This document shows, piece after piece, positions 1 through 64,000 of a stretch of DNA of 64,000 nt. The translations under genes were made by a program, and so were the position numbers. The stretch comes from Octopus bimaculoides. Taxonomy: Eukaryota. The stretch lies in assembly GCF_001194135.2 (NCBI RefSeq), contig NC_068991.1, forward strand, positions 72,448,039 to 72,512,038. Reading direction: 5' to 3'. Every line of letters starts with the position of its first letter. Within the stretch, counting starts at the first letter, position 1. The notes under the pieces were generated by a model. The model did not search any database, was not told where the DNA came from, and saw only the letters and a list, made by a program, of their open reading frames with translations.

Positions 1-160
1 CAAACATTTGCTTCACCACATACCGAAGTTCAGAAATAGCAGCTAAAAAAGCTGAGACTCCAACAGATAGCATTACTTGTAACTCAGCTTTTTTAGCTGC
101 TATTTCTGAACTTCGGTATGTGGTGAAGCAAATGTTTGCTGATCCCTTAATTATGTATAT
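1..160. mobile_element. Fold-back MITE-like element with perfect 56-bp inverted arms (1-56 / 83-138), probably extending left of the window
   Basis: caaacatttgcttcaccacataccgaagttcagaaatagcagctaaaaaagctgag recurs as an exact reverse complement after a 26-nt spacer; ends next to (TA)n. Confidence 0.75.
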
Positions 161-719
161 ATATATATATATATATTACGTATAAATTTGATGGGAAAAT
201 TAAAAATGGGAAATGTCTTTTGACAAGATTTTACATGGAAACATGGGGATGACAACAGCAGTTAGACATTACAGAACGAGTTGGTAAAACAGACAGAGTA
301 AAGTGTAAATAGAATACAGTATTAACAGAAATAAAACAAAACAAGAAACAAAAGAAACAGCTTCCCTTCATTAGATGTCAAGTAAACATCTTGTGTGGTT
401 TCAAACACCTGCTGACACGATCGCTATGTTTATCATTACATATTACTAATAAATTAAAACTCTATGTCCACATGTTACGTAAATGTATCTTTGTCTACAT
501 GCAATATATACACACACATATACACATATCTGTTGATAATGTCAATAACAGATATTTAAGATTCTTCTCATGTGTGTCATCTCTCTAATATGTATTTTCC
601 AACATAGATGCCATTTCACATGATATATTTACAAATCTTGCTTTTGTTTTCCTTTATTTGCAATTTTAGATTTAAAAGCTTTCCATGCTTACAATTTTAT
701 AGTTTATATAAACCTACAT

Positions 720-850
720 TTGACATGAACTTGCTGTAAACAAACTTACAGTTGATATAAACTTGCTATTTGTATCATATATACTTACAGTTGATATAAA
801 CTTACAGTATATACATGAACTTAGAGCAGATATAAATTACAGATGATTTC
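720..850. repeat. Degenerate minisatellite with an ~18-bp unit (acttacagttgatataa-like)
   Basis: Repeated acttacagttgatataaactt / catgaactt units. Confidence 0.6.
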
Positions 851-951
851 CCAAATGGAAACACAACCTCGGAAAATATTGTTTTAATATAAAGCTAGGG
901 AGATAACTCAATATAATATGGAATAATTTTCATATCGAAGAAGAAAAAGGG

Positions 952-1128
952 TTAACCTTTTACCATTCCCATTATTCTGAGAAATGTAATGTTTGCTTAT
1001 TCGCATTGTTTTGAATTAATCAAGCATTATCTTGTAGCTTTGCAATTTTGATGAGTTAACTGTTAATTTTTAGAATGATAACGTAGGGTTGGTGTGAGAG
1101 GCCAGATCTGGCCAGCTTGAACTTAAAA
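952..1128 (+). mobile_element. piggyBac-like TTAA MITE, truncated by an RTE-tail insertion
   Basis: Starts ttaacc(c)ttt and aligns by eye with the 21906-22133 copy up to ...acttaaaaca. Confidence 0.7.
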
Positions 1129-1290
1129 CATCATCATCATCATCATCGTTTAACGTCTGCGTTCCATGCTGGCATAGGTTGGATGGTTTGACTTGGGACT
1201 GGTGAGCCAGATGGCTGTACCAGGCTCCAATCTGATCTGGCAGAGTTTCTACAGCTGGATGCAGTCTCTCCCCCTCGTCCACTTTCATAT
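1129..1290 (-). mobile_element. RTE-LINE-type 3' end or derived SINE with a (GAT)n tail (family A)
   Basis: (CAT)n-cgtttaacgtc...ccatgctggcataggttggatgg, shared with many copies in the window. Confidence 0.75.
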
Positions 1291-1470
1291 CCCATGATTG
1301 GGACCCATAAAGCATGTGTGTGTGTGTATAAATATATATATATATATATCATACATATATATGTGTGTGTGTGTGTGTATACATACACATGTATGTGTAT
1401 ATGTATATATACATACACATGTATGTATGTATGTATATATATATTTTTGCCTTTAGGTTGTAAAATTGTA

Positions 1471-1662
1471 AATTAGCCACCCATATTCTTTTCTACTCTA
1501 GGCACAAGGCCCTAAATTTTGGGGGAGGGTACAAGTCGATTAGAACAACCCCAGTATGCAACTGGTACTTAGTTTATCGACCCCAAAAGGATGAAAGGCA
1601 AAGTCGACCTCAGCAGAATTTGAACTCAGAATGTGCTAACCATTCTGCCTGCTTGCCACCTT
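1471..1662 (-). mobile_element. tRNA-derived SINE (family C)
   Basis: Reverse complement of the gagttcaaattc B-box plus the ctttcatcctttcggggtcgataaa core; a second copy begins at 1663 just before a gap. Confidence 0.75.
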
Positions 1663-3185
1663 AATTAGCCACCCATATTCTTTTCTACTCTAGGCANNNN
1701 NNNNNNATATATATATATATATAATTAGCCATCTGTATTATATATATAGATATATATACTATGCACTTCTTATTATCAGGTAATTCAATGGTGTGTACTT
1801 GGTGTGTATTCATTGTGGCACCCATTAGAGAAAGTGAAGAAAGTGTTTTCTCAGACTTAAAAACATTTTTTACACTTTATTGATTTTTGTATTTTAGCGT
1901 ATCTGGTCGCCTAGGTAAAAATTATACGTGCCACACGTCTGTCTGTCTCTCATAAAAAAAAAAAATGTAATTTGAAGTTGAAAAAAAAGGGAAAATAGAT
2001 GAAAGTACTGATGCTAGGTAAATGTGTATGGAGAAAGAGTGAGTGGAGGGAGGAGGATGGAAGTAAAATTTTTGATTGAATTTTGTTTGAATAGATGCAT
2101 TTTTCAATGTAATTATTTAGCGCTGAGATAACTTTTCTTTAATCAGATTGGTTGTGGATAAAAATGCATGGTATAGAAAAGTAAAGGTAAATTTGCATTG
2201 TTATTGGAGAATAAATTCGTTTGAAGCTCATATATTTATTTATTAGATATTAACAATATATTATCTTTTGCTTCTTCTGATAGACTTGCACAATTTACCA
2301 AGAAAACATCAAACTACAATCTGAAATGATTTAAACATGGCAATCTTTTCTGAATAATATACGCAGTTTTCTTTCATGTTTTTCGGATATAAATGGTTAA
2401 AGAGAAATTAAGACATTTCTTTGCTTTTTCTTTTTTTTTTTTGTTTTGAAGATTATTGGTTTACCGAATTTGCTGGCATATAAGACAGTCTTTTTTTTTG
2501 TTTTTTGTTTTTAAACGTATCAAAAAATTTTCTTGTATCTAATGCAGTCTTATTATAGATAGAAAGCTGAGTGTCCTAGGCTAGGGAGCTGATAGGCACA
2601 ATAATTGTTACTAACAATAAGATATTGAAAACAAGCCAAAATATCACAGTCTGTTAACACAAACTTATGAAAGATTACTTGTGGTATGTTGGCAGTTATG
2701 TGGAGAGGTCACATTTATCTCATTATTCTTTGTTCCTCACCACACATAACTCACACTTGATATGTGTCTTACATTATTTAATGACTGCGTTACATTTAAG
2801 AAACATCTTCCTAATTATCTAAATGAAAAATTCTCTTAGAAAGCTGAAAGGTATATCAACACACTTCCATCCACCTGTCAGCTATTTGCAGTGAATGGAT
2901 GAAAACGAAACCATGTTGTTGGGTATGCCGCCTTCATGGATGATTGTGGTAACACAAAACAGCACAACCCAAAATAAGAGTTTTATATTCGTGTATGGCA
3001 TTTCCCTTGACCAAAATGTAAACAACTATACGGTTGATTTGAAAAAAAAAAGTTGAAATGCAGTTCACCTTCTGTGTCCTAGTTTATTTATTGATAAATT
3101 CATCTTTGCATACTTCATTCCCGTATACTGTCAGAGTATCATATCTACATGCACGGGCCTGGCTTTCTTATTAGTTATGGTGATG

Positions 3186-3478
3186 AGGGTCGAGTTGATG
3201 TGATCAATGGAACAACCTGCTTGTGAAATTAACATGCAAGTGGCTGAGTACACCACAGACATGTGTACCCTTAACGTAGTTCTCAGGGAGATTCAACATG
3301 ACACAGATTGTGACAAGGCTGGCCCTTTGAATTTCAGGTACAACTCATTTTTGCCATGGAGCAATGAGAAATAAAGTGTTTTGCTCAAGGGCAGAACACG
3401 CTGCCAGGAATTGAACTCATGACCTTGCGATCATAAACCAAATACCCTAACCACTGAGCTACACACTTTCACACATGC
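3186..3478 (-). mobile_element. tRNA-derived SINE with a CORE-like segment (family H)
   Basis: On the minus strand: tcagtggttagggtatttggt A-box-like, gagttcaattcc B-box, then ccttgagcaaaacactttatt. Confidence 0.75.
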
Positions 3479-3840
3479 ACAGAATCACACACCTTCCCCT
3501 ACAAACGATGAAACATTAAATTTAAAAAAATTTTTTTTCCCCCCACAAAAATACACTTGTAAAATAGGGGTGCGTCTTATACATGAGTGCATCATATACA
3601 CTGGTAAATGTGACTTTTGTAAAACTTCATGCAGAAACCCCTAACACCCATCACCAAAATTCTTAAAGGAGACACATTTTCTTTTAAAGCTGTTTGTTTT
3701 CTGTGTTGAACATATATTTCATACCTTGGAACAGGTAAATTATCCTTAGTTGTTGCCACAATGTTTCCAGTTGTTATATCCATGTGATAACTAAACGTTT
3801 AATTTTCTTATGATTCTTTTAAATTTGCCGCTGCTCACAG

Positions 3841-3874
3841 GTCTCCTCACTATGCTTGTCCAGAGGTCATTCGG
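3841..3874 (+). CDS. BRSK2: BRSK/SAD-1 family kinase internal exon (34 nt), (G)SPHYACPEVIR: activation segment / APE-equivalent CPE motif
   Basis: ...ctgctcacag|GTCTCCTCACTATGCTTGTCCAGAGGTCATTCGG|gtaaga. The peptide matches my recollection of vertebrate BRSK1/2 (SPHYACPEVIR). Ends in phase 0, in frame with the next exon. Probably a single co-orthologue of BRSK1 and BRSK2. Confidence 0.95.
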
Positions 3875-4109
3875 GTAAGACCGCTGTTAAACATTTCTGT
3901 GTTGTCAATATATATTTAACTGCTTTTCAAATAAAAATAATATCTTGGTGTAACCTTCCTGCATGATCAATGTGGTAATCTTCATTTATTTATTTTTATT
4001 TTTTGTCATGCTAGTTATATCAATCTCACGGCTGCTTTTTCTCTTCTTTATTCTTTAATTGATGTCTGCTCACTTTCAGAAATTTTAATTAATACAAGAT
4101 ATATATAAT

Positions 4110-4436
4110 TACCGTATTTGATGGCCTATAAGACACACAAGTGCATAGGATGCATTCTAGCTTAGGCTGTACTTTTGTAAAATAATGTTTTAATTCCTCC
4201 ACTTACTTATATAACTTTATGTTATTACCAGTAATTATAAGCAATTTATTGCATCCACATTCGATATAAACAAACCATAGGTAATTATTCACCAATAGAT
4301 GGCAGCACATGTTTTGTAACCATACATACCATTTTGAGTGAGTTTTGAACCTACATTGAATGAATTGGATGCAGGGGGATTTTTAAAGCCATTTTTGGGT
4401 AAAAAAGGTGTATCTTTTAGGCCATCAAATTCAATA
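4110..4436 (+). mobile_element. Tc1/mariner (pogo/Tc2-like) MITE (family G)
   Basis: Imperfect TIRs taccgtatttgatggcctataagacac ... gtgtatcttttaggccatcaaattcaata; a second copy lies inverted at 41147-41455. Confidence 0.75.
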
Positions 4437-4444
4437 TATATTAT

Positions 4445-4480
<36 letters not shown>

Positions 4481-5083
4481 TACACACACACATACATGTT
4501 CATATCATTATATAGATATATATGTGTGTGTGTGTGTGTGTGTATATATTATTTATTATATATATGTTAATTATATAAAGAAAATGAAAAAATTTATCTA
4601 AGACCATCAATAAATGCTAATGAATTGTTTCTACTTTATTTAGATTTTGCTTCCTATTTTTGTCTTTACTGAAGAAAACAAACAAGCTTAAATTTCTCAG
4701 CCAAGGGAATAAATTTGTGAAGGGTTTTTAATAACATTTTATTTAGTAAAGTTTTATATAAAAATCTTGACATGATGATCTAAAAACGAAAATGCCCCAT
4801 AATCACTGATAAAATTGTCAAACATGATGGAAGCATTCAATTTCATGTAGCATATCAAGGGTGAGTTGTCCTTGTGATTGAAGAAAATGTGTATGGGCAC
4901 ATGGATATGTTGTTTCTACATAATACCCTCGTGTCTGTGCAGATGTGTGTGGATATGCGTATATGTTTGTGCTTGTTCTGTTTTGCTATGTGTAACTATA
5001 AAATCTGTGAGTATGTGCATACCTTCTCATATACACAGACGCATGCAGTTACACACACACACACACACAGAGACACACACACA

Positions 5084-5131
<48 letters not shown>

Positions 5132-5400
5132 CACACACACACACTTCTATAATTGCTGCATTCATAACTAAAACAACGATAACAGCATAGAAATTATGTT
5201 TTATAAAGATGACCACATTAATGACCATTGAAAACTATTAAACAAGTCAAGTTGTTTTGAGGACCATCCTTGTTGAGGAGATTACTAGATGAGGTTGTCT
5301 CCATAGCAACTGGCATTTAGAGTTTTTTTTTGTTTTTTTTTTTATATTGGAGAGAACCTAGTTTTTGGGTCTGTGTGTGTTTGTGCAAGTGCGTGCATGG

Positions 5401-5447
<47 letters not shown>

Positions 5448-5589
5448 ATAATGACCTCTACCTCAGAAGTATAAATTAGCAACCAGAGGGACCTTCTAAC
5501 TAAAATGGAATGATGTTAGAGGCTGTTTCTATTTGGATCGACCATTTCTATTCCAAATGTCTGGACTTGAAAATGACCATGCTGATGAG

Positions 5590-5724
5590 TCTGACTCATG
5601 CAAGCATGGAAAAGTGGACATTAAAACGATGGTGGCAGCAGTGGTGGTGGTGGTGGTGGTGGTGGCAGTGCTGCTGCTGATGGTGGTGGTGGTGGTGGTG
5701 GTGATGATGATGATGATGATGATG
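5590..5724 (+). mobile_element. Family A 3' end with a (GGT)n/(GAT)n tail
   Basis: catgcaagcatggaaaagtggacattaaaacgatg followed by a trinucleotide tail. Confidence 0.65.
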
Positions 5725-6044
5725 TCACTTAAAGTGTCATCCCATAAACATATCCAACTAGACAGAAAAAGAAGTACTTGTTGGTGAGATTAGAGTTGCA
5801 AAAGCTATACACTTTATATTGTTCAAAGCACTTAGCTTAGTGGTTAGAGTGCTTGGGCTCACAATCAGAAAGTCAGGGGTTCAATTCCTGAACTCAGCAA
5901 TGCATTTCACATTGCTTCAACCTGCTCACCTGTAAACATGTTTCAGCTGGGTGCCACTGTGTCTCTCTGTCTTAATGCTTATGCATTTTTTTCTATGTCT
6001 GTTGTCATATATATATATATATCTATATCTATAAAGACCCCTTT

Positions 6045-6336
6045 CAGTCATGAATGACCATGGGATTGCACCTAGAAGGTTCTCTTCTGAAGACCAGCAG
6101 TCTTCCATGCAGACCAGCCTCTCCTCTCCACACCACTGATGTTATCCAAGTAAAAGGCAAAGACTGATAAAACTTGGCACCAGTGATGCTGCAACTCGTT
6201 TCCACAGATGAGTGAACTGGAGCCATGTAAAATAAAGTGTCTTGCTTAAGAACACAACACACAGGCCGGTCTGGGAATCAAACTCACTACCTCATGACTG
6301 TGAACCGGATGCTCTAACCACTTAGCCATGTGCCTT
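6045..6336 (-). mobile_element. Family H SINE, long variant
   Basis: aaataaagtgtcttgcttaagaacacaac...ggaatcaaactc...ctaaccacttagccatg; body shared with 57505-57695. Confidence 0.7.
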
Positions 6337-6651
6337 CATATATGTATATATATGTATATATATGTATATATATGCATTTGTTTATGATGTATTCATGTGC
6401 ATGTATGGATGTAAATGTGTGTGTATGTGTTTACCCATTGTTTCCAATTTTCCTTAAAAACATGTCTGGTCATAGGGAGTTATTACCTTGCTATGGAAAC
6501 AAGGGATGGCAACAGGATGGTCATCCTGCTGTTGAAAATCTGCATCAACAGATTCTGTCTGACCACTGCAAGCATGGAAGAGTGTATGTTAAAATGCTGA
6601 TGATGATGATTAAATATGTGTGTGTGTGTGTGTGTAGTTCTATATTTATAT

Positions 6652-6820
6652 GAAAGGATGAAAGACAAAGTTGCCGAGGTCGACTGCCTTTCATCCTTTC
6701 AGGGTCGATTAAATAAGTACCAGTTATGCACTGGGGTCGATGTAATTGACTTAATCCCTTTGTCTGTCCTTGTTTGTCCCCTCTGTGTTTAGCCCCTTGT
6801 GGGCAATAAAGAAATAAATA
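6652..6820 (+). mobile_element. Family C SINE 3' part with a short inverted fragment at its 5' side
   Basis: gcctttcatcctttcagggtcgattaaataagtaccagtt...gccccttgtgggcaataaagaaata. Confidence 0.7.
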
Positions 6821-6900
6821 TATTTATTTATACATAGTAATATTTTAGGGTTCTTACATTTGTATATTTTAATTATATAAACATTATGTCATTACCATTT

Positions 6901-7340
6901 CATCATCATCATCATCATCGTTTAATGTCCATTTTCCATGCTGGCATGGGTTGGACGGTTCGACTGGGGTCTGGGAAGCCAGGAGGCTGCACCAGGCTCC
7001 AGTCTGATCTGGCAGTGTTTCTCCAGCTGGATGCCATTCCTACACCAACCACTCCGAGAGTGTAGTGGATGCTTTTTACATGCCACTAGCACAGGGGCCA
7101 GAGGAGGCTGGCAACAACCATGATCGGTTGGTGTTTTTTACGTGCCACCTGCACGGGGATCACAACTGCAATTTCCTTTTGATTTTGATGTTGATGTATT
7201 TGACTCAATATGTCTCCTCAAGCACAGCATGTCGCCCTATGATCCAAGGTACTTTTGAGTGGGCTGGGGCTGGTTATGCGACACTGGTGTAGGTTACAGC
7301 TGTGAACTCACTTTATTTACCGGGTCTTTGCAGTCACAGC
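6901..7340 (-). mobile_element. Family A RTE-type 3' UTR, long copy
   Basis: (CAT)n-cgtttaatgtccattttccatgctggcatgggttggacgg...; matches 34800-34990 and 40275-40581. Confidence 0.8.
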
Positions 7341-7834
7341 ATAAAATTCTATATCTATCTTTTCTTTCATTTTGTATATCTTTGATCTTAATGAGACTTT
7401 GGTTTTGAATACTCCTCTGACCCATACATACATTCACATTGATCTGTTTGCCTTATGTATATATTTTACTGATTCCTTTTTATACATCTAATATTTTCTT
7501 TCCCCTCTTTGTTGCATCATTCTGTTTCACCAACTAGCCCCCCCACCAAAAAAAAAACTTTTCCTTATAATTATCTTAACTTTTCTATCCATAATATAAA
7601 GCTAATACAGTATCTAACAGTAATTACTTATTCAAGCATTAGACATACCTGACTGTTAGGCATAATTTTACACTTTACCCATACTAATTTCATAAACACT
7701 CAACCCTCTCTGCAGTGCTCCAGCAAGGCCACAACCTCTGGCTAGAACCAATAATAGAATAATCGAAAGCAACTGTATTATGAAATTTCACACCTTATTG
7801 ATTAATATTATTAACGAGTAAAACAGTGTGCTGG

Positions 7835-8275
7835 GAGAATTGTAAGAGCATTGGGTAAAACTGCTTCGTGGTATTTCCTCTGACTCTTTATGTTCTGAGT
7901 TCAAATCACACCAAGGTCAACTATTGCATTTGATCCTTTCAAGGCCGATAAAATAAAGTACCAGTCAAACACTGGTGTTGATATGATTGATTTGTCCCCC
8001 CCCCCCACCAAATCGCTGCCCTTGTGCCAAAATTAGAAAGAATCATTGGCTACAGACATACAGTTGTGAACTGGCAAAGTTGTTAGTGTGTTCGACAATA
8101 ATGCTTAGTGGTATTTCTTCTGACTCTTTATGCTCTGAGTTCAAATCTTGCCAAAGCTCACTTTGCTTTGCGTCCTTTCTGTGTCAATGAAATAAAGTAC
8201 CAGTTGAGTACTGGAATTGATGGTATCCGCAAACGCTCACCTGGCCTTGTGCCAAAATTAGAAACCATTATTGGC
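7835..8275 (+). mobile_element. Two tandem family C SINE copies
   Basis: gagttcaaatc B-box and taaagtaccagt core each occur twice; both copies end ccttgtgccaaaattagaaa. Confidence 0.7.
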
Positions 8276-8374
8276 TATGAACATTAGCAACCATTTGTGA
8301 ATTTATTTTCTTGGCACTGAGTGTCTCAGTTATCGGAACTTTATAATTCACAAGAAATAAATGAAGAGATATAT

Positions 8375-8766
8375 CTTTTATTCCTTTACTTGTTTCAGTC
8401 ATTTGACTTTGGCCATGCTGGAGCACTGCCATGAAGTGTTTTAGTTGAATAAATTGATCCCTGGATTTAAAAAAAAAAAAAATCCTGGTACTTATTCTAT
8501 TGGTCTCTTTTTCTGGACTGTTAAGTTACAGGGACGTAAACACACCAACACTGGTTCTCAAGCAGTAGTGGGAGGACAAAGATATAACGACACACACACA
8601 CACATACAACAGGCTTCTTTCAGTTTCCATCTACCAAATCTACTCACAAGGCTTTGGTCGGCCTGGGGCTGTAGTAGAAGACACTTGCCCAAGGTGCCAC
8701 ACAGTGGTACTGAACCTGAAACCATGTGGTTGGGAAACAAGCTTCTTACCACACAGCCATGCCTGT
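8375..8766 (-). mobile_element. CORE-type tRNA-derived SINE (family B)
   Basis: Reverse complement of the 33643-34100 element; CORE-like gtggcaccttgggcaagtgtcttctacta. Confidence 0.85.
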
Positions 8767-9154
8767 GTTTATAAATAGATAAAAATCACAGAAGCGTGAT
8801 TTTTTTTTAATAACTTTTTGCAATTACTCGTCATAACTGTTAAGAATTTCTCTCTCTCTTTCTCTCTCCCTCTCACATCGATGTACTCATAGATAGAGTT
8901 AGTGTATACTTCCTGGTTGATACATTTCAATTTGATCAGCTTGTAGATTTTATAGTTTTATTTTCATAGTTTTTTTCCCAATTTATGCACGTATTCATTT
9001 CCGTGTCATAAATATTTGCATTTTTTACCAAATTTTTACCACATAGTATTCTTTATCTTCACCTTCAAATCTTCTTTACTGATATATATGTGCATGTGTG
9101 CGTGTATGCGTGCACTCATGTTTATATATATATATCTATCTATATATATATCTA

Positions 9155-9260
<106 letters not shown>

Positions 9261-9724
9261 NNNNNNNNNNNNNNNNNNNNNNNNNNNNNNNNNNNNNNNN
9301 NNNNNNNNNNNNNNNNNNNNNNNNNNNNNNNNNNNNNNNNNNNNNNNNNNNNNNNNNNNNNNNNNNNNNNNNNNNNNNNNNNNNNNNNNNNNNNNNNNNN
9401 NNNNNNNNNNNNNNNNNNNNNNNNNNNNNNNNNNNNNNNNNNNNNNNNNNNNNNNNNNNNNNNNNNNNNNNNNNNNNNNNNNNNNNNNNNNNNNNNNNNN
9501 NNNNNNNNNNNNNNNNNNNNNNNNNNNNNNNNNNNNNNNNNNNNNNNNNNNNNNNNNNNNNNNNNNNNNNNNNNNNNNNNNNNNNNNNNNNNNNNNNNNN
9601 NNNNNNNNNNNNNNNNNNNNNNNNNNNNNNNNNNNNNNNNNNNNNNNNNNNNNNNNNNNNNNNNNNNNNNNNNNNNNNNNNNNNNNNNNNNNNNNNNNNN
9701 NNNNNNNNNNNNNNNNNNNNNNNN

Positions 9725-9768
<44 letters not shown>

Positions 9769-9769
9769 A

Positions 9770-9826
<57 letters not shown>

Positions 9827-10456
9827 ACATATATGTGTATGTAATACACACACACACATAGACACAGTAATCTTATTCAAATTCCTTCATAAACTTCAAA
9901 TCTGTAAAGAACAGATTTTGATTTTAGAAACAAACATTATATTTCCTCCGCTATCTTAACATTAGTCCATGAAATATGTCTCAGTTTGACCGACACACTT
10001 CATTCTTCGTCTTCTTGATTTCTATCTCCCTTTTCCTCTTCTAAAAAAAAATCCCAATTTTAACTGCTCAAGTACAAATGAGTTATTCCCCTTACTTAGG
10101 ATCTTTTTTTTTAGAAACCCTTGAATTTAGATATTTTTGGTGTAAGTTTGTGCTTTACACATGCATGTATGCACACATACACAATATACATACATACATA
10201 CATACATATAGATATGATACTTTATTTAAGCTGGTTCACTGGCCTGTTACCCTGGAGTTCCTATGGCATGCTGCCGTTTCTCCTAACAAGTCAGATTGGG
10301 TTGCCTGTCTTGTCTGAAGGGGTACAGGCACACTGTGGAAGCTCCAAGGTATAAAGGTCTATCTAACTAGCTGAAATAAACTTCTGCACTCAATGTTTGT
10401 ATTGAGTACTCCTCCAAATCCTTACCCAACAGCTGCACACACACACACACACACAC

Positions 10457-10517
<61 letters not shown>

Positions 10518-10566
10518 TAGATAGATAGATAGATAGAGAGATAGAGAGATAGATAGACAGACAGAC

Positions 10567-10597
<31 letters not shown>

Positions 10598-11228
10598 TAG
10601 ATAGACAGATAGATAAATGGATAGATGTAATATTTATAGCAGCTATATTCACATTTAGGCAGATAGAGGGACAGCAGGACACAGACACGCATGTACACAC
10701 ACACACTCACACACGCCCCCTCACACACATACTATGTCATTGTATATATTTCAGACATGAACGTGTGTGTGCATTCTTTTTATACATATACACTTCCAAA
10801 TTCAGGCAGACGCATTTAATAAATACTGCTTACACGATGATTATATTCAAAGCTAAGACCAAAAACGTAGTGATTCCACGTTTTTCTTTTTCCTTCTTTC
10901 TCTTATTTTCTTCTACTATTTCTATCGGTGCCTATCGAAATGGCTTGATCCATATTGCATTGTGCATTCTCTGGTCAGATGTCTGTTGGTCTTTGTGCAT
11001 TTTTTGACTGCATGATGAATGTTGTTGCACTATAATCCCAACTACTTCACTGCTTCAGTTCTATTCATGCATGGTGTATTGTGCATCTGCTCTACCTGCA
11101 GTGCTTTTTCTTATTGCTAGTGTTACCTTTAAATGTTAGTTCGGTAAATATAGTACCGTTTGATTATGTCTAAAAGAACTGTTACAGCATTATACGCCTC
11201 ACCTATTCACTTAATTATTATTATCATC

Positions 11229-11264
<36 letters not shown>

Positions 11265-11382
11265 TTGTGTGTGTATGTGAAATAAACAGAAAGATGTATT
11301 ATTGCAATCTTTACAATATGTTGGAAAATTTCAAAAATTTTTTTCACCAGTCTTTCATTCATATACAATTATTTGTAATCCT

Positions 11383-11425
<43 letters not shown>

Positions 11426-11495
11426 ACATTAACACTGTATCTTGGAAATCAATAGTTAGGGGGAATTATTATTATTATCATTATTGTCGTTGCTG

Positions 11496-11528
<33 letters not shown>

Positions 11529-13619
11529 GTTTAAAAAAATTTTTTTTTTTATAAATTTGTGTTTTTACATACAATGTCAATAAGTTTATTTGAAACAAAA
11601 AAAAAAAAAAAAGAAAAATATCAATGAAAATGTCCCAGCCTCTTTTATTTCTTTCATCGCTGTATTTATTCACTTTTACGAATTTCATTGTAGCAACATG
11701 GTTGGTTTATTCTATTCGTTCTTCCTTTTTAGTCATTCACTCATTCATTCAGTCCATTCTCTCATCGCATTGAAAGACAAAGCTAACCTACACTACAACA
11801 ATGTTTGTTTCAAAAGCTGTAACAATTTGAGTTATTTCTCATATTGTCTGAACTAGCCATCAGATTATTAATATATGCCTCATAAAGGACTATCATCCAT
11901 TCATGTATTTCTCTATCTTTCTCTCATATATTCTTTACTCCCTTCTCTCTCTCTCCCTCTCTCTCTCTGCTTCACTCTCTCTTTCTCTCTGCTTCACTCA
12001 CACACACACACACATGTATAGCCTTCCCTGTACCTTGTCTTAAAAGTACATACATACTCCAAACTATCATTAAATGAATCTATTCTGTTTTAACTAAGAC
12101 AAAGAACTGAAGAATCTACCTGCAACTAGATTCGATTAGGTTCATGCAGTCTAATCCATTTCTAATCCATTTCATCATTTGCTTCAATATGTTATTGACA
12201 TTTAGTCTTGGACAATGGAGTGGTATGGATGTTAAAGAACCAGGTTAAATTCTTAATGGTATCTAGTTCATGCCTGGCATTTCTGAGTTTATTATATTCC
12301 ACTGGGTTCAATTATTCTTCTCATTCATCAATGGAATAAGTTCCTGTAATATACCAATTAAAGTCTATTGACTCTCTCCTAGTCTTTGCAAAGAAAATGT
12401 CTTATCTATAGTTGAGGCCATTATCTATAAACTCAGTTAAATACTTCTGAAAGACCGGAAATGTAAGATCTCTGATCCACCTAGCACTGTTATATATTTA
12501 TTATTCAGCTTATTTGTATCAATTTTTCCTGAAAATTTTGTTTGATTGACCAGAAGAAGGATTCAACAAGTCTTTTATCATGATTTTGCTGTGAATAAAG
12601 CAGTAGAGAAATGTGCCTATGTAACTGATTTTAAAGTTATATTTTTCCCCTTTGAAGAGAATTTCTTCCTGTATCATTTAATTCAAAATATTGAGCAAGA
12701 CATAACGAAAAAAAAAAAAGCATTCTTTATTTTAAATGAATTGAAAAATGAGAATAATAATGTTTTGTTTTTTTTTCAGCTCATTAATTTTCATTGTTTT
12801 ATTTCATTGTTTATAGTTTAAATCATATTTTCCTCTGTTGATTTTTGTGAAATTTAGCCGAAAACCATTGTTAAAGATAACAATTCTTTCTGCTCTAGTT
12901 CCGGGAATTTTTATGCATGTCCTTTAGTAAGGGTTATTTGGAAGAGAATATTAAAAAAAAATTTTTTTTAATCCATATCATAAATATTGTGTAATTTTAG
13001 TTATTTGGATATATGTCAAAATTCAATTCATAATAATAAGTATTTAAATACTTTTGTTAAACATAAAATAATATTTTAATATTTGGTAAATCTCCAGAAA
13101 ATGGAAACAGATATGGCATTTCAGTGTGGTTCTTCAAAATGATATATAAAGTTAAGCTTTTTTTAGTGTCTGCGATTAAAACAACTGACCAAATTTGTAT
13201 CAGAATATGTAATAATTACTCCAGATAACCTCACAATTTATTTTGCAATGTGAGAAAATACCTGATTGTTGTAGTTTTATCATTAAGATATTTTAAAAGT
13301 TTCATTTTCTAGCTAGGCTTTGATTCCTAAATATTTCATGAAGAAGAGAGAAGACTTTGTAAGTTTGTTATAGATTTAGCATATTCCTGAGTCAGTCAAA
13401 AAGGTGCCAAACATATTACTGAAGCAGTTTATTAATACAAACTTAATGTGTATCATTTTATTTTTTTTTGTTTTTATTTTTATCATATTGCTTTTTTCTT
13501 TCCTGTTTTGCAACTTACCTGGCAGGTTCACTAGTTCCAGTGGTGTGTGCGCATGCATGCACACACACACATACACACATGCTCAAAAGCACCCAGTGTA
13601 CATTATCACGTGGTTTGTG

Positions 13620-13790
13620 CTTGGAAGGCCGACCAGCCATGGAAAACATGCTAAAGCTGACACTGAAGCGCAGTGCAGTCCTGCAGTTTACTGGAGCCTT
13701 TCAGACTGTACAACCCATGCCAGCATGGGAAACAGATGTTAAATGATGATGGTGGTGGTGGTGGTGGTGATGATGATGATGATGATGATG
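13620..13790 (+). mobile_element. Family A 3' end with a (GGT)n(GAT)n tail
   Basis: caacccatgccagcatgggaaacagatgttaaatgatgatg. Confidence 0.7.
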
Positions 13791-13844
13791 TAAGGTTGAT
13801 AATGTTCTATTTCAAGGCGCTCATTGTTAATCTTTTTTTTTTAA

Positions 13845-14226
13845 TCTTTTACTTGTTTCGGTCAATAGACTGTGGCCATGCTGGGGCACTGCTTTGAAAA
13901 ATTTTTAGTCAAGTGAATAGGCCCCAGTACATGTTTTTATTTTTAAACCTGGTACCTATTGTGTTGGTCTCTTTTGCCAAACTGCTAAGTCATGGTGATG
14001 TAAACAAACCAACAACGGTTGTCAAGTGGTACTGGGGGACAAAGATGCACACACATACACACATGACAGGCTTCTTTCAGTTTCCCTCTACTGAATCCAC
14101 TCATAAGGCTTTGGTCGTTGGTCCAAGCGTATAGTAGAAGATACTTGCCCAAGGTGTCATACAGTGGGACTGAACCCTGAACCGTGTGGTTGGGAAGCAA
14201 ACTGTTTCCCACCCACCCAGCCATGT
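13845..14226 (-). mobile_element. Family B CORE-type SINE
   Basis: acttgtttcggtcaatagactgtggccatgctggggcac...gatacttgcccaaggtgtca... Confidence 0.8.
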
Positions 14227-14289
14227 TTGCACCAATTTTGTTATTACCATCTTTCCCATGGAATTTATTGTAAAATATCTGAGGCTTAA

Positions 14290-14852
14290 ACTTTGGTTAA
14301 CCTTTGCGAGGGTGGTCATCGTTCCCATCTCTCGCCTTACGTGATACACACAGATCCGGGTTTCTGGGTGGGTACCCGTCTTCAGTGTGTGATAATCACT
14401 GGCTAGTGATGAAGAACTCATTCCACTTGCAAAATACTATATGCTTTTTCTTTTTCTAGCGACACACTGTCGCTGATCTTGTAAAGAGAGAGATAAGTGA
14501 TATTAAAGTAACAGTATGGAATCATAAAATGCATTTGCCAACTAAATGTGGCAGTCCTATAGAGGATGGTGTTACTGTTGTTTTTAACTGCAGGAAGATG
14601 AGTAAAAGCCCAGAAACCCAGGTCTGTGTGTATCACGCAAGGCTAGAGATGGGAGCGATGACCTCCCTCACAAATACTAATCAGACACAGACTATGTGTC
14701 ATTAGCCAGCTAGAGATGTCTTCCTAGGGCTAAAAACACCAGTAACACTGTCCTCCATAGGACCACCACATTTAGTTGGCGAATATATTTTATGATTCTG
14801 TACTGTATCTGTTTATCTCTTGCTCAAAGATTTAATATAACTTATCTCTCTC
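14290..14852. repeat. Composite repeat of two oppositely oriented, circularly permuted copies (A-B-A'-B' inverted arrangement); class uncertain, Penelope-like or Helentron-like
   Basis: 14303-14383 is roughly the reverse complement of 14593-14674; 14486-14599 is roughly the reverse complement of 14718-14852; short hairpins at 14458-14474 and 14684-14700. Confidence 0.7.
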
Positions 14853-14944
14853 AGAAACTGTTGTGTCATAGAATCCAGGTGGGGTCTCGGGTATTTGGGC
14901 ACCAAAAGGTTTACTGTATTTATTATGCTGATTGTTTCTGGCAT

Positions 14945-15135
14945 AGGCATAAGACCTGAAATCTAGGAGAAGGGCTTAGTCGATGTCATTGACCTGAAAA
15001 CTTTATGATATTTTATGTTACTAACCCTGAAGAAATGAAAATCAAAGTTGACCTCAGCAGGATTTGAACTCAGAGCACAGAGGGCCAGAACAAAGCATTC
15101 TGTCTGATGTTCTAGCAATTCTGCTTATTTCCCAC
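14945..15135 (-). mobile_element. Family C SINE, diverged
   Basis: aaagttgacctcagcaggatttgaactcagagc. Confidence 0.6.
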
Positions 15136-15349
15136 CTTTCTGTATATAAAAATAATGAAACTGCGATTCAGTATTGAGTATTTGATTTCATTTAATCTTA
15201 TTCCACATGGCCTGGAATTTTCAGATTCTGTATCTCTTTCTTTCTTCTTTCTCTCTTGCTATGCGATATATTTGTTACAGGTAATTAGACTTCTGCGAAC
15301 ATCCGAGCACCGCCAGAAGTTTTACAACCTCTAGGTTTTCTCTCATTAA

Positions 15350-15380
<31 letters not shown>

Positions 15381-16584
15381 TTATATGCATGTGTGTATGT
15401 ATGTTTGTTTTTATGTATCTATCCGTCCATCCATCTTAACTGCCTCTTTCCATCTCACTCTAAGGGATATAATACACACACACACACACACACATATACA
15501 TATACATATATATATATATATATATATACACAAACACACACACATACATATATATACATATATATCACTTCTGATGGACCGGCATCCCATCCAGGTGAGG
15601 AGCCTATACGCCAAGGGAACCAGGAAACCGGCCCTTATGAGCCAGGCATGGCTCAAGAAGGAACAAGCAACAACATACATACATATATCATCATCATCAT
15701 CATCATCATTTAACATCCTTTTAAATGATGATGATGATGATGATGATGACACACAAACAAACATGCACCCCCCCCACACACATGCACAGACTCATATTCT
15801 TGTCCTTAAAAATTTCAAGATTCCATGTTGCTAGGACCAGGGTCTATGACCTATCCATCTTTGCAATCTTAAATCGTTAGCTTCAAACCCACATGTTGTT
15901 GTTGTTGTTGTTGTTGGTGTTGTTGTGGCAGTAGTAAAAGAAGGTGCCTTTTTATGCCTAACCTAAGTGCATGATTTTGAATTGTCTTACGCAGAGTCTT
16001 TGACTCTGCGAAACATGCTTCAGTGCTCCGAGCTTATCGATAGACACTTCTCAGGTGTATCCTTGAACAGACAGCTATTCACAGAGAAGTGTTGCAGTAT
16101 TGTTTCTCCTGCAGAATAATAAGTAGAATTACTGGCAACTCAGATAATCAATGAAATGCTGCGACGCCACATGAAGCTTCTTATTTACCATTATTGTCTC
16201 ATAGCATGTCAATTGCATATCTATTCGGAGTACTAATTAATGCTACTAGTTGTTCATTTAGTATTTTGTTAATGAAGTTGATCAGTAAATATGGGGCTTT
16301 GTTAATTTTTGTTTTATTTTATTTTATTTCATTTATTTTACATTCATTTATTTGTCTTTTATATTTGTACAGTGATAAAATGACAGTGTAGATTTCCAAT
16401 GTAACTTTTTTTTTTCACCTGTTCAATAAAACGGAGCATTGATCTTTATCTACAAAGTTATTGTATTTTCATATTCCATTCAATTCTAAATATAATTCTT
16501 TTCTACATTACTCGAATGTTTTAACTCATTTAATTTTCATATGTATTAATTAGCAAGAAATCCTTAAATTTCTTTAATCTCTTT

Positions 16585-17274
16585 TACTCTTTTTTACTCC
16601 TTTACTTGTTTCAGTCATTTGACTGCGGCCATGCTGGAGCACCGCCTTTAGTCGAGCAAATCAACCCCAGATTTATTCTTTGGAAACCTAGTACTTATTC
16701 TATCGGTCACTTTTGCTGAACCACTAGGTTACGGGGACATAAACACACCAGCATCGGTTGTCAAGCGATGTTCGGGGGACAAACACAANNNNNNNNNNNN
16801 NNNNNNNNNNNNNNNNNNNNNNNNNNNNNNNNNNNNNNNNNNNNNNNNNNNNNNNNNNNNNNNNNNNNNNNNNNNNNNNNNNNNNNNNNNNNNNNNNNNN
16901 NNNNNNNNNNNNNNNNNNNNNNNNNNNNNNNNNNNNNNNNNNNNNNNNNNNNNNNNNNNNNNNNNNNNNNNNNNNNNNNNNNNNNNNNNNNNNNNNNNNN
17001 NNNNNNNNNNNNNNNNNNNNNNNNNNNNNNNNNNNNNNNNNNNNNNNNNNNNNNNNNNNNNNNNNNNNNNNNNNNNNNNNNNNNNNNNNNNNNNNNNNNN
17101 NNNNNNNNNNNNNNNNNNNNNNNNNNNNNNNNNNNNNNNNNNNNNNNNNNNNNNNNNNNNNNNNNNNNNNNNNNNNNNNNNNNNNNNNNNNNNNNNNNNN
17201 NNNNNNNNNNNNNNNNNNNNNNNNNNNNNNNNNNNNNNNNNNNNNNNNNNNNNNNNNNNNNNNNNNNNNNNNNN

Positions 17275-17337
<63 letters not shown>

Positions 17338-17504
17338 ACAGTCTTCCTTCAGTTTTTGCCTACCAGATCCACTCATACAGTTTTGATCAGATCATGACTA
17401 TAGCAGAAGACATCATGTACCCAAGGTGTCATACTGTGGGACCGATTGAACCCAGAACCATGTGTTTTGGAAGCAAACTTCTTACCGCATAGCCATGCTT
17501 GTGC
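16585..17504 (-). mobile_element. Family B CORE-type SINE spanning an N-gap at its internal (TA)n
   Basis: The 3' half lies at 16585-16788 and the 5' half at 17330-17504, both matching 33643-34100. Confidence 0.8.
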
Positions 17505-17869
17505 CTATTGCCACAAAAATGATAAATTATCAAACCTTGCCATCAAATCTTTTTTTTTTTTTAACCTTAGAATTCAAACTTTTGGTGCCTGAAAGAAGTA
17601 AAAACAGGAACATAGTCCTCTTATTATTTTTTCCCTATTTTTCATACCTCTATTACTTGTTATATTTTTCTAATTAGGTATAGAAACTGTGGTTAATTTC
17701 AATTGCATTTGAAAATATTACTTACTTATTTATTTTCTTTTTTTATTGTAATTTGGTTTGCAATATTCTCAGTGTGAAATCACATGTCGAAATAGATTTT
17801 GTTGCATCTTGGGAGAATCAGTATGCCAAAAATAATAAACACACACACACTGGTTCTGTTTCACTTCTC

Positions 17870-17922
<53 letters not shown>

Positions 17923-18112
17923 GTTATCATCATCATCATGATCATCATTATTAGTCAACTAGTTAATCATTTAACCAATTAACTAATCAATCGTTTGATT
18001 AATTGTTCAGCTAGCCCATCGATCAATCAGGTTCATCAAAGTCCTTTTGTTGCCAGTTGCAACCTTGTCTTTTATTGATTCCAGTTCTGCTCCAATATCA
18101 CACAGTATTTTA

Positions 18113-18320
18113 TGACGGCAGGCTGGCAGAATTATTGGCACACTGGACAAAATGCTTAGTGCTGTTTCATTTGTCTCTGAGTTCAAATTCCACTGAGATC
18201 GACTTTGCCTTTCATCCTTTCAGGGTTGATAAAACAAGTACCAGTTGAGCACTGGGGTCGATGTAATCAACTTGACCCCTCCTCCCTTAAAACTGCTGGC
18301 CTTGTGCCAAAATTTGAAAC
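18113..18320 (+). mobile_element. Family C tRNA-derived SINE, near full length
   Basis: ctggcagaattattgg A-box-like, gagttcaaattcc B-box, then gactttgcctttcatcctttcagggttgataaaacaagtaccagtt. The core resembles my recollection of Deu/Nin-type SINE domains (unverified). Confidence 0.8.
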
Positions 18321-19144
18321 TGATATTACATAGGATTTTCTTATGATAATACATTCTGCAACTGGGAACATCACAAAGTACTTATTCATTGAAACTATTT
18401 TGATATGTTGAAATTTGGATCATAAAAACAGAACTTGTATGTATGGATTAGACTGATGTCACAATTTGTCCTTTTCAACAATACTATCTAAAATAAATGG
18501 GAATAGGACAAATCTAGAAATATTTCACTTGATCTCATACTATAAGTAACAGTTTCATTTCGTTTTTAAAATCCTTCTTTTAGTTGTTATCACAATTCAA
18601 ACATTATATGCTTGAAATTTTCCTACAGTTGCATCTCTGTATGTACATATCTCTCTCTAAACACACATATAAATAAGTATACATACATACATACATACAT
18701 ATATATATGTATACAAACATACATATTCGCCACCAGAACCTTGTTTAGGCTTAGTAGCCCTTCCTGTTTGTTTTCACTGTCCTGTTTGTGTTACCAATTT
18801 TGACCTGCCGCAAGATCCCAAATTTTATTGCGGGAGCAACCGTTTTATCGAAGGACAAGAGTAGAAAAACAACCAACAACTGATGAAGGGTCGTTCTTTA
18901 TGTTGTTTGTCTTGTTTTCCATTTGTGTCTTTCATTGTTCGAAAAAATAGTTCATATTCCATGTACTTATACTTTGTATTTTTTTGTTGCACACATTTCA
19001 TGACGTCCTGTGCCCACATATGCATATATATATATACATAGAGATGTAAGCGTGTACATATATGTATGTATATATGCATATATATATATTATTTATATTA
19101 TTATATGATTGAACACAACACATCCTCATCCAAGTAAGTTTTAT

Positions 19145-19222
<78 letters not shown>

Positions 19223-19826
19223 TATATATTTAAGAGAGTTATGTAATATGTCTTCCAGCCTCAGAACAGAATTTGTTTCTCAGTGGCAATTACTCATAAT
19301 AGACATTTATAAATAAATACAGGCGTTTATTTTAACTGGTGTGTAATATATAAATAGGATTTCTTTATAATTGAAAGAATACAGTATGTATCTTTTATGT
19401 GTTCAATAATTTCTGATCTGATGCTAAAAACTATTTATTTTCATATTTGCATAAATATAGATATATCATCCAGTATGTGTATGCATGCTTGAATGTGAAT
19501 ACATGTATACATATGTGTGCATATATATGTCCGTGTGTTGTGTGTATGTTTGTGTGTGTGTGTGCGTTTGTGTGATATACACACATAAACACATGCGTGC
19601 AAACACACACATGTGGAGGATATATAATTTTTGTGTCTAGATATGACACTCCTCCGTATGTGCATGCTGAAACACTAAAGTTTTGTCGTGTGTTTCAATA
19701 TAAACTGACTGATATTAATAAATAATTCTTATATTCAATCATTCATGTTCTTTTCTATGATTTAACAGCAGGAAATTGGTTATTAATATATTTGTAATTT
19801 TGCCATTGAATTGGATGGTTAGATTC

Positions 19827-19918
19827 CAAACTGGAAAATAAAAGAAGTACTTAGTTTTATTTTTGAGTCACTCAAACTGGAAAATAAAAGAAGTACTTAG
19901 TTTTATTTTTGAGTCACT
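19827..19918. repeat. Perfect 46-bp tandem duplication
   Basis: caaactggaaaataaaagaagtacttagttttatttttgagtcact at 19827-19872 and 19873-19918. Confidence 0.95.
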
Positions 19919-21055
19919 CCTTGCAGTTGATGTATTTCCCATATGAAGGAAATGTGGTAGTTAGAACAGAATAGCTTTTGGTGCTGTGAAACATCTGCAG
20001 GACTGAGCATGTTTGAAGGACAGAGGAAAGTTAACTGGCAAGAGAAATACTCTGTCCACAGTCCCCAAAACTGAAATACAAAGATATGGCTGAATCTAAC
20101 ATGAAGAGACTGGACGTTGATATTTGTAACTGGACTGGGGACCAGTTCACTTTTGATGCCCTTGATATGACCTACAACATTGGGGACTATAAATGGATTT
20201 ACCTGTGATGCATAATTTTGCCTCCTTATTAATGGATATGAAGCTGAATCGAAACAAATGAATTTAAAAAGTACTTTTTATTGGATCTTTGAAACACATG
20301 TTTGATAATATATTTTTCATATAAAGAAAATTTGGTAGTTATATAAAAAAAAACCACATAGGCAGCTGCTGCAAGGAAAGAAAAATACCAATGTTTTGAA
20401 CTCAGGCTCTTTCTCAAGGGAGAAAAGAGAGATAGTTCCTTATGTTGTTACCCAGGAGTCACAGTACTAATGGCCTCATGGCATCTACATATGATTTCAG
20501 TAACTACTTCTTTTTCTTTGGATTACTTGTTACCAATGCAAACCTACACGGGATTCCTCCAATTCTGGATTTTACATACTTACCTTATGATTTCTTCTCT
20601 ATCATTGAATCCACAACCTCTCGTATCCATATGCTTCTTTTATTCTTGTTTCAACAAATTTCATTTGGATTCAGACTTCTCCAAAAAATATCTTTTTGCT
20701 CATATATTCATTCTTGGACCTTTTTTTTTTTTTTTGGTAATTTTACAGGCAAAATAAGAAGGGAGTTTCATGAAGCTCTCGGTATCTGTTAACATGCAAA
20801 CTTTTTATCTGTTAATATGCAAAGCTTCTCACTAATATGCTCCGTGTATTTCTCTGTTGGGAGCAATTTCATATAAAACATTCTATGTCACATAATACAA
20901 TTTGGCAGCATTTATTGATGTAAGTGGAATCTAATGTTCAAAAGAAATCCAGAGAAAATCCTGTGTGGTTGGATCAGTTATTTAGATCAATAAATACTGA
21001 TTGTAAATTGATTGTACTATTTAATATTTATTTATTTATTTTCTTTTTACTTCAG

Positions 21056-21124
21056 GGAGAAAAGTATGATGGCAGGAAAGCTGATGTCTGGAGCTGTGGT
21101 GTGATATTATATGCACTTCTTGTG
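21056..21124 (+). CDS. BRSK2: BRSK kinase exon (69 nt), [23 protein letters not shown] (subdomain IX)
   Basis: Pyrimidine tract ttttctttttacttcag acceptor and gttagt donor; phase 0-0; DVWSCGVIL motif, visible inside ORF 20924..21151. Confidence 0.97.
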
Positions 21125-21905
21125 GTTAGTCTAAATTTAGATTGTCATTAAGATAGCTTTTAACGAATGGCAAGAGAGTTTTTTCTCCAACTTTGCAGTA
21201 CATTGTGTATTGAAATTTTAATTAGTTATGATTTAAATTAAATTTTTTTATGTTCAATTTTTCTCTGAATCAAATGAAAATAATTGTTAAGATTCTTGTA
21301 TATTCTTAGTTAATTTAACTGATAATTAAGATTAGAGTCTCATTTTTTTTTTTTGATAATAATTTTGTAGTTTCTGTTTTGCTTCTTCCAAGCTGATAAC
21401 AATAACAAACATTTTTATTCAAATTCAAGATTCACAAGAATTATTTTATTTATTGTTTAAAAATCAATTATGCATTAATAGTACAATGTGATGTTGTAGA
21501 GTCCAACTTGAGTACGTTTTTTCCTTCTTTATTTCAAAAAAAAAAAAAAAAACTTTTCATTTCCCTTGAAATATTTCTAAGAGTTATTGTTCCATAATTC
21601 TAGTGAATTCTGATCAAATAAACTGGTGGTACATCAGCACATGACTTCATAGATTTCTTTCTCAGCATATCCCTCTCCTGCCATTACATGTCTTGCTCTA
21701 ATCTGAAGACAAATGGTAATTCAATTCCAATTCTAGGCATTTGTATTGTTTGATATATTTTGTGGAAAGTAGACTAGTCAGGGATCCCCTGCTGTCTCTC
21801 TTTGGAATCGGCACCGATTCAGCTTGGGGTTGTTACTAATCTAGGGTGTGAAGCAGCTGTGTGTGCTGATAGGACTTTCATGGTCTGTTAGTGGCATGAA
21901 TGTCT

Positions 21906-22133
21906 TTAACCCTTTAGCATTCAGATTACTCTGTCTAATGCATCATTTATTTATTATCATTGTTTTGAATTAATCATGTATTGTCTGATAGCTTTGAAAT
22001 TTTTATGAGGTAACTATTAAATTTTAGAATGATATTGTAGGGTAGGTGTGAGGGGCAACATCTGGCCAGTATGAACATAAAACAGGTAGAATATTTTGGC
22101 CGGATATGGCCGGTTTAAATGCTAAAGGGTTAA
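21906..22133 (+). mobile_element. piggyBac-like MITE (220 bp) with TTAA target-site duplication
   Basis: TTAA|ccctttagcatt ... aatgctaaaggg|TTAA; CCC-starting TIRs and a TTAA TSD are piggyBac hallmarks. Confidence 0.88.
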
Positions 22134-22499
22134 AGTGGTTTTCAGACTTGACCTAAAAGTGATTTTAATTCAGTCAGGTATGTCATTATCTTCTGAGGGT
22201 TCCATAGTGCTACCATTTCTTTTGCTAGACATATTGGTCACCTTCAGATCTATCTTTTGATCTTTTGGTGATTAGTGAATACTTTGCTAAACTTTCATGG
22301 CCTACACTATTCATATTTGGGTGCTGATGATATCGTTAGGTCAGGGTTCAACTTTGGTATATATTGTTATAATGTCTGGCGCCTTGATAATACATGATTA
22401 GGAAATCCTCCAGATGGGATTCTTGCTACAGTAAAGTTGATGATTGAGGAACTTGGCATGTATGGGGTGTGGGTTGGAAACGAGTATTTCTAAATGTGT

Positions 22500-22536
<37 letters not shown>

Positions 22537-23112
22537 AATAGGGAGATTGGAGAACCAAGGCAAAAGAAAATTCTGCTTAATATTTGATGCACAAGAACTC
22601 TCACCTCTAAAAATATACCCAATTTGTGCTCTGGAAAGAAAACAAAGTAAATGCACAATTATTTGCTTTTGTATGACATTAAATTAGAATAATTAGTGGA
22701 CAAATGAGTCTACGGTATTTAATTTAGTCCTTCTGTTGTTGAGAGTTCAAATTGTAATAGGCTCTGTTTGACTTTCCATTTACCCATTAGAAATACTTTA
22801 AATGAAATACATTTTGATATATATATCACTAGGTTACCATTAACGCCTGTAGAAAGCTGCAAACATTAGGCCCTTAAAAATCCAAAATTTTATCCCAGCA
22901 CCTAATTTTCTTAAATTAGACAGTAAAGGAGAATTTGGTACTAAACCGATAGAATCAAAATCATAGCTTATGTGTCTTTTGTCTCTTGACATTTTATTTT
23001 TTTTATTTTTAGTCTTTTCTACTTGTAAGATTCTTGTATGGTTTGATTCATTGATTTGACCATATTAGCTCAAACAAACTGTATTCTAAATACATTTCTG
23101 TTTATTTTAAAG

Positions 23113-23259
23113 GGTGCCCTTCCATTTGATGATGACAATTTAAGAAATTTATTGGAAAAGGTTAAGAAAGGTGTCTTTCACATTCCCCATTTTGTGCCTC
23201 CTGATTGTCAGAATCTATTACGAGGCATGATCGAAGTGGATCCTGAAAAACGTTTAACG
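23113..23259 (+). CDS. BRSK2: BRSK kinase exon (147 nt), [49 protein letters not shown]
   Basis: tttattttaaag acceptor and gtattt donor; phase 0-0; BRSK-typical LPFDDDNLR and [14 protein letters not shown] motifs (inside ORF 23056..23283). Confidence 0.97.
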
Positions 23260-24269
23260 GTATTTAAACAGTTTCGTCTCTAAATAAAACAAAACTTTTT
23301 TATTTTAAAGATTTTCAAATCAAAACTCTATAAGAAGTCCAGATAATATAATTTTGTTTATTTATTTCAATTAATAATTGCTTTATGTTTTGATTACTTA
23401 AGCAATGTTTTGATAATTAACATTAAAACAATCAGCGCAAAATTAAAGACAGGTAATTATATATCCCGAAAGAATTTCCCATAGCTGCTTTGCTCTTGTT
23501 AAGATTGTAGTATTTATGTGATGATAAAATTACCTGTCACTTAGTAACGAATTGATTATACCCAATGGAAAAATAACTACTTTATCCCTTTTTTTTAAAA
23601 ATCTTGTGATAAAATTTGATTTATTGAATGACAGTGACATTGTTATTTCTTACAATGGCTGCAATAGAATCTTCTAACTTCACTCTCTCTCTCTCTGCTT
23701 GCCTGCATATTCATGCCTACAGCCATTTACAATTGCGGATCTCCATGCCAAAGCCAGGAGATTCATGATTTTTCTTTGGAAAGATACAACAATGGTTTTC
23801 CATTGCCTTCGACTGGTTTGCATACAATCTACTTTGGTAACATCCGATTCTCTTGAGTTAACTTTGAGCCTCAGAATCTGTTTAAATCTTAAACAGAGAA
23901 ATTAGTTCATGTAACACCAAGACATGTCCAAACACTGTTGGATCTGTGTGACACATGTCTAGGGGCCAGTGTTTCTCTGAGTCCTTGATGCTTAGCCACA
24001 TAACCATGTTCTGCTATTTAACCCACATTTGGGATCCCTGGTAGGTACCATGACTCCAGGCTAGAGCAGGTCTGAGAGTAATGGTGACAAAGGGGTAACT
24101 CCATACTCCCCATAACTTCAGAACCACCCAAGCTCTAGCCTCGTTACTTGATGCAATTTAATATCTTATCCAAGATTAACTTCTGACATCATTGGGTCAA
24201 ATTCTTGTTGGAGATTTTATCAAATGTGGTTTGTATTGAAATAAATTAAGTCCAGGTAGTTGTTGATCT

Positions 24270-24615
24270 CAGTTCATAGCCTGGCTCACTGGCAGTTATG
24301 GTTATAAATGTTCCACTTGATTCAATTAATGGGACTTCCTGCCCATAAAAATCAACATGCAAGTGGCTGAGCACTCCACAGACACACTTACTCTTCATGT
24401 AGTTCTCAGGGAGATTCAGTGTGACACACTGAATATGACAAGGCTGGCCCATTGAATTACAGGTACAACTAATTTTTGTACTCATTTTATCAAGCCTGAA
24501 AGGATGAAAGGCAAAGTCGACCTTGGCAGAATTTGAACTCAGAACGTGAAGACAGACAAAATACTGCTAAGCATTTCGCCCAGTGTGCAAACGATTCTGC
24601 CAGCTCGCTGCCTTA
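24270..24615 (-). mobile_element. Adjacent partial family H (24270-24482) and family C (24490-24615) SINEs
   Basis: gcaagtggctgagcactccacagacac matches 3186-3478; gaaaggatgaaaggcaaagtcgaccttggcagaatttgaactcag matches family C. Confidence 0.75.
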
Positions 24616-25519
24616 GGAACAGGAATTATTACCAAGAAGTTTTAATGGAAGGTTTTGATTTAAATCACTTTTAAACAAGAAGGTTGCATCATAGAACCAG
24701 AGGCTGTGTCAGGTGGGTTGGTATCAAAAATGGGTTAAGAGGGCATCTTTCAAGTGTTGCCAAGAACCATGAAAAGAATTCAGTTCGTTCACATTAATTT
24801 TTCCATTTTTTTTTTATTATTGGAACAGAGGAGGAATGCAACAATGTCTAAATTACATAAATAAGTTTTGCATTATCTTTTGTGTTTGCACAGTCATTTG
24901 ATAATCAAATTTCATCAATACTCATATTAATGAATGAAGCTTCTTTCATCCTGTCCTTGTTCTTGCAATTTCTTTTTCTCTCCAACACACGCAGAGCCAT
25001 TCTCTGTCTCTCTTCCCCATGCACACATACTGCTTTCTCTCTTTCTCACATGAACACACACAGGAGGAGGAGAAAAATGTATCCATAATTAATTGCTGTA
25101 AATTTATCCATTCATTACAATCTCAACTATCAAAGTTTCTTTGTTGTATTGTAATCATTACAGATCATTGCTTTTTAACTTTTGTGAATTGTTAATATTA
25201 CCATTACTTAATATTCCTCTGCATTAATTACTTTTCAAAGTTATCCGCTATGTTTATTATATATTAACTAATAATGGTTCTGTTAAACAAATTAAAATTT
25301 TGCCAAGAAGAAAACATATTCATATAAATTAAAGAATGAGGAATCGAAAATCTTTTGAGAAATCAATTTCTATTGTCATTCAATAATGCCTATTGATTAA
25401 ATATTATTGATACTTATTCTTTTAAGACTGAATCTATTTTTAATGAAAAAAAAAATATAATTTTATGTGGCTAAGAACAATTTAAAAGATAAACATTTTC
25501 TTCTTTTGTTATTTTATAG

Positions 25520-25554
25520 TTAGAAGAAATTCATCGGCATCCATGGGTAACAGC
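25520..25554 (+). CDS. BRSK2: BRSK kinase exon (35 nt), LEEIHRHPWVT(A): end of the kinase domain
   Basis: ttcttttgttattttatag|TTAGAAGAAATTCATCGGCATCCATGGGTAACAGC|gtgagt. Gives the AMPK-family I..HPW motif in frame; ends in phase 2. Too short for the ORF track. Confidence 0.92.
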
Positions 25555-26332
25555 GTGAGTAGATATATATATATATATTTATTTATTTATTTTTTCTGCT
25601 AATACTTATTAAAAAAGAAAATTACGTCTCTCCTTTTTTCAGTCAGTCATTTAAAATTAGCAAATTAAGTTCTGAGTTTACTACTCAGTTATCAGTATTC
25701 ATACTTAGGTAAACTGTTTCAATCACATTAAAAAATCAGGCTTGAAAGACACACATATATATATATATTACATAACAAAGTTTGGTCCCCCCCCACCTCT
25801 CACCAAAGGGTTAAATTATTATTTCCAGTCATTTTCAAATTTTAAGATATTTTCTTGCTTTCCTATTTTTAAAAAAAAATTTTCTTTTATTTCAATTCTT
25901 TTCTATTTTCTATTCCTTAAATAAACTCAAGATTTAACCATTTTTTTTTTCTGAGTTTGAGACGTTTTTTTTTCCTTTAAGAACATAATATTTTTTTCTT
26001 TTTGTTACTTTCAAAGAATTTTCAAGAGATTACTTTGATCCCTTCGTCTAAGTTCCCGTCTTCGATGTATTATTTTGATAAACATTTTAAAAGTGAATGC
26101 TACACTCAGTGGTTGTTAATACATAAACTTATTTTTATAACAATTTAGTTATTTTGACCTGTGTTATCAAAATAATTACACAAAACTAAATATATATATA
26201 GGTGAAAAAAAATTGAACGTAGATTCATCCTTTAATTTGGAGGTTTCCAAAAAAGATTTCTAATGTTGATTCTTCATATTTTAGTGGTAGTTGTACAGGT
26301 GTAAATTTGCAAAGATATGAAAGTAATACTTG

Positions 26333-26493
26333 TATATGATGTGTGGTGAATTTATAGAAAGATGTCCCATAAAACTCATCAATTTAGTTAAAAATAGAGA
26401 AGATAAGTTGTTCAACAGTTTGTCTTCTTCATTTTTAACTAAATTGATGATCTTTATGGGACTCCTTTCCATAAATTCATCACACATCATATA
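26333..26493. repeat. 161-bp imperfect palindrome (~80-bp arms, almost no loop), MITE-like
   Basis: The two arms are reverse complements with scattered mismatches; the ORF track shows near-identical peptides on both strands (26281..26490 - and 26330..26572 +). Confidence 0.9.
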
Positions 26494-27764
26494 TATATAT
26501 ATATATACAATTCGTTACATAGATCAAGGTTATGTTATAATGAACCATACACACTTTTCAAAATCAGATTAGTATATTTCATGGGGCAAATGTTATGAAG
26601 TTAAAATTACATTTTAACAAAAAGAACTACACCATTTTGCAAGTTTTATTCAATATGTTATTTTTTTATTTTCATTTTAGTTTCTTACGCAAGAAATGAA
26701 ATTATGTTCAAACAAGTCTTATTTATTATGTTTTTTGTTCATGTATCTATAATTTTGAAGATTAAGTTCAATAGCTTAATTGCATTCTTGCAGTTTTATT
26801 TATGCTGTCTGCATACTGAAATAAGAATTTACTGCAATTATTGTCATTTAGGACAATCAGATATAGGCTGATATTTATCTGGAACCAACTACACATATAC
26901 AGATACACTACCAACTTTCTGGCTGGATTATCCAGTTTGATAGATTAAGAAGGTTACATATTAGTAATTTTGACTCAACTTCTAGAAGACTGATGCCACA
27001 CTATTATATTTTTGTTTTTGCTACTAAATCTTCACGACACACCTTTGTTTATTCTCTAGAAACATGATATAAAGTTGGAAGCATCCTTCCAAACCTTCAA
27101 CTGTAATAATATGAAGGCAGAAAATATTTCAAACAAAGCCTAAAGCTATGCACTAACTTCCTAACCATTAAGCTTCACCAGACTCTCTCTAGAAACACAA
27201 CTGTGAAGGGCATATATTTATTTTTCCCCTCTTTCATGCTGAGATACTCCATTCTCTGCAGTGAAAGTAAGTTATCTATTATTAACTTGCTCTTCATTGA
27301 GGGAGGGTCCTTAGGGAGTTAGCACATGGTGTTAGATTTAGTTTTAAATATTTGCATCGTTATATTATTACGGTGAGGTGTAGTGAAAGTATATTCCACT
27401 TTCATGATATGCTAACTAGGGAGTAAATAAATGCATTGTCATGAAGGTTTGGTGGTGAAAAGGCTGTTGATATTAATTCTGGGAAATTTCATCTGGGCTT
27501 GCATAATTATATCCAGGATAAAAAGGAAACTAGATCATCACTTGCCAGAAATTTGGCAGTGTACTTGAATATGCATAAATACATATGCACATATCATCCA
27601 TCCATGCATACATACATACATACATATAGAAATATATGTGTGTGTCTGTTAAAAATATTGTATTTTTGGGTAATTTGTTGTAGATTTTTGATAATGAATT
27701 GAGAGAAGACTCAGAATATCCTAAGACTAGTATCATTCTTCACACATCAATGTAATATTGGTTT

Positions 27765-28197
27765 CAAATTTTGGCACAAGGCCATTAATTTCAAGGGAAA
27801 GGTGTGTAAGTCACTTACGTCAACCCTGATTCTCAACCGGTATTCATTTTTACTGGCCCTCGAAAGGATGGAAGGTAAAGTCGGTCTCAGCAGAGTTTGA
27901 ACTGAGAACATGAAGATAGACAAAATCCTGCTAAGCATTTTGCCTGACATGCTAATGATTCTGCCAGCTTGCTGCCTTATGTCAATGCAAAAACGGTTTG
28001 GAATTTTAGCACAAGGTCAAAGATTATGGGGTGGGGCTACATCAATTACATTGACCCCAGTGCACAACTGGTACTTATTTTATTGACCTCCGAAAGGACG
28101 AAAGGCAAAGTTGGTCTTGGCAGAATTTGAACCCAGAATGTAAGAACAGAAGCATTTTGCCCGGTGTGCTAATGATTCCGCCATCTCAATGCCCTTC
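27765..28197 (-). mobile_element. Two tandem family C SINE copies
   Basis: gaaaggatggaaggtaaagtcgg and gaaaggacgaaaggcaaagttgg cores, each with an ttggcacaagg-type end. Confidence 0.75.
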
Positions 28198-28548
28198 ATG
28201 TCAGTGTAAATTTAACAATTGTTTGAGGTTCCAGGGAGCAGCAGTTTTGCTATGGAACTATATTCTGTATAGAATGCAGACTGATTGACCAAACTTTGCC
28301 TAAGGCACAGTCTTCAGGGCCAGGTTCTCCCCAGAATTTTCAGATTAGAATTCAGTTAAGTGGAAACCATTCCGTCACCCCATTTTGACCTGCAGTATTT
28401 TTCTATTGGGGACAAACAATCACAACAACAACAACAACAACAACATCAGTAACAACAGTTGATTGAATGTTAAGTATGTTGGTTACTTAAATTTTCATGA
28501 GAAATAGATTTGAAATTATATATATATATTTCTCTCTTTCACTCTCTC

Positions 28549-28580
<32 letters not shown>

Positions 28581-30012
28581 NNNNNNNNNNNNNNNNNNNN
28601 NNNNNNNNNNNNNNNNNNNNNNNNNNNNNNNNNNNNNNNNNNNNNNNNNNNNNNNNNNNNNNNNNNNNNNNNNNNNNNNNNNNNNNNNNNNNNNNNNNNN
28701 NNNNNNNNNNNNNNNNNNNNNNNNNNNNNNNNNNNNNNNNNNNNNNNNNNNNNNNNNNNNNNNNNNNNNNNNNNNNNNNNNNNNNNNNNNNNNNNNNNNN
28801 NNNNNNNNNNNNNNNNNNNNNNNNNNNNNNNNNNNNNNNNNNNNNNNNNNNNNNNNNNNNNNNNNNNNNNNNNNNNNNNNNNNNNNNNNNNNNNNNNNNN
28901 NNNNNNNNNNNNNNNNNNNNNNNNNNNNNNNNNNNNNNNNNNNNNNNNNNNNNNNNNNNNNNNNNNNNNNNNNNNNNNNNNNNNNNNNNNNNNNNNNNNN
29001 NNNNNNNNNNNNNNNNNNNNNNNNNNNNNNNNNNNNNNNNNNNNNNNNNNNNNNNNNNNNNNNNNNNNNNNNNNNNNNNNNNNNNNNNNNNNNNNNNNNN
29101 NNNNNNNNNNNNNNNNNNNNNNNNNNNNNNNNNNNNNNNNNNNNNNNNNNNNNNNNNNNNNNNNNNNNNNNNNNNNNNNNNNNNNNNNNNNNNNNNNNNN
29201 NNNNNNNNNNNNNNNNNNNNNNNNNNNNNNNNNNNNNNNNNNNNNNNNNNNNNNNNNNNNNNNNNNNNNNNNNNNNNNNNNNNNNNNNNNNNACAACAAC
29301 AACAACATCAGTAACAACAGTTGATTGAATGTTAAGTATGTTGGTTACTTAAATTTTCATGAGAAATAGATTTGAAATTATATATATATATTTCCAGTAG
29401 TGGACTGGCCAAGTTGCCAGCTTGTCTGATGGCATGTGGGCCACTGCACCGTTAGAACCCATATATGGGGGCTCATCCCCACAATAAACTACTTATTATA
29501 ACAATCCAAATGTTCATCTGTTAGAGGAGTTGTGGCCCTTGTTGTCATGGCAAAATATATTACTTTGCATTTTCATCTCTCCAAGTTCATATTTACATTA
29601 GTGTGTATATGTGTGTGTGTGTGTATATATATCTAATGTAGGGGTTTATATTCTAGGCGTGTTAGGTGAGCCCTGAAAAATTTGATAAATAGGATAGATT
29701 TTCTTTATGATAATTCTGTTGTTGCAATATCATGATATAATCTGGTCAGAATTTGTTTTGAAATGCATGTCTACCTTACATTATAGGAATGATGCATTTC
29801 TGTGAATATTAATCTAAAGTGGAAGTTCATAATGTTAAAACCGATCTCCTTAATAATGTCCATGTAATATGGGTATCAATGGAAAAATAAGTTTTGTGGG
29901 ATAGAATTTTTGTTATGGTAAAATTTTTAGGAGTACAATGCTTCTGTAATGTGGACGATGCCTGTGTAATAATACACACTTGGAAACAAAATATGAATCA
30001 AGATGAAGTTAT

Positions 30013-30052
<40 letters not shown>

Positions 30053-30062
30053 NNNNNNNNNN

Positions 30063-30099
<37 letters not shown>

Positions 30100-30504
30100 A
30101 GAAATAGACGAAAGTCTGTATACCTCTGCCTAAAGTCTGTATGCCTGTGTTTGAGTTATATGAATGTATGAATGTATGCTAAAACTACATGCGGCAAGAG
30201 TGTATAGCATTAAATTACAGGTACACACTATGATTTGTAAACTTCACTGTACATGATCCTTCTGTACATGTCACTTCATCAGAAGTTTTATGAAAAGTTC
30301 TTAAATAAGGATTTAACACTCCTGACTTGTACACCTTATCTGTACTCTGTAATTATTAACAGCCAAGAAATATGTAGCTTTGAAATATCTGTGTAACATG
30401 TACTTTCTCCTTGGGTTTCTTTTTGAGAGTGTAATAGGACATGTGGAGTTTGAACTCTGTTATGTACTTTGAAAAAACACTCTATAAACGTTATACGTAC
30501 ATAC

Positions 30505-30890
30505 ATGGCCTAGTGGTTATGGTGTTGCACTTATGGTCACAAGGTTATGGTTTCAATTCTCAGACCAGATGGTACATTGAGTTCTTGAGCAAAACACTTC
30601 ATCTCATCAAGTTGAGCAAAATCGCAGACATGGCGGATACTGGTTTCATGCAAATTGGCACTTGTGCCGGTGGCACGATAACACACTCCAGTGTCACGCA
30701 AATGGTACCCATGCTGGTGACATGTAAAAGCACCCATTACACTCTCAGAGCGGTTGGTGTTAGGAAGGGCATCCAGCCATAGAAACCAAGCCAAATTCAG
30801 ACTGGAACCTGGTGCTGCCTCTCAGCGTGCCAGCCCAGTCGAACCGTTCAACCCATGCCAGCATGAATAATGGATGTTAAATGATGATGA
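30505..30890 (+). mobile_element. Composite SINE: tRNA/CORE-like head joined to a family A RTE-type tail
   Basis: tggcctagtggtta...ggtttcaattctc...ttcttgagcaaaacacttcat followed by ...ccatgccagcatgaataatggatgttaaatgatgatga. Confidence 0.6.
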
Positions 30891-32064
30891 GTCTGGTCGA
30901 TACAGTGGTGTGTGTGTGTGTGTGTGTTTGCATATATATGCATATATCATTTTATAATTGTCAAATGTCCAATGTCCACATGAAAACATTATAGATATAT
31001 ATATTAGATTATTTTTTAAATAGAATTTATAGCATTTTAAAATATTATATTTGTAGGATAAGATTGAAAAACTGGAAAACTTCTTATTTCTCACATTTAA
31101 ATAATAAATACTAGAAGAAAATGGCTGTTTTTAACTATTTCTATAACAATTGCAAACACACAAAATAATAAATAGAAATGTCTTACTTTGTTGTCAACTC
31201 ATATCTTCACCTTGCATGTTGTGAAACGTAACTGTTTAGAATTTCAGCCAGTCAAACTTGCCTCATTTTAATTTCATGCTTGACAGGTGAAGAAAAAAAA
31301 AAAAAAAAGGAAAAAGAGAAAAAAAAATTTATAAAAAAAATTAGTGAGTTGTTTGATGGAAAAGTGATTTTAATTCTTTTTATGTTTTTCACAAGTCAGT
31401 AAATGTCATAATTTGTAACCAAGTGCTACAAAAGTACATCTCTCCTGGGGAGGAAAAAACAAGAAAATAAATCAAAATTTTACTTTTATATCAATTCCAA
31501 GCTAAATAATAAAGATGAATAAAATCTAGTTTATAACCAAAAAATTCACAACATCTATTTGTTTCTAAAGTATTTAAATGGTTCAAATTTTATTAGTATG
31601 TTTTATAGATTTAGTAAAATTTTTTTAATAAATTTAGTAGTTTTATGTTTTCATTGTTATTGTATTTTCTCTGAACTGAAAAGTTTTAAACTAGGAAATT
31701 CTAGGAAAGTTCTACCTCATCTTGTGAAAGTAACATGTAATGGTAACCAACATCTATCTTCCTCCAAGTATTTTCTGATAATGCTTTATACTATTAGAGA
31801 AATTATGCCAGCAAAATGGTGGTGCCCCAGCATGACCACAGCCTTTGGGCTGGAACACATAAAGAAATAGAGGAATGATTTTATTTGTTATGTCTTGTAG
31901 AACACAAGGTTGGGAAAATAATATCTTGAGCAGAGTTTTTCATAGGAAGGTAGACCACCCTAAGGGAAGGCCCCTAAGGATTGAAAAGGAAGCAGCTAAA
32001 TTGCTGTTTAGACATTGTAGTGAATTTCATTAACTTGGAGGTTTTTGTATTATATTATTTTCTA

Positions 32065-32293
32065 TTAACCCCTTAGCATTTAAATCAACCCTATCTGGCC
32101 CAAATAGTCTACCTGTTTTATGCTCAAACTGGTCAGATCTTTACCCTTCATATTTACTCTACAATGTCATTCTAAAAATAAATGATCACATCGTTGAAGT
32201 CTCAAGGCTATGGAATAATGCATGCTAAATTCAAAACGATGTGAATAAATAAGCGTTACATTTAATGGAGTAACTTGAATGCTAAAGGGTTAA
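32065..32293 (-). mobile_element. piggyBac-like TTAA MITE, inverted copy
   Basis: TTAA|ccccttagcatt ... aatgctaaaggg|TTAA; the interior is the reverse complement of 21910-22129. Confidence 0.85.
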
Positions 32294-33266
32294 ACCACAT
32301 TTTTGGTTTGAAACTTAGTCACTCGTTTCTCCTTCACTGATTTTTAGCTTTCAGTTTTCTTGAAATTGTTGTTTAGCAAATTTCATATTCCATTTTTTTA
32401 TCAGAAAACGGTGACCTCTGTTTAGCACTGAATGGTTTATATTGAATTGGTCATCATTAAATTTTGTTTGAATATTAGAAATTGACTTATTTAGAAGCCG
32501 AGAAATAAATATTTCTGGTGACCATTTTATGCATAATCTAAGTGCCTGATTTTGAATTGTTTTACACTGTCATTGACTCTGCAAAATATACTTAAGTACT
32601 CCAAGCTTATATGTAAACAACTCTCAAGTATATCCTTGAATGGACAGCTTTTCACAGAAAAGTGTCCTAGTATTGTTTCTCATACAGAATAACAAATAGC
32701 ATTACAGGCAATCACTGATTTTGAACTTCAGTTTTCTTTGTTTAGTAGATTTCATGTACTGTGTTTGATGGTATGTAAGATGCAAATATTTTTTTTTGTT
32801 TGTTTCCAAAAGTATATCTCAAAATGCCAGCCCCACAATACTATATGCAAAGTTGAGCCTGTATTATATACTTTAATGCATTAAAAACTTTCTTCCGCTG
32901 ACATTGGGGTACCTCAAATACATCCATTCATTTTTATGCCATCTAATAAACAGATGGTGACCTCTGTCATCGAACAGTTTATATCGAATTAGTAGTCACT
33001 AAATTCTGTTTAAACATTACAAGTTGACTTATGTAGAGGCTAATATGTATCTCTGTTGACTGTATAACACTGGTTAAAGCTTTTTTTTACATTAGGCAGA
33101 CCATAGAAATTCTTTCAAAGGATTTTGTATCAACTGACTGAGCTGGTCAATTGCTACCACTACACTTCTTCATTACATTTGATATTGTCCCTGGTTGAGT
33201 ATCTCCACTTTCTACATTCCTTGGTGTTTTAGAAGTCATTCATTGTTGTCACTGCATTTGTTCTAG

Positions 33267-33311
33267 GTGGAATATAGTCGGCAGTAAGTATCACAGAAGA
33301 AACCTCGCAAG
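33267..33311 (+). CDS. Candidate cassette exon (45 nt, phase 2-2), (A)WNIVGSKYHRRNLA(x), in the kinase-UBA linker
   Basis: actgcatttgttctag acceptor and AAG|gtaaat donor; length divisible by 3; open only in phase 2 (the other two frames hit TAA/TAG); downstream ACTAAC 33338-33343 and TGCATG 33359-33364. No transcript evidence available. Confidence 0.55.
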
Positions 33312-33642
33312 GTAAATAGAAAGGGCAAACTTAACGAACTAACATTCCAGGTGTGGGCTGCATGGTTTTGAATATGGTTTCTGTTTTCATTAATCTAATG
33401 TTACTGAAAAATCAATCACTGCAATTAACTTTCCATCGAGCTCTCCAGAATGGTCTAAGTGACAGACAGGAATGCCATGAGAGTGGGGAGTGAGGGGTGC
33501 TTATATTACTGAGTCAGGCATGTTTGTGTTGCAACAATCTCATAAATTCTCTTAAGATAATTACGAAGCTGTAAACTTTTTTGTTTGTTTCTGGTGAACA
33601 AACACTTATTAATGGGATTCCACAGTATTCATCATCATACAT

Positions 33643-33808
33643 AGGCGTAGAAGTGACTGTGTGGTAAGTAGCTTGCTTACCAACCACATGGTTCCGGGTT
33701 CAGTCCCACTGCGTGGCACCTTGGGCAAGTGTCTTCTACTATAGCCTCAGGCCGACCAAAGCCTTGTGAGTGGATTTGGTAGATGGAAACTGAAAGAAGC
33801 CCGTCGTA

Positions 33809-33887
<79 letters not shown>

Positions 33888-34100
33888 TTGTGTGTCTGTG
33901 TTTGTTCCCCCCCCCACATCGCTTGACAACCGATGTTGGTGTGTTTCCATCCCCGTAACTTAGCAGTTTGGCAAAAAGAGACCGATAGAATAAGTACTAG
34001 GCTTACAAAGAATAAGTCCTGGGGTCGATTTGCTCGACTAAAGGCGGTGCTCCAGCATGGCCACAAGTCAAATGACTGAAACAAGTAAAAGAGTAAAGAG
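33643..34100 (+). mobile_element. Family B CORE-type tRNA-derived SINE, full length, with an internal (TA)n(TG)n
   Basis: gtgactgtgtggtaag A-box-like, gggttcagtccca B-box, CORE-like gtggcaccttgggcaagtgtctt, tail agtaaaagagtaaagag. Confidence 0.9.
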
Positions 34101-34449
34101 TATATATGTATGTATGTATGTATGTGTGTATGTATGTACATACATGCACTCATTTATCTCTTTAATCATTAACTTTCACAGGGAAACTGTTCACAGTGAC
34201 TTTGAAGTTCCAGTTTGTTTATCTTTACAGTCTGATGAAGGTGAACAAGCTGAAACTTCAGCCATTTCCTCGTCAAAGTTAATAGACATGTTTTCTACTG
34301 AAAGTATTGAATAATCCATCAGGTTAATGCGAAATTGGTTTTATACATAACTTGACATAAAAAAGAAAACAAATGTTAATACACACACATGTGTGAATGT
34401 GTTTGTGTGTATATACACAGACATGTATGTACACACACACGCACACACA

Positions 34450-34706
34450 TATGAAAGGGCATCCGGCCATAGAAACCATCCCAAAGCAGACAGTGGAGCT
34501 TGGTGCAGTCTTGTGACTTGACATTTCCTGTCAAACTATCCTACCCATGCCAGCATGGAGAATGGAAATATGATGATGATGATAATGTCGATGATGATGA
34601 TGATGACTGGAATTTGGTGCAGCTTACCAGCCCTGGTCAAACCGTCCAACCATGCCAGCATGGACAACAGGTGTTAAATGATGATGATGGTATATATATA
34701 TATGCA

Positions 34707-34757
<51 letters not shown>

Positions 34758-34987
34758 ACACCATTTGAGCATTGCCAGTACCACCGGACTGGCCCTCGTG
34801 CCAGTGGCATGTAAAAAGCACCCACTACACTCTCGGAGTGGTTGGCGTTAGGAAGGGCATCCAGCTGTAGAAACTCTGCCAGATCAGATTGGGGTCTGGT
34901 GTAGCCATCTGGTTCGCCAGTCCCCAGTCAAATCGTCCAACCCATGCTAGCATGGAAGGTGGACGTTAAATGATGATGATGACGATG

Positions 34988-34990
<3 letters not shown>
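34450..34990 (+). mobile_element. Cluster of three family A 3' ends, each with a (GAT)n tail
   Basis: ccatgccagcatgg...gatgatgat occurs three times (~34545, ~34650, ~34945). Confidence 0.75.
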
Positions 34991-35019
<29 letters not shown>

Positions 35020-35228
35020 GAATGAATACATATGATACACACACTGGAATGGTTGCGTGTATGGCCCATTGCTCATGTGGCCATTGACTCTCATTCATTT
35101 AATATCTCACATAGTCTAGCAGTGATATATAACTTGCTGAATAGATTAATATTAATTTCTACATACAAATACGAGATGGAAGAAGTTGGGGAGGAACAAA
35201 TCAAAAAAGAGAGAGAGAGAGAAAGAGG

Positions 35229-35264
<36 letters not shown>

Positions 35265-37295
35265 AAGAATGAGTGACAGATAGTGCATATCTTATAACAC
35301 AGGGACTTTTCAAATACATATAATAATGAAATATTTATATCAATCATAAGGGCACAACAAATGTACCTGCCTGCTAGAAATAACAGTTGTGCCTTTATGA
35401 TTGATACAAATTTCAATGCTGTTTTAGGCCTGCAACCACTTATATTATTGTTGTTGTTGTTATCAACTATTTATATTATCCTTGATAATAATAACAATCA
35501 TAATATCTATATAAATATTCACTCTTGAATATTTGCTCCTTATAATAATGAAATAAATAGATTTATTCTTCTACTTAGCGTTTCTCTCTTCTGCATGTTT
35601 CTCAGTTGGTGTTGTATAAAGTCTAACATTTCTATCCTATCTTATACAGTGTCACTAACGTCAAGTTTGTTCAAGATGTTTCTGTGATTGAAGACTTACT
35701 AATTGAATGAGATATTTTTTGCGGTGTTTGTTTCCTCCTTTCTGTGTGGTCTCTATTCATTTCTTCCTTAACACAGTGCATCTCTATGCCTCTAGCACTA
35801 GAGGGGCTGTTTCTGAAATGAGCAGGGTTTCCCTCCATGGGATGGGAAATGTATTGGAACAGCCGTTGATTTACCTTGATGGTAGGGGGGTAATTTTACC
35901 AATAAAGGTCTACTCACACACTAGCTACATTTCATTTCTTTTTTTATTATCATTAGCCAAGTAGTTTATTAATTAGTTAATCAGTTGCTTAGTTAATTAG
36001 TTAACCAGTTGACTTATAATAATAAAATGTGAAATAAAATATAACCAGTGTGTGTATTAGAAGTAGCAAAATGATCCACCAAAAGAACGTTGATGTTTCA
36101 AAGTGATGATTAGAAAACTTATCACATTAATAATGGAGTCAGGTTTCCTCAGATAGATTTGTTGTGTGTTTGTTTGTTTGTGTACACAAAGCAAATAAAA
36201 TCAGCATGGCCAAATGGTTTGAAAGTTTGCTTTGTAACCACAAAGTTCCCAGGTTCAATCCCTTTGCATGTTATCTTTGGAGAAATGTCTTTTACCAAGC
36301 CTTCCAAGTCAATTTGGGTTGATGGAAACTGCATGGAAGCCTATGTGTCGTCCCTATAATTTAATGATACAGCCTTGTCACATGCATTACACCATACTGA
36401 TTCTAATTGGAGATTATGCTAAAGGCACTCATGTCTATGGAATACTCAGCCACTTATATACTAATTCAAGGAACAAGTGAATCCCATCACTGAAACTTAC
36501 AGAGATTCCACTCCTATGCCTAATTATTTTCATTTTAAATTCCAAATCAAGTGATTTCTCTGTTTTTTGCTTGGTGAATTGGTAGATGGAACAATTTTCA
36601 CGATGTCTTTGATTGTGGTTGTCAAACTGTGGAAGCTAAGGGAAATTCCTACAGTCTGAGTTTTGAAGTATCACTGATGCCAGTAAAACATGCAGTACTA
36701 TAATTAAGGGTCACTGGCTCCCATACTGCATGCAGAAAAACCCTGGGTAGAACATGGGAAAATTTGTTTTCTTTTACCACATATAATTGTCATTGGCTGG
36801 TTGTATCAAAAGACGGTCATAAGTCAAAGAATGCCTATTCCTTATAAGGGAGTGTATCTCAACTCTTTCTTTTAATTTTTCTTGTTCGGTGTCCCACTTT
36901 GATTTTCAGAAGGAAAAAAAAAAATAAATAAAAAGAATCCACCCAACTTTGCATAGACAAAGTTTGTATGTTGCGTATCACCATCATTTTGATGTCCACT
37001 TTCCTATGCTTGCATGGGTCAGTCCAAGTTTATCGAGACAGATTTTCTACAACCAGAAGCCCTCCCTTTTGCCATCTCTCACCTGTTTTCAAGCAAGGTA
37101 ATATTTCTCCATGGCCAGACATGTTTCTGCAGAGTATTAGAAATGAACGACACTGCTTGTATGACAGTGATACTCATTTACGGCTATCATGCAGGGAGAC
37201 TCAAACATACACACCCATTTGCACATAGCTACATATACGTATGTATATATATATGTATGCATGCATGTATGTGCACACACACACACACACACACA

Positions 37296-37742
37296 CACGA
37301 TGATCTGTCAGTGTCCGTCTACCAATTCCACTCACAAGGCTTTGGTTGGCTTGAGGGCTATAGTAGAAGACACTTGCCCAAGGTGCCATGCAGTGGGACT
37401 GAACCCGGGACCATGTTGTTGGTAAGAAAACTTCTGAACTGCTCAGCCACACCTGCACATAAAATTGAGAACTTTTAATTAAAACTTTATTTCAAGTTTT
37501 GTTCACTTGTTACTTACTTATTTTCAACCTTTTGCCAAAAAAAAAAAAGAAAAAAAGAAAACAAAAGTTGAGGTGAAGGAGTGGCTGTGTGGTAAGTAGC
37601 TTGCTTACCAACCACATGCTTCCGGGTTCAGTCCCACTGCATGGCATCTTGGGCAAGTGTCTTCTACTATAGCCTCGGGCCGACCAAAGCCTTGTCAATG
37701 GATTTGGTAGACAGAAACTGAAAGAAGCCCATCGTATATATG

Positions 37743-37775
<33 letters not shown>

Positions 37776-37988
37776 GTGTTTGTGTGTCTGTGTTTGTTCC
37801 CCCAACATCGCTTGACAACCGATGCTGGTGTGTTTACGTCCCCGTAACTTAGCGGTTCGGCAAAAGAGACCGATAGAATAAGTACTAGGCTTCCAAAGAA
37901 TAAGTCCTGGGGTCGATTTGCTCGACTAAAAGCTGTGCTCCAGCATGACCACAGTCAAAAGACTGAAACAAGTAAAAGAATAAAAGAG
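37296..37988. mobile_element. Two family B SINEs: partial minus copy (37296-37456) and full plus copy (37571-37988)
   Basis: Both match 33643-34100; their opposite orientation gives an inverted-repeat pair about 115 bp apart. Confidence 0.85.
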
Positions 37989-39397
37989 TATCCATCTTGA
38001 GGAACACTATTGTTAAGCTATTCACATTAGAAAGTATGTGCTGGAAGGTTTGGTAATGTTAGAATAGATCCAAGACCACTGATAGAAAATATTCTTGCAG
38101 AAGCAATACTACTTTTGGACTCCAGGCAAAAGGTCCTCTTTAAATTCAAGGGGTTTGCAAGTGGGTTCTTTTTCTTTTTACTAAGATACTCCAGTCCTCT
38201 CCTTAGCTATCCTGGTCCTGGACTGATGTCCTGGATAACCCTATATTTCTGAGGCCCTGACTAGATCTCTTTGGTAAAGGATGAAAATGCACATGTGTAG
38301 TTTGCAGAAGGGTGACAAGATTTTTGGATGTGCTTTGTTCAAAGATGCTTTTGGTTTGAAAGGTAGTCTTCTGGCAAGAATTTTGTCCACAGTTGGTGAC
38401 TGTGTACTTGATATTTAAAAGGAGAGAGACTCATGAAGTTGAAAAGACATTGCCTTTCATCTTTTCAGTACCAGTTGCATACTGGGGTCAATCTAATCGA
38501 CTACCCCCACCAAAAAAAAAAAAAAAATGTTGGGCCCTGTGTCTAGAGTAGAAAAGATATTTTCATTATCACGGTATAGATTTTATTTGATATTTACTTA
38601 CATTTTTTTGGATTGACGCAACCTGTATCAATAATATACAGGTTTTAAGATGACTTATGAAGGAATAAAAAAATTNNNNNNNNNNNNNNNNNNNNNNNNN
38701 NNNNNNNNNNNNNNNNNNNNNNNNNNNNNNNNNNNNNNNNNNNNNNNNNNNNNNNNNNNNNNNNNNNNNNNNNNNNNNNNNNNNNNNNNNNNNNNNNNNN
38801 NNNNNNNNNNNNNNNNNNNNNNNNNNNNNNNNNNNNNNNNNNNNNNNNNNNNNNNNNNNNNNNNNNNNNNNNNNNNNNNNNNNNNNNNNNNNNNNNNNNN
38901 NNNNNNNNNNNNNNNNNNNNNNNNNNNNNNNNNNNNNNNNNNNNNNNNNNNNNNNNNNNNNNNNNNNNNNNNNNNNNNNNNNNNNNNNNNNNNNNNNNNN
39001 NNNNNNNNNNNNNNNNNNNNNNNNNNNNNNNNNNNNNNNNNNNNNNNNNNNNNNNNNNNNNNNNNNNNNNNNNNNNNNNNNNNNNNNNNNNNNNNNNNNN
39101 NNNNNNNNNNNNNNNNNNNNNNNNNNNNNNNNNNNNNNNNNNNNNNNNNNNNNNNNNNNNTTGTATATAAATGCATCATAATTAAATAAGGAATGCATAA
39201 AAACATTTTGAAATGTTGTGTTTATTCACAACGATTTTTGCAAAATAGTAGCTATTATATGATACTTCATGCCTGGTTGATCTCCTGTGAACATTGCACC
39301 ATTTTTCTGAGTGCAAAAAATATCAAATGAAAGTATTTAGAAACAATATCCAAGATATGAATAATTCTAAAGTTCATCTTATGTCCTTCAGTGTACT

Positions 39398-39642
39398 TTA
39401 ATCCTTTAGCACTTAAGCCGACTATATCCAGCCACAATATTCTACCTGTTTTATCCTCAGATCAGCCAGATATGGCCTTTTGAACCTACCCTACAATGTC
39501 ATTTTAAAAATATGCAATCACATCGTTGAAATCTTGGGGCTACAAGATAATTAATCATGCATTATAATGCATGATTAAGTCAAAACAATGTGAATAAATA
39601 AGCATTACTTTTGACAGAGTAATCCGAATGCTGAAGGGTTAA
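39398..39642 (-). mobile_element. piggyBac-like TTAA MITE, diverged copy
   Basis: TTAA|tcctttagcactt ... gaatgctgaaggg|TTAA. Confidence 0.8.
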
Positions 39643-39849
39643 TTCAGGAGGAAAAGTACCATAGCCATGTTAGAGCCTTTGATTCTTGGCTGAAGAAGTG
39701 ATACTTCAAACCACACCACTGGTATTCTTATTGCTGCCCTCAACAGTGTCCGTATTGAGTCTCATGGGCAGTCTTCTGACCTTTTCTATCCAAAGAGAGG
39801 GGTCTTTTCTTAATCGAATATTTACATGCTATTATTTATTACTTTACCA

Positions 39850-40075
39850 ATATGGTGAACTGGCAAAATTGTTGTGGCACCAGACAAAATCCTTAGCAGC
39901 ATTTCATCTGCTTCTTTATATTCTGAGTTCAAATACCACTGAGATTGACTTGACCCTTTTCATCCTTTAGGGGTCAATAAAATAAGTACCTGTTAAGCAC
40001 TGGGGGTGATGTAATCAACTTACTTCTCCCCTCAAAATTGTTGGCCTTGCGCCAAAACTAGAAAGAATTATTTTG
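39850..40075 (+). mobile_element. Family C SINE
   Basis: ctggcaaaattgtt, gagttcaaatacc, catcctttaggggtcaataaaataagtacc. Confidence 0.75.
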
Positions 40076-40274
40076 TAGCTTTATCTACTTCGAGTTTCAA
40101 TGTTTAAAAAAAAAAACCCAACAAATTATCTCAGATCTCTCGAAGCTTCTAAATTCTTCTAAATTCTGTATGTGTGTGTTTCTGTCTGTCTCTCTCTGTC
40201 TGTCTGTCTCTCTCTGTCTGTCTCTCTCCCTCTGTCTGTCTGTCTGTCTGTCTGTCTCTCATATATATATATAA

Positions 40275-40581
40275 ATTGTGCGTGAGAAGACCCGGCAAGC
40301 CAAGTGAGATCGTTGCCAGTGCCCCTGGACTGGCTCTTGTGCGGGTGGCACATAAGATGTACCATCTTGAGCGTGACCGTTGCCAGTACCGCCCGACTGG
40401 CCTCCGTAGGATTTTTGAGCGAGATTGTTGCCAGTGCCCCTGGACTGGCTCTTGTGCGGGTGGCACGTAAAAGACACCATTTCGAGCGTGGCCGTTTTCG
40501 TGCGGGTGACACGTAAAAGCACCCACTACACTCTCTGAGTGGTTGGCGTTAGGAAGGGCATCCAGCTGTAGAAACTCTGCC
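40275..40581 (+). mobile_element. Family A RTE-type 3' region with internal tandem subrepeats, cut by a gap
   Basis: gttgccagtgcccctggactggctcttgtgcgggtggcac occurs twice, then gtaaaagcacccactacactc. Confidence 0.8.
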
Positions 40582-41146
40582 NNNNNNNNNNNNNNNNNNN
40601 NNNNNNNNNNNNNNNNNNNNNNNNNNNNNNNNNNNNNNNNNNNNNNNNNNNNNNNNNNNNNNNNNNNNNNNNNNNNNNNNNNNNNNNNNNNNNNNNNNNN
40701 NNNNNNNNNNNNNNNNNNNNNNNNNNNNNNNNNNNNNNNNNNNNNNNNNNNNNNNNNNNNNNNNNNNNNNNNNNNNNNNNNNNNNNNNNNNNNNNNNNNN
40801 NNNNNNNNNNNNNNNNNNNNNNNNNNNNNNNNNNNNNNNNNNNNNNNNNNNNNNNNNNNNNNNNNNNNNNNNNNNNNNNNNNNNNNNNNNNNNNNNNNNN
40901 NNNNNNNNNNNNNNNNNNNNNNNNNNNNNNNNNNNNNNNNNNNNNNNNNNNNNNNNNNNNNNNNNNNNNNNNNNNNNNNNNNNNNNNNNNNNNNNNNNNN
41001 NNNNNNNNNNNNNNNNNNNNNNNNNNNNNNNNNNNNNNNNNNNNNNNNNNNNNNNNNNNNNNNNNNNNNNNNNNNNNNNNNNNNNNNNNNNNNNNNNNNN
41101 NNNNNNNNNNNNNNNNNNNNNNNNNNNNNNNNNNNNNNNNNNNNNN

Positions 41147-41455
41147 CTAAAAATGGCTTTAACCCCCACCCCCACCTCCATCTGCATCCAATCCACTCAA
41201 TGTAGGCTCAAAACTCACTCAAAACGGTATGTGTGTTTACAAAATGTGTGCTGCCATCTATTGGTAAACAATTGCTTACAGTATGTTTATATCGAGTGTG
41301 GCTGCAATAAATTTTTTATAAAGTTAGCATAAAGTTATACAGGTTAATGAAGGAATTAAAACTTTATCTTAGTGGTAATTTATTCTACAAAAGTATAGCC
41401 TAGGCTAGGGTGCATCCTATGCACTTGTGTGTCTTATAGGCCATCATATACGGTA
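41147..41455 (-). mobile_element. Family G pogo/Tc2-like MITE, inverted copy
   Basis: Ends gtgtcttataggccatcatatacggta; collinear reverse complement of 4110-4436. Confidence 0.8.
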
Positions 41456-42689
41456 ATTCAAAAGTTTTGCTGGAACATAGAATTATTATAGAAACAAATG
41501 TAATCATTATCAAGTAGAAATTGATACTTTATATTTCACTTTAGAGTTGAATAATCTCTCTAAATACTGCTACATCATGGAACCAAAGGCATTGGTATAG
41601 AAGCAAATAATATTTGGTTAACCATTTTTTTTTTTTCCCTAAGAAAGTCAGTGTTTTTAATTGGCACTTCAACAATATATCCAACTGTGTTTTTACTGCA
41701 AGCTGGAATTGAACTTGCATTTGTTTGTTTAAAGAATTAAGTGAACATTTGCATGACTTGGCTAATTCTTTGATTTGCTTTCTCTATTTGAAAATTAGCA
41801 TTATCTGAATGTAAGAAAATACTACTAAATATTTTTGGAAAATTTCTTTGAGAAAAACTAAGAACCTGCTTAGTGCATGAAGTCTTGACATCGAGAAGAA
41901 TTTGGTTGTGTTTGTGCAATCAAATTGCTTCCAAATTTCTTTTCTTTTTCCTCACTTTTTTCTATTTCCTTTTTATCTCTTTTTTTATTTATTTTACTCA
42001 TTTCAACTGGCATTCATATCTCTATCAGTATTCTACATGTATATATTTTTGCTTTGTTTTTGTAAAATTGAAAAAAACAAAAAGAAATGTATTCACATGA
42101 AAATAAGAAATAAGTTATTAAAAAATGAAACGGTGGTATCATTGTGATCGTTATTGTTGTCATCATCATTGTTGTTGTCGTCGTCGTCATCGTCATTTTG
42201 TCATGCATTTCTCTATGCTTGCATGGGTGGGATGGAACTCATTGAGGCAGATTTTCTATGACTGGATGCTCTTCCTCTCACCAACCGTCACTTGTTTCCA
42301 GCCAAGGTTATGTTTCCCCATAGCTGGACATGTTTTTATGAAACATTGGAAATGAATGACACAGCTTGTATGATGGTGACTCTCGTTTACAACTGTCATG
42401 TGATATCAAAACAAAGAGACACAAACACTCTCTCTCTCTCTGTCATACACACACATATACACACACACACATATCTATGTTCTGTAAAGCATTGAATAAC
42501 ATATCTGTTTTCTACTCATTATTATTGTTTCTATTATTTGGCTTGTATTCCCCACACTAGCCTATCCCATGGTTGATACCCTGCATTATACTACACTGGA
42601 TGCTGGGGTGGAGTATAGATCCCACAACTGTACCCTATCTTTGGTTATGTGCAATGCCTCACATTGCCCTTTTTGTGATATACGTATGT

Positions 42690-42793
42690 CATTGTTCAGT
42701 TTTGTTTCAAGATTCCTTGTCATTAGAGAAAGAGTTGGTTTCTAAACTAGATTCGAGGCTCCTTCATTGAAATTTCAACATCAACAACAGGGT
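42690..42793 (-). mobile_element. 3' UTR fragment of the R4/Dong-like retroelement, abutting (TATG)n
   Basis: Matches 56659-56750 (ttcaagatt..., agagaaaga..tggtttctaa.ctagat, ttcaacatca.caacagggt). Confidence 0.7.
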
Positions 42794-42873
42794 TATGTAT
42801 GTATGTATGTATGTATGTATGTATGTATGCATGTATGTATGTATGAATGTATGTATGTATGTATGAATGTATG

Positions 42874-43157
42874 TATCTTTTGCTGAACTGCTAAGTTACA
42901 GGGATGTAAACATGCCAACATCTGTTGTCAAGCGATGGTGGGGGGACAAGCACAGACACACAAACACACACACACACACACATATATTTGTACAAAGGGT
43001 TTCTTTCAGTTTCCATCTACCAAATCCGCTCACATGGCTTTGGTCGGCCCGAGGCTATAGTAGAAGACACTTGCCCAAGGTGCCATGCAGTGAGACTGAA
43101 CCCAGAACCATGTGGTTGGGAAACAAGCATCTTACCACACACCCACACCTGTGCCTG
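42874..43157 (-). mobile_element. Family B SINE
   Basis: gaggctatagtagaagacacttgcccaaggtgccatgcagtg. Confidence 0.8.
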
Positions 43158-43264
43158 CTTGTTCGTTCTTTCTTTCTACATGCACAGATATATATTTATA
43201 TATCTATATGTATACATACACACACACCTATATGCATTTATCTCTCTCTCTATTTCTCTCTCTC

Positions 43265-43334
<70 letters not shown>

Positions 43335-43399
43335 AGAATAAGGGCAGGGAATCGTCAATTAGTAATAGAATTAATAATTAACAATTTTGCCAAGTAGTT

Positions 43400-43606
43400 C
43401 ATTAATATCTTAACCGCGAAACGTTCATATCCAATTAACTAAAGGCAGGTTTGTTTTTGCTTTTCACTCTGGTTTTTTGTTCTATGTGTGCCATAAATAT
43501 CGCCATCCATTTAGAGAAAAATTTGTAGTTTAGAATCAGTAGTTCTTTGACTGCTATTTCTAAATTTTCAGTATGTTGGAGAAGCAACTCAATGCTAATC
43601 CCTGTA
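43400..43606 (-). mobile_element. Unclassified TA-associated repeat (family F)
   Basis: Reverse complement of 59420-59630; the terminus resembles the arm of the 1-160 fold-back (aggga..agca...gcttc.cca.catac...ttcagaaatagcag). Confidence 0.7.
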
Positions 43607-44120
43607 TATTTATATATATATGTATGTATGTATGTATGCTATGTAAGTATGTATATCTTTTTATTAGCTGTGAAGCTCATAACTGAATCAGAGTTCTAGA
43701 GTTTCACACTGAAATACACAGTAAACTTGTCTGAAGAGGATGATTCACTCTTTTGCTCTCAAACTTCATTGGTATCTGCAATCTTTCCCAAAAAAAGATG
43801 AATAACCAAATTTACATGCACACACACACACACACACATGCACTGGGTAGTATAGATATCCTTAGTCATGTGGCTAATGTGTCTGCTGATAAAAAAGTAG
43901 GAAAACAAATCTATTCGGCTATGATGTGTTATTTTAGAATTTAAGGGTTTTCTTTCGGCTTGTTACATCTAAGGGACAGCGTAACTGAGACAAGAATCAT
44001 CCGATGTAAATATAGCGTGTAATTCATCCTTTGTTCTGATGAATCTGAATTCTGTTGTCCTCAAGGTGAAGCATCTTGCAAGTTGTGAAGATTCTTTGAA
44101 ATATAAAATAAACATACATG

Positions 44121-44497
44121 CAGGCGTAAACATGGCTGTGTGGTAAGAAGCTTGCTTCACAACAACATGGTTCCGGGCTCAGTCCCACTGTGTGGCACCT
44201 TGGGCAAGTGTCTTCTACTATAGCCTCAGGCCGACCAAAGCCTTGTGAGTGGATTTGGTAGATGGAAACTGAAAGAAGCCCGTCGTATATATGTATATAT
44301 ATATATATATTTATGTGTGTGTATATGTTTGTGTGTCTATGTTTGTTCCCCCCACCATCGCTTGACAATAGATGTTGGTTGTGTTTACATCTCTGTAACT
44401 TAGCAGTTCAGCAAAAGAGCCCGATAGAATAAGTACTAGGCTTACAAAGAATAAGTCCTGGGGTCGATTTGTCCGACTAAAGGTGGTGCTCCAGCAT
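44121..44497 (+). mobile_element. Family B SINE, cut by a gap
   Basis: Collinear with 33643-34060. Confidence 0.85.
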
Positions 44498-45327
44498 NNN
44501 NNNNNNNNNNNNNNNNNNNNNNNNNNNNNNNNNNNNNNNNNNNNNNNNNNNNNNNNNNNNNNNNNNNNNNNNNNNNNNNNNNNNNNNNNNNNNNNNNNNN
44601 NNNNNNNNNNNNNNNNNNNNNNNNNNNNNNNNNNNNNNNNNNNNNNNNNNNNNNNNNNNNNNNNNNNNNNNNNNNNNNNNNNNNNNNNNNNNNNNNNNNN
44701 NNNNNNNNNNNNNNNNNNNNNNNNNNNNNNNNNNNNNNNNNNNNNNNNNNNNNNNNNNNNNNNNNNNNNNNNNNNNNNNNNNNNNNNNNNNNNNNNNNNN
44801 NNNNNNNNNNNNNNNNNNNNNNNNNNNNNNNNNNNNNNNNNNNNNNNNNNNNNNNNNNNNNNNNNNNNNNNNNNNNNNNNNNNNNNNNNNNNNNNNNNNN
44901 NNNNNNNNNNNNNNNNNNNNNNNNNNNNNNNNNNNNNNNNNNNNNNNNNNNNNNNNNNNNNNNNNNNNNNNNNNNNNNNNNNNNNNNNNNNNNNNNNNNN
45001 NNNNNNNNNNNNNNNNNNNNNNNNNNNNNNNNNNNNNNNNNNNNNNNNNNNNNNNNNNNNNNNNNNNNNNNNNNNNNNNNNNNNNNNNNNNNNNNNNNNN
45101 NNNNNNNNNNNNNNNNNNNNNNNNNNNNNNNNNNNNNNNNNNNNNNNNNNNNNNNNNNNNNNNNNNNNNNNNNNNNNNNNNNNNNNNNNNNNNNNNNNNN
45201 NNNNNNNNNNNNNNNNNNNNNNNNNNNNNNNNNNNNNNNNNNNNNNNNNNNNNNNNNNNNNNNNNNNNNNNNNNNNNNNNNNNNNNNNNNNNNNNNNNNN
45301 NNNNNNNNNNNNNNNNNNNNNNNNNNN

Positions 45328-45445
45328 TCCATGGGTTCCCTCAACTGTTAGGGTGTGGCACTTTTTCACGCAGCTATCCTCATCCATTCTCACCACATGT
45401 CCATACCAGCGCAATCGTCTCTCTTGCACACCACAACTGATGCTT
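45328..45445 (-). mobile_element. RTE-clade LINE ORF2 C-terminal fragment
   Basis: Translates as SISCGVQERRLRWYGHVVRMDEDSCVKKCHTLTVEGTHG; RRLRWYGHV.RM is a typical RTE C-terminal motif. Confidence 0.85.
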
Positions 45446-45456
45446 ATATATATACA

Positions 45457-45496
<40 letters not shown>

Positions 45497-46171
45497 TATA
45501 AATACACATACACACATATGTGCAGAATGGTTATTTGCGCTGCATACAAAAAAATTTATTCTTTATATGTTCTGGCAGATTCAAAAGCAAAGTATGCTAG
45601 TTGTTGTTGTATAAATCACAGGAGAACACACTGTCATTGAAACAGGGAGAATTTGTCCTCTTGTGACCAACACAACAACCACTAGCATATTTTGTGTCTA
45701 AATCTGCTGCAACGTATTAAGATTGAATATGCAAATCATCATTATATGTGTACATGAGTATATAGTCATATATATGTGTACACACACAATCACACACTCA
45801 TACACCCCCCACACACAGATAAACACACACACACTCACACACACATAATTCAGTTGAATTCATTTTATGTTTTCTCTTTATGCTGCTGATATTTTTCTTT
45901 ATGTGTGTAGCAGTGATTGTTTCCATAGAAACAATGTCAAACCGGTTCATTTACTTTCATTTCATTCTTTGGTATTCCATTTCCTGCTTATACTATATCA
46001 GTTTGTTTTGTATACGTTATTCAGTCATATCAAATTCTATCGTTTATCACCACTCTAAATATTATATTTTTTCCCCATTTTTTGTGCGTGATATCATTCA
46101 CTATTTTAACATTTGAGATCACGCAAGCATCATACTATAAATAACCTACTATCTTTAAAAATATTTCACTA

Positions 46172-46334
46172 TAGGTGCATGCGTGGCTGTGTGGTAAAAA
46201 TCTTGCTTCGCAACCACATGGTTTTGGGTTCAGTCCCACTATGTGGCACCTTGGGCAAGTGTCTTCTACTATAACTTAGGGCTAACCAAAGCCTTGTAAG
46301 TGGATTTGGCAGACGGAAACTGAAAGAAGCCTGT

Positions 46335-46336
<2 letters not shown>
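46172..46336 (+). mobile_element. Family B SINE 5' half, ending at its internal (TA)n
   Basis: gtggctgtgtggtaaaa...gtggcaccttgggcaagtgtcttctactata. Confidence 0.8.
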
Positions 46337-46370
<34 letters not shown>

Positions 46371-46529
46371 CAAAATTTAAAGCAAACAGAAAATGGAGAA
46401 ATATTGATGAACAACAATTGTCTTACATCAATTATTATTTATTAATTCAATACAAATAAACTGCATCCCATAACTTCCTGTCTTCTCACCAGTTTTTGAG
46501 GCTCTGAAAAATTTTAAGGGTCATGGATG

Positions 46530-46660
46530 CAACCCTTCCTTTGCTGAATAAGTGGTAAAAGGGAAGACAGAAAGGATCTTGTTCATGAGATGAGGTGCTG
46601 CATCATGATGGTGAAATGTGGAAGTTGAATATGGAAGACGTGCAGAGGCTAGAGAGAAAT
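46530..46660 (+). mobile_element. Degenerate RTE ORF2 remnant
   Basis: 46595-46660 reads VLHHDGEMWKLNMEDVQRLERN, resembling the RTE 'LHGSETW...RRLE' motif. Confidence 0.55.
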
Positions 46661-49600
46661 GTGTCAAATATATGTTACTTGCTTAAGCTCTTTGCTCCAT
46701 ATGGAATATAGGCCATTGAGGACTTTTCTCCACTGTTCACTGTTATGGGCTGTTGTTAAGTCCCAAGTCTTGTTGGTTTTGAATTGTCATCAGTGCTTCT
46801 AAAACTTTGATTTTTCTAGGTAGAGGTGCTGACTGTATGCAAGAGGTGTTCCATATTAGTCTGGCCTCTCTCCTTTGACTTGTCCAGCATGTATATCTGT
46901 GTGTGTATGTGTGTGTGTGTGTGAGTGAACAAATAAATAGAAGCAGTATTTAAAACATATATTTGGAATTGTATTTATTGAATGATACATTGACTTAGCT
47001 CCTCCCATTATTTAACGTTCCGTGAAACCATTAATGTCAAATGCCTGATGAAACAGATACATGGAATAAAGGCATACTCATGATCTGTAAATATACTATG
47101 AATAATATTTAACAATATCCTATGGCTGTGTGGATATAGTTGCATTTAACAGAATAAGCTGAATGCTAAAGGGTTAAGCGGAATCTTAATGACACCAATC
47201 TCACCAGTCTGAGAAGCCCTACAGAGGTCACGTGCACTGTCTCTTTCTCCAAATGCAGCAAGTTAAGAAAAAAGACAACAACAACAACAAACAAACACCT
47301 GCCAAGGATTTAGTAAAAACCAAACAATTATGGGATTACTATGGAAAAGAGTATATAAGTTATTATCATGAAATCTGATATTTGCCAAGGGGCTTCTTAT
47401 TGTATATTGGTAATTACACCGAGGTGTTAACAAAGGAAACACAGGTTTGTTCCTCAAAAGGCACTTTTTATTGACTTTTGCATTGTCATTGTATGAAAGT
47501 GCAAAGATACTTGGTTTTAAAAATATAATATTATATATGCCATGTTTCCAAATGAATCCTAGATTCATATATCATTGACAGGAAATAGAATATAATTTCA
47601 ATTACAATCACAAGAATTTTGGGAAATGTTGATTAGAATCTGTCCAATCATGTGTGAAATATACATTCAGATATCTTGAGTTTAGATGTTTGGGTTAGGA
47701 AGGAGGAGGAAGAGGAGGAGGAATAGTGTAGTAGATTTGTTATCTTTCATATGATAGTCTTTCTTAATAGCAAGCTGCCTGATGTAAAAGCATCTGGGTT
47801 TTTTTTTTTTTTTTTTTTACCTGTTTAGAAAGTATTCAATTTTCAAATTAAACATTTTACCATGATTTCCTTTGAGTACTTTTTGTTAAGTTAATGTTTC
47901 AAATATTTAACCCTTTTATTACCTTATATCTGTAGATCATTATCAACGCCTCCATCACCACCATTACCTCCTGTGTGTGTGTGTGTGTGTATATGCACAT
48001 GTTTGTAAGTGTTTACAGTTTGTGCTTACATGCATGAAAAATTGCCGAGTTATGAACTGTTATTCTCTGTTGTCCCTTTCCCTGTCACCCTGCTTAGTAT
48101 GAAAACTCCTGTGCTTAAGAGCAGGTAAGGATTGGTGATAGGAAGGCCATCTGGCTGTAAAAACAATGCCTCAACAATGTGTATTCATCTAACTCATACT
48201 AGCATGGTAAAACAGACATACAAAAATCTCTAATCGATGAAGAGTTCTTATAAGCATAATTATTTTATTTGTCTTAACTTCTAATTAGTTTTTATCAAAT
48301 AATGACTTATAGTATCAATATGATTGATTGAAAAGAATAATGAATTTCTATTAGATTATTGTTGTAGTTTGACTCCAGGTCTTCCCTGATTAAGCAGACC
48401 AGCGATCAATGACTCTCTAGCCATGACCATCTTGTCTTGTTTGAGGTAGACTGTACTTCAGACTACATTATCCAATATGTGTTTTTTTTTTTGAATGTCA
48501 GTAGTGTTTTGTTTTAGGGAGAGTCGGTTGCTATTTCTAGCAGACAAAGTGGTGATGTAGAATTTCCGTTTGGCTCAGGTTGTATTAGGTTTTTGAATAT
48601 GACATGAAGGAGATGAAGGTTAAATTTCATTATAGAATGTGTATAACAGTCTATCACAGCTAATGTTCCTATATATACATATTGTTGATGAACCAGGGAG
48701 TGTAGAATAAAGTGCCCTGATCAGAAAGCAGATGGCTTTGATTTACAAACTATAGGCTTGTTAGTCAAATTAGTGCCTTCTCGATTAAGCTATTTCACTT
48801 TTACAGTTTATATATGCAATAATTTACACACACAAAAAAAAATATATACATGCTCATAAACATTCATACTGTTTCACATGCATGTTATGAATTTATATCA
48901 TTTTCAAGATTATTTATTATTTGGAAAACTTTCTAATTTAATTTATTCTTAATTAAACTTTTTCTTCATTTTACTTTCTTATTTAAAAAAAAAAAATTAT
49001 TAATTAAATTTTTTTCTTTATTTCTTTTATACTTTTTTTTATATGCCATCATCTTCATTTTGCTATCTGCTTAATCAGATTTTTCCTTAATTGTCACCAA
49101 ATTATCGAACCCAGTTTAATCTTTGGAATAAAATATATTATTTTTCCATTGAAAGCTAGATTCTTTTTCATAAAAATTAGTCAGAAAATGCAATGTTTAT
49201 AACAGTAATTCTCCTCTATTAATAATTATTATTCTTTATCTCTCTGAAATACACATTTGAAATTTCATATATTTAAACATTTAATAGTTACTCACGATTT
49301 GAAATGAAAAAAATATCTTCTGACCCAAAGTAATCCATGAGATTAAAATTAAAAAAATAGATTAAACATTTATTCTATATAGCTGGAGTTTAAGATTGGT
49401 AACTTTGGAAATGCTCCAGGACTGTTTCTTCTTTATTAAAAAAAAAAACCCCAAAACAACGAATAAATCTTTCATAATTACATGAAAACATAGGAGTTGC
49501 CTAAAAATTGTTTTCTTTTATTTGCTCACATGAAAGATATCATGAAACAAACTGTTTTTCTTCTTCTTATTCAACACAAACTTAATCTTACGTTCATTCA

Positions 49601-49957
49601 TTAGTACTGACTGTTTTGAAAAATGTATCTTTTTTTTAAAATTTATTTTTAATTAGGCAATTAAATAAGATATGAATAAGAAATACACAGGAAAGTGACT
49701 AACAATCGTAAATAAAGAATACAGAATATACATCCATTTAAATAAGACAAAATATCTTTAAATATTTGGACGAGGAGAATAAATATATTTTCATTTAGAT
49801 TCCCATATTGTGGTATTTTCAAGCTCATGCTGTCATATAAATGCGAAAAAAAAAAAGAGAAAGAATAATATTTAAAAAAAAAAATCAATGCAAAATATTT
49901 TATTTACTTGTTGGAAATTTTTGTTACATGGGTAAGTCATATTTTTCTCCCATTTAG

Positions 49958-50008
49958 ACTGCAGATAAATCGTAGATCACAATTACTGTCTGCGATTGGG
50001 GTGACAAG
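49958..50008 (+). CDS. Candidate cassette exon (51 nt, phase 2-2), (A)LQINRRSQLLSAIGVT(x), in the kinase-UBA linker
   Basis: atttttctcccatttag acceptor and consensus AAG|gtaagt donor; length divisible by 3; open only in phase 2; ACTAAC at 50076-50081. Confidence 0.6.
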
Positions 50009-50539
50009 GTAAGTTGCATATTGCTTATCAACTCGGTGTGATATTCTCTTTTGTGTGAACTTGTCATTTCTGTGGACTAACAATTCACTTGCCATTTGAA
50101 TTGCCATTCTCAGAACTGATACAGTTCATACTTAGAACTCAAATCATATAAGCTCGCATTCGGTATCAACAAAGAGTGTTTTAATTTTAGTGCTAAAAAT
50201 AGAACTGAATTATGATTTAAAAAAAAAAAAAAAAAAAAAAGCAGGTAAAAATTCAGCTAATAAGGTGGATGTGAACGATCCTCGAAATTTTGAGCCATTT
50301 ACATTTGTGGTAATAATTATTATTTCGTAAATTGTTAATTTCCAAAATTTGTGCTTTGTTAAGCACAGAACAATTTGATTTGTTATTCAGTAAACCAGCA
50401 TGTAATCAAGGCTACTGTTTTTGGGTCAATATTCTGTTTGTATGCCTTGCTTAGCCTATAACACCACATTGATACAGCAGAACAAATACATACAGATGTG
50501 TACATATATATATGTATATATACATATGTGTGTGTGTGC

Positions 50540-50589
<50 letters not shown>

Positions 50590-52128
50590 GCATAAGCATA
50601 TACATATGTATAAGTGTATGCATGTATATGTACATATTATATGAATATCTGACTGCGAAAATATATACTATTATTATACTGAGATATCTGCTAGATATAT
50701 AAATACACTTTCACACAATGGAAAGACTAATTTCATAAATTTCATATACACTGATGTGTATATTATATATATATATATTTATGATAGATATATCAACACA
50801 CATACACACATACATACATACACACACACACACATACATACATACATACATACACCCATACATACAACACATACATACACACACAAATACATACATACAC
50901 ACAAATAAATACATTCATACTTACATACATACATGCGTACATGCATTCACGCATCTACTTTCCTTCACTCTCTTGTAATCTCTTTAACACTCACATATTG
51001 TAAAAGGGTTTTCAAGAAATTAATGTCTAGAAGAAATACGAAAATTCTAGGAATATTTCATTAAAGCTGTTAATAACCTCCACAAAGAAATCAAAAACGG
51101 TTTTTCTTCAAATGCTAAGTTCTTTGGCCTTAAGCTAGTTCCCTCCTTACATAGTCATTGCTTATTTTGTAATCATTCAGCTACATTACATATGCATTAC
51201 ACTTTACATTATATGTGAACTCAACGAAGCATATTTTATATTACAAAGATTTTTGAGACTAACCTGCCTGAGACAGCTCAGGTTCTATCATATAAATTCC
51301 TTACAGATGTTTTACAGCAATCTACAGTAAAACCTTCCATCAAAATTTCATGTTAATTTATGTTCTAAACACTAAGCTCGATAATGACAAAATTATTTTG
51401 CTAAGTTCTGCATCATTTTCAAAATTAATTGAAACACAGGTAGTGTATTTCAACAGAAATATGGTAATGAAAGGCTTAAAGAATGGTAATTTGCCCATAA
51501 GTGAAAATTCTTGCATAAACACAGAAACCATGTTTGTTTGGTATAAAATGGTTCATCGTTATTTAAATTAAAAAAAATTTTTTTTTGTAATTCATTATTA
51601 AGCAGTCTTTAGAACTTCTTTGCATTCTAATATTTGTTTAGAATTCAGAGAAATTCTAAAACCTTGTTTCTAAATCAGTAAGATATTATTATTATTATTA
51701 TTATTATTTATTTATTTTTTTTTGAAGCATAGAAACAGGATTGCTGTTAACAAACTGAAAAATTGTGTTGGAGACATCATCCTGCATAAAATGTTTTAAT
51801 TTATTTCTTTTAATGTGGGATTCATTTAAAACAAACAAACAAATCATTCATTTTAAAAGATTGAGTGTTTTATGTTGTAGCATTTTAAGGAAGACACACT
51901 GGGTGGGGGGAGGGGTTCCACATTGCTTTCCTTAGGCAGCCAGAGAATCTACAATTAGGAGAAAGATTAAATGGAATTTATAAAATTCATAAAATAGCTT
52001 CAACTGACATTAAAAACCAGGTTGTGAACAACTAACCAGGAACTTGCTTTCTACTTTCCAATATTTATCTAAACTCGAATAAGATGAAGAATATTTAAAA
52101 AAAAAATTACTGCTTTTCCATTTCTCAT

Positions 52129-52170
52129 TGAGGTAATCATTCTTTTGTCTGAGGTAATCATTCTTTTGTC
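52129..52170. repeat. Perfect 21-bp tandem duplication
   Basis: tgaggtaatcattcttttgtc twice. Confidence 0.9.
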
Positions 52171-54389
52171 AAGTCCAAAGTATTAGATTGCTTTATTTTA
52201 ATTATTTTTCCTTCACTGCAATTGTCTTTCCGGTTGATTTAGTTGTCCAGTATCGATATCTATGTCACTTCTGTCTTCTGTACTTCTTCATGTCCATTAC
52301 CTTTGATAGAAATCTACCATTATTGAGAGAAAAATATTCTTCAGTTAATATGCGGAATATAATATATAGTTTCTTGTTTGAAGTGAAATCAATTACATGT
52401 GAACTCTAATTTTATTTTATTCTGTGTTCATCATGTTATCCTCTTCTCAGTTTGTTCTCCTCTGTGACTCTCTCCTCATGTATCATTGAACAATGCTTCT
52501 AATGACACATTCCTAAAGGGTTGATTATGTAAGGCCCATTTAATTTGTGTTGTTGTTTAGCCCCAAGTCAGCTTGAGTCAAAAGGTATTCCATCCAGAAC
52601 CACCTTCTCTTTTGGTGGATATCTCAGAATAAATGATCTAAGATATCCTTCCCTTTTTTCAAGTTTGTTGGGTGTAATTTGAGAGAGATTTGACTGCAAT
52701 TTCTTGTAGGCTGAATGACTGTGCAGAAGTTTTCCTCTTTCTCAAAAGCAATCTTTCTACTAAATCTAAATGCTTATTTAAGGGTCCACATCTTGTATTC
52801 AAAGTAGAAATTCACTTTTGTCATGACAATGGCTTTGCAGTATTTTTCATCTCATTTTACATGAATAATTTTTTATTTACCTAATTTGCAAGACTTAATT
52901 AAAACAATAATAGTATATTGGAATTCTCCGCGACACATTTTAAATGTTTGTTAGTTTTATTTATATTTTGCACGTATAATATTTTATAAACAATTCCCGA
53001 TTGCATTGTCAATTTCAAGATAGAAATCTCTGCTTAGATTTTTTTTATTTAATAACTTAGTCAGAGAAGGTAGAGCAGCACTCTCAACCATTTCCAGAGC
53101 AATGGATGAGGTGGGGATGCTGTTCTTAGACCACAGATTTGTTCTGAGTGGTTGCAACGGAGCACATCCTGGGGAAGAAACCAAAGGGTAAACTAAGTAA
53201 TGGATTAAGTTAATCTTCAGAGAATAGGACTGCCCCCTCCACCCTCTGACAAGCTTCTACACTGTTGCCTTCTATTAAAATTTTTCTTTAAAAACTTTGC
53301 AACTATGGTAGAAAACTACTTCACAAGGTGGGTGTTGCACAACTTGAAACCACAAAGCAGATTTCTTAAATGTTGATATGTTATGAAATACCTTAATTGA
53401 AAGATAAATATTCAAAGACAAATATTTTTATATTGGATTTCAAAGAAATGCTGATTCCTTTTTTGGGATGATTTCTTTGATTTCATAATTTGTGACAAGT
53501 TGATTTCTTTAGGTACTTATGTTAACCTTTACTCAAATCCAACATTAATTTCTTGATAACCTAACACTTACATATGTGTATGTGTTTATAAAACACGCAT
53601 ACACTCACAGACAAGTCTCATGATTGGCATAGATTTAAATGTAACAAAACAAATTGACAGATTTGTCATTGGTTGATAAAATGAGCAAACTCAAGCATGT
53701 TGCTCAATTTTTTATCAGTTTTCATTAACCTAAACAAGCTATTGATCAACGAGATAAAGACCCTACAAGAAATTAAAAATAAACTTTGTAAGACATAAAT
53801 TATAACAACAGAAACATGTTTGTACTAAATTTATTAAAAATAAATCTTAAGATATCATCTAAGCTGTTAGTAACATATTCAAACATATAATCGCCAGAAG
53901 CCAATCACACTTGTAACATTTATTAGAGGCTCAACAGATTAAACAAAGCAGATTTTGGAATGTTGTTCAATGTATTCCATAAATCCAGAAATATCAGTGG
54001 TACACTAAGTTGAATATTTTTTTTATTTAAACATATATAGCATAAAGGTTTAAATCTAAATATGTAAATGTGTCTATAGTTAAATGAAGTTGAATTTTTC
54101 ATTTAAATATATGTAAATAAGCTGCAATCAACACCCCCTTCCTAAACAAGCATATGACACTACTAAAGTAGTTGACCTGAAGACAATTAGTCTGTAAGAC
54201 ATGTCTAGGTAGATGTATATGACCACATCTGGTCATGTAATAATTAATATTGCATATGGTTTAGCACTTCTACTCATGTAAATATATTTCATTAACTCAT
54301 TTAGACTATTCATGAGATGTCTTAGCTGACAGATAATTTTTTTGTTAATAGTGTTGAACCTTCTAGTAATCTCTGAAATCATTTTGAAA

Positions 54390-54436
<47 letters not shown>

Positions 54437-55853
54437 CTATGACGTGGCGATTTAACAATCTGTTCAGTTATATCATTTCACATTTTCAATTATTTTTATT
54501 CAGTATCAAAACGATAGTTGGTTCTGTTATCACATTGAATCTTTACATGCTCCATGAGTTTTGACGTGCACAATTAAGCGATATCATTGCTATGCCTAAT
54601 TCAAGCCTTTACACATTCTCCATTTTTGCCCTTTAATAATAATAATAATAAAAACTTGATTAAACAAATATAAATAACTTTAAACGGTTATTCATCAGAT
54701 TTTGTAAAAAAAAGGAATGAAATAAAACAAATTGCTTAAAAATATTGGTTTCAAATTTTGGCACAAGGCCGGCAAAATTGCTTAAACATACGATTCAATG
54801 TGGTAATAGCCAGCTTGAGAGAACAAAATCCTTTTTAAATGTTAGCAGACAGGATCTCAATGGCACTGTTGTGCAATATTTATATGTAAAACACATTTTT
54901 CAAACTGAAATAGTTCTTTCTCAAGTTTGCTTGTTATCAACATTGATAACATTTGAAAAGAAATTTAATATGATAAATTAATTTGTAAACTTATCAACAC
55001 AAATCCTTTTTATATATAAAATACTAATGTCTTCATTTTTAAGCTAGGAGGTTCTACACAAAAAATACAAATAGAACTTGGCTCGTAGTACAAGTAGTGT
55101 TTTTTTTTTTCTTCTGAAATATCTAAACTATCTTGAAATATACTTTTAAGTATACTTCTAAATTCTTAGAAGCAAAAATCTTAGAAGGAAGTCAATGTAT
55201 AATATTTTTTTTGTAAAAATAATACTTTGAGATTTCACCCTCAGTCGGACATATTTGTCCACATCCACAAAATAAAATGCCTCATGTCACTCTGTAAAGT
55301 AAATTTCGACTTTGCATGCTGCAATTTCAAAGCAGTAAGTGTGCTTGTGCCGCATGTTAATATATTTGTTAAAACATACGCGCTTTGATTTTTTTTTTTT
55401 TTTTCGTTGTTTGAGCACCTAAAAAGTGTTTACTGCTGTGATGTTTTCATCTAAACATCCATCTTGTCTGACCTTGACGAGAAAAACATTTGAAAAAAAA
55501 AAAAAAAAAAGTTAAAAAAATAGCAATTACGTTTGCATCCTTTGCTTGCAAAAAAATTAAAAGAAAGTTTCAAAAAAAAAAAAAGAAGATATTGACCAAC
55601 AAGAAATTTAGCTTGCTTAGTATTCTGCCTGGCAAGCAAATCGTAGCTTAATTGTAGCCTCAGATAGCCAAATGGGATACCATTTTGGTTCTGTTTTATA
55701 GCTGCATTCAACTTTAAGAAATTATGTTCTGTAAAAATTGTCTTTGGTAGTTTGATAGTTGAAACTGCAGTCCAACTATCTCTCTTCTCTTTCCTGTTTA
55801 TGTTAAGCTTTCTTTCTTGTCACATTTCCTTTCTTATCACAGGTTATCTGAAG

Positions 55854-55918
<65 letters not shown>

Positions 55919-56132
55919 ACATGCCAAACCCTACTGAATACAAGACTGCATTATATGTCAATGTCTTTGAGCACACACAAACACACGCACATACAAACAC
56001 ACACATACACATCTCTGTGTGTCTACATATGTATGTATATGCATGTGTGAGTATTTATATTTAAGTATATATGTCTGTATGTATAGGTATCATATACATA
56101 CACATGCACCTATACATATAGACAGACATATA

Positions 56133-56220
<88 letters not shown>

Positions 56221-56246
56221 TAATTTATGTGTGCGTGTGTGTGTGT

Positions 56247-56283
<37 letters not shown>

Positions 56284-56658
56284 TAAAATATGAGTGTTTC
56301 TGTGTATGATATGTCGATATGTGTATAAGTGTCTAGTGGGTGCTGTGGAACAGGAGATAATTTCTTGGTAAATCAGGTTTACAACCTAATTTCAATGTCC
56401 AGTTGAAGACATTACATTTCATTTTGTATCCCTAAAACCTTTCAGAAGCTCATAAATGCAACAAATCCCAGACGCCTCTAATCACAATTAGCCTCACACA
56501 TAAACAGAAAATGCAAAAAGTAAATCGCTTCATCCACAGTGTATTGTGACACTGTTGTATCTAGTTAAATTTGGAAATGGGTACGCTACATTCAACATGT
56601 ATGTATGCAGCATGAATGTATGTATGTATGTATGTATGTATGTATGTATGTATGTATG

Positions 56659-57120
56659 CCATTATTCAGTTTATTTCAAGATTTCTTGCCAATAGAGAAA
56701 GAACTGGTTTCTAACCTAGATCCATTGGAATTTCAACATCAGCAACAGGGTATTTTTGTTTGTTTGTTTCTATGTATGTATATGTGCAGATTTGTATGTT
56801 TTGCTTTATGTATGTATTCTCATGCATATAGTTGCCTATCTAGACATGCGCATATATATACTTAAATGATAAACTTCTGGAAAGTTTTACAGATTTTTAC
56901 ATTTCCAGTGATGGACTGGATTTGTAGTCTTCGAATTAGCTTTCTCCTTTCTGGTTTTGAGAAGACTAATTTCTCAAGATTGGTATTTAGGCAATGTGTT
57001 ACATATCCCAGTACCCCATTGATTACTGGTATAAACCTGAACTTGCAATCTGTATAGAGTAACTGCAGATTTCTCAATAGTTCAGCATAGGTGTTCTCTT
57101 TTTCACTGATCTTCAGCTTT
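56659..57120 (-). mobile_element. 5'-truncated restriction-like-endonuclease (R4/Dong-type) non-LTR retrotransposon within (TATG)n
   Basis: Minus-strand peptide KISEKENTYAELLRNLQLLYTDCKFRFIPVINGVLGYVTHCLNTNLEKLVFSKPERRKLIRRLQIQSITGNVKICKTFQKFII* resembles RLE-domain C-termini (K..Y..L...IP.+.G.LG...LQ...+.G...I); flanked by (TATG)n/(ATGC)n on both sides. Confidence 0.7.
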
Positions 57121-57504
57121 ATGTATGTATGTATGTATGTATGCATGAGCATGTATGTATGCATGCATGTATGTATGCATGTATGTATATATGTATGTAT
57201 GTGTGTATGTATGTATGCATGCATGCATGTATGTATGCATGCATGCATGCATGAATGTATGTATGCACCCATCCTCATAATCATTACCATCATTTTAATG
57301 TCAACTTCCCCATGCATGTATGGACTGGCCAGAGTTTATTGAAACAGATTTTCTATGGATGGATGCTCTTCCTGTTACTAACCTTCATGAGATCTTACTC
57401 CATAGCCAGATATACAAGAGATGAACGACACTCATTTACAAATATCACATGATATCAAGCCATAGAGACACACAGACACATACACACATATGCACCTAGA
57501 ACGT

Positions 57505-57695
57505 TCCCCTTCAAGGCAAAAGTGTGAGCAAGGTTGTTTCATGGAAGACTAGTAGTTGTCCATGCATACTAGCCTCCCCTCTTCATGCTACCGATGTTAT
57601 CCAAATGAAAGGCCAAGACAGACACAGCTTGGCACCAGTGATGTCGCAACTCATTCCTACAGCTGAGTGAACTGGAGCAACATAAAATTAAGCAT
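57505..57695 (-). mobile_element. Family H SINE body
   Basis: ggaagactagtagttgtccatgcatactagcctcccctc...gcttggcaccagtgatgtcgcaactc matches 6045-6336. Confidence 0.7.
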
Positions 57696-59419
57696 CTAAT
57701 ATATATATACATAGAAAATAAAGGAAATCTCGAATGCAGGATAAATTGGAAAGTAGCTTAGAAGATCAGGTAAATATGCTTAGAAGAACCCTGTACCTCT
57801 CAGATTCCAGTTGAGCACTCATTAAGTTAAGTAATATCTGACAACAAATGCTATATTCTATAATGCGAAATAATAGCTTTTGGAATTTGAGACCATTTTT
57901 TATAAACAAACTTAGAAGTGCTGAGTGAGTTGGTATTTTACAGAGACAGATAGAAATCTTGAACACATGATAGCTGTGAAAACGGTTTAGAAGATTGGGT
58001 AAATTCTCTTACAAATAAGGAGTTATTTAAAGCTTGGGTATACACCTGGTAGTATGCCAATTAAAGCACTTTCATTGTCTATGGCTACCTGTTGTCGTCA
58101 TCCACGGTAATGATATAAATGCCACTGGATCTACCTCAGGAATTCCTCAGTTTTTGTCAAGAATATAAAGAATGAGAGAAACAGAAACTAGAATTCACAA
58201 GAGTCTTTATTAATCACAGTGATTTTCTTGACCCCTCTTGCATCGATCTCTCACAGGGGTGATAATACGCAACTGGTTGTGGTGCATCCTTCAGAGCAAA
58301 TGTGTCTCATCAGGTGACTTGTCAAAAGTACCCTGAGCTTATTGAACAAGGAACCTTTTGATGATAAAGGTGATGATGATGATTATGATGTAATACTAAG
58401 ATCAAAGAACTGAATATCCTTAGGCATTGCCACACAATAAAAATAATGCCCTCTTTTCCCTTTCTCCATCTCTAAAGCCAAATAGTTTTTCTTGTAAGAT
58501 AAGTGTGGTTAAAAACTTTGCCTTCTAATCATGTGGTTTCAGGTTCAGTCCTACAGTATGGCACTTTGGGCATATGTAGTTTACATTAGCCAAGGCCAGT
58601 CAATGGAGCATGAGTGAATTTGGTAAATGTGTCTGTGTCTGTGTGTGCATGTGTATATGTGTGTATCTGTATCTATCTATAAAGATAGATCTATTTAAAT
58701 ATACATACTGTAGAATGCGAAATTCATTTATCTGAACAGCAAGTAAGGGTTGGTGACAGGGAGAGCATCTGGCTTTAAAATCATTCATCATCCTAAAATG
58801 CATCTCCATCCAACCCATACTAACATAGAAAAAACAGATGTTAAACAAAAATAAATGAACAGACGGACATGTGCATGAACAAAATGTCTTCAGAAAAAAA
58901 GAAAAAAAACTACTGGAAATAGCTTCACAATAAGTGCAAGCATAAAAAAAATAGTATCCCAATTGTTTCCATATTCCATTCTCTGTAGCTGAGAACAGCA
59001 TGTATCCTTATTGCAATATTTAAAAATATTACCATGTGTGACTCTCAATTTGTATTTCCCCCCTCACTTGGAAGCTTTCTATCTCTCTCACCCTCTTTCT
59101 TTCTCCCTCTCTCACTTTCTTTTTGTCTCTTCCTCCTTATTTTTCTCTCTCTGCCTCTATGTTCCCTTCAATTTCATCCATCTTGTCGTTGTCTCTCTCT
59201 TACTGTTTGTCTCTCTGCAGCATTCATATCCTGGTGAAAAACTCAGAAAATTCCAGCCAAGATAGCATCCTTCTTTGATTAGGTTTATTTTCTCCCATCA
59301 TTGTCAAATATTTTGCATAGTAATTGCATTAACTTTTCAAACCATTCAGACTTGTTGATTTGTGTTGATATAGCAATGTGTAAGTCTGTATATATATATA
59401 TATATATATATAATCATAA

Positions 59420-59630
59420 ATATACAGGGATTAGCAGAAGCCTGCTTCTCCAACATACTGAGAATTCAGAAATAGCAGTCAAAGAACTTCTGATTCCAAA
59501 CTACAAATTTTTTCTCTAACGGATGGCGATATCTATGGCACACACAGAACAAAAAACAGAAGAGAAGAGTAAAAACAAACCTGCCTTTAGTTAATTGGGT
59601 ACGACGTTTCACAGTTAAGGGTATGAATTC
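59420..59630 (+). mobile_element. Family F repeat, second copy
   Basis: tatacagggattagcag...aacctgcctttagttaattgg; matches 43400-43606 inverted. Confidence 0.7.
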
Positions 59631-59675
59631 CCCTATTCCGATCTTCAGCCACAATATTCGAATAAATTTGCCAAT

Positions 59676-59767
59676 GTCTAAATAACTCACGTTAATTTTG
59701 ACCATGTAGTGTCTGCCTCACGTGGTCTTGATGTCGCATGGTCAAAATTAACGTGAGTTATTTAGAC
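59676..59767. repeat. Perfect 31-bp inverted repeat with a 30-nt spacer, abutting an N-gap
   Basis: gtctaaataactcacgttaattttgaccatg / catggtcaaaattaacgtgagttatttagac. Confidence 0.9.
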
Positions 59768-60509
59768 NNNNNNNNNNNNNNNNNNNNNNNNNNNNNNNNN
59801 NNNNNNNNNNNNNNNNNNNNNNNNNNNNNNNNNNNNNNNNNNNNNNNNNNNNNNNNNNNNNNNNNNNNNNNNNNNNNNNNNNNNNNNNNNNNNNNNNNNN
59901 NNNNNNNNNNNNNNNNNNNNNNNNNNNNNNNNNNNNNNNNNNNNNNNNNNNNNNNNNNNNNNNNNNNNNNNNNNNNNNNNNNNNNNNNNNNNNNNNNNNN
60001 NNNNNNNNNNNNNNNNNNNNNNNNNNNNNNNNNNNNNNNNNNNNNNNNNNNNNNNNNNNNNNNNNNNNNNNNNNNNNNNNNNNNNNNNNNNNNNNNNNNN
60101 NNNNNNNNNNNNNNNNNNNNNNNTATATATATATATATATATATACATGGTAATTTTCAATGCTGGCTCAGAACTCAATAGAAAATACATAGAGATAAAC
60201 TTAAAAATGAAAACAATCCACTGCCATCACAAAAGCTAAGAACAATGTTGATTTGTAAACCTTTAATATACTCGGCAGTATATTTTGGTTGCAAATGAAA
60301 TACAGTGTCCCTTGCTACACTCAAACACAACCACACACATATATACATATATACGACAAGCTTCGTTTAGTTTCCATCTACCAAATTCCCCCAAGAGTTT
60401 GCTTAGCCTGAGGCTATAGTAGACACCCAAGGTGTCATGCAGAAGTACTGAACTTGGAACTCTGTGGTTTGGAATGTGCTGCTTCTAATGCAAAATTTGA
60501 ATCTGTGTA

Positions 60510-60569
<60 letters not shown>

Positions 60570-60924
60570 NNNNNNNNNNNNNNNNNNNNNNNNNNNNNNN
60601 NNNNNNNNNNNNNNNNNNNNNNNNNNNNNNNNNNNNNNNNNNNNNNNNNNNNNNNNNNNNNNNNNNNNNNNNNNNNNNNNNNNNNNNNNNNNNNNNNNNN
60701 NNNNNNNNNNNNNNNNNNNNNNNNNNNNNNNNNNNNNNNNNNNNNNNNNNNNNNNNNNNNNNNNNNNNNNNNNNNNNNNNNNNNNNNNNNNNNNNNNNNN
60801 NNNNNNNNNNNNNNNNNNNNNNNNNNNNNNNNNNNNNNNNNNNNNNNNNNNNNNNNNNNNNNNNNNNNNNNNNNNNNNNNNNNNNNNNNNNNNNNNNNNN
60901 NNNNNNNNNNNNNNNNNNNNNNNN

Positions 60925-60979
<55 letters not shown>

Positions 60980-61099
60980 TGCATACACACACACACACAC
61001 ACACACATATATCAAATAATTTGTTAAAGAAAGGCATCAAAAACATTGAGTGCAGGAAGATTTCAAGGTTAAGATAATTGGCCTTCTTCATTCTGTACT

Positions 61100-61495
61100 G
61101 AGCTGGAACCCGGATGATTATAAAAGAAGGGCTTTCAGATCATCTTAGTGATATGTGAAGCTCTCTAAGGGCTGAAAACATCTCATAGCATGAGTACAAG
61201 ACCAAAGAGGAATTCTATAGGCACATTTCACCCATCTATGCTATTGTTGCTCAACGTGGACTAGGCTTTTCTGGCTACTGCTATTGTGATGAACAGCAGA
61301 CCATGTCAGCTGTTGGATATGTGAAGACTTTTACACCTTAATAAAGGGTGAAGACCACTCAACTACATTGATGTTGCTAGGAGATACACATTACATGAAA
61401 TTGAAGATCTACAAAAGCTAATAGGGGACAGAGATTCTTGGTGGGGTCATCTTAAAATACATCTTAGTTGTGACCAATTGATGATGATGATGATG
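61100..61495 (+). mobile_element. Degenerate LINE (RTE/RTEX-like) 3' end with a (GAT)n tail
   Basis: From 61171 reads AENIS*HEYKTKEEFYRHISPIYAIVAQRGLGFSGYCY (compare 'ISW..H.TNEELY...RRL.FAGHC'), later EDLQKLIGDRDSW, then gatgatgatgatg. Confidence 0.6.
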
Positions 61496-61866
61496 TATTA
61501 TGTCAAATGGTGTTGTGTATTCTCTAGGGTTAAATATTACTTAACTATGTGTCTAAAGTTATTAATATTACCTTTGCTACTGGTGATAATGTTCTTTATT
61601 ATCAATATGGCTTCTGTCTGAGTAGTAACATAGAAAATACTGACTAATAATTGTGAAAAAATACTTCCTTTTTCGTGATAATTTACTACACACTCAATAA
61701 GTTTTGTATCTAGGTGAAGCAGTGGTCAAGAATCTTTAAATTATTCTATTTCGGCATAAGATTATTCATGATAATTCATTTGCTGAAACTGGTTTGTACA
61801 TCTCATGCCGTTTGGCTTTTTGGCTTGTTCAGGTATCTGGAAAAAAAAAAAGTCTGTGTGTGTGTG

Positions 61867-61938
<72 letters not shown>

Positions 61939-64000
61939 GAGAGAGAGAGAGAGTACAGTTCTTACCTGTTTGGAAAGATGATTGGTTCACAATTTTTCAG
62001 TGTCCTAAAAATTTTATGTCTGTATAATGAAACTAATTCTGAATGTCTGTTAATTAACTAGAGTTTAGAAAATAAAATGTCAAGTCATTCAGACGTGCAA
62101 AATGACAGAATTTTATGCGTGGTGTATTGTTTTGCAAAGCATAGTATTTTCCACTTCTTATTGAATGATACATTGGCTAACTTTAAATTTGGAATATAAT
62201 TCAACAACAATCCGTCTGCTCTTCTGTAGCAATTTCTAAAAGTATGTGTAGGTTGATAAAATATTACTTTTAAATGAATTGGCTGTTAAACTTACATAGC
62301 ATGTTGATGTGAAATGTATGTTGGTAGTGTACAATAAAACAATTCTTTGGTTTTACAATTACCATCTTGGAGACTGTTGTTGCAATTTGGACATTTACAG
62401 TTAGCTATTGTGAAGTTAGAAAATTTCGTTTTCAGTTTAGATTGATTGGAGTTTTCTAATGGTTCTGAAAAACTATATGTAGTTGAATATAAAATTTTAA
62501 TATTATTTTGGTTAGAAAAGAAATGTTTAACATAGCATTTGCAAAAAAAACAAAACAAAGAAACAAAACTAGCTTTGGGTATTCATTCTCATAAATTATA
62601 TAGCAAATTGTGTTACATAACATCTCTCTCTACATTTAAAAGGTGTTGGATTCATATTCATGTAGTTTTTTACATTTCCTACTTATCCATTTCATCTGAT
62701 TCATAGTAATAGCTGGATGCATTGTTGAAAAATCTTCTCATTAGAAGATTAATTAGAAAATTGAATGAATTCATTTTTTAACTAAATTTCTATTTAAATT
62801 TTATTCAGAGTGGTTCAATTACACTTTGTAACAATTTTTTTTTTTTTGTCTTTGGTCAATAAGTATTATTTCCTACTTGCTTCTATCTAGGAATCAAAGG
62901 AAATGACTACTATTCCCTTCAAACTTTGCTTCTGTAACCTGGACATCAATGTTTTGAAACTGACCTATTTTCCATTACATTTCAGACAGATTCAGCACTG
63001 AGTTGCTGAAGCAGAAATATTGTTATAGCAAATATTCTGCTCAATACCACAGATTTGCTTGTCAGTCGCTTGACCATAACTACTTGAGCATGGCCCTTAA
63101 CTACTGACAATATATACATCATTGATCATGAGCAGAAGTAGTGGGGGAGCATCATAGCATTATGATGAGAAGGATTTTTGGGGGTTTGAGCAAAAGCAAA
63201 GTTTGAAGGAAATATTAACCATTTTTCATACTTTCTAGAGGTAAGCAAATAAAAAATAACAGTTCCTATTTAAGGACAAAAATTGTGTTACACAGTGTAA
63301 TTTGTGGGTATATTGTAATATTGCATTTAATTATTTTTTACATATTGAGAATTTTGAAGGTTATCAAAGTTAAAGGAAACATCTAGAACATTTCAATTTT
63401 GAGTTGGGTTCCAAGTGTATTTGTGAACCCTAAGGTTTTAAAGAAATTATGGAAAGTATCACAGAATCTATCAGTAACTTGTTGATTAAAGTTACATAAT
63501 AATGATAGATCATCATCATAATATAAATTTCCAGATGTTTGAGAATCTCATATGCAAGCCTTTTAGAATATATAAACCAAGAATATCACTGACTTCTGCT
63601 AAATCTTTTGAACCCATACACATGTGTATTTCATTGCAGGCTTCTGCAATGATTCTGGATGAGGATTGATGTAGACCAGAATGGGACCCCCTTTTAATCA
63701 TTCCTTATATGAGGCCTCTCTGATGGTGATGGCACAGTGGGGTGGACTAAAAATACTCAGTAAGATTGTAGGTGATAGGAAAGATAGAAAACATACCAAA
63801 CTGGGAGGTACTGCTTGTAAACCATGAATTCTACAAGCTGCATTGTGGCTGCCCATTGATGACTGAAAGCAGTGGTTCCAAACAAGAAGTGATACATGGT
63901 GAAGGGCTCTCTTTATCTTGCATTGCATGAAACAGCCCCTCTGGTGTCAATAACATGAAGTGGTTGATGCTGGGAGTGACAGCAGCCAGCCATGAAGGAC

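What the first reader, a model, noticed from the sequence alone, without database searches (positions are those of the whole stretch)
33267..33311. Candidate 45-nt in-frame cassette exon in the kinase-UBA linker with splicing-factor motifs
Seen: tag acceptor, AAG|gtaaat donor, 45 nt, and only the phase-2 frame needed after exon 25520-25554 is stop-free (WNIVGSKYHRRNLA). A TGC sits at -14 (33253-33255), ACTAAC at +27 and TGCATG at +48. Known: UGC near the 3' splice site is the SRRM3/4 (eMIC) enhancer, ACTAAY is bound by QKI/STAR proteins and TGCATG by RBFOX; in AMPK-related kinases the UBA domain packs on the kinase domain. Inference: a tissue-regulated, probably neural, insert that could tune SAD/BRSK activity. 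I do not recall such an insert in vertebrate BRSKs. An internal GCA|gtaagt donor at 33284 would give a frame-shifting 17-nt form.
Basis: partly seen in the sequence, partly recalled or inferred. Interest (0 to 1): 0.75.

Follow-up and report, generated by a model that had tools for sequence, protein, structure and literature searches.

The report
Real alternative exon pair in SAD/BRSK kinase
The predicted 45-base exon is really spliced into the messenger RNA of a brain-type (SAD/BRSK) kinase gene.

Summary
Exon 33267-33311 (45 nt, tag|...AAG|gtaaat) is open only in the frame set by upstream exon 25520-25554, and all quoted motifs sit where stated.

- **RNA evidence.** One contig from RNA run X11 (same organism as the window) joins 25554|33267 and leaves at exactly 33311. 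It does not go to the next constitutive exon. It enters a second in-frame exon, 49958-50008 (51 nt, tag|...AAG|gtaagt), and only then the constitutive exon (AGATGTTCAAGG..., not in the window).
- **Product.** The 96-nt insert encodes WNIVGSKYHRRNLARLQINRRSQLLSAIGVTR (7 K/R, no D/E), placed right after the kinase-domain end HPWVTA.
- **Sample dependence.** X11 also holds the skipped form, with inclusion at roughly 30%. Three other RNA runs that express the gene show only skipping.
- **Conservation.** DNA of the other organism labels laid on it shows no listed difference across 33236-33370 (complete for C, D and E; F incompletely listed), against about 9.7% divergence in the flanks. This island holds TGC(-14), UAAC-GA-ACUAAC(+21/+27) and UGCAUG(+48).

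RBFOX or STAR-type control is plausible. SRRM3/4 dependence is weakly supported. Neural specificity could not be tested because tissues are coded. The functional effect on UBA autoinhibition is inference. I file it as a new member of a known kind, of moderate interest.

The parts
25520..25554 (+). Upstream constitutive exon (35 nt, LEEIHRHPWVTA, ends in phase 2; donor GC|gtgagt)
   Evidence: Contigs of X13, X10, X11 and X5 cover it and splice from 25554.
33169..33434 (.). Conserved island around alternative exon A. Its core, 33236-33370, has no listed substitution in the four other organism labels laid on it (listing shown complete for C, and consistent for D and E; incomplete for F).
   Evidence: for the positions of differences; one search shows all 6 sampled 31-mers of 33240-33340 in DNA runs of organisms C, D, E and F; 2 substitutions in 266 nt against 37 in 382 nt of flank.
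33253..33255 (+). TGC at -14 of the acceptor, a candidate SRRM3/4 enhancer motif. It is weak evidence on its own.
   Evidence: TGC occurs 13.9 times per kb in the window. It lies inside the conserved core.
33267..33311 (+). Alternative exon A, the finding: 45 nt, phase 2-2, encodes (A)WNIVGSKYHRRNLA(R)
   Evidence: X11 contig positions 31-75 match 33267-33311 with 0 mismatches. The loose end before it is the end of exon 25520-25554. The loose end behind it is the start of exon B.
33284..33289 (+). Internal GTAAGT that would give a 17-nt frame-shifting form. No use was seen.
   Evidence: the 17-nt form runs into stops. The X11 contig runs through it unbranched.
33332..33343 (+). UAAC-GA-ACUAAC: a STAR/QKI-type core with an adjacent half-site, at +21 to +32 of exon A
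   Evidence: Only 11 ACTAAC occur in the whole window. It lies inside the conserved core.
33359..33364 (+). UGCAUG, the RBFOX consensus, at +48 of exon A
   Evidence: 0.89 per kb in the window. It lies inside the conserved core.
49958..50008 (+). Alternative exon B, new here: 51 nt, phase 2-2, tag|...AAG|gtaagt, encodes (R)LQINRRSQLLSAIGVT(R)
   Evidence: X11 contig positions 76-126 match it. The loose end before it is the end of exon A; the loose end behind it is AGATGTTCAAGG..., the constitutive next exon.
50076..50081 (+). ACTAAC at +68 of exon B

Best explanation
The window carries part of a SAD/BRSK (AMPK-related) kinase gene on the + strand. A very long intron of more than 38 kb follows exon 25520-25554.

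**Anatomy.** That intron holds two small symmetric (phase 2-2) cassette exons: A (33267-33311, 45 nt) and B (49958-50008, 51 nt). In a subset of transcripts both are spliced in together. This inserts 32 residues, WNIVGSKYHRRNLARLQINRRSQLLSAIGVTR (net charge about +7, no acidic residue), directly after the last kinase-domain motif HPWVTA. The insert sits in front of the acidic flexible linker (DVQGQIELEL...) that leads to the UBA domain.

**Regulation.** Inclusion depends on the sample: roughly 30% in one run and undetected in three others that express the gene. It is most likely driven by intronic enhancers in the conserved block just downstream of exon A. The candidates are UGCAUG at +48 (RBFOX) and UAAC-N2-ACUAAC at +21/+27 (STAR/QKI-HOW family), with a further ACUAAC at +68 of exon B.

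**Likely effect.** The insert probably lengthens and recharges the tether between the kinase domain and UBA. In mouse SAD-A the UBA alpha3 helix docks on helix alphaC, and the AIS binds the KD-UBA junction to inhibit the kinase (PMC4686854). The insert could therefore tune autoinhibition. It could also add a basic docking, localisation or phosphorylation patch (the RRS site).

**Shown versus inferred.** Shown: the exon boundaries, co-inclusion, reading frame, coexistence with the skipped form, and DNA conservation. Inferred: the regulators, tissue specificity and biochemical consequence.
For: - **Gene identity.** tblastn and protein hits are 84-91% identical to proteins that sources name BR serine/threonine kinase.
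- **Spliced path.** One 156-nt X11 contig covers 25525-25554 | 33267-33311 | 49958-50008 | AGATGTTCAAGGTCAAATAGAATTAGAGTT with 0 mismatches. All three introns have GT-AG ends.
- **Skipped form.** The junction 25554|AGATGTTC... is present in X13, X10, X11 and X5.
- **Inclusion level.** In X11 the depth over 25524-25547 is about 19. That equals the 9.15 upstream contig, plus the 3.16 inclusion contig, plus about 7 left for the skip contig, so inclusion is about 30%. X13 (depth 29), X10 and X5 each have a single unbranched contig across the skip junction.
- **Frame.** Both exons are 3n and stop-free, and either alone would also stay in frame.
- **Conservation.** There are 0 substitutions in 33236-33370 and 2 in 33169-33434, against 37 in 382 nt of flank. 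P(0 in 135 nt) is about 1e-6.
- **Motifs.** All lie inside the island. ACTAAC occurs only 11 times in 64 kb, yet lies within 70 nt downstream of both exons.
- **Not another kind of element.** There is no Rfam match and no unusual RNA structure. DNA depth is flat across the exon, so it is not in a repeat.
Against: - The spliced form rests on one low-depth contig (3.16) in one run.
- It was not seen in five other RNA runs of the same organism (X13, X10, X5 at exon A; X9, X12 at exon B). The only RNA contigs found in organism C (X36, X38) are unspliced and colinear with the genome.
- Contigs show presence, not absence, so the inclusion figures are rough.
- With no substitution in exon A, coding constraint cannot be separated from constraint on splicing signals.
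- No protein in the 5.8-billion-protein collection shares three 5-residue words with the insert plus its flanks. The organism's own BRSK also seems absent from that collection, so this says little.
- The insert is not an amphipathic helix and matches no solved structure, so no structural mechanism is indicated.
- In mouse SAD-A, linker point mutations had little effect on basal activity (PMC4686854).
Confidence: 0.6

Rival explanations
1. Stand-alone 45-nt neural microexon driven by SRRM3/4 (eMIC). Exon A would be included on its own in neurons through the UGC at -14 and spliced straight to the constitutive next exon.
For: A TGC lies at -14, inside the conserved block. Exon A alone would stay in frame (...TAWNIVGSKYHRRNLARDVQ...). 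The gene belongs to a brain-enriched kinase family (my own knowledge). UGC close to the 3' splice site is an eMIC-exon feature (PMC8797185).
Against: The only transcript evidence links exon A to exon B, with no branch at 33311 in the contig. The exon is 45 nt, longer than the 27-30 nt usually taken as the microexon limit (my own knowledge). The nearest upstream AG is at 33234-33235, about -32, so there is no long AG-exclusion zone, and there is no UCUC-rich tract (compared). TGC is common here at 13.9 per kb. Tissue could not be read.
Confidence: 0.12
2. Splicing noise. Two cryptic pseudo-exons in a very long intron are occasionally used and have no protein function. The conserved block around exon A is then an unrelated intronic element, such as a transcriptional enhancer.
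For: There is one contig at depth 3.16 in one of six runs of the organism. The intron holds 502 open AG...GT segments. Organism C RNA shows only unspliced sequence here.
Against: Inclusion of about 30% in X11 is high for noise, while X13 at three times the depth shows none. Both exons are 3n and stop-free in the one frame that matters. They are two of only three segments in 38 kb that pass a strict splice-site filter. The conserved island is centred on the exon and its splice sites.
Confidence: 0.12
3. Recursive-splicing exon. Exon A serves stepwise removal of the >38-kb intron (AG|GT at its start), and its appearance in mRNA is a by-product.
For: The intron is very long; the next constitutive exon is not in the 38 kb that follow. 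Exon A begins with GT directly after the acceptor AG (tag|GTGGAA). The intronic conservation would fit a recursion site.
Against: The regenerated donor AGC|GTGGAA lacks the +4 A and +5 G of the consensus, so it is weak (consensus from my own knowledge). Exon B begins ACTGCA and has no such site. The in-frame, stop-free coding of both exons is not needed for recursion.
Confidence: 0.06

Closest known systems
RBFOX-activated cassette exons (downstream (U)GCAUG enhancers)
   Same: There is a UGCAUG 48 nt downstream of the exon A donor. It lies inside a block with no substitution in related organisms. The exon is short, in frame, and in a neuronal-type signalling gene.
   Different: There is a single motif, not a cluster, and none near exon B. 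No binding, knock-down or tissue data were available here.
STAR-family (QKI / HOW / ASD-2) regulated exons with downstream ACUAAY elements
   Same: A core ACUAAC with a UAAC half-site 2 nt away lies at +21/+27 of exon A. Another ACUAAC lies at +68 of exon B. The hexamer is rare in the window, at 11 copies.
   Different: The role of such elements is known from vertebrates, flies and worms (my own knowledge), not from this organism. Conservation of the exon B copy was not tested.
Neural microexon programme (SRRM3/4 eMIC domain; PMC8797185)
   Same: There is a UGC close to the 3' splice site, and the exons are short, symmetric and modify a signalling protein outside its folded domains.
   Different: The exons are 45 and 51 nt rather than 27 nt or less. 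There is no long AG-exclusion zone and no UCUC tract. Neural restriction is not shown.
Known SAD/BRSK isoforms (C. elegans SAD-1 long/short; mammalian BRSK1/2 C-terminal variants)
   Same: This is the same kinase family, and alternative splicing changes non-catalytic regulatory parts.
   Different: As far as I recall, those variants differ at the C-terminus. Full-text searches for BRSK with 'microexon' and for SAD kinase / BRSK1 / 'splice variant' listed no paper whose title or abstract describes an insert between the kinase domain and UBA; only one hit was opened, and its BRSK passages do not mention one. Here the change is at the kinase-domain/UBA linker.
CaMK-type regulatory segment immediately after the kinase domain
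   Same: The position is the same, directly after the HPW motif at the end of the kinase domain in a CAMK-group kinase, and the segment is basic.
   Different: There is no amphipathic-helix signal: the 18-residue helical hydrophobic moment is 0.28, and 1823 of 2000 shuffles reach it. There is no sequence match to any solved structure. I rejected it as a model.

Membership tests
SAD/BRSK kinase gene (AMPK-related, CAMK group) | Kinase-domain sequence closest to BRSK/SAD | tested here: met
   Exon translations are 75-100% identical to a human BRSK2 sequence that I wrote out from memory. The best database hits are 84-91% identical, and several are named BR serine/threonine kinase.
SAD/BRSK kinase gene (AMPK-related, CAMK group) | UBA domain after a short linker, then AIS and KA1 | not tested
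   The downstream exons are not in the window. Only the first 30 nt of the next exon were read. They encode DVQGQIELEL, which resembles the ELELELP linker of invertebrate BRSKs that carry PF21115.
Alternative cassette exon | Both splice junctions of the exon seen in RNA, with canonical AG/GT | tested here: met
   The X11 contig has 25554|33267 and 33311|49958, with tag and gtaaat at the exon ends.
Alternative cassette exon | Skipped form present in the same organism or sample | tested here: met
   25554|AGATGTTC... is present in X11 as well as in X13, X10 and X5.
Alternative cassette exon | Reading frame preserved | tested here: met
   45 + 51 nt with no stop; the frame rejoins DVQGQIELE.
SRRM3/4 (eMIC)-dependent neural microexon | Length 27-30 nt or less | tested here: not met
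   The exons are 45 and 51 nt. They pass only under the broad 51-nt definition.
SRRM3/4 (eMIC)-dependent neural microexon | UGC close to the 3' splice site | tested here: met
   For exon A, TGC at 33253-33255 (-14) is conserved. For exon B there is none within 60 nt upstream.
SRRM3/4 (eMIC)-dependent neural microexon | Long AG-exclusion zone and a UCUC-rich tract | tested here: not met
   The nearest upstream AG is at 33234-33235 (about -32), and the tract is tcattgttgtcactgcatttgttc. The features are those listed in PMC8797185.
SRRM3/4 (eMIC)-dependent neural microexon | Neuron-restricted inclusion that depends on the eMIC factor | not testable with these tools
   Run tissues are coded, and no perturbation data exist here.
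RBFOX-activated exon | (U)GCAUG in the proximal downstream intron, conserved | tested here: met
   TGCATG at 33359-33364 (+48) has no substitution in organisms C, D and E, and no listed difference in F. The chance of one within 100 nt is about 9%, given the window density of 0.89 per kb.
RBFOX-activated exon | Inclusion depends on RBFOX, or follows its tissue pattern | not testable with these tools
   No such data are available.
Recursive-splicing exon | A strong 5' splice site regenerated at the acceptor (AG|GTAAGT-like) | tested here: not met
   Exon A has tag|GTGGAA, a weak match. Exon B has tag|ACTGCA, no match.

The most novel reading that the evidence does not exclude
The two exons form a lineage-restricted switch in these organisms (probably octopods). 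It places a +7-charged, acid-free 32-residue segment at the kinase-domain/UBA junction. That junction is where the SAD-specific autoinhibitory sequence docks (PMC4686854). The insert could therefore produce a SAD kinase isoform with altered autoinhibition, or one targeted to membranes or the nucleus, in particular cells. Combinatorial use (+15, +17 or +32 residues) would give graded states. No comparable insert turned up for BRSKs in the limited literature search here, nor do I recall one.
Probability: 0.15. Interest if true: 0.6.

Novelty: new member of a known kind. Interest (0 to 1): 0.4.

Why it matters
SAD/BRSK kinases control neuronal polarity and presynaptic organisation. [quoted passage not shown]

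A conserved, sample-dependent insert at exactly that junction would be a natural handle for studying how linker length and charge affect autoinhibition. It would also be an example of animals with large nervous systems diversifying a signalling kinase through small exons.

The result also shows that reading splice signals from raw sequence picked a true exon. A simple strict filter then recovers its partner exon 16.6 kb away. If gene annotation lacks these exons, both should be added.

Tried and rejected
- **Next constitutive exon and UBA exons.** I looked for them in the window with tblastn, using human and invertebrate linker/UBA peptides, and with an exact pattern search. They are absent. 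They lie beyond 64000 or in one of the ten N gaps.
- **Insert in other proteins.** A search of 5.8 billion proteins with the insert plus its flanks found no candidate. The PDB sequence search gave nothing.
- **Calmodulin-binding or autoinhibitory amphipathic helix.** I rejected this: the helical hydrophobic moment is no better than in shuffled sequence.
- **Structured RNA or known ncRNA as the reason for the conserved island.** I rejected this: there is no Rfam match, and the fold z-score is +1.9.
- **Repeat or transposon origin of exon A.** I rejected this: DNA depth is flat at single copy across 32912-33630, while real repeats lie at 32828-32911 and 33640-34175.
- **Spliced form in a second organism.** Only unspliced contigs were found in organism C (X36, X38). 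Nothing lay on the stretch in X53 (organism B) or in the 2% sample of X64.
- **Lost read-laying runs.** Conservation of exon B therefore went untested.
- **An alternative exon at the same place in another animal.** P0001 looked like one, but L001 shows an unspliced 46-nt genomic intron read through by the gene caller.
- **Literature.** No opened paper describes an insert between the kinase domain and UBA in BRSK, and none of the listed titles or abstracts does. The 2026 preprint that uses Octopus bimaculoides tissue splicing has no supplements held.

Full report
**1. What is in the sequence.**
- 33267-33311 is a 45-nt segment preceded by ...cactgcatttgttctAG and followed by GTAAAT.
- The upstream exon 25520-25554 reads LEEIHRHPWVTA and ends with two bases of a codon (GC|gtgagt).
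- In that inherited frame the 45 nt read A-WNIVGSKYHRRNLA. The other two frames contain stops.
- TGC lies at 33253-33255 (-14), ACTAAC at 33338-33343 (+27) and TGCATG at 33359-33364 (+48).
- A UAAC half-site lies 2 nt in front of the ACTAAC.

**2. The gene.**
- tblastn with a human BRSK2 sequence that I wrote out from memory found + strand exons at about 3842, 21047-21142 and 23104-23262 (75-100% identity), plus HPWVTA at 25538.
- A database search with the joined exon translation gave hits that were 84-91% identical. Several are named BR serine/threonine kinase.
- In invertebrate relatives HPWVTA is followed by GGKGELELELP... and the UBA domain PF21115.
- None of those downstream exons is in the window. 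The window has ten N gaps.
- The organism is coded.

**3. RNA evidence.**
- Four RNA runs of the window's organism (X13, X10, X11, X5) carry contigs that splice 25554 to AGATGTTCAAGGTCAAATAGAATTAGAGTT. This reads ...TA-DVQGQIELEL and is the constitutive continuation.
- X11 has a second contig of 156 nt at depth 3.16. Its first 30 nt are 25525-25554 and positions 31-75 are 33267-33311 without mismatch.
- The 81 nt after that begin ACTGCAGATAAATCG..., which is not the constitutive exon.
- That sequence lies at 49958-49987 in the window. It belongs to a 51-nt segment, 49958-50008, bounded by tttctcccatttAG and GTAAGT.
- Laying X11 on that place shows contig positions 76-126 on 49958-50008. The last 30 nt are AGATGTTCAAGG..., the constitutive exon.
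- The full path is therefore 25554 | 33267-33311 | 49958-50008 | constitutive exon. That makes three GT-AG introns and 96 added bases.
- The contig spans exactly 30 nt of each constitutive exon, as expected for an alternative branch of a k=31 graph. It is unbranched at 33311 and at 33283. In that run I therefore see no 45-only form, no 51-only form and no 17-nt form. This is an inference from how contigs are built.

**4. The product.** The inserted form reads ...HPWVTA-WNIVGSKYHRRNLARLQINRRSQLLSAIGVTR-DVQGQIELE. Either exon alone would also stay in frame, and the 17-nt form runs into stops.
- The 32 residues hold 7 K/R, 1 H and no D/E.
- They do not form an amphipathic helix: the best 18-residue helical moment is 0.28, reached by 1823 of 2000 shuffles.
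- They match nothing in the PDB, and no protein in the large collection shares three 5-residue words with the query. That collection also appears to lack this organism's own BRSK, so the negative result says little.

**5. Regulation across samples.**
- In X11 the depth over 25524-25547 is about 19. That is the 9.15 upstream contig, plus the 3.16 inclusion contig, plus about 7 left for the skip contig, so inclusion is about 30%.
- In X13 (depth 29), X10 (9.8) and X5 (11) one unbranched contig crosses the skip junction, and nothing lies on exon A.
- X9 and X12 have nothing on exon B.
- Contigs show presence rather than absence. Even so, 30% against undetected at three times the depth points to sample-dependent inclusion. 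Which tissues these runs are cannot be read here.

**6. Conservation.**
- DNA runs under four other organism labels (C, D, E, F) hold all six sampled 31-mers of 33240-33340.
- Laid at 80% likeness, organisms C and D give one contig across 32800-33630 with 48 and 46 substitutions plus indels. No listed difference falls between 33236 and 33370.
- An RNA-run contig of organism C (X36, unspliced, 33128-33479) has exactly the 12 differences listed for the DNA. The list is therefore complete for that range.
- Organism E has one difference (33371) in 33236-33402. Organism F's contig has 9 differences that the table did not list, so its positions are not fully known.
- Counted for organism C: 37 substitutions in 382 nt of flank (9.7%) against 2 in 33169-33434. 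P(0 in 135 nt) is about 1e-6.
- The island is centred on the exon. It covers both splice sites, the TGC, the UAAC/ACUAAC and the UGCAUG.
- It is not a repeat, since DNA depth is flat. It is not a known RNA family and not unusually structured (z +1.9).
- With no substitution inside the exon, synonymous bias cannot be assessed.
One search is uninformative on other species.

**7. Splicing in other organisms.** In organism C only unspliced contigs cover exon A (X38; X36). X53 (organism B) and a 2% sample of raw reads from X64 (organism H) gave nothing. Conserved splicing is therefore not shown.

**8. Candidate regulators.**
- UGCAUG occurs 0.89 times per kb in this window, so one within 100 nt has about a 9% chance. 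Its place inside a substitution-free block raises its weight.
- ACTAAC is rare, at 11 copies in 64 kb. It lies at +27 of exon A and +68 of exon B, which is about 2% chance for each 100-nt window.
- TGC is common, at 13.9 per kb.
- eMIC-dependent exons are described as having long AG-exclusion zones, UGC near the 3' splice site and UCUC-rich tracts (PMC8797185). Exon A has only the UGC, its nearest upstream AG is at about -32, and it is 45 nt long.
- I therefore rank RBFOX and/or STAR-type control above SRRM3/4. All three remain inferences.

**9. Likely consequence.**
- In mouse SAD-A a flexible linker joins the kinase domain to UBA. UBA alpha3 displaces helix alphaC, and the AIS binds the KD-UBA junction. 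Linker point mutations had little effect on basal activity (PMC4686854).
- A 32-residue basic insert at the start of that linker, next to an acidic stretch, most plausibly changes tether length and electrostatics. That would alter the strength of autoinhibition. It could also add a basic docking, localisation or phosphorylation patch (RRS).
- This step is inferred and nothing here tests it.

**10. Rivals.** The report sections give details for each.
- The stand-alone SRRM4 microexon is disfavoured by the linkage to exon B and by the failed eMIC features.
- Splicing noise is disfavoured by about 30% inclusion, the double in-frame design and the exon-centred conservation.
- A recursive-splicing exon is disfavoured because tag|GTGGAA is a weak regenerated donor and exon B has none.

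**11. Chance and method.** Open AG...GT segments are plentiful, with 502 in the 38.4 kb after 25554. Only three pass a strict splice-site filter. Two of them are exons A and B, and the third (58257-58313) is untested.

**12. Verdict.**
The exon is real, in frame and in the linker. It is half of a two-exon insert, and its regulators, tissue specificity and effect are unproven.
- It is a new member of a known kind, small regulated coding exons in a neuronal signalling kinase. The full-text searches listed no paper describing such an insert in BRSKs, although only one hit was opened.
- Interest is moderate.

Noticed in passing
It is co-included with the 45-nt exon in the X11 contig.
   Followed up: yes
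window 58257-58313: A third segment passes the strict filter: 57 nt, cacag|GGGTGAT...ATCAG|gtgact, open in the same frame (GDNTQLVVVHPSEQMCLI). It is not part of the X11 contig, and there is no RNA evidence for it.
   Followed up: no
window 33640-34175: A very high-copy repeat. RNA-run contigs pile up to summed word depths of about 1e5 to 1e6, with hundreds of internal joints and many variants, and the region includes TA/TG-rich tracts. It is probably an abundant transposable element or satellite-like sequence.
   Followed up: partly
window 32828-32911: A short dispersed repeat. DNA depth rises 10- to 30-fold in all four other organisms, with many contigs that continue into unrelated sequence. 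A 12-nt insertion (TGAATTTCTGCT) relative to the window follows 32896 in the orthologous contigs.
   Followed up: no
window 50009-50120: In RNA run X14 (organism B) a 204-nt contig starts exactly at 50009, the first intron base after exon B, and runs into the intron. This could be an excised-intron (lariat) 5' end or coincidence. RNA runs X53-X56 of organism B hold all sampled words of 49915-50075, which means unspliced RNA.
   Followed up: no
window 25555 to beyond 64000: The constitutive exon after 25554 (AGATGTTCAAGGTCAAATAGAATTAGAGTT...) is absent from the window. The intron is therefore longer than 38 kb, or the exon lies in an N gap. Ten N runs exist, for example 28581-29292, 44498-45327, 59768-60123 and 60570-60924.
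   Followed up: partly
window 33235: Organisms C and D have G>A plus an inserted A here. This removes the nearest upstream AG (33234-33235) in front of exon A's acceptor and marks the 5' edge of the fully conserved core.
   Followed up: no
L001 1380-1817: The best protein hit, P0001, is a gene call on a genomic contig of an AT-rich animal. It reads through a 46-nt intron placed after HPW-G(TA), about two codons upstream of the intron position seen here. It is not an alternative exon.
   Followed up: yes
The cause is unknown, possibly low-complexity sequence.
   Followed up: no

What the first reader, a model, noticed from the sequence alone, without database searches (positions are those of the whole stretch)
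49958..50008. Second symmetric phase-2 cassette exon candidate (51 nt) about 17 kb downstream in the same intron
Seen: pyrimidine-rich acceptor, consensus AAG|gtaagt donor, 51 nt, only phase 2 open (LQINRRSQLLSAIGVT), ACTAAC at +68, and non-repetitive flanks. Like the 45-nt candidate it contains an RR dipeptide, here followed by Ser. Inference: together the two exons could give four linker isoforms, or a mutually exclusive pair, between the kinase and UBA domains, i.e. a possible cephalopod-specific splicing module in a neuronal polarity kinase.
Basis: partly seen in the sequence, partly recalled or inferred. Interest (0 to 1): 0.75.

Follow-up and report, generated by a model that had tools for sequence, protein, structure and literature searches.

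The report
Real alternative mini-exon in octopus BRSK kinase
The 51-base segment is a genuine alternative exon of the octopus brain kinase BRSK/SAD.

Summary
Window 49958-50008 is ag|51 nt|gtaagt, open only in the frame that reads LQINRRSQLLSAIGVT, with ACTAAC at +68 and no repeat in the flanks.

The host gene is the octopus BRSK/SAD kinase. The host intron starts at 25555, after a 35-nt exon (…HRHPWVT+GC). It is phase 2, so the exon is in frame.

The decisive evidence is in public protein models. They carry exactly this peptide at exactly this junction:
- Octopus bimaculoides isoform X3, O. sinensis X3 and O. vulgaris X1 read …HPWVTA-LQINRRSQLLSAIGVT-R-DVQGQ….
- Nine other models also carry the 45-nt sibling exon (33267-33311, WNIVGSKYHRRNLA) in tandem.
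- One model has the 45-nt exon alone, and several have neither.

The mutually exclusive alternative is refuted.

The insert lies between Pfam Pkinase (ends at residue 265) and UBA_BRSK (starts at 327). That is the flexible linker in front of the autoinhibitory UBA domain.

No insert appears in the one Argonauta, cuttlefish, squid-like, bivalve, gastropod, chiton, annelid or brachiopod sequences retrieved. As annotated, the module looks Octopus-specific rather than cephalopod-wide.

Function, tissue pattern and DNA-level conservation could not be tested here. The exon is real but already annotated, so interest is modest.

The parts
3841..3874 (+). BRSK exon, 34 nt, encodes (G)SPHYACPEVIR in the kinase domain
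   Evidence: tblastn against human BRSK2. Boundaries cacag|GTCTCC…ATTCGG|gtaaga. The splice simulation reproduces the P0240 sequence.
21056..21124 (+). BRSK exon, 69 nt, encodes [23 protein letters not shown]
   Evidence: Boundaries ttcag|GGAGAA…CTTGTG|gttagt.
23113..23259 (+). BRSK exon, 147 nt, encodes GALPFDDD…EVDPEKRLT, followed by a phase-0 intron
   Evidence: Genomic read-through fragments from many animals show the same phase-0 intron position after this residue.
25520..25554 (+). BRSK mini-exon, 35 nt, encodes LEEIHRHPWVT plus GC. It marks the end of the kinase domain and sets phase 2 for the next intron.
   Evidence: tblastn hit LEEIHRHPWVTA. Sequence tatag|TTAGAAG…ACAGC|gtgagt. Splice simulation.
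25555..64000 (+). Phase-2 intron of at least 38.4 kb that runs off the window and hosts both cassette exons
   Evidence: tblastn finds no downstream BRSK exon (DVQGQIELELP…) in the window. Gene ranges in relatives are 173-229 kb.
33267..33311 (+). 45-nt cassette exon, encodes WNIVGSKYHRRNLA and shares a split Ala codon upstream and a split Arg codon downstream
   Evidence: Sequence ttctag|GTGGAAT…CGCAAG|gtaaat. The exact peptide is present in P0240, P0350 and other models. TGC lies 14 nt upstream of the exon.
49937..49957 (+). Pyrimidine-rich tract and AG acceptor of the 51-nt exon
   Evidence: The nearest upstream AG is at -23.
49958..50008 (+). 51-nt cassette exon (the finding). It turns the junction …VTA|DVQ… into …VTA-LQINRRSQLLSAIGVT-R-DVQ…
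   Evidence: Sequence. Splice simulation. The exact peptide sits at the exact junction in O. bimaculoides X3 (P0351), O. sinensis X3 (P0358), O. vulgaris X1 (P0250) and nine models that carry both exons.
50009..50016 (+). Consensus donor AAG|gtaagttg
   Evidence: Its matrix score of 7.9 bits places it among the top 2 of 2061 GT sites in the intron.
50076..50081 (+). ACTAAC branch-point-like hexamer at +68. A pyrimidine-rich stretch and a CAG follow at 50111-50113.
   Evidence: The role is untested and no model seen uses that acceptor.

Best explanation
Window 49958-50008 is a true frame-preserving cassette exon of the octopus BRSK/SAD kinase gene. It is 51 nt long and sits between phase-2 introns.

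It lies in a long intron (at least 38 kb) between two exons: the mini-exon that ends the kinase domain (…HRHPWVT) and the exon that begins the linker and UBA region (DVQGQIELELP…). A second cassette exon of 45 nt lies 16.6 kb upstream in the same intron. Each exon can be included or skipped on its own, which gives four isoforms.

The isoforms differ only in the flexible kinase-UBA linker. Relative to the skipped form, the linker grows by 15 residues (45-nt exon), 17 residues (51-nt exon) or 32 residues (both).

**Shown here**
- The exon boundaries, phase and reading frame.
- Identity with annotated isoforms in three Octopus species.
- The position of the inserts between the two domains.

**Inferred**
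- In mouse SAD-A the UBA domain, together with the autoinhibitory sequence (AIS), docks on the kinase domain and holds helix αC out. A longer, more basic tether probably changes how readily the UBA domain and AIS dock. That would shift basal activity or activation.
- The insert may instead, or also, add a regulatory site. The 51-nt exon brings an R-R-S motif, which is a candidate site for a basophilic kinase.
- Inclusion is probably regulated by tissue, and I expect it to be neural.
For: - **Frame.** Simulated splicing of the window exons gives …HPWVTA-LQINRRSQLLSAIGVT plus AG, in frame.
- **Match to models.** Identical peptides sit at the identical junction in XP_052827888.1 (O. bimaculoides X3), XP_036362964.1 (O. 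sinensis X3), CAI9729816.1 (O. vulgaris) and nine models with both exons. Models with the 45-nt exon only and with neither also exist.
- **Domain position.** Pfam places the inserts (residues 268-299 of P0240) between Pkinase 14-265 and UBA_BRSK 327-369.
- **Splice signals.** Perfect donor, good acceptor, correct phase, no stop codon.
- **Conservation.** The peptide is identical between species that diverged 13-34 million years ago (PMC10925132).
- **Structural context.** In SAD-A a flexible linker joins the kinase domain to a UBA domain that cooperates with the AIS in autoinhibition (PMC4686854).
Against: - I could inspect no RNA reads or inclusion levels. Support for expression rests on the existence of evidence-based RefSeq isoforms. 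That these are built from transcript alignments is my general knowledge of the NCBI pipeline, not something tested here.
- DNA-level conservation against the flanking intron could not be measured, because orthologous gene ranges were too long to fetch.
- Linker point mutations in mouse SAD-A had little effect on basal activity, so a change in length may matter little.
- The AlphaFold model was poor (mean pLDDT 47, insert below 50) and says nothing useful.
- The inserts have no detectable relatives outside Octopus.
Confidence: 0.85

Rival explanations
1. Low-level splicing noise. A deep-intronic pseudo-exon with strong splice sites is occasionally included and was picked up by annotation pipelines, but the isoforms have no function.
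For: - I had no inclusion levels.
- The peptide has no homologues outside Octopus, and none appear in decapodiform transcripts or cuttlefish models.
- The insert region gave no confident structure.
- The O. vulgaris model may be partly projected from O. sinensis.
Against: - Two separate exons both keep the frame in the correct phase without stops.
- Both peptides (30 residues plus two junction Arg) are identical in O. bimaculoides and in O. sinensis/vulgaris, which diverged 13-34 million years ago.
- Models with both exons are the majority of the annotated isoforms.
Confidence: 0.12
2. Chance pseudo-exon that is never spliced. AG…GT pairs with an open frame are common in AT-rich introns.
For: - With looser matrix thresholds, several symmetric open pseudo-exons appear on both strands.
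- A 51-nt stretch is open in a given frame about 30% of the time at this base composition. I derived this estimate from the composition reported.
Against: The peptide and the junction match annotated isoforms of three species exactly.
Confidence: 0.02
3. The two exons are a mutually exclusive pair.
For: Models carrying a single exon exist (P0350, P0351, P0358, P0250).
Against: Nine models carry both exons in tandem, and others carry neither. The two exons share no sequence similarity that would suggest duplication.
Confidence: 0.01

Closest known systems
RefSeq isoforms of Octopus BRSK2/SAD-1-like: XP_052827888.1 (O. bimaculoides X3), XP_036362964.1 (O. sinensis X3), XP_036362966.1 (O. sinensis X5), CAI9729816.1 (O. 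vulgaris)
   Same: They carry the identical peptide LQINRRSQLLSAIGVT at the identical junction. The exon boundaries implied by the flanking Ala and Arg codons are also the same.
   Different: Nothing differs at this exon. The window is simply the genomic locus of these models. Which Octopus species the window comes from was not determined.
Mammalian and C. elegans SAD/BRSK splice isoforms (long and short forms that differ at the C-terminus; from my own knowledge)
   Same: The same kinase family is diversified by alternative splicing in neurons.
   Different: The known isoforms differ downstream of the UBA and KA1 regions, not in the kinase-UBA linker. None of the vertebrate, arthropod or nematode sequences I retrieved and read has an insert at this junction.
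Neuronal microexon programme (SRRM/eMIC-dependent; PMC8797185)
   Same: These are short, frame-preserving cassette exons in a neuronal gene that alter a surface or linker region. The 45-nt sibling has a UGC 14 nt upstream of its 3' splice site.
   Different: - At 51 nt the exon is at or above the usual size limit.
- It has no UGC near its 3' splice site; the nearest is at -69.
- The AG-free zone upstream is only 23 nt.
- The donor is very strong, not weak.
- Neural specificity was not tested.
Insert at the same junction in the nemertean Lineus longissimus BRSK2-like X2 (P0393)
   Same: An extra stretch of about 17 residues lies between …HPWVLG and …DVELELP, the same linker site.
   Different: The sequence is unrelated (WRTNQPVPFSSNLFHSDTRS), so it is presumably of independent origin.

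Membership tests
Frame-preserving cassette exon | Canonical AG acceptor and GT donor at the stated boundaries | tested here: met
   tttag|ACTGCA … GACAAG|gtaagt.
Frame-preserving cassette exon | Length divisible by 3 and no stop codon in the phase of the host intron | tested here: met
   The exon is 51 nt. The host intron is phase 2 because the 35-nt exon 25520-25554 leaves GC. The frame-2 reading is open.
Frame-preserving cassette exon | Both inclusion and skipping isoforms exist | tested here: met
   Annotated protein isoforms with and without the peptide exist in O. bimaculoides, O. sinensis and O. vulgaris. This is evidence from annotation, not from reads.
Frame-preserving cassette exon | Junction-spanning RNA reads and measurable inclusion level | not testable with these tools
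   No RNA-seq data or search over eukaryotic transcript DNA was available.
BRSK/SAD kinase (AMPK-related) | Domain order Pkinase, then UBA_BRSK, then KA1_BRSK | tested here: met
   Pfam on P0240 gives Pkinase 14-265, UBA_BRSK 327-369 and KA1_BRSK 535-643. The window exons translate to the P0240 sequence from SPHYACPEV through HPWVTA, plus both inserts.
SRRM/eMIC-dependent neuronal microexon | UGC motif close upstream of the 3' splice site, a long AG-free zone and weak splice sites | tested here: not met
   For the 51-nt exon the nearest TGC is at -69, the nearest upstream AG is at -23, and the donor is a perfect consensus. The 45-nt sibling does have TGC at -14.
SRRM/eMIC-dependent neuronal microexon | Neuron-specific inclusion that depends on the eMIC domain | not testable with these tools
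   No expression data were available.
Recursive-splicing exon or ratchet site | A 5' splice site (GTRAGT) is regenerated at the start of the exon after the first splicing step | tested here: not met
   The exon starts with ACTGCA.
Poison (NMD-inducing) exon | A premature stop codon or frameshift in the host frame | tested here: not met
   The exon is open and symmetric in phase 2.
Transposon-derived (exonised) exon | The exon overlaps a repeated element | tested here: inconclusive
   No in-window repeat overlaps 49458-50508 apart from poly-A runs. Genome-wide repeat libraries were not available.

The most novel reading that the evidence does not exclude
The two mini-exons are an Octopus-lineage innovation. 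Neurons use them to set the length and charge of the kinase-UBA tether of SAD kinase. This would tune UBA/AIS autoinhibition or add a site for a basophilic kinase (NRRSQ), giving a lineage-specific regulatory input into a conserved kinase of neuronal polarity and synapse organisation.
Probability: 0.2. Interest if true: 0.55.

Novelty: already known. Interest (0 to 1): 0.3.

Why it matters
It shows that a tool-free reading of raw sequence correctly picked two real alternative exons out of a 38-kb AT-rich intron.

Biologically, SAD/BRSK kinases control neuronal polarity and presynaptic organisation, and they are autoinhibited through the UBA domain. A combinatorial insert directly in front of that domain, apparently limited to Octopus, is a plausible but untested example of lineage-specific tuning of a conserved neuronal kinase.

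The exon is already in RefSeq. What remains open is its regulation, how old it is among cephalopods, and what it does biochemically. No paper describing it turned up in two searches of the library.

Tried and rejected
1. **Wrong-phase concern.** I first placed the candidate in the intron after 23259, which is phase 0. There frame 1 reads TADKS* and the exon would have been a poison exon. tblastn with invertebrate sequences then revealed the 35-nt exon 25520-25554, which makes the host intron phase 2. The concern was dropped.
2. **Chance pseudo-exon.** The matrix statistics are only suggestive. The isoform matches settle the question.
3. **Other exon types.** A recursive-splice exon, a poison exon and a mutually exclusive pair were all rejected (see the membership test and rival explanations).
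4. **Intronic non-coding RNA.** Rfam finds nothing at the exon, and the sub-threshold miRNA hits at 50486-50950 are microsatellite. The RNA fold z-score is 0.15.
5. **Repeat or transposon origin.** There are no in-window copies.
6. **Short protein query.** An 83-residue query returned only fragments of 146 residues or fewer and no octopus protein. A query built from tandem copies of the octopus-specific segment, with and without the inserts, was needed to reach the full-length models.
7. **Orthologous DNA.** The cuttlefish products are not on record. The antisense ORF over the exon is not on record either.
8. **AlphaFold2.** The model of the isoform with both exons, built on a 36-sequence alignment, had mean pLDDT 47. 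It is too poor to interpret.
9. **Cluster listing.** A second listing returned the same 15 members, so 6 cluster members remain unseen.

Full report
**Observation**

A pyrimidine-rich tract and an AG (49937-49957) precede the exon. The exon is 51 nt: ACTGCAGATAAATCGTAGATCACAATTACTGTCTGCGATTGGGGTGACAAG. A consensus donor, AAG|gtaagt, follows. Frames 1 and 3 contain stops, and frame 2 reads LQINRRSQLLSAIGVT. ACTAAC lies at 50076-50081, which is +68. Within ±500 nt the only in-window repeats are poly-A runs. Nothing at the exon matches an Rfam family. The region folds no better than shuffled sequence (z = 0.15).

**Gene context**

The window is AT-rich with assembly gaps and carries exons of a BRSK/SAD kinase on the plus strand. 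tblastn with human BRSK2, written from memory, found three exons:
- 3841-3874, encoding SPHYACPEVIR.
- 21056-21124, encoding GEKYDGRK…ALLV.
- 23113-23259, encoding GALPFDDD…EKRLT.

The intron after 23259 is phase 0. Genomic read-through fragments from many animals show the same intron position. tblastn with invertebrate sequences then revealed a 35-nt mini-exon at 25520-25554, tatag|TTAGAAGAAATTCATCGGCATCCATGGGTAACAGC|gtgagt, encoding LEEIHRHPWVT plus GC.

The host intron therefore starts at 25555 and is phase 2. It runs past the end of the window, so it is at least 38.4 kb long, and no downstream BRSK exon was found. In this phase the candidate is open and symmetric. The same holds for the 45-nt sibling at 33267-33311. 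Simulated splicing gives …HPWVTA-[WNIVGSKYHRRNLA-R]-[LQINRRSQLLSAIGVT] plus AG.

**Is it more than chance?**

I scored splice sites with a rough human-like position weight matrix.
- The donor is among the top 2 of 2061 GT sites in the intron.
- The acceptor ranks about 56th of 1824 AG sites.
- At the candidate's own thresholds, two symmetric pairs open in phase 2 exist in the intron: the candidate itself and a 27-nt one at 48098-48124. There are none on the entire minus strand.
- From these densities, and a chance of about 0.3 that 16 codons stay open at this composition, I estimate roughly 0.05 such pairs per intron.

This is suggestive only. The gene's real exons score lower than the candidate, so signal strength alone could not decide.

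**Decisive evidence**

An 83-residue query returned only short fragments. The tool appears to favour proteins of about the query's length. I therefore built a 571-residue query from tandem copies of the octopus-specific segment, with and without the two hypothetical inserts. That query retrieved two key models:
- XP_036362966.1, Octopus sinensis BRSK2-like isoform X5 (P0240). It reads …LEEIHRHPWVTA-WNIVGSKYHRRNLA-R-LQINRRSQLLSAIGVT-R-DVQGQIELELP….
- CAI9729816.1, O. vulgaris (P0250). It reads …HPWVTA-LQINRRSQLLSAIGVT-R-DVQGQ….

Listing the cluster, and one further search, showed every combination:

| Exons included | Models |
|---|---|
| Both | O. sinensis X1, X2, X4-X7; O. bimaculoides X4, X6, X7 |
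| 45-nt only | O. bimaculoides X5 |
| 51-nt only | O. bimaculoides X3; O. sinensis X3; O. vulgaris X1 |
| Neither | O. sinensis X8; O. bimaculoides X9, X10; O. vulgaris X2; Argonauta hians |

The mutually exclusive alternative is excluded.

**Taxonomic spread**

A search with P0240 found no insert at this junction in any of the following:
- Four cuttlefish (Acanthosepion pharaonis) models.
- Twelve decapodiform-like transcript ORFs from Logan assemblies.
- Bivalves, gastropods and a chiton.
- An annelid and a brachiopod.

The nemertean Lineus longissimus has an unrelated insert of about 17 residues at the same site. As annotated, the module is Octopus-specific rather than cephalopod-wide. Minor isoforms may be missing from other annotations.

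O. bimaculoides and O. sinensis diverged 13-34 million years ago (PMC10925132). Identity of both peptides over that time is consistent with constraint, but it is not proof. I could not fetch orthologous DNA to compare the exon with its flanks.

**Mechanism**

Pfam places Pkinase at 14-265 and UBA_BRSK at 327-369 of P0240. The inserts occupy residues 268-299, at the start of the kinase-UBA linker.

In mouse SAD-A a flexible linker connects the kinase domain to a UBA domain. That domain binds the face opposite the catalytic cleft. Together with the autoinhibitory sequence (AIS), it holds helix αC out (PMC4686854).

My inference is that the exons lengthen this tether by 15, 17 or 32 residues and add basic residues. 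The effect would be to modulate UBA/AIS docking or to add a regulatory site. The 51-nt exon brings R-R-S, a candidate site for a basophilic kinase. A contested PKA site, Thr260, lies just upstream in mammalian BRSK2 (cited in PMC4436836).

Two results weigh against a large effect or leave it open:
- Linker point mutations had little effect in SAD-A.
- The AlphaFold model was too poor to use, with mean pLDDT 47.

The 51-nt exon also lacks the UGC and weak-site signature of eMIC-dependent microexons, whereas the 45-nt exon has a UGC at -14.

**Verdict**

The feature is a real alternative exon that RefSeq already annotates. No paper describing it turned up. Interest is modest. The open questions are regulation, age and biochemical effect.

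Noticed in passing
Outside the window (next exon of the gene); proteins P0376/P0388 (Ostrea edulis) and P0379/P0390 (Biomphalaria glabrata): In other molluscs the exon after this intron comes in two alternative versions that look mutually exclusive: D.QG.(V/I)ELELPV.QVVQTS versus G(T/S)KQD…ELP(V/M)MQIVQTS. The octopus models I saw use only the first type, and no second copy was found in the window.
   Followed up: partly
window 48098-48124 (+): A 27-nt pseudo-exon-like segment, cttag|TATGAAAACTCCTGTGCTTAAGAGCAG|gtaagg, is also symmetric and open in phase 2. Its splice-site scores are at least as good as the candidate's. It is not present in any isoform retrieved.
   Followed up: partly
window 50076-50113 (+): The ACTAAC at +68 is followed about 33 nt later by ttctcag. 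This could define a 105-nt mini-intron right after the 51-nt exon. Reading on from that acceptor meets a stop after 7 codons, and no model uses it.
   Followed up: no
window 33636-33811, 44113-44290, 37571-37739, 46183-46341 (+); 8604-8759, 42991-43141, 14065-14215 (-): A SINE-like repeat family of about 170 nt, 83-93% identical between copies, is scattered through the introns. One copy lies about 330 nt downstream of the 45-nt exon.
   Followed up: partly
window 33253-33255 (+): The 45-nt sibling exon has a TGC 14 nt upstream of its first base, the position typical of SRRM/eMIC-dependent microexons. The 51-nt exon has none nearer than -69.
   Followed up: partly
Protein P0393 (Lineus longissimus BRSK2-like X2): An unrelated insert of about 17 residues sits at the same kinase-UBA junction in a nemertean. 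This phase-2 intron may have gained alternative exons more than once.
   Followed up: no
window 50486-50950: Sub-threshold Rfam hits to mir-297, mir-466 and mir-3149 fall on (TA/CA)n microsatellite and are artefacts. Blocks of N (assembly gaps) occur throughout the window.
   Followed up: yes
Proteins P0001, P0002 and P0127: The best short hits to the octopus kinase segment are nematode SAD-1-like fragments. In P0002 an in-frame extra segment of about 15-16 residues is read through at HPW|V, which looks like a retained small intron.
   Followed up: partly
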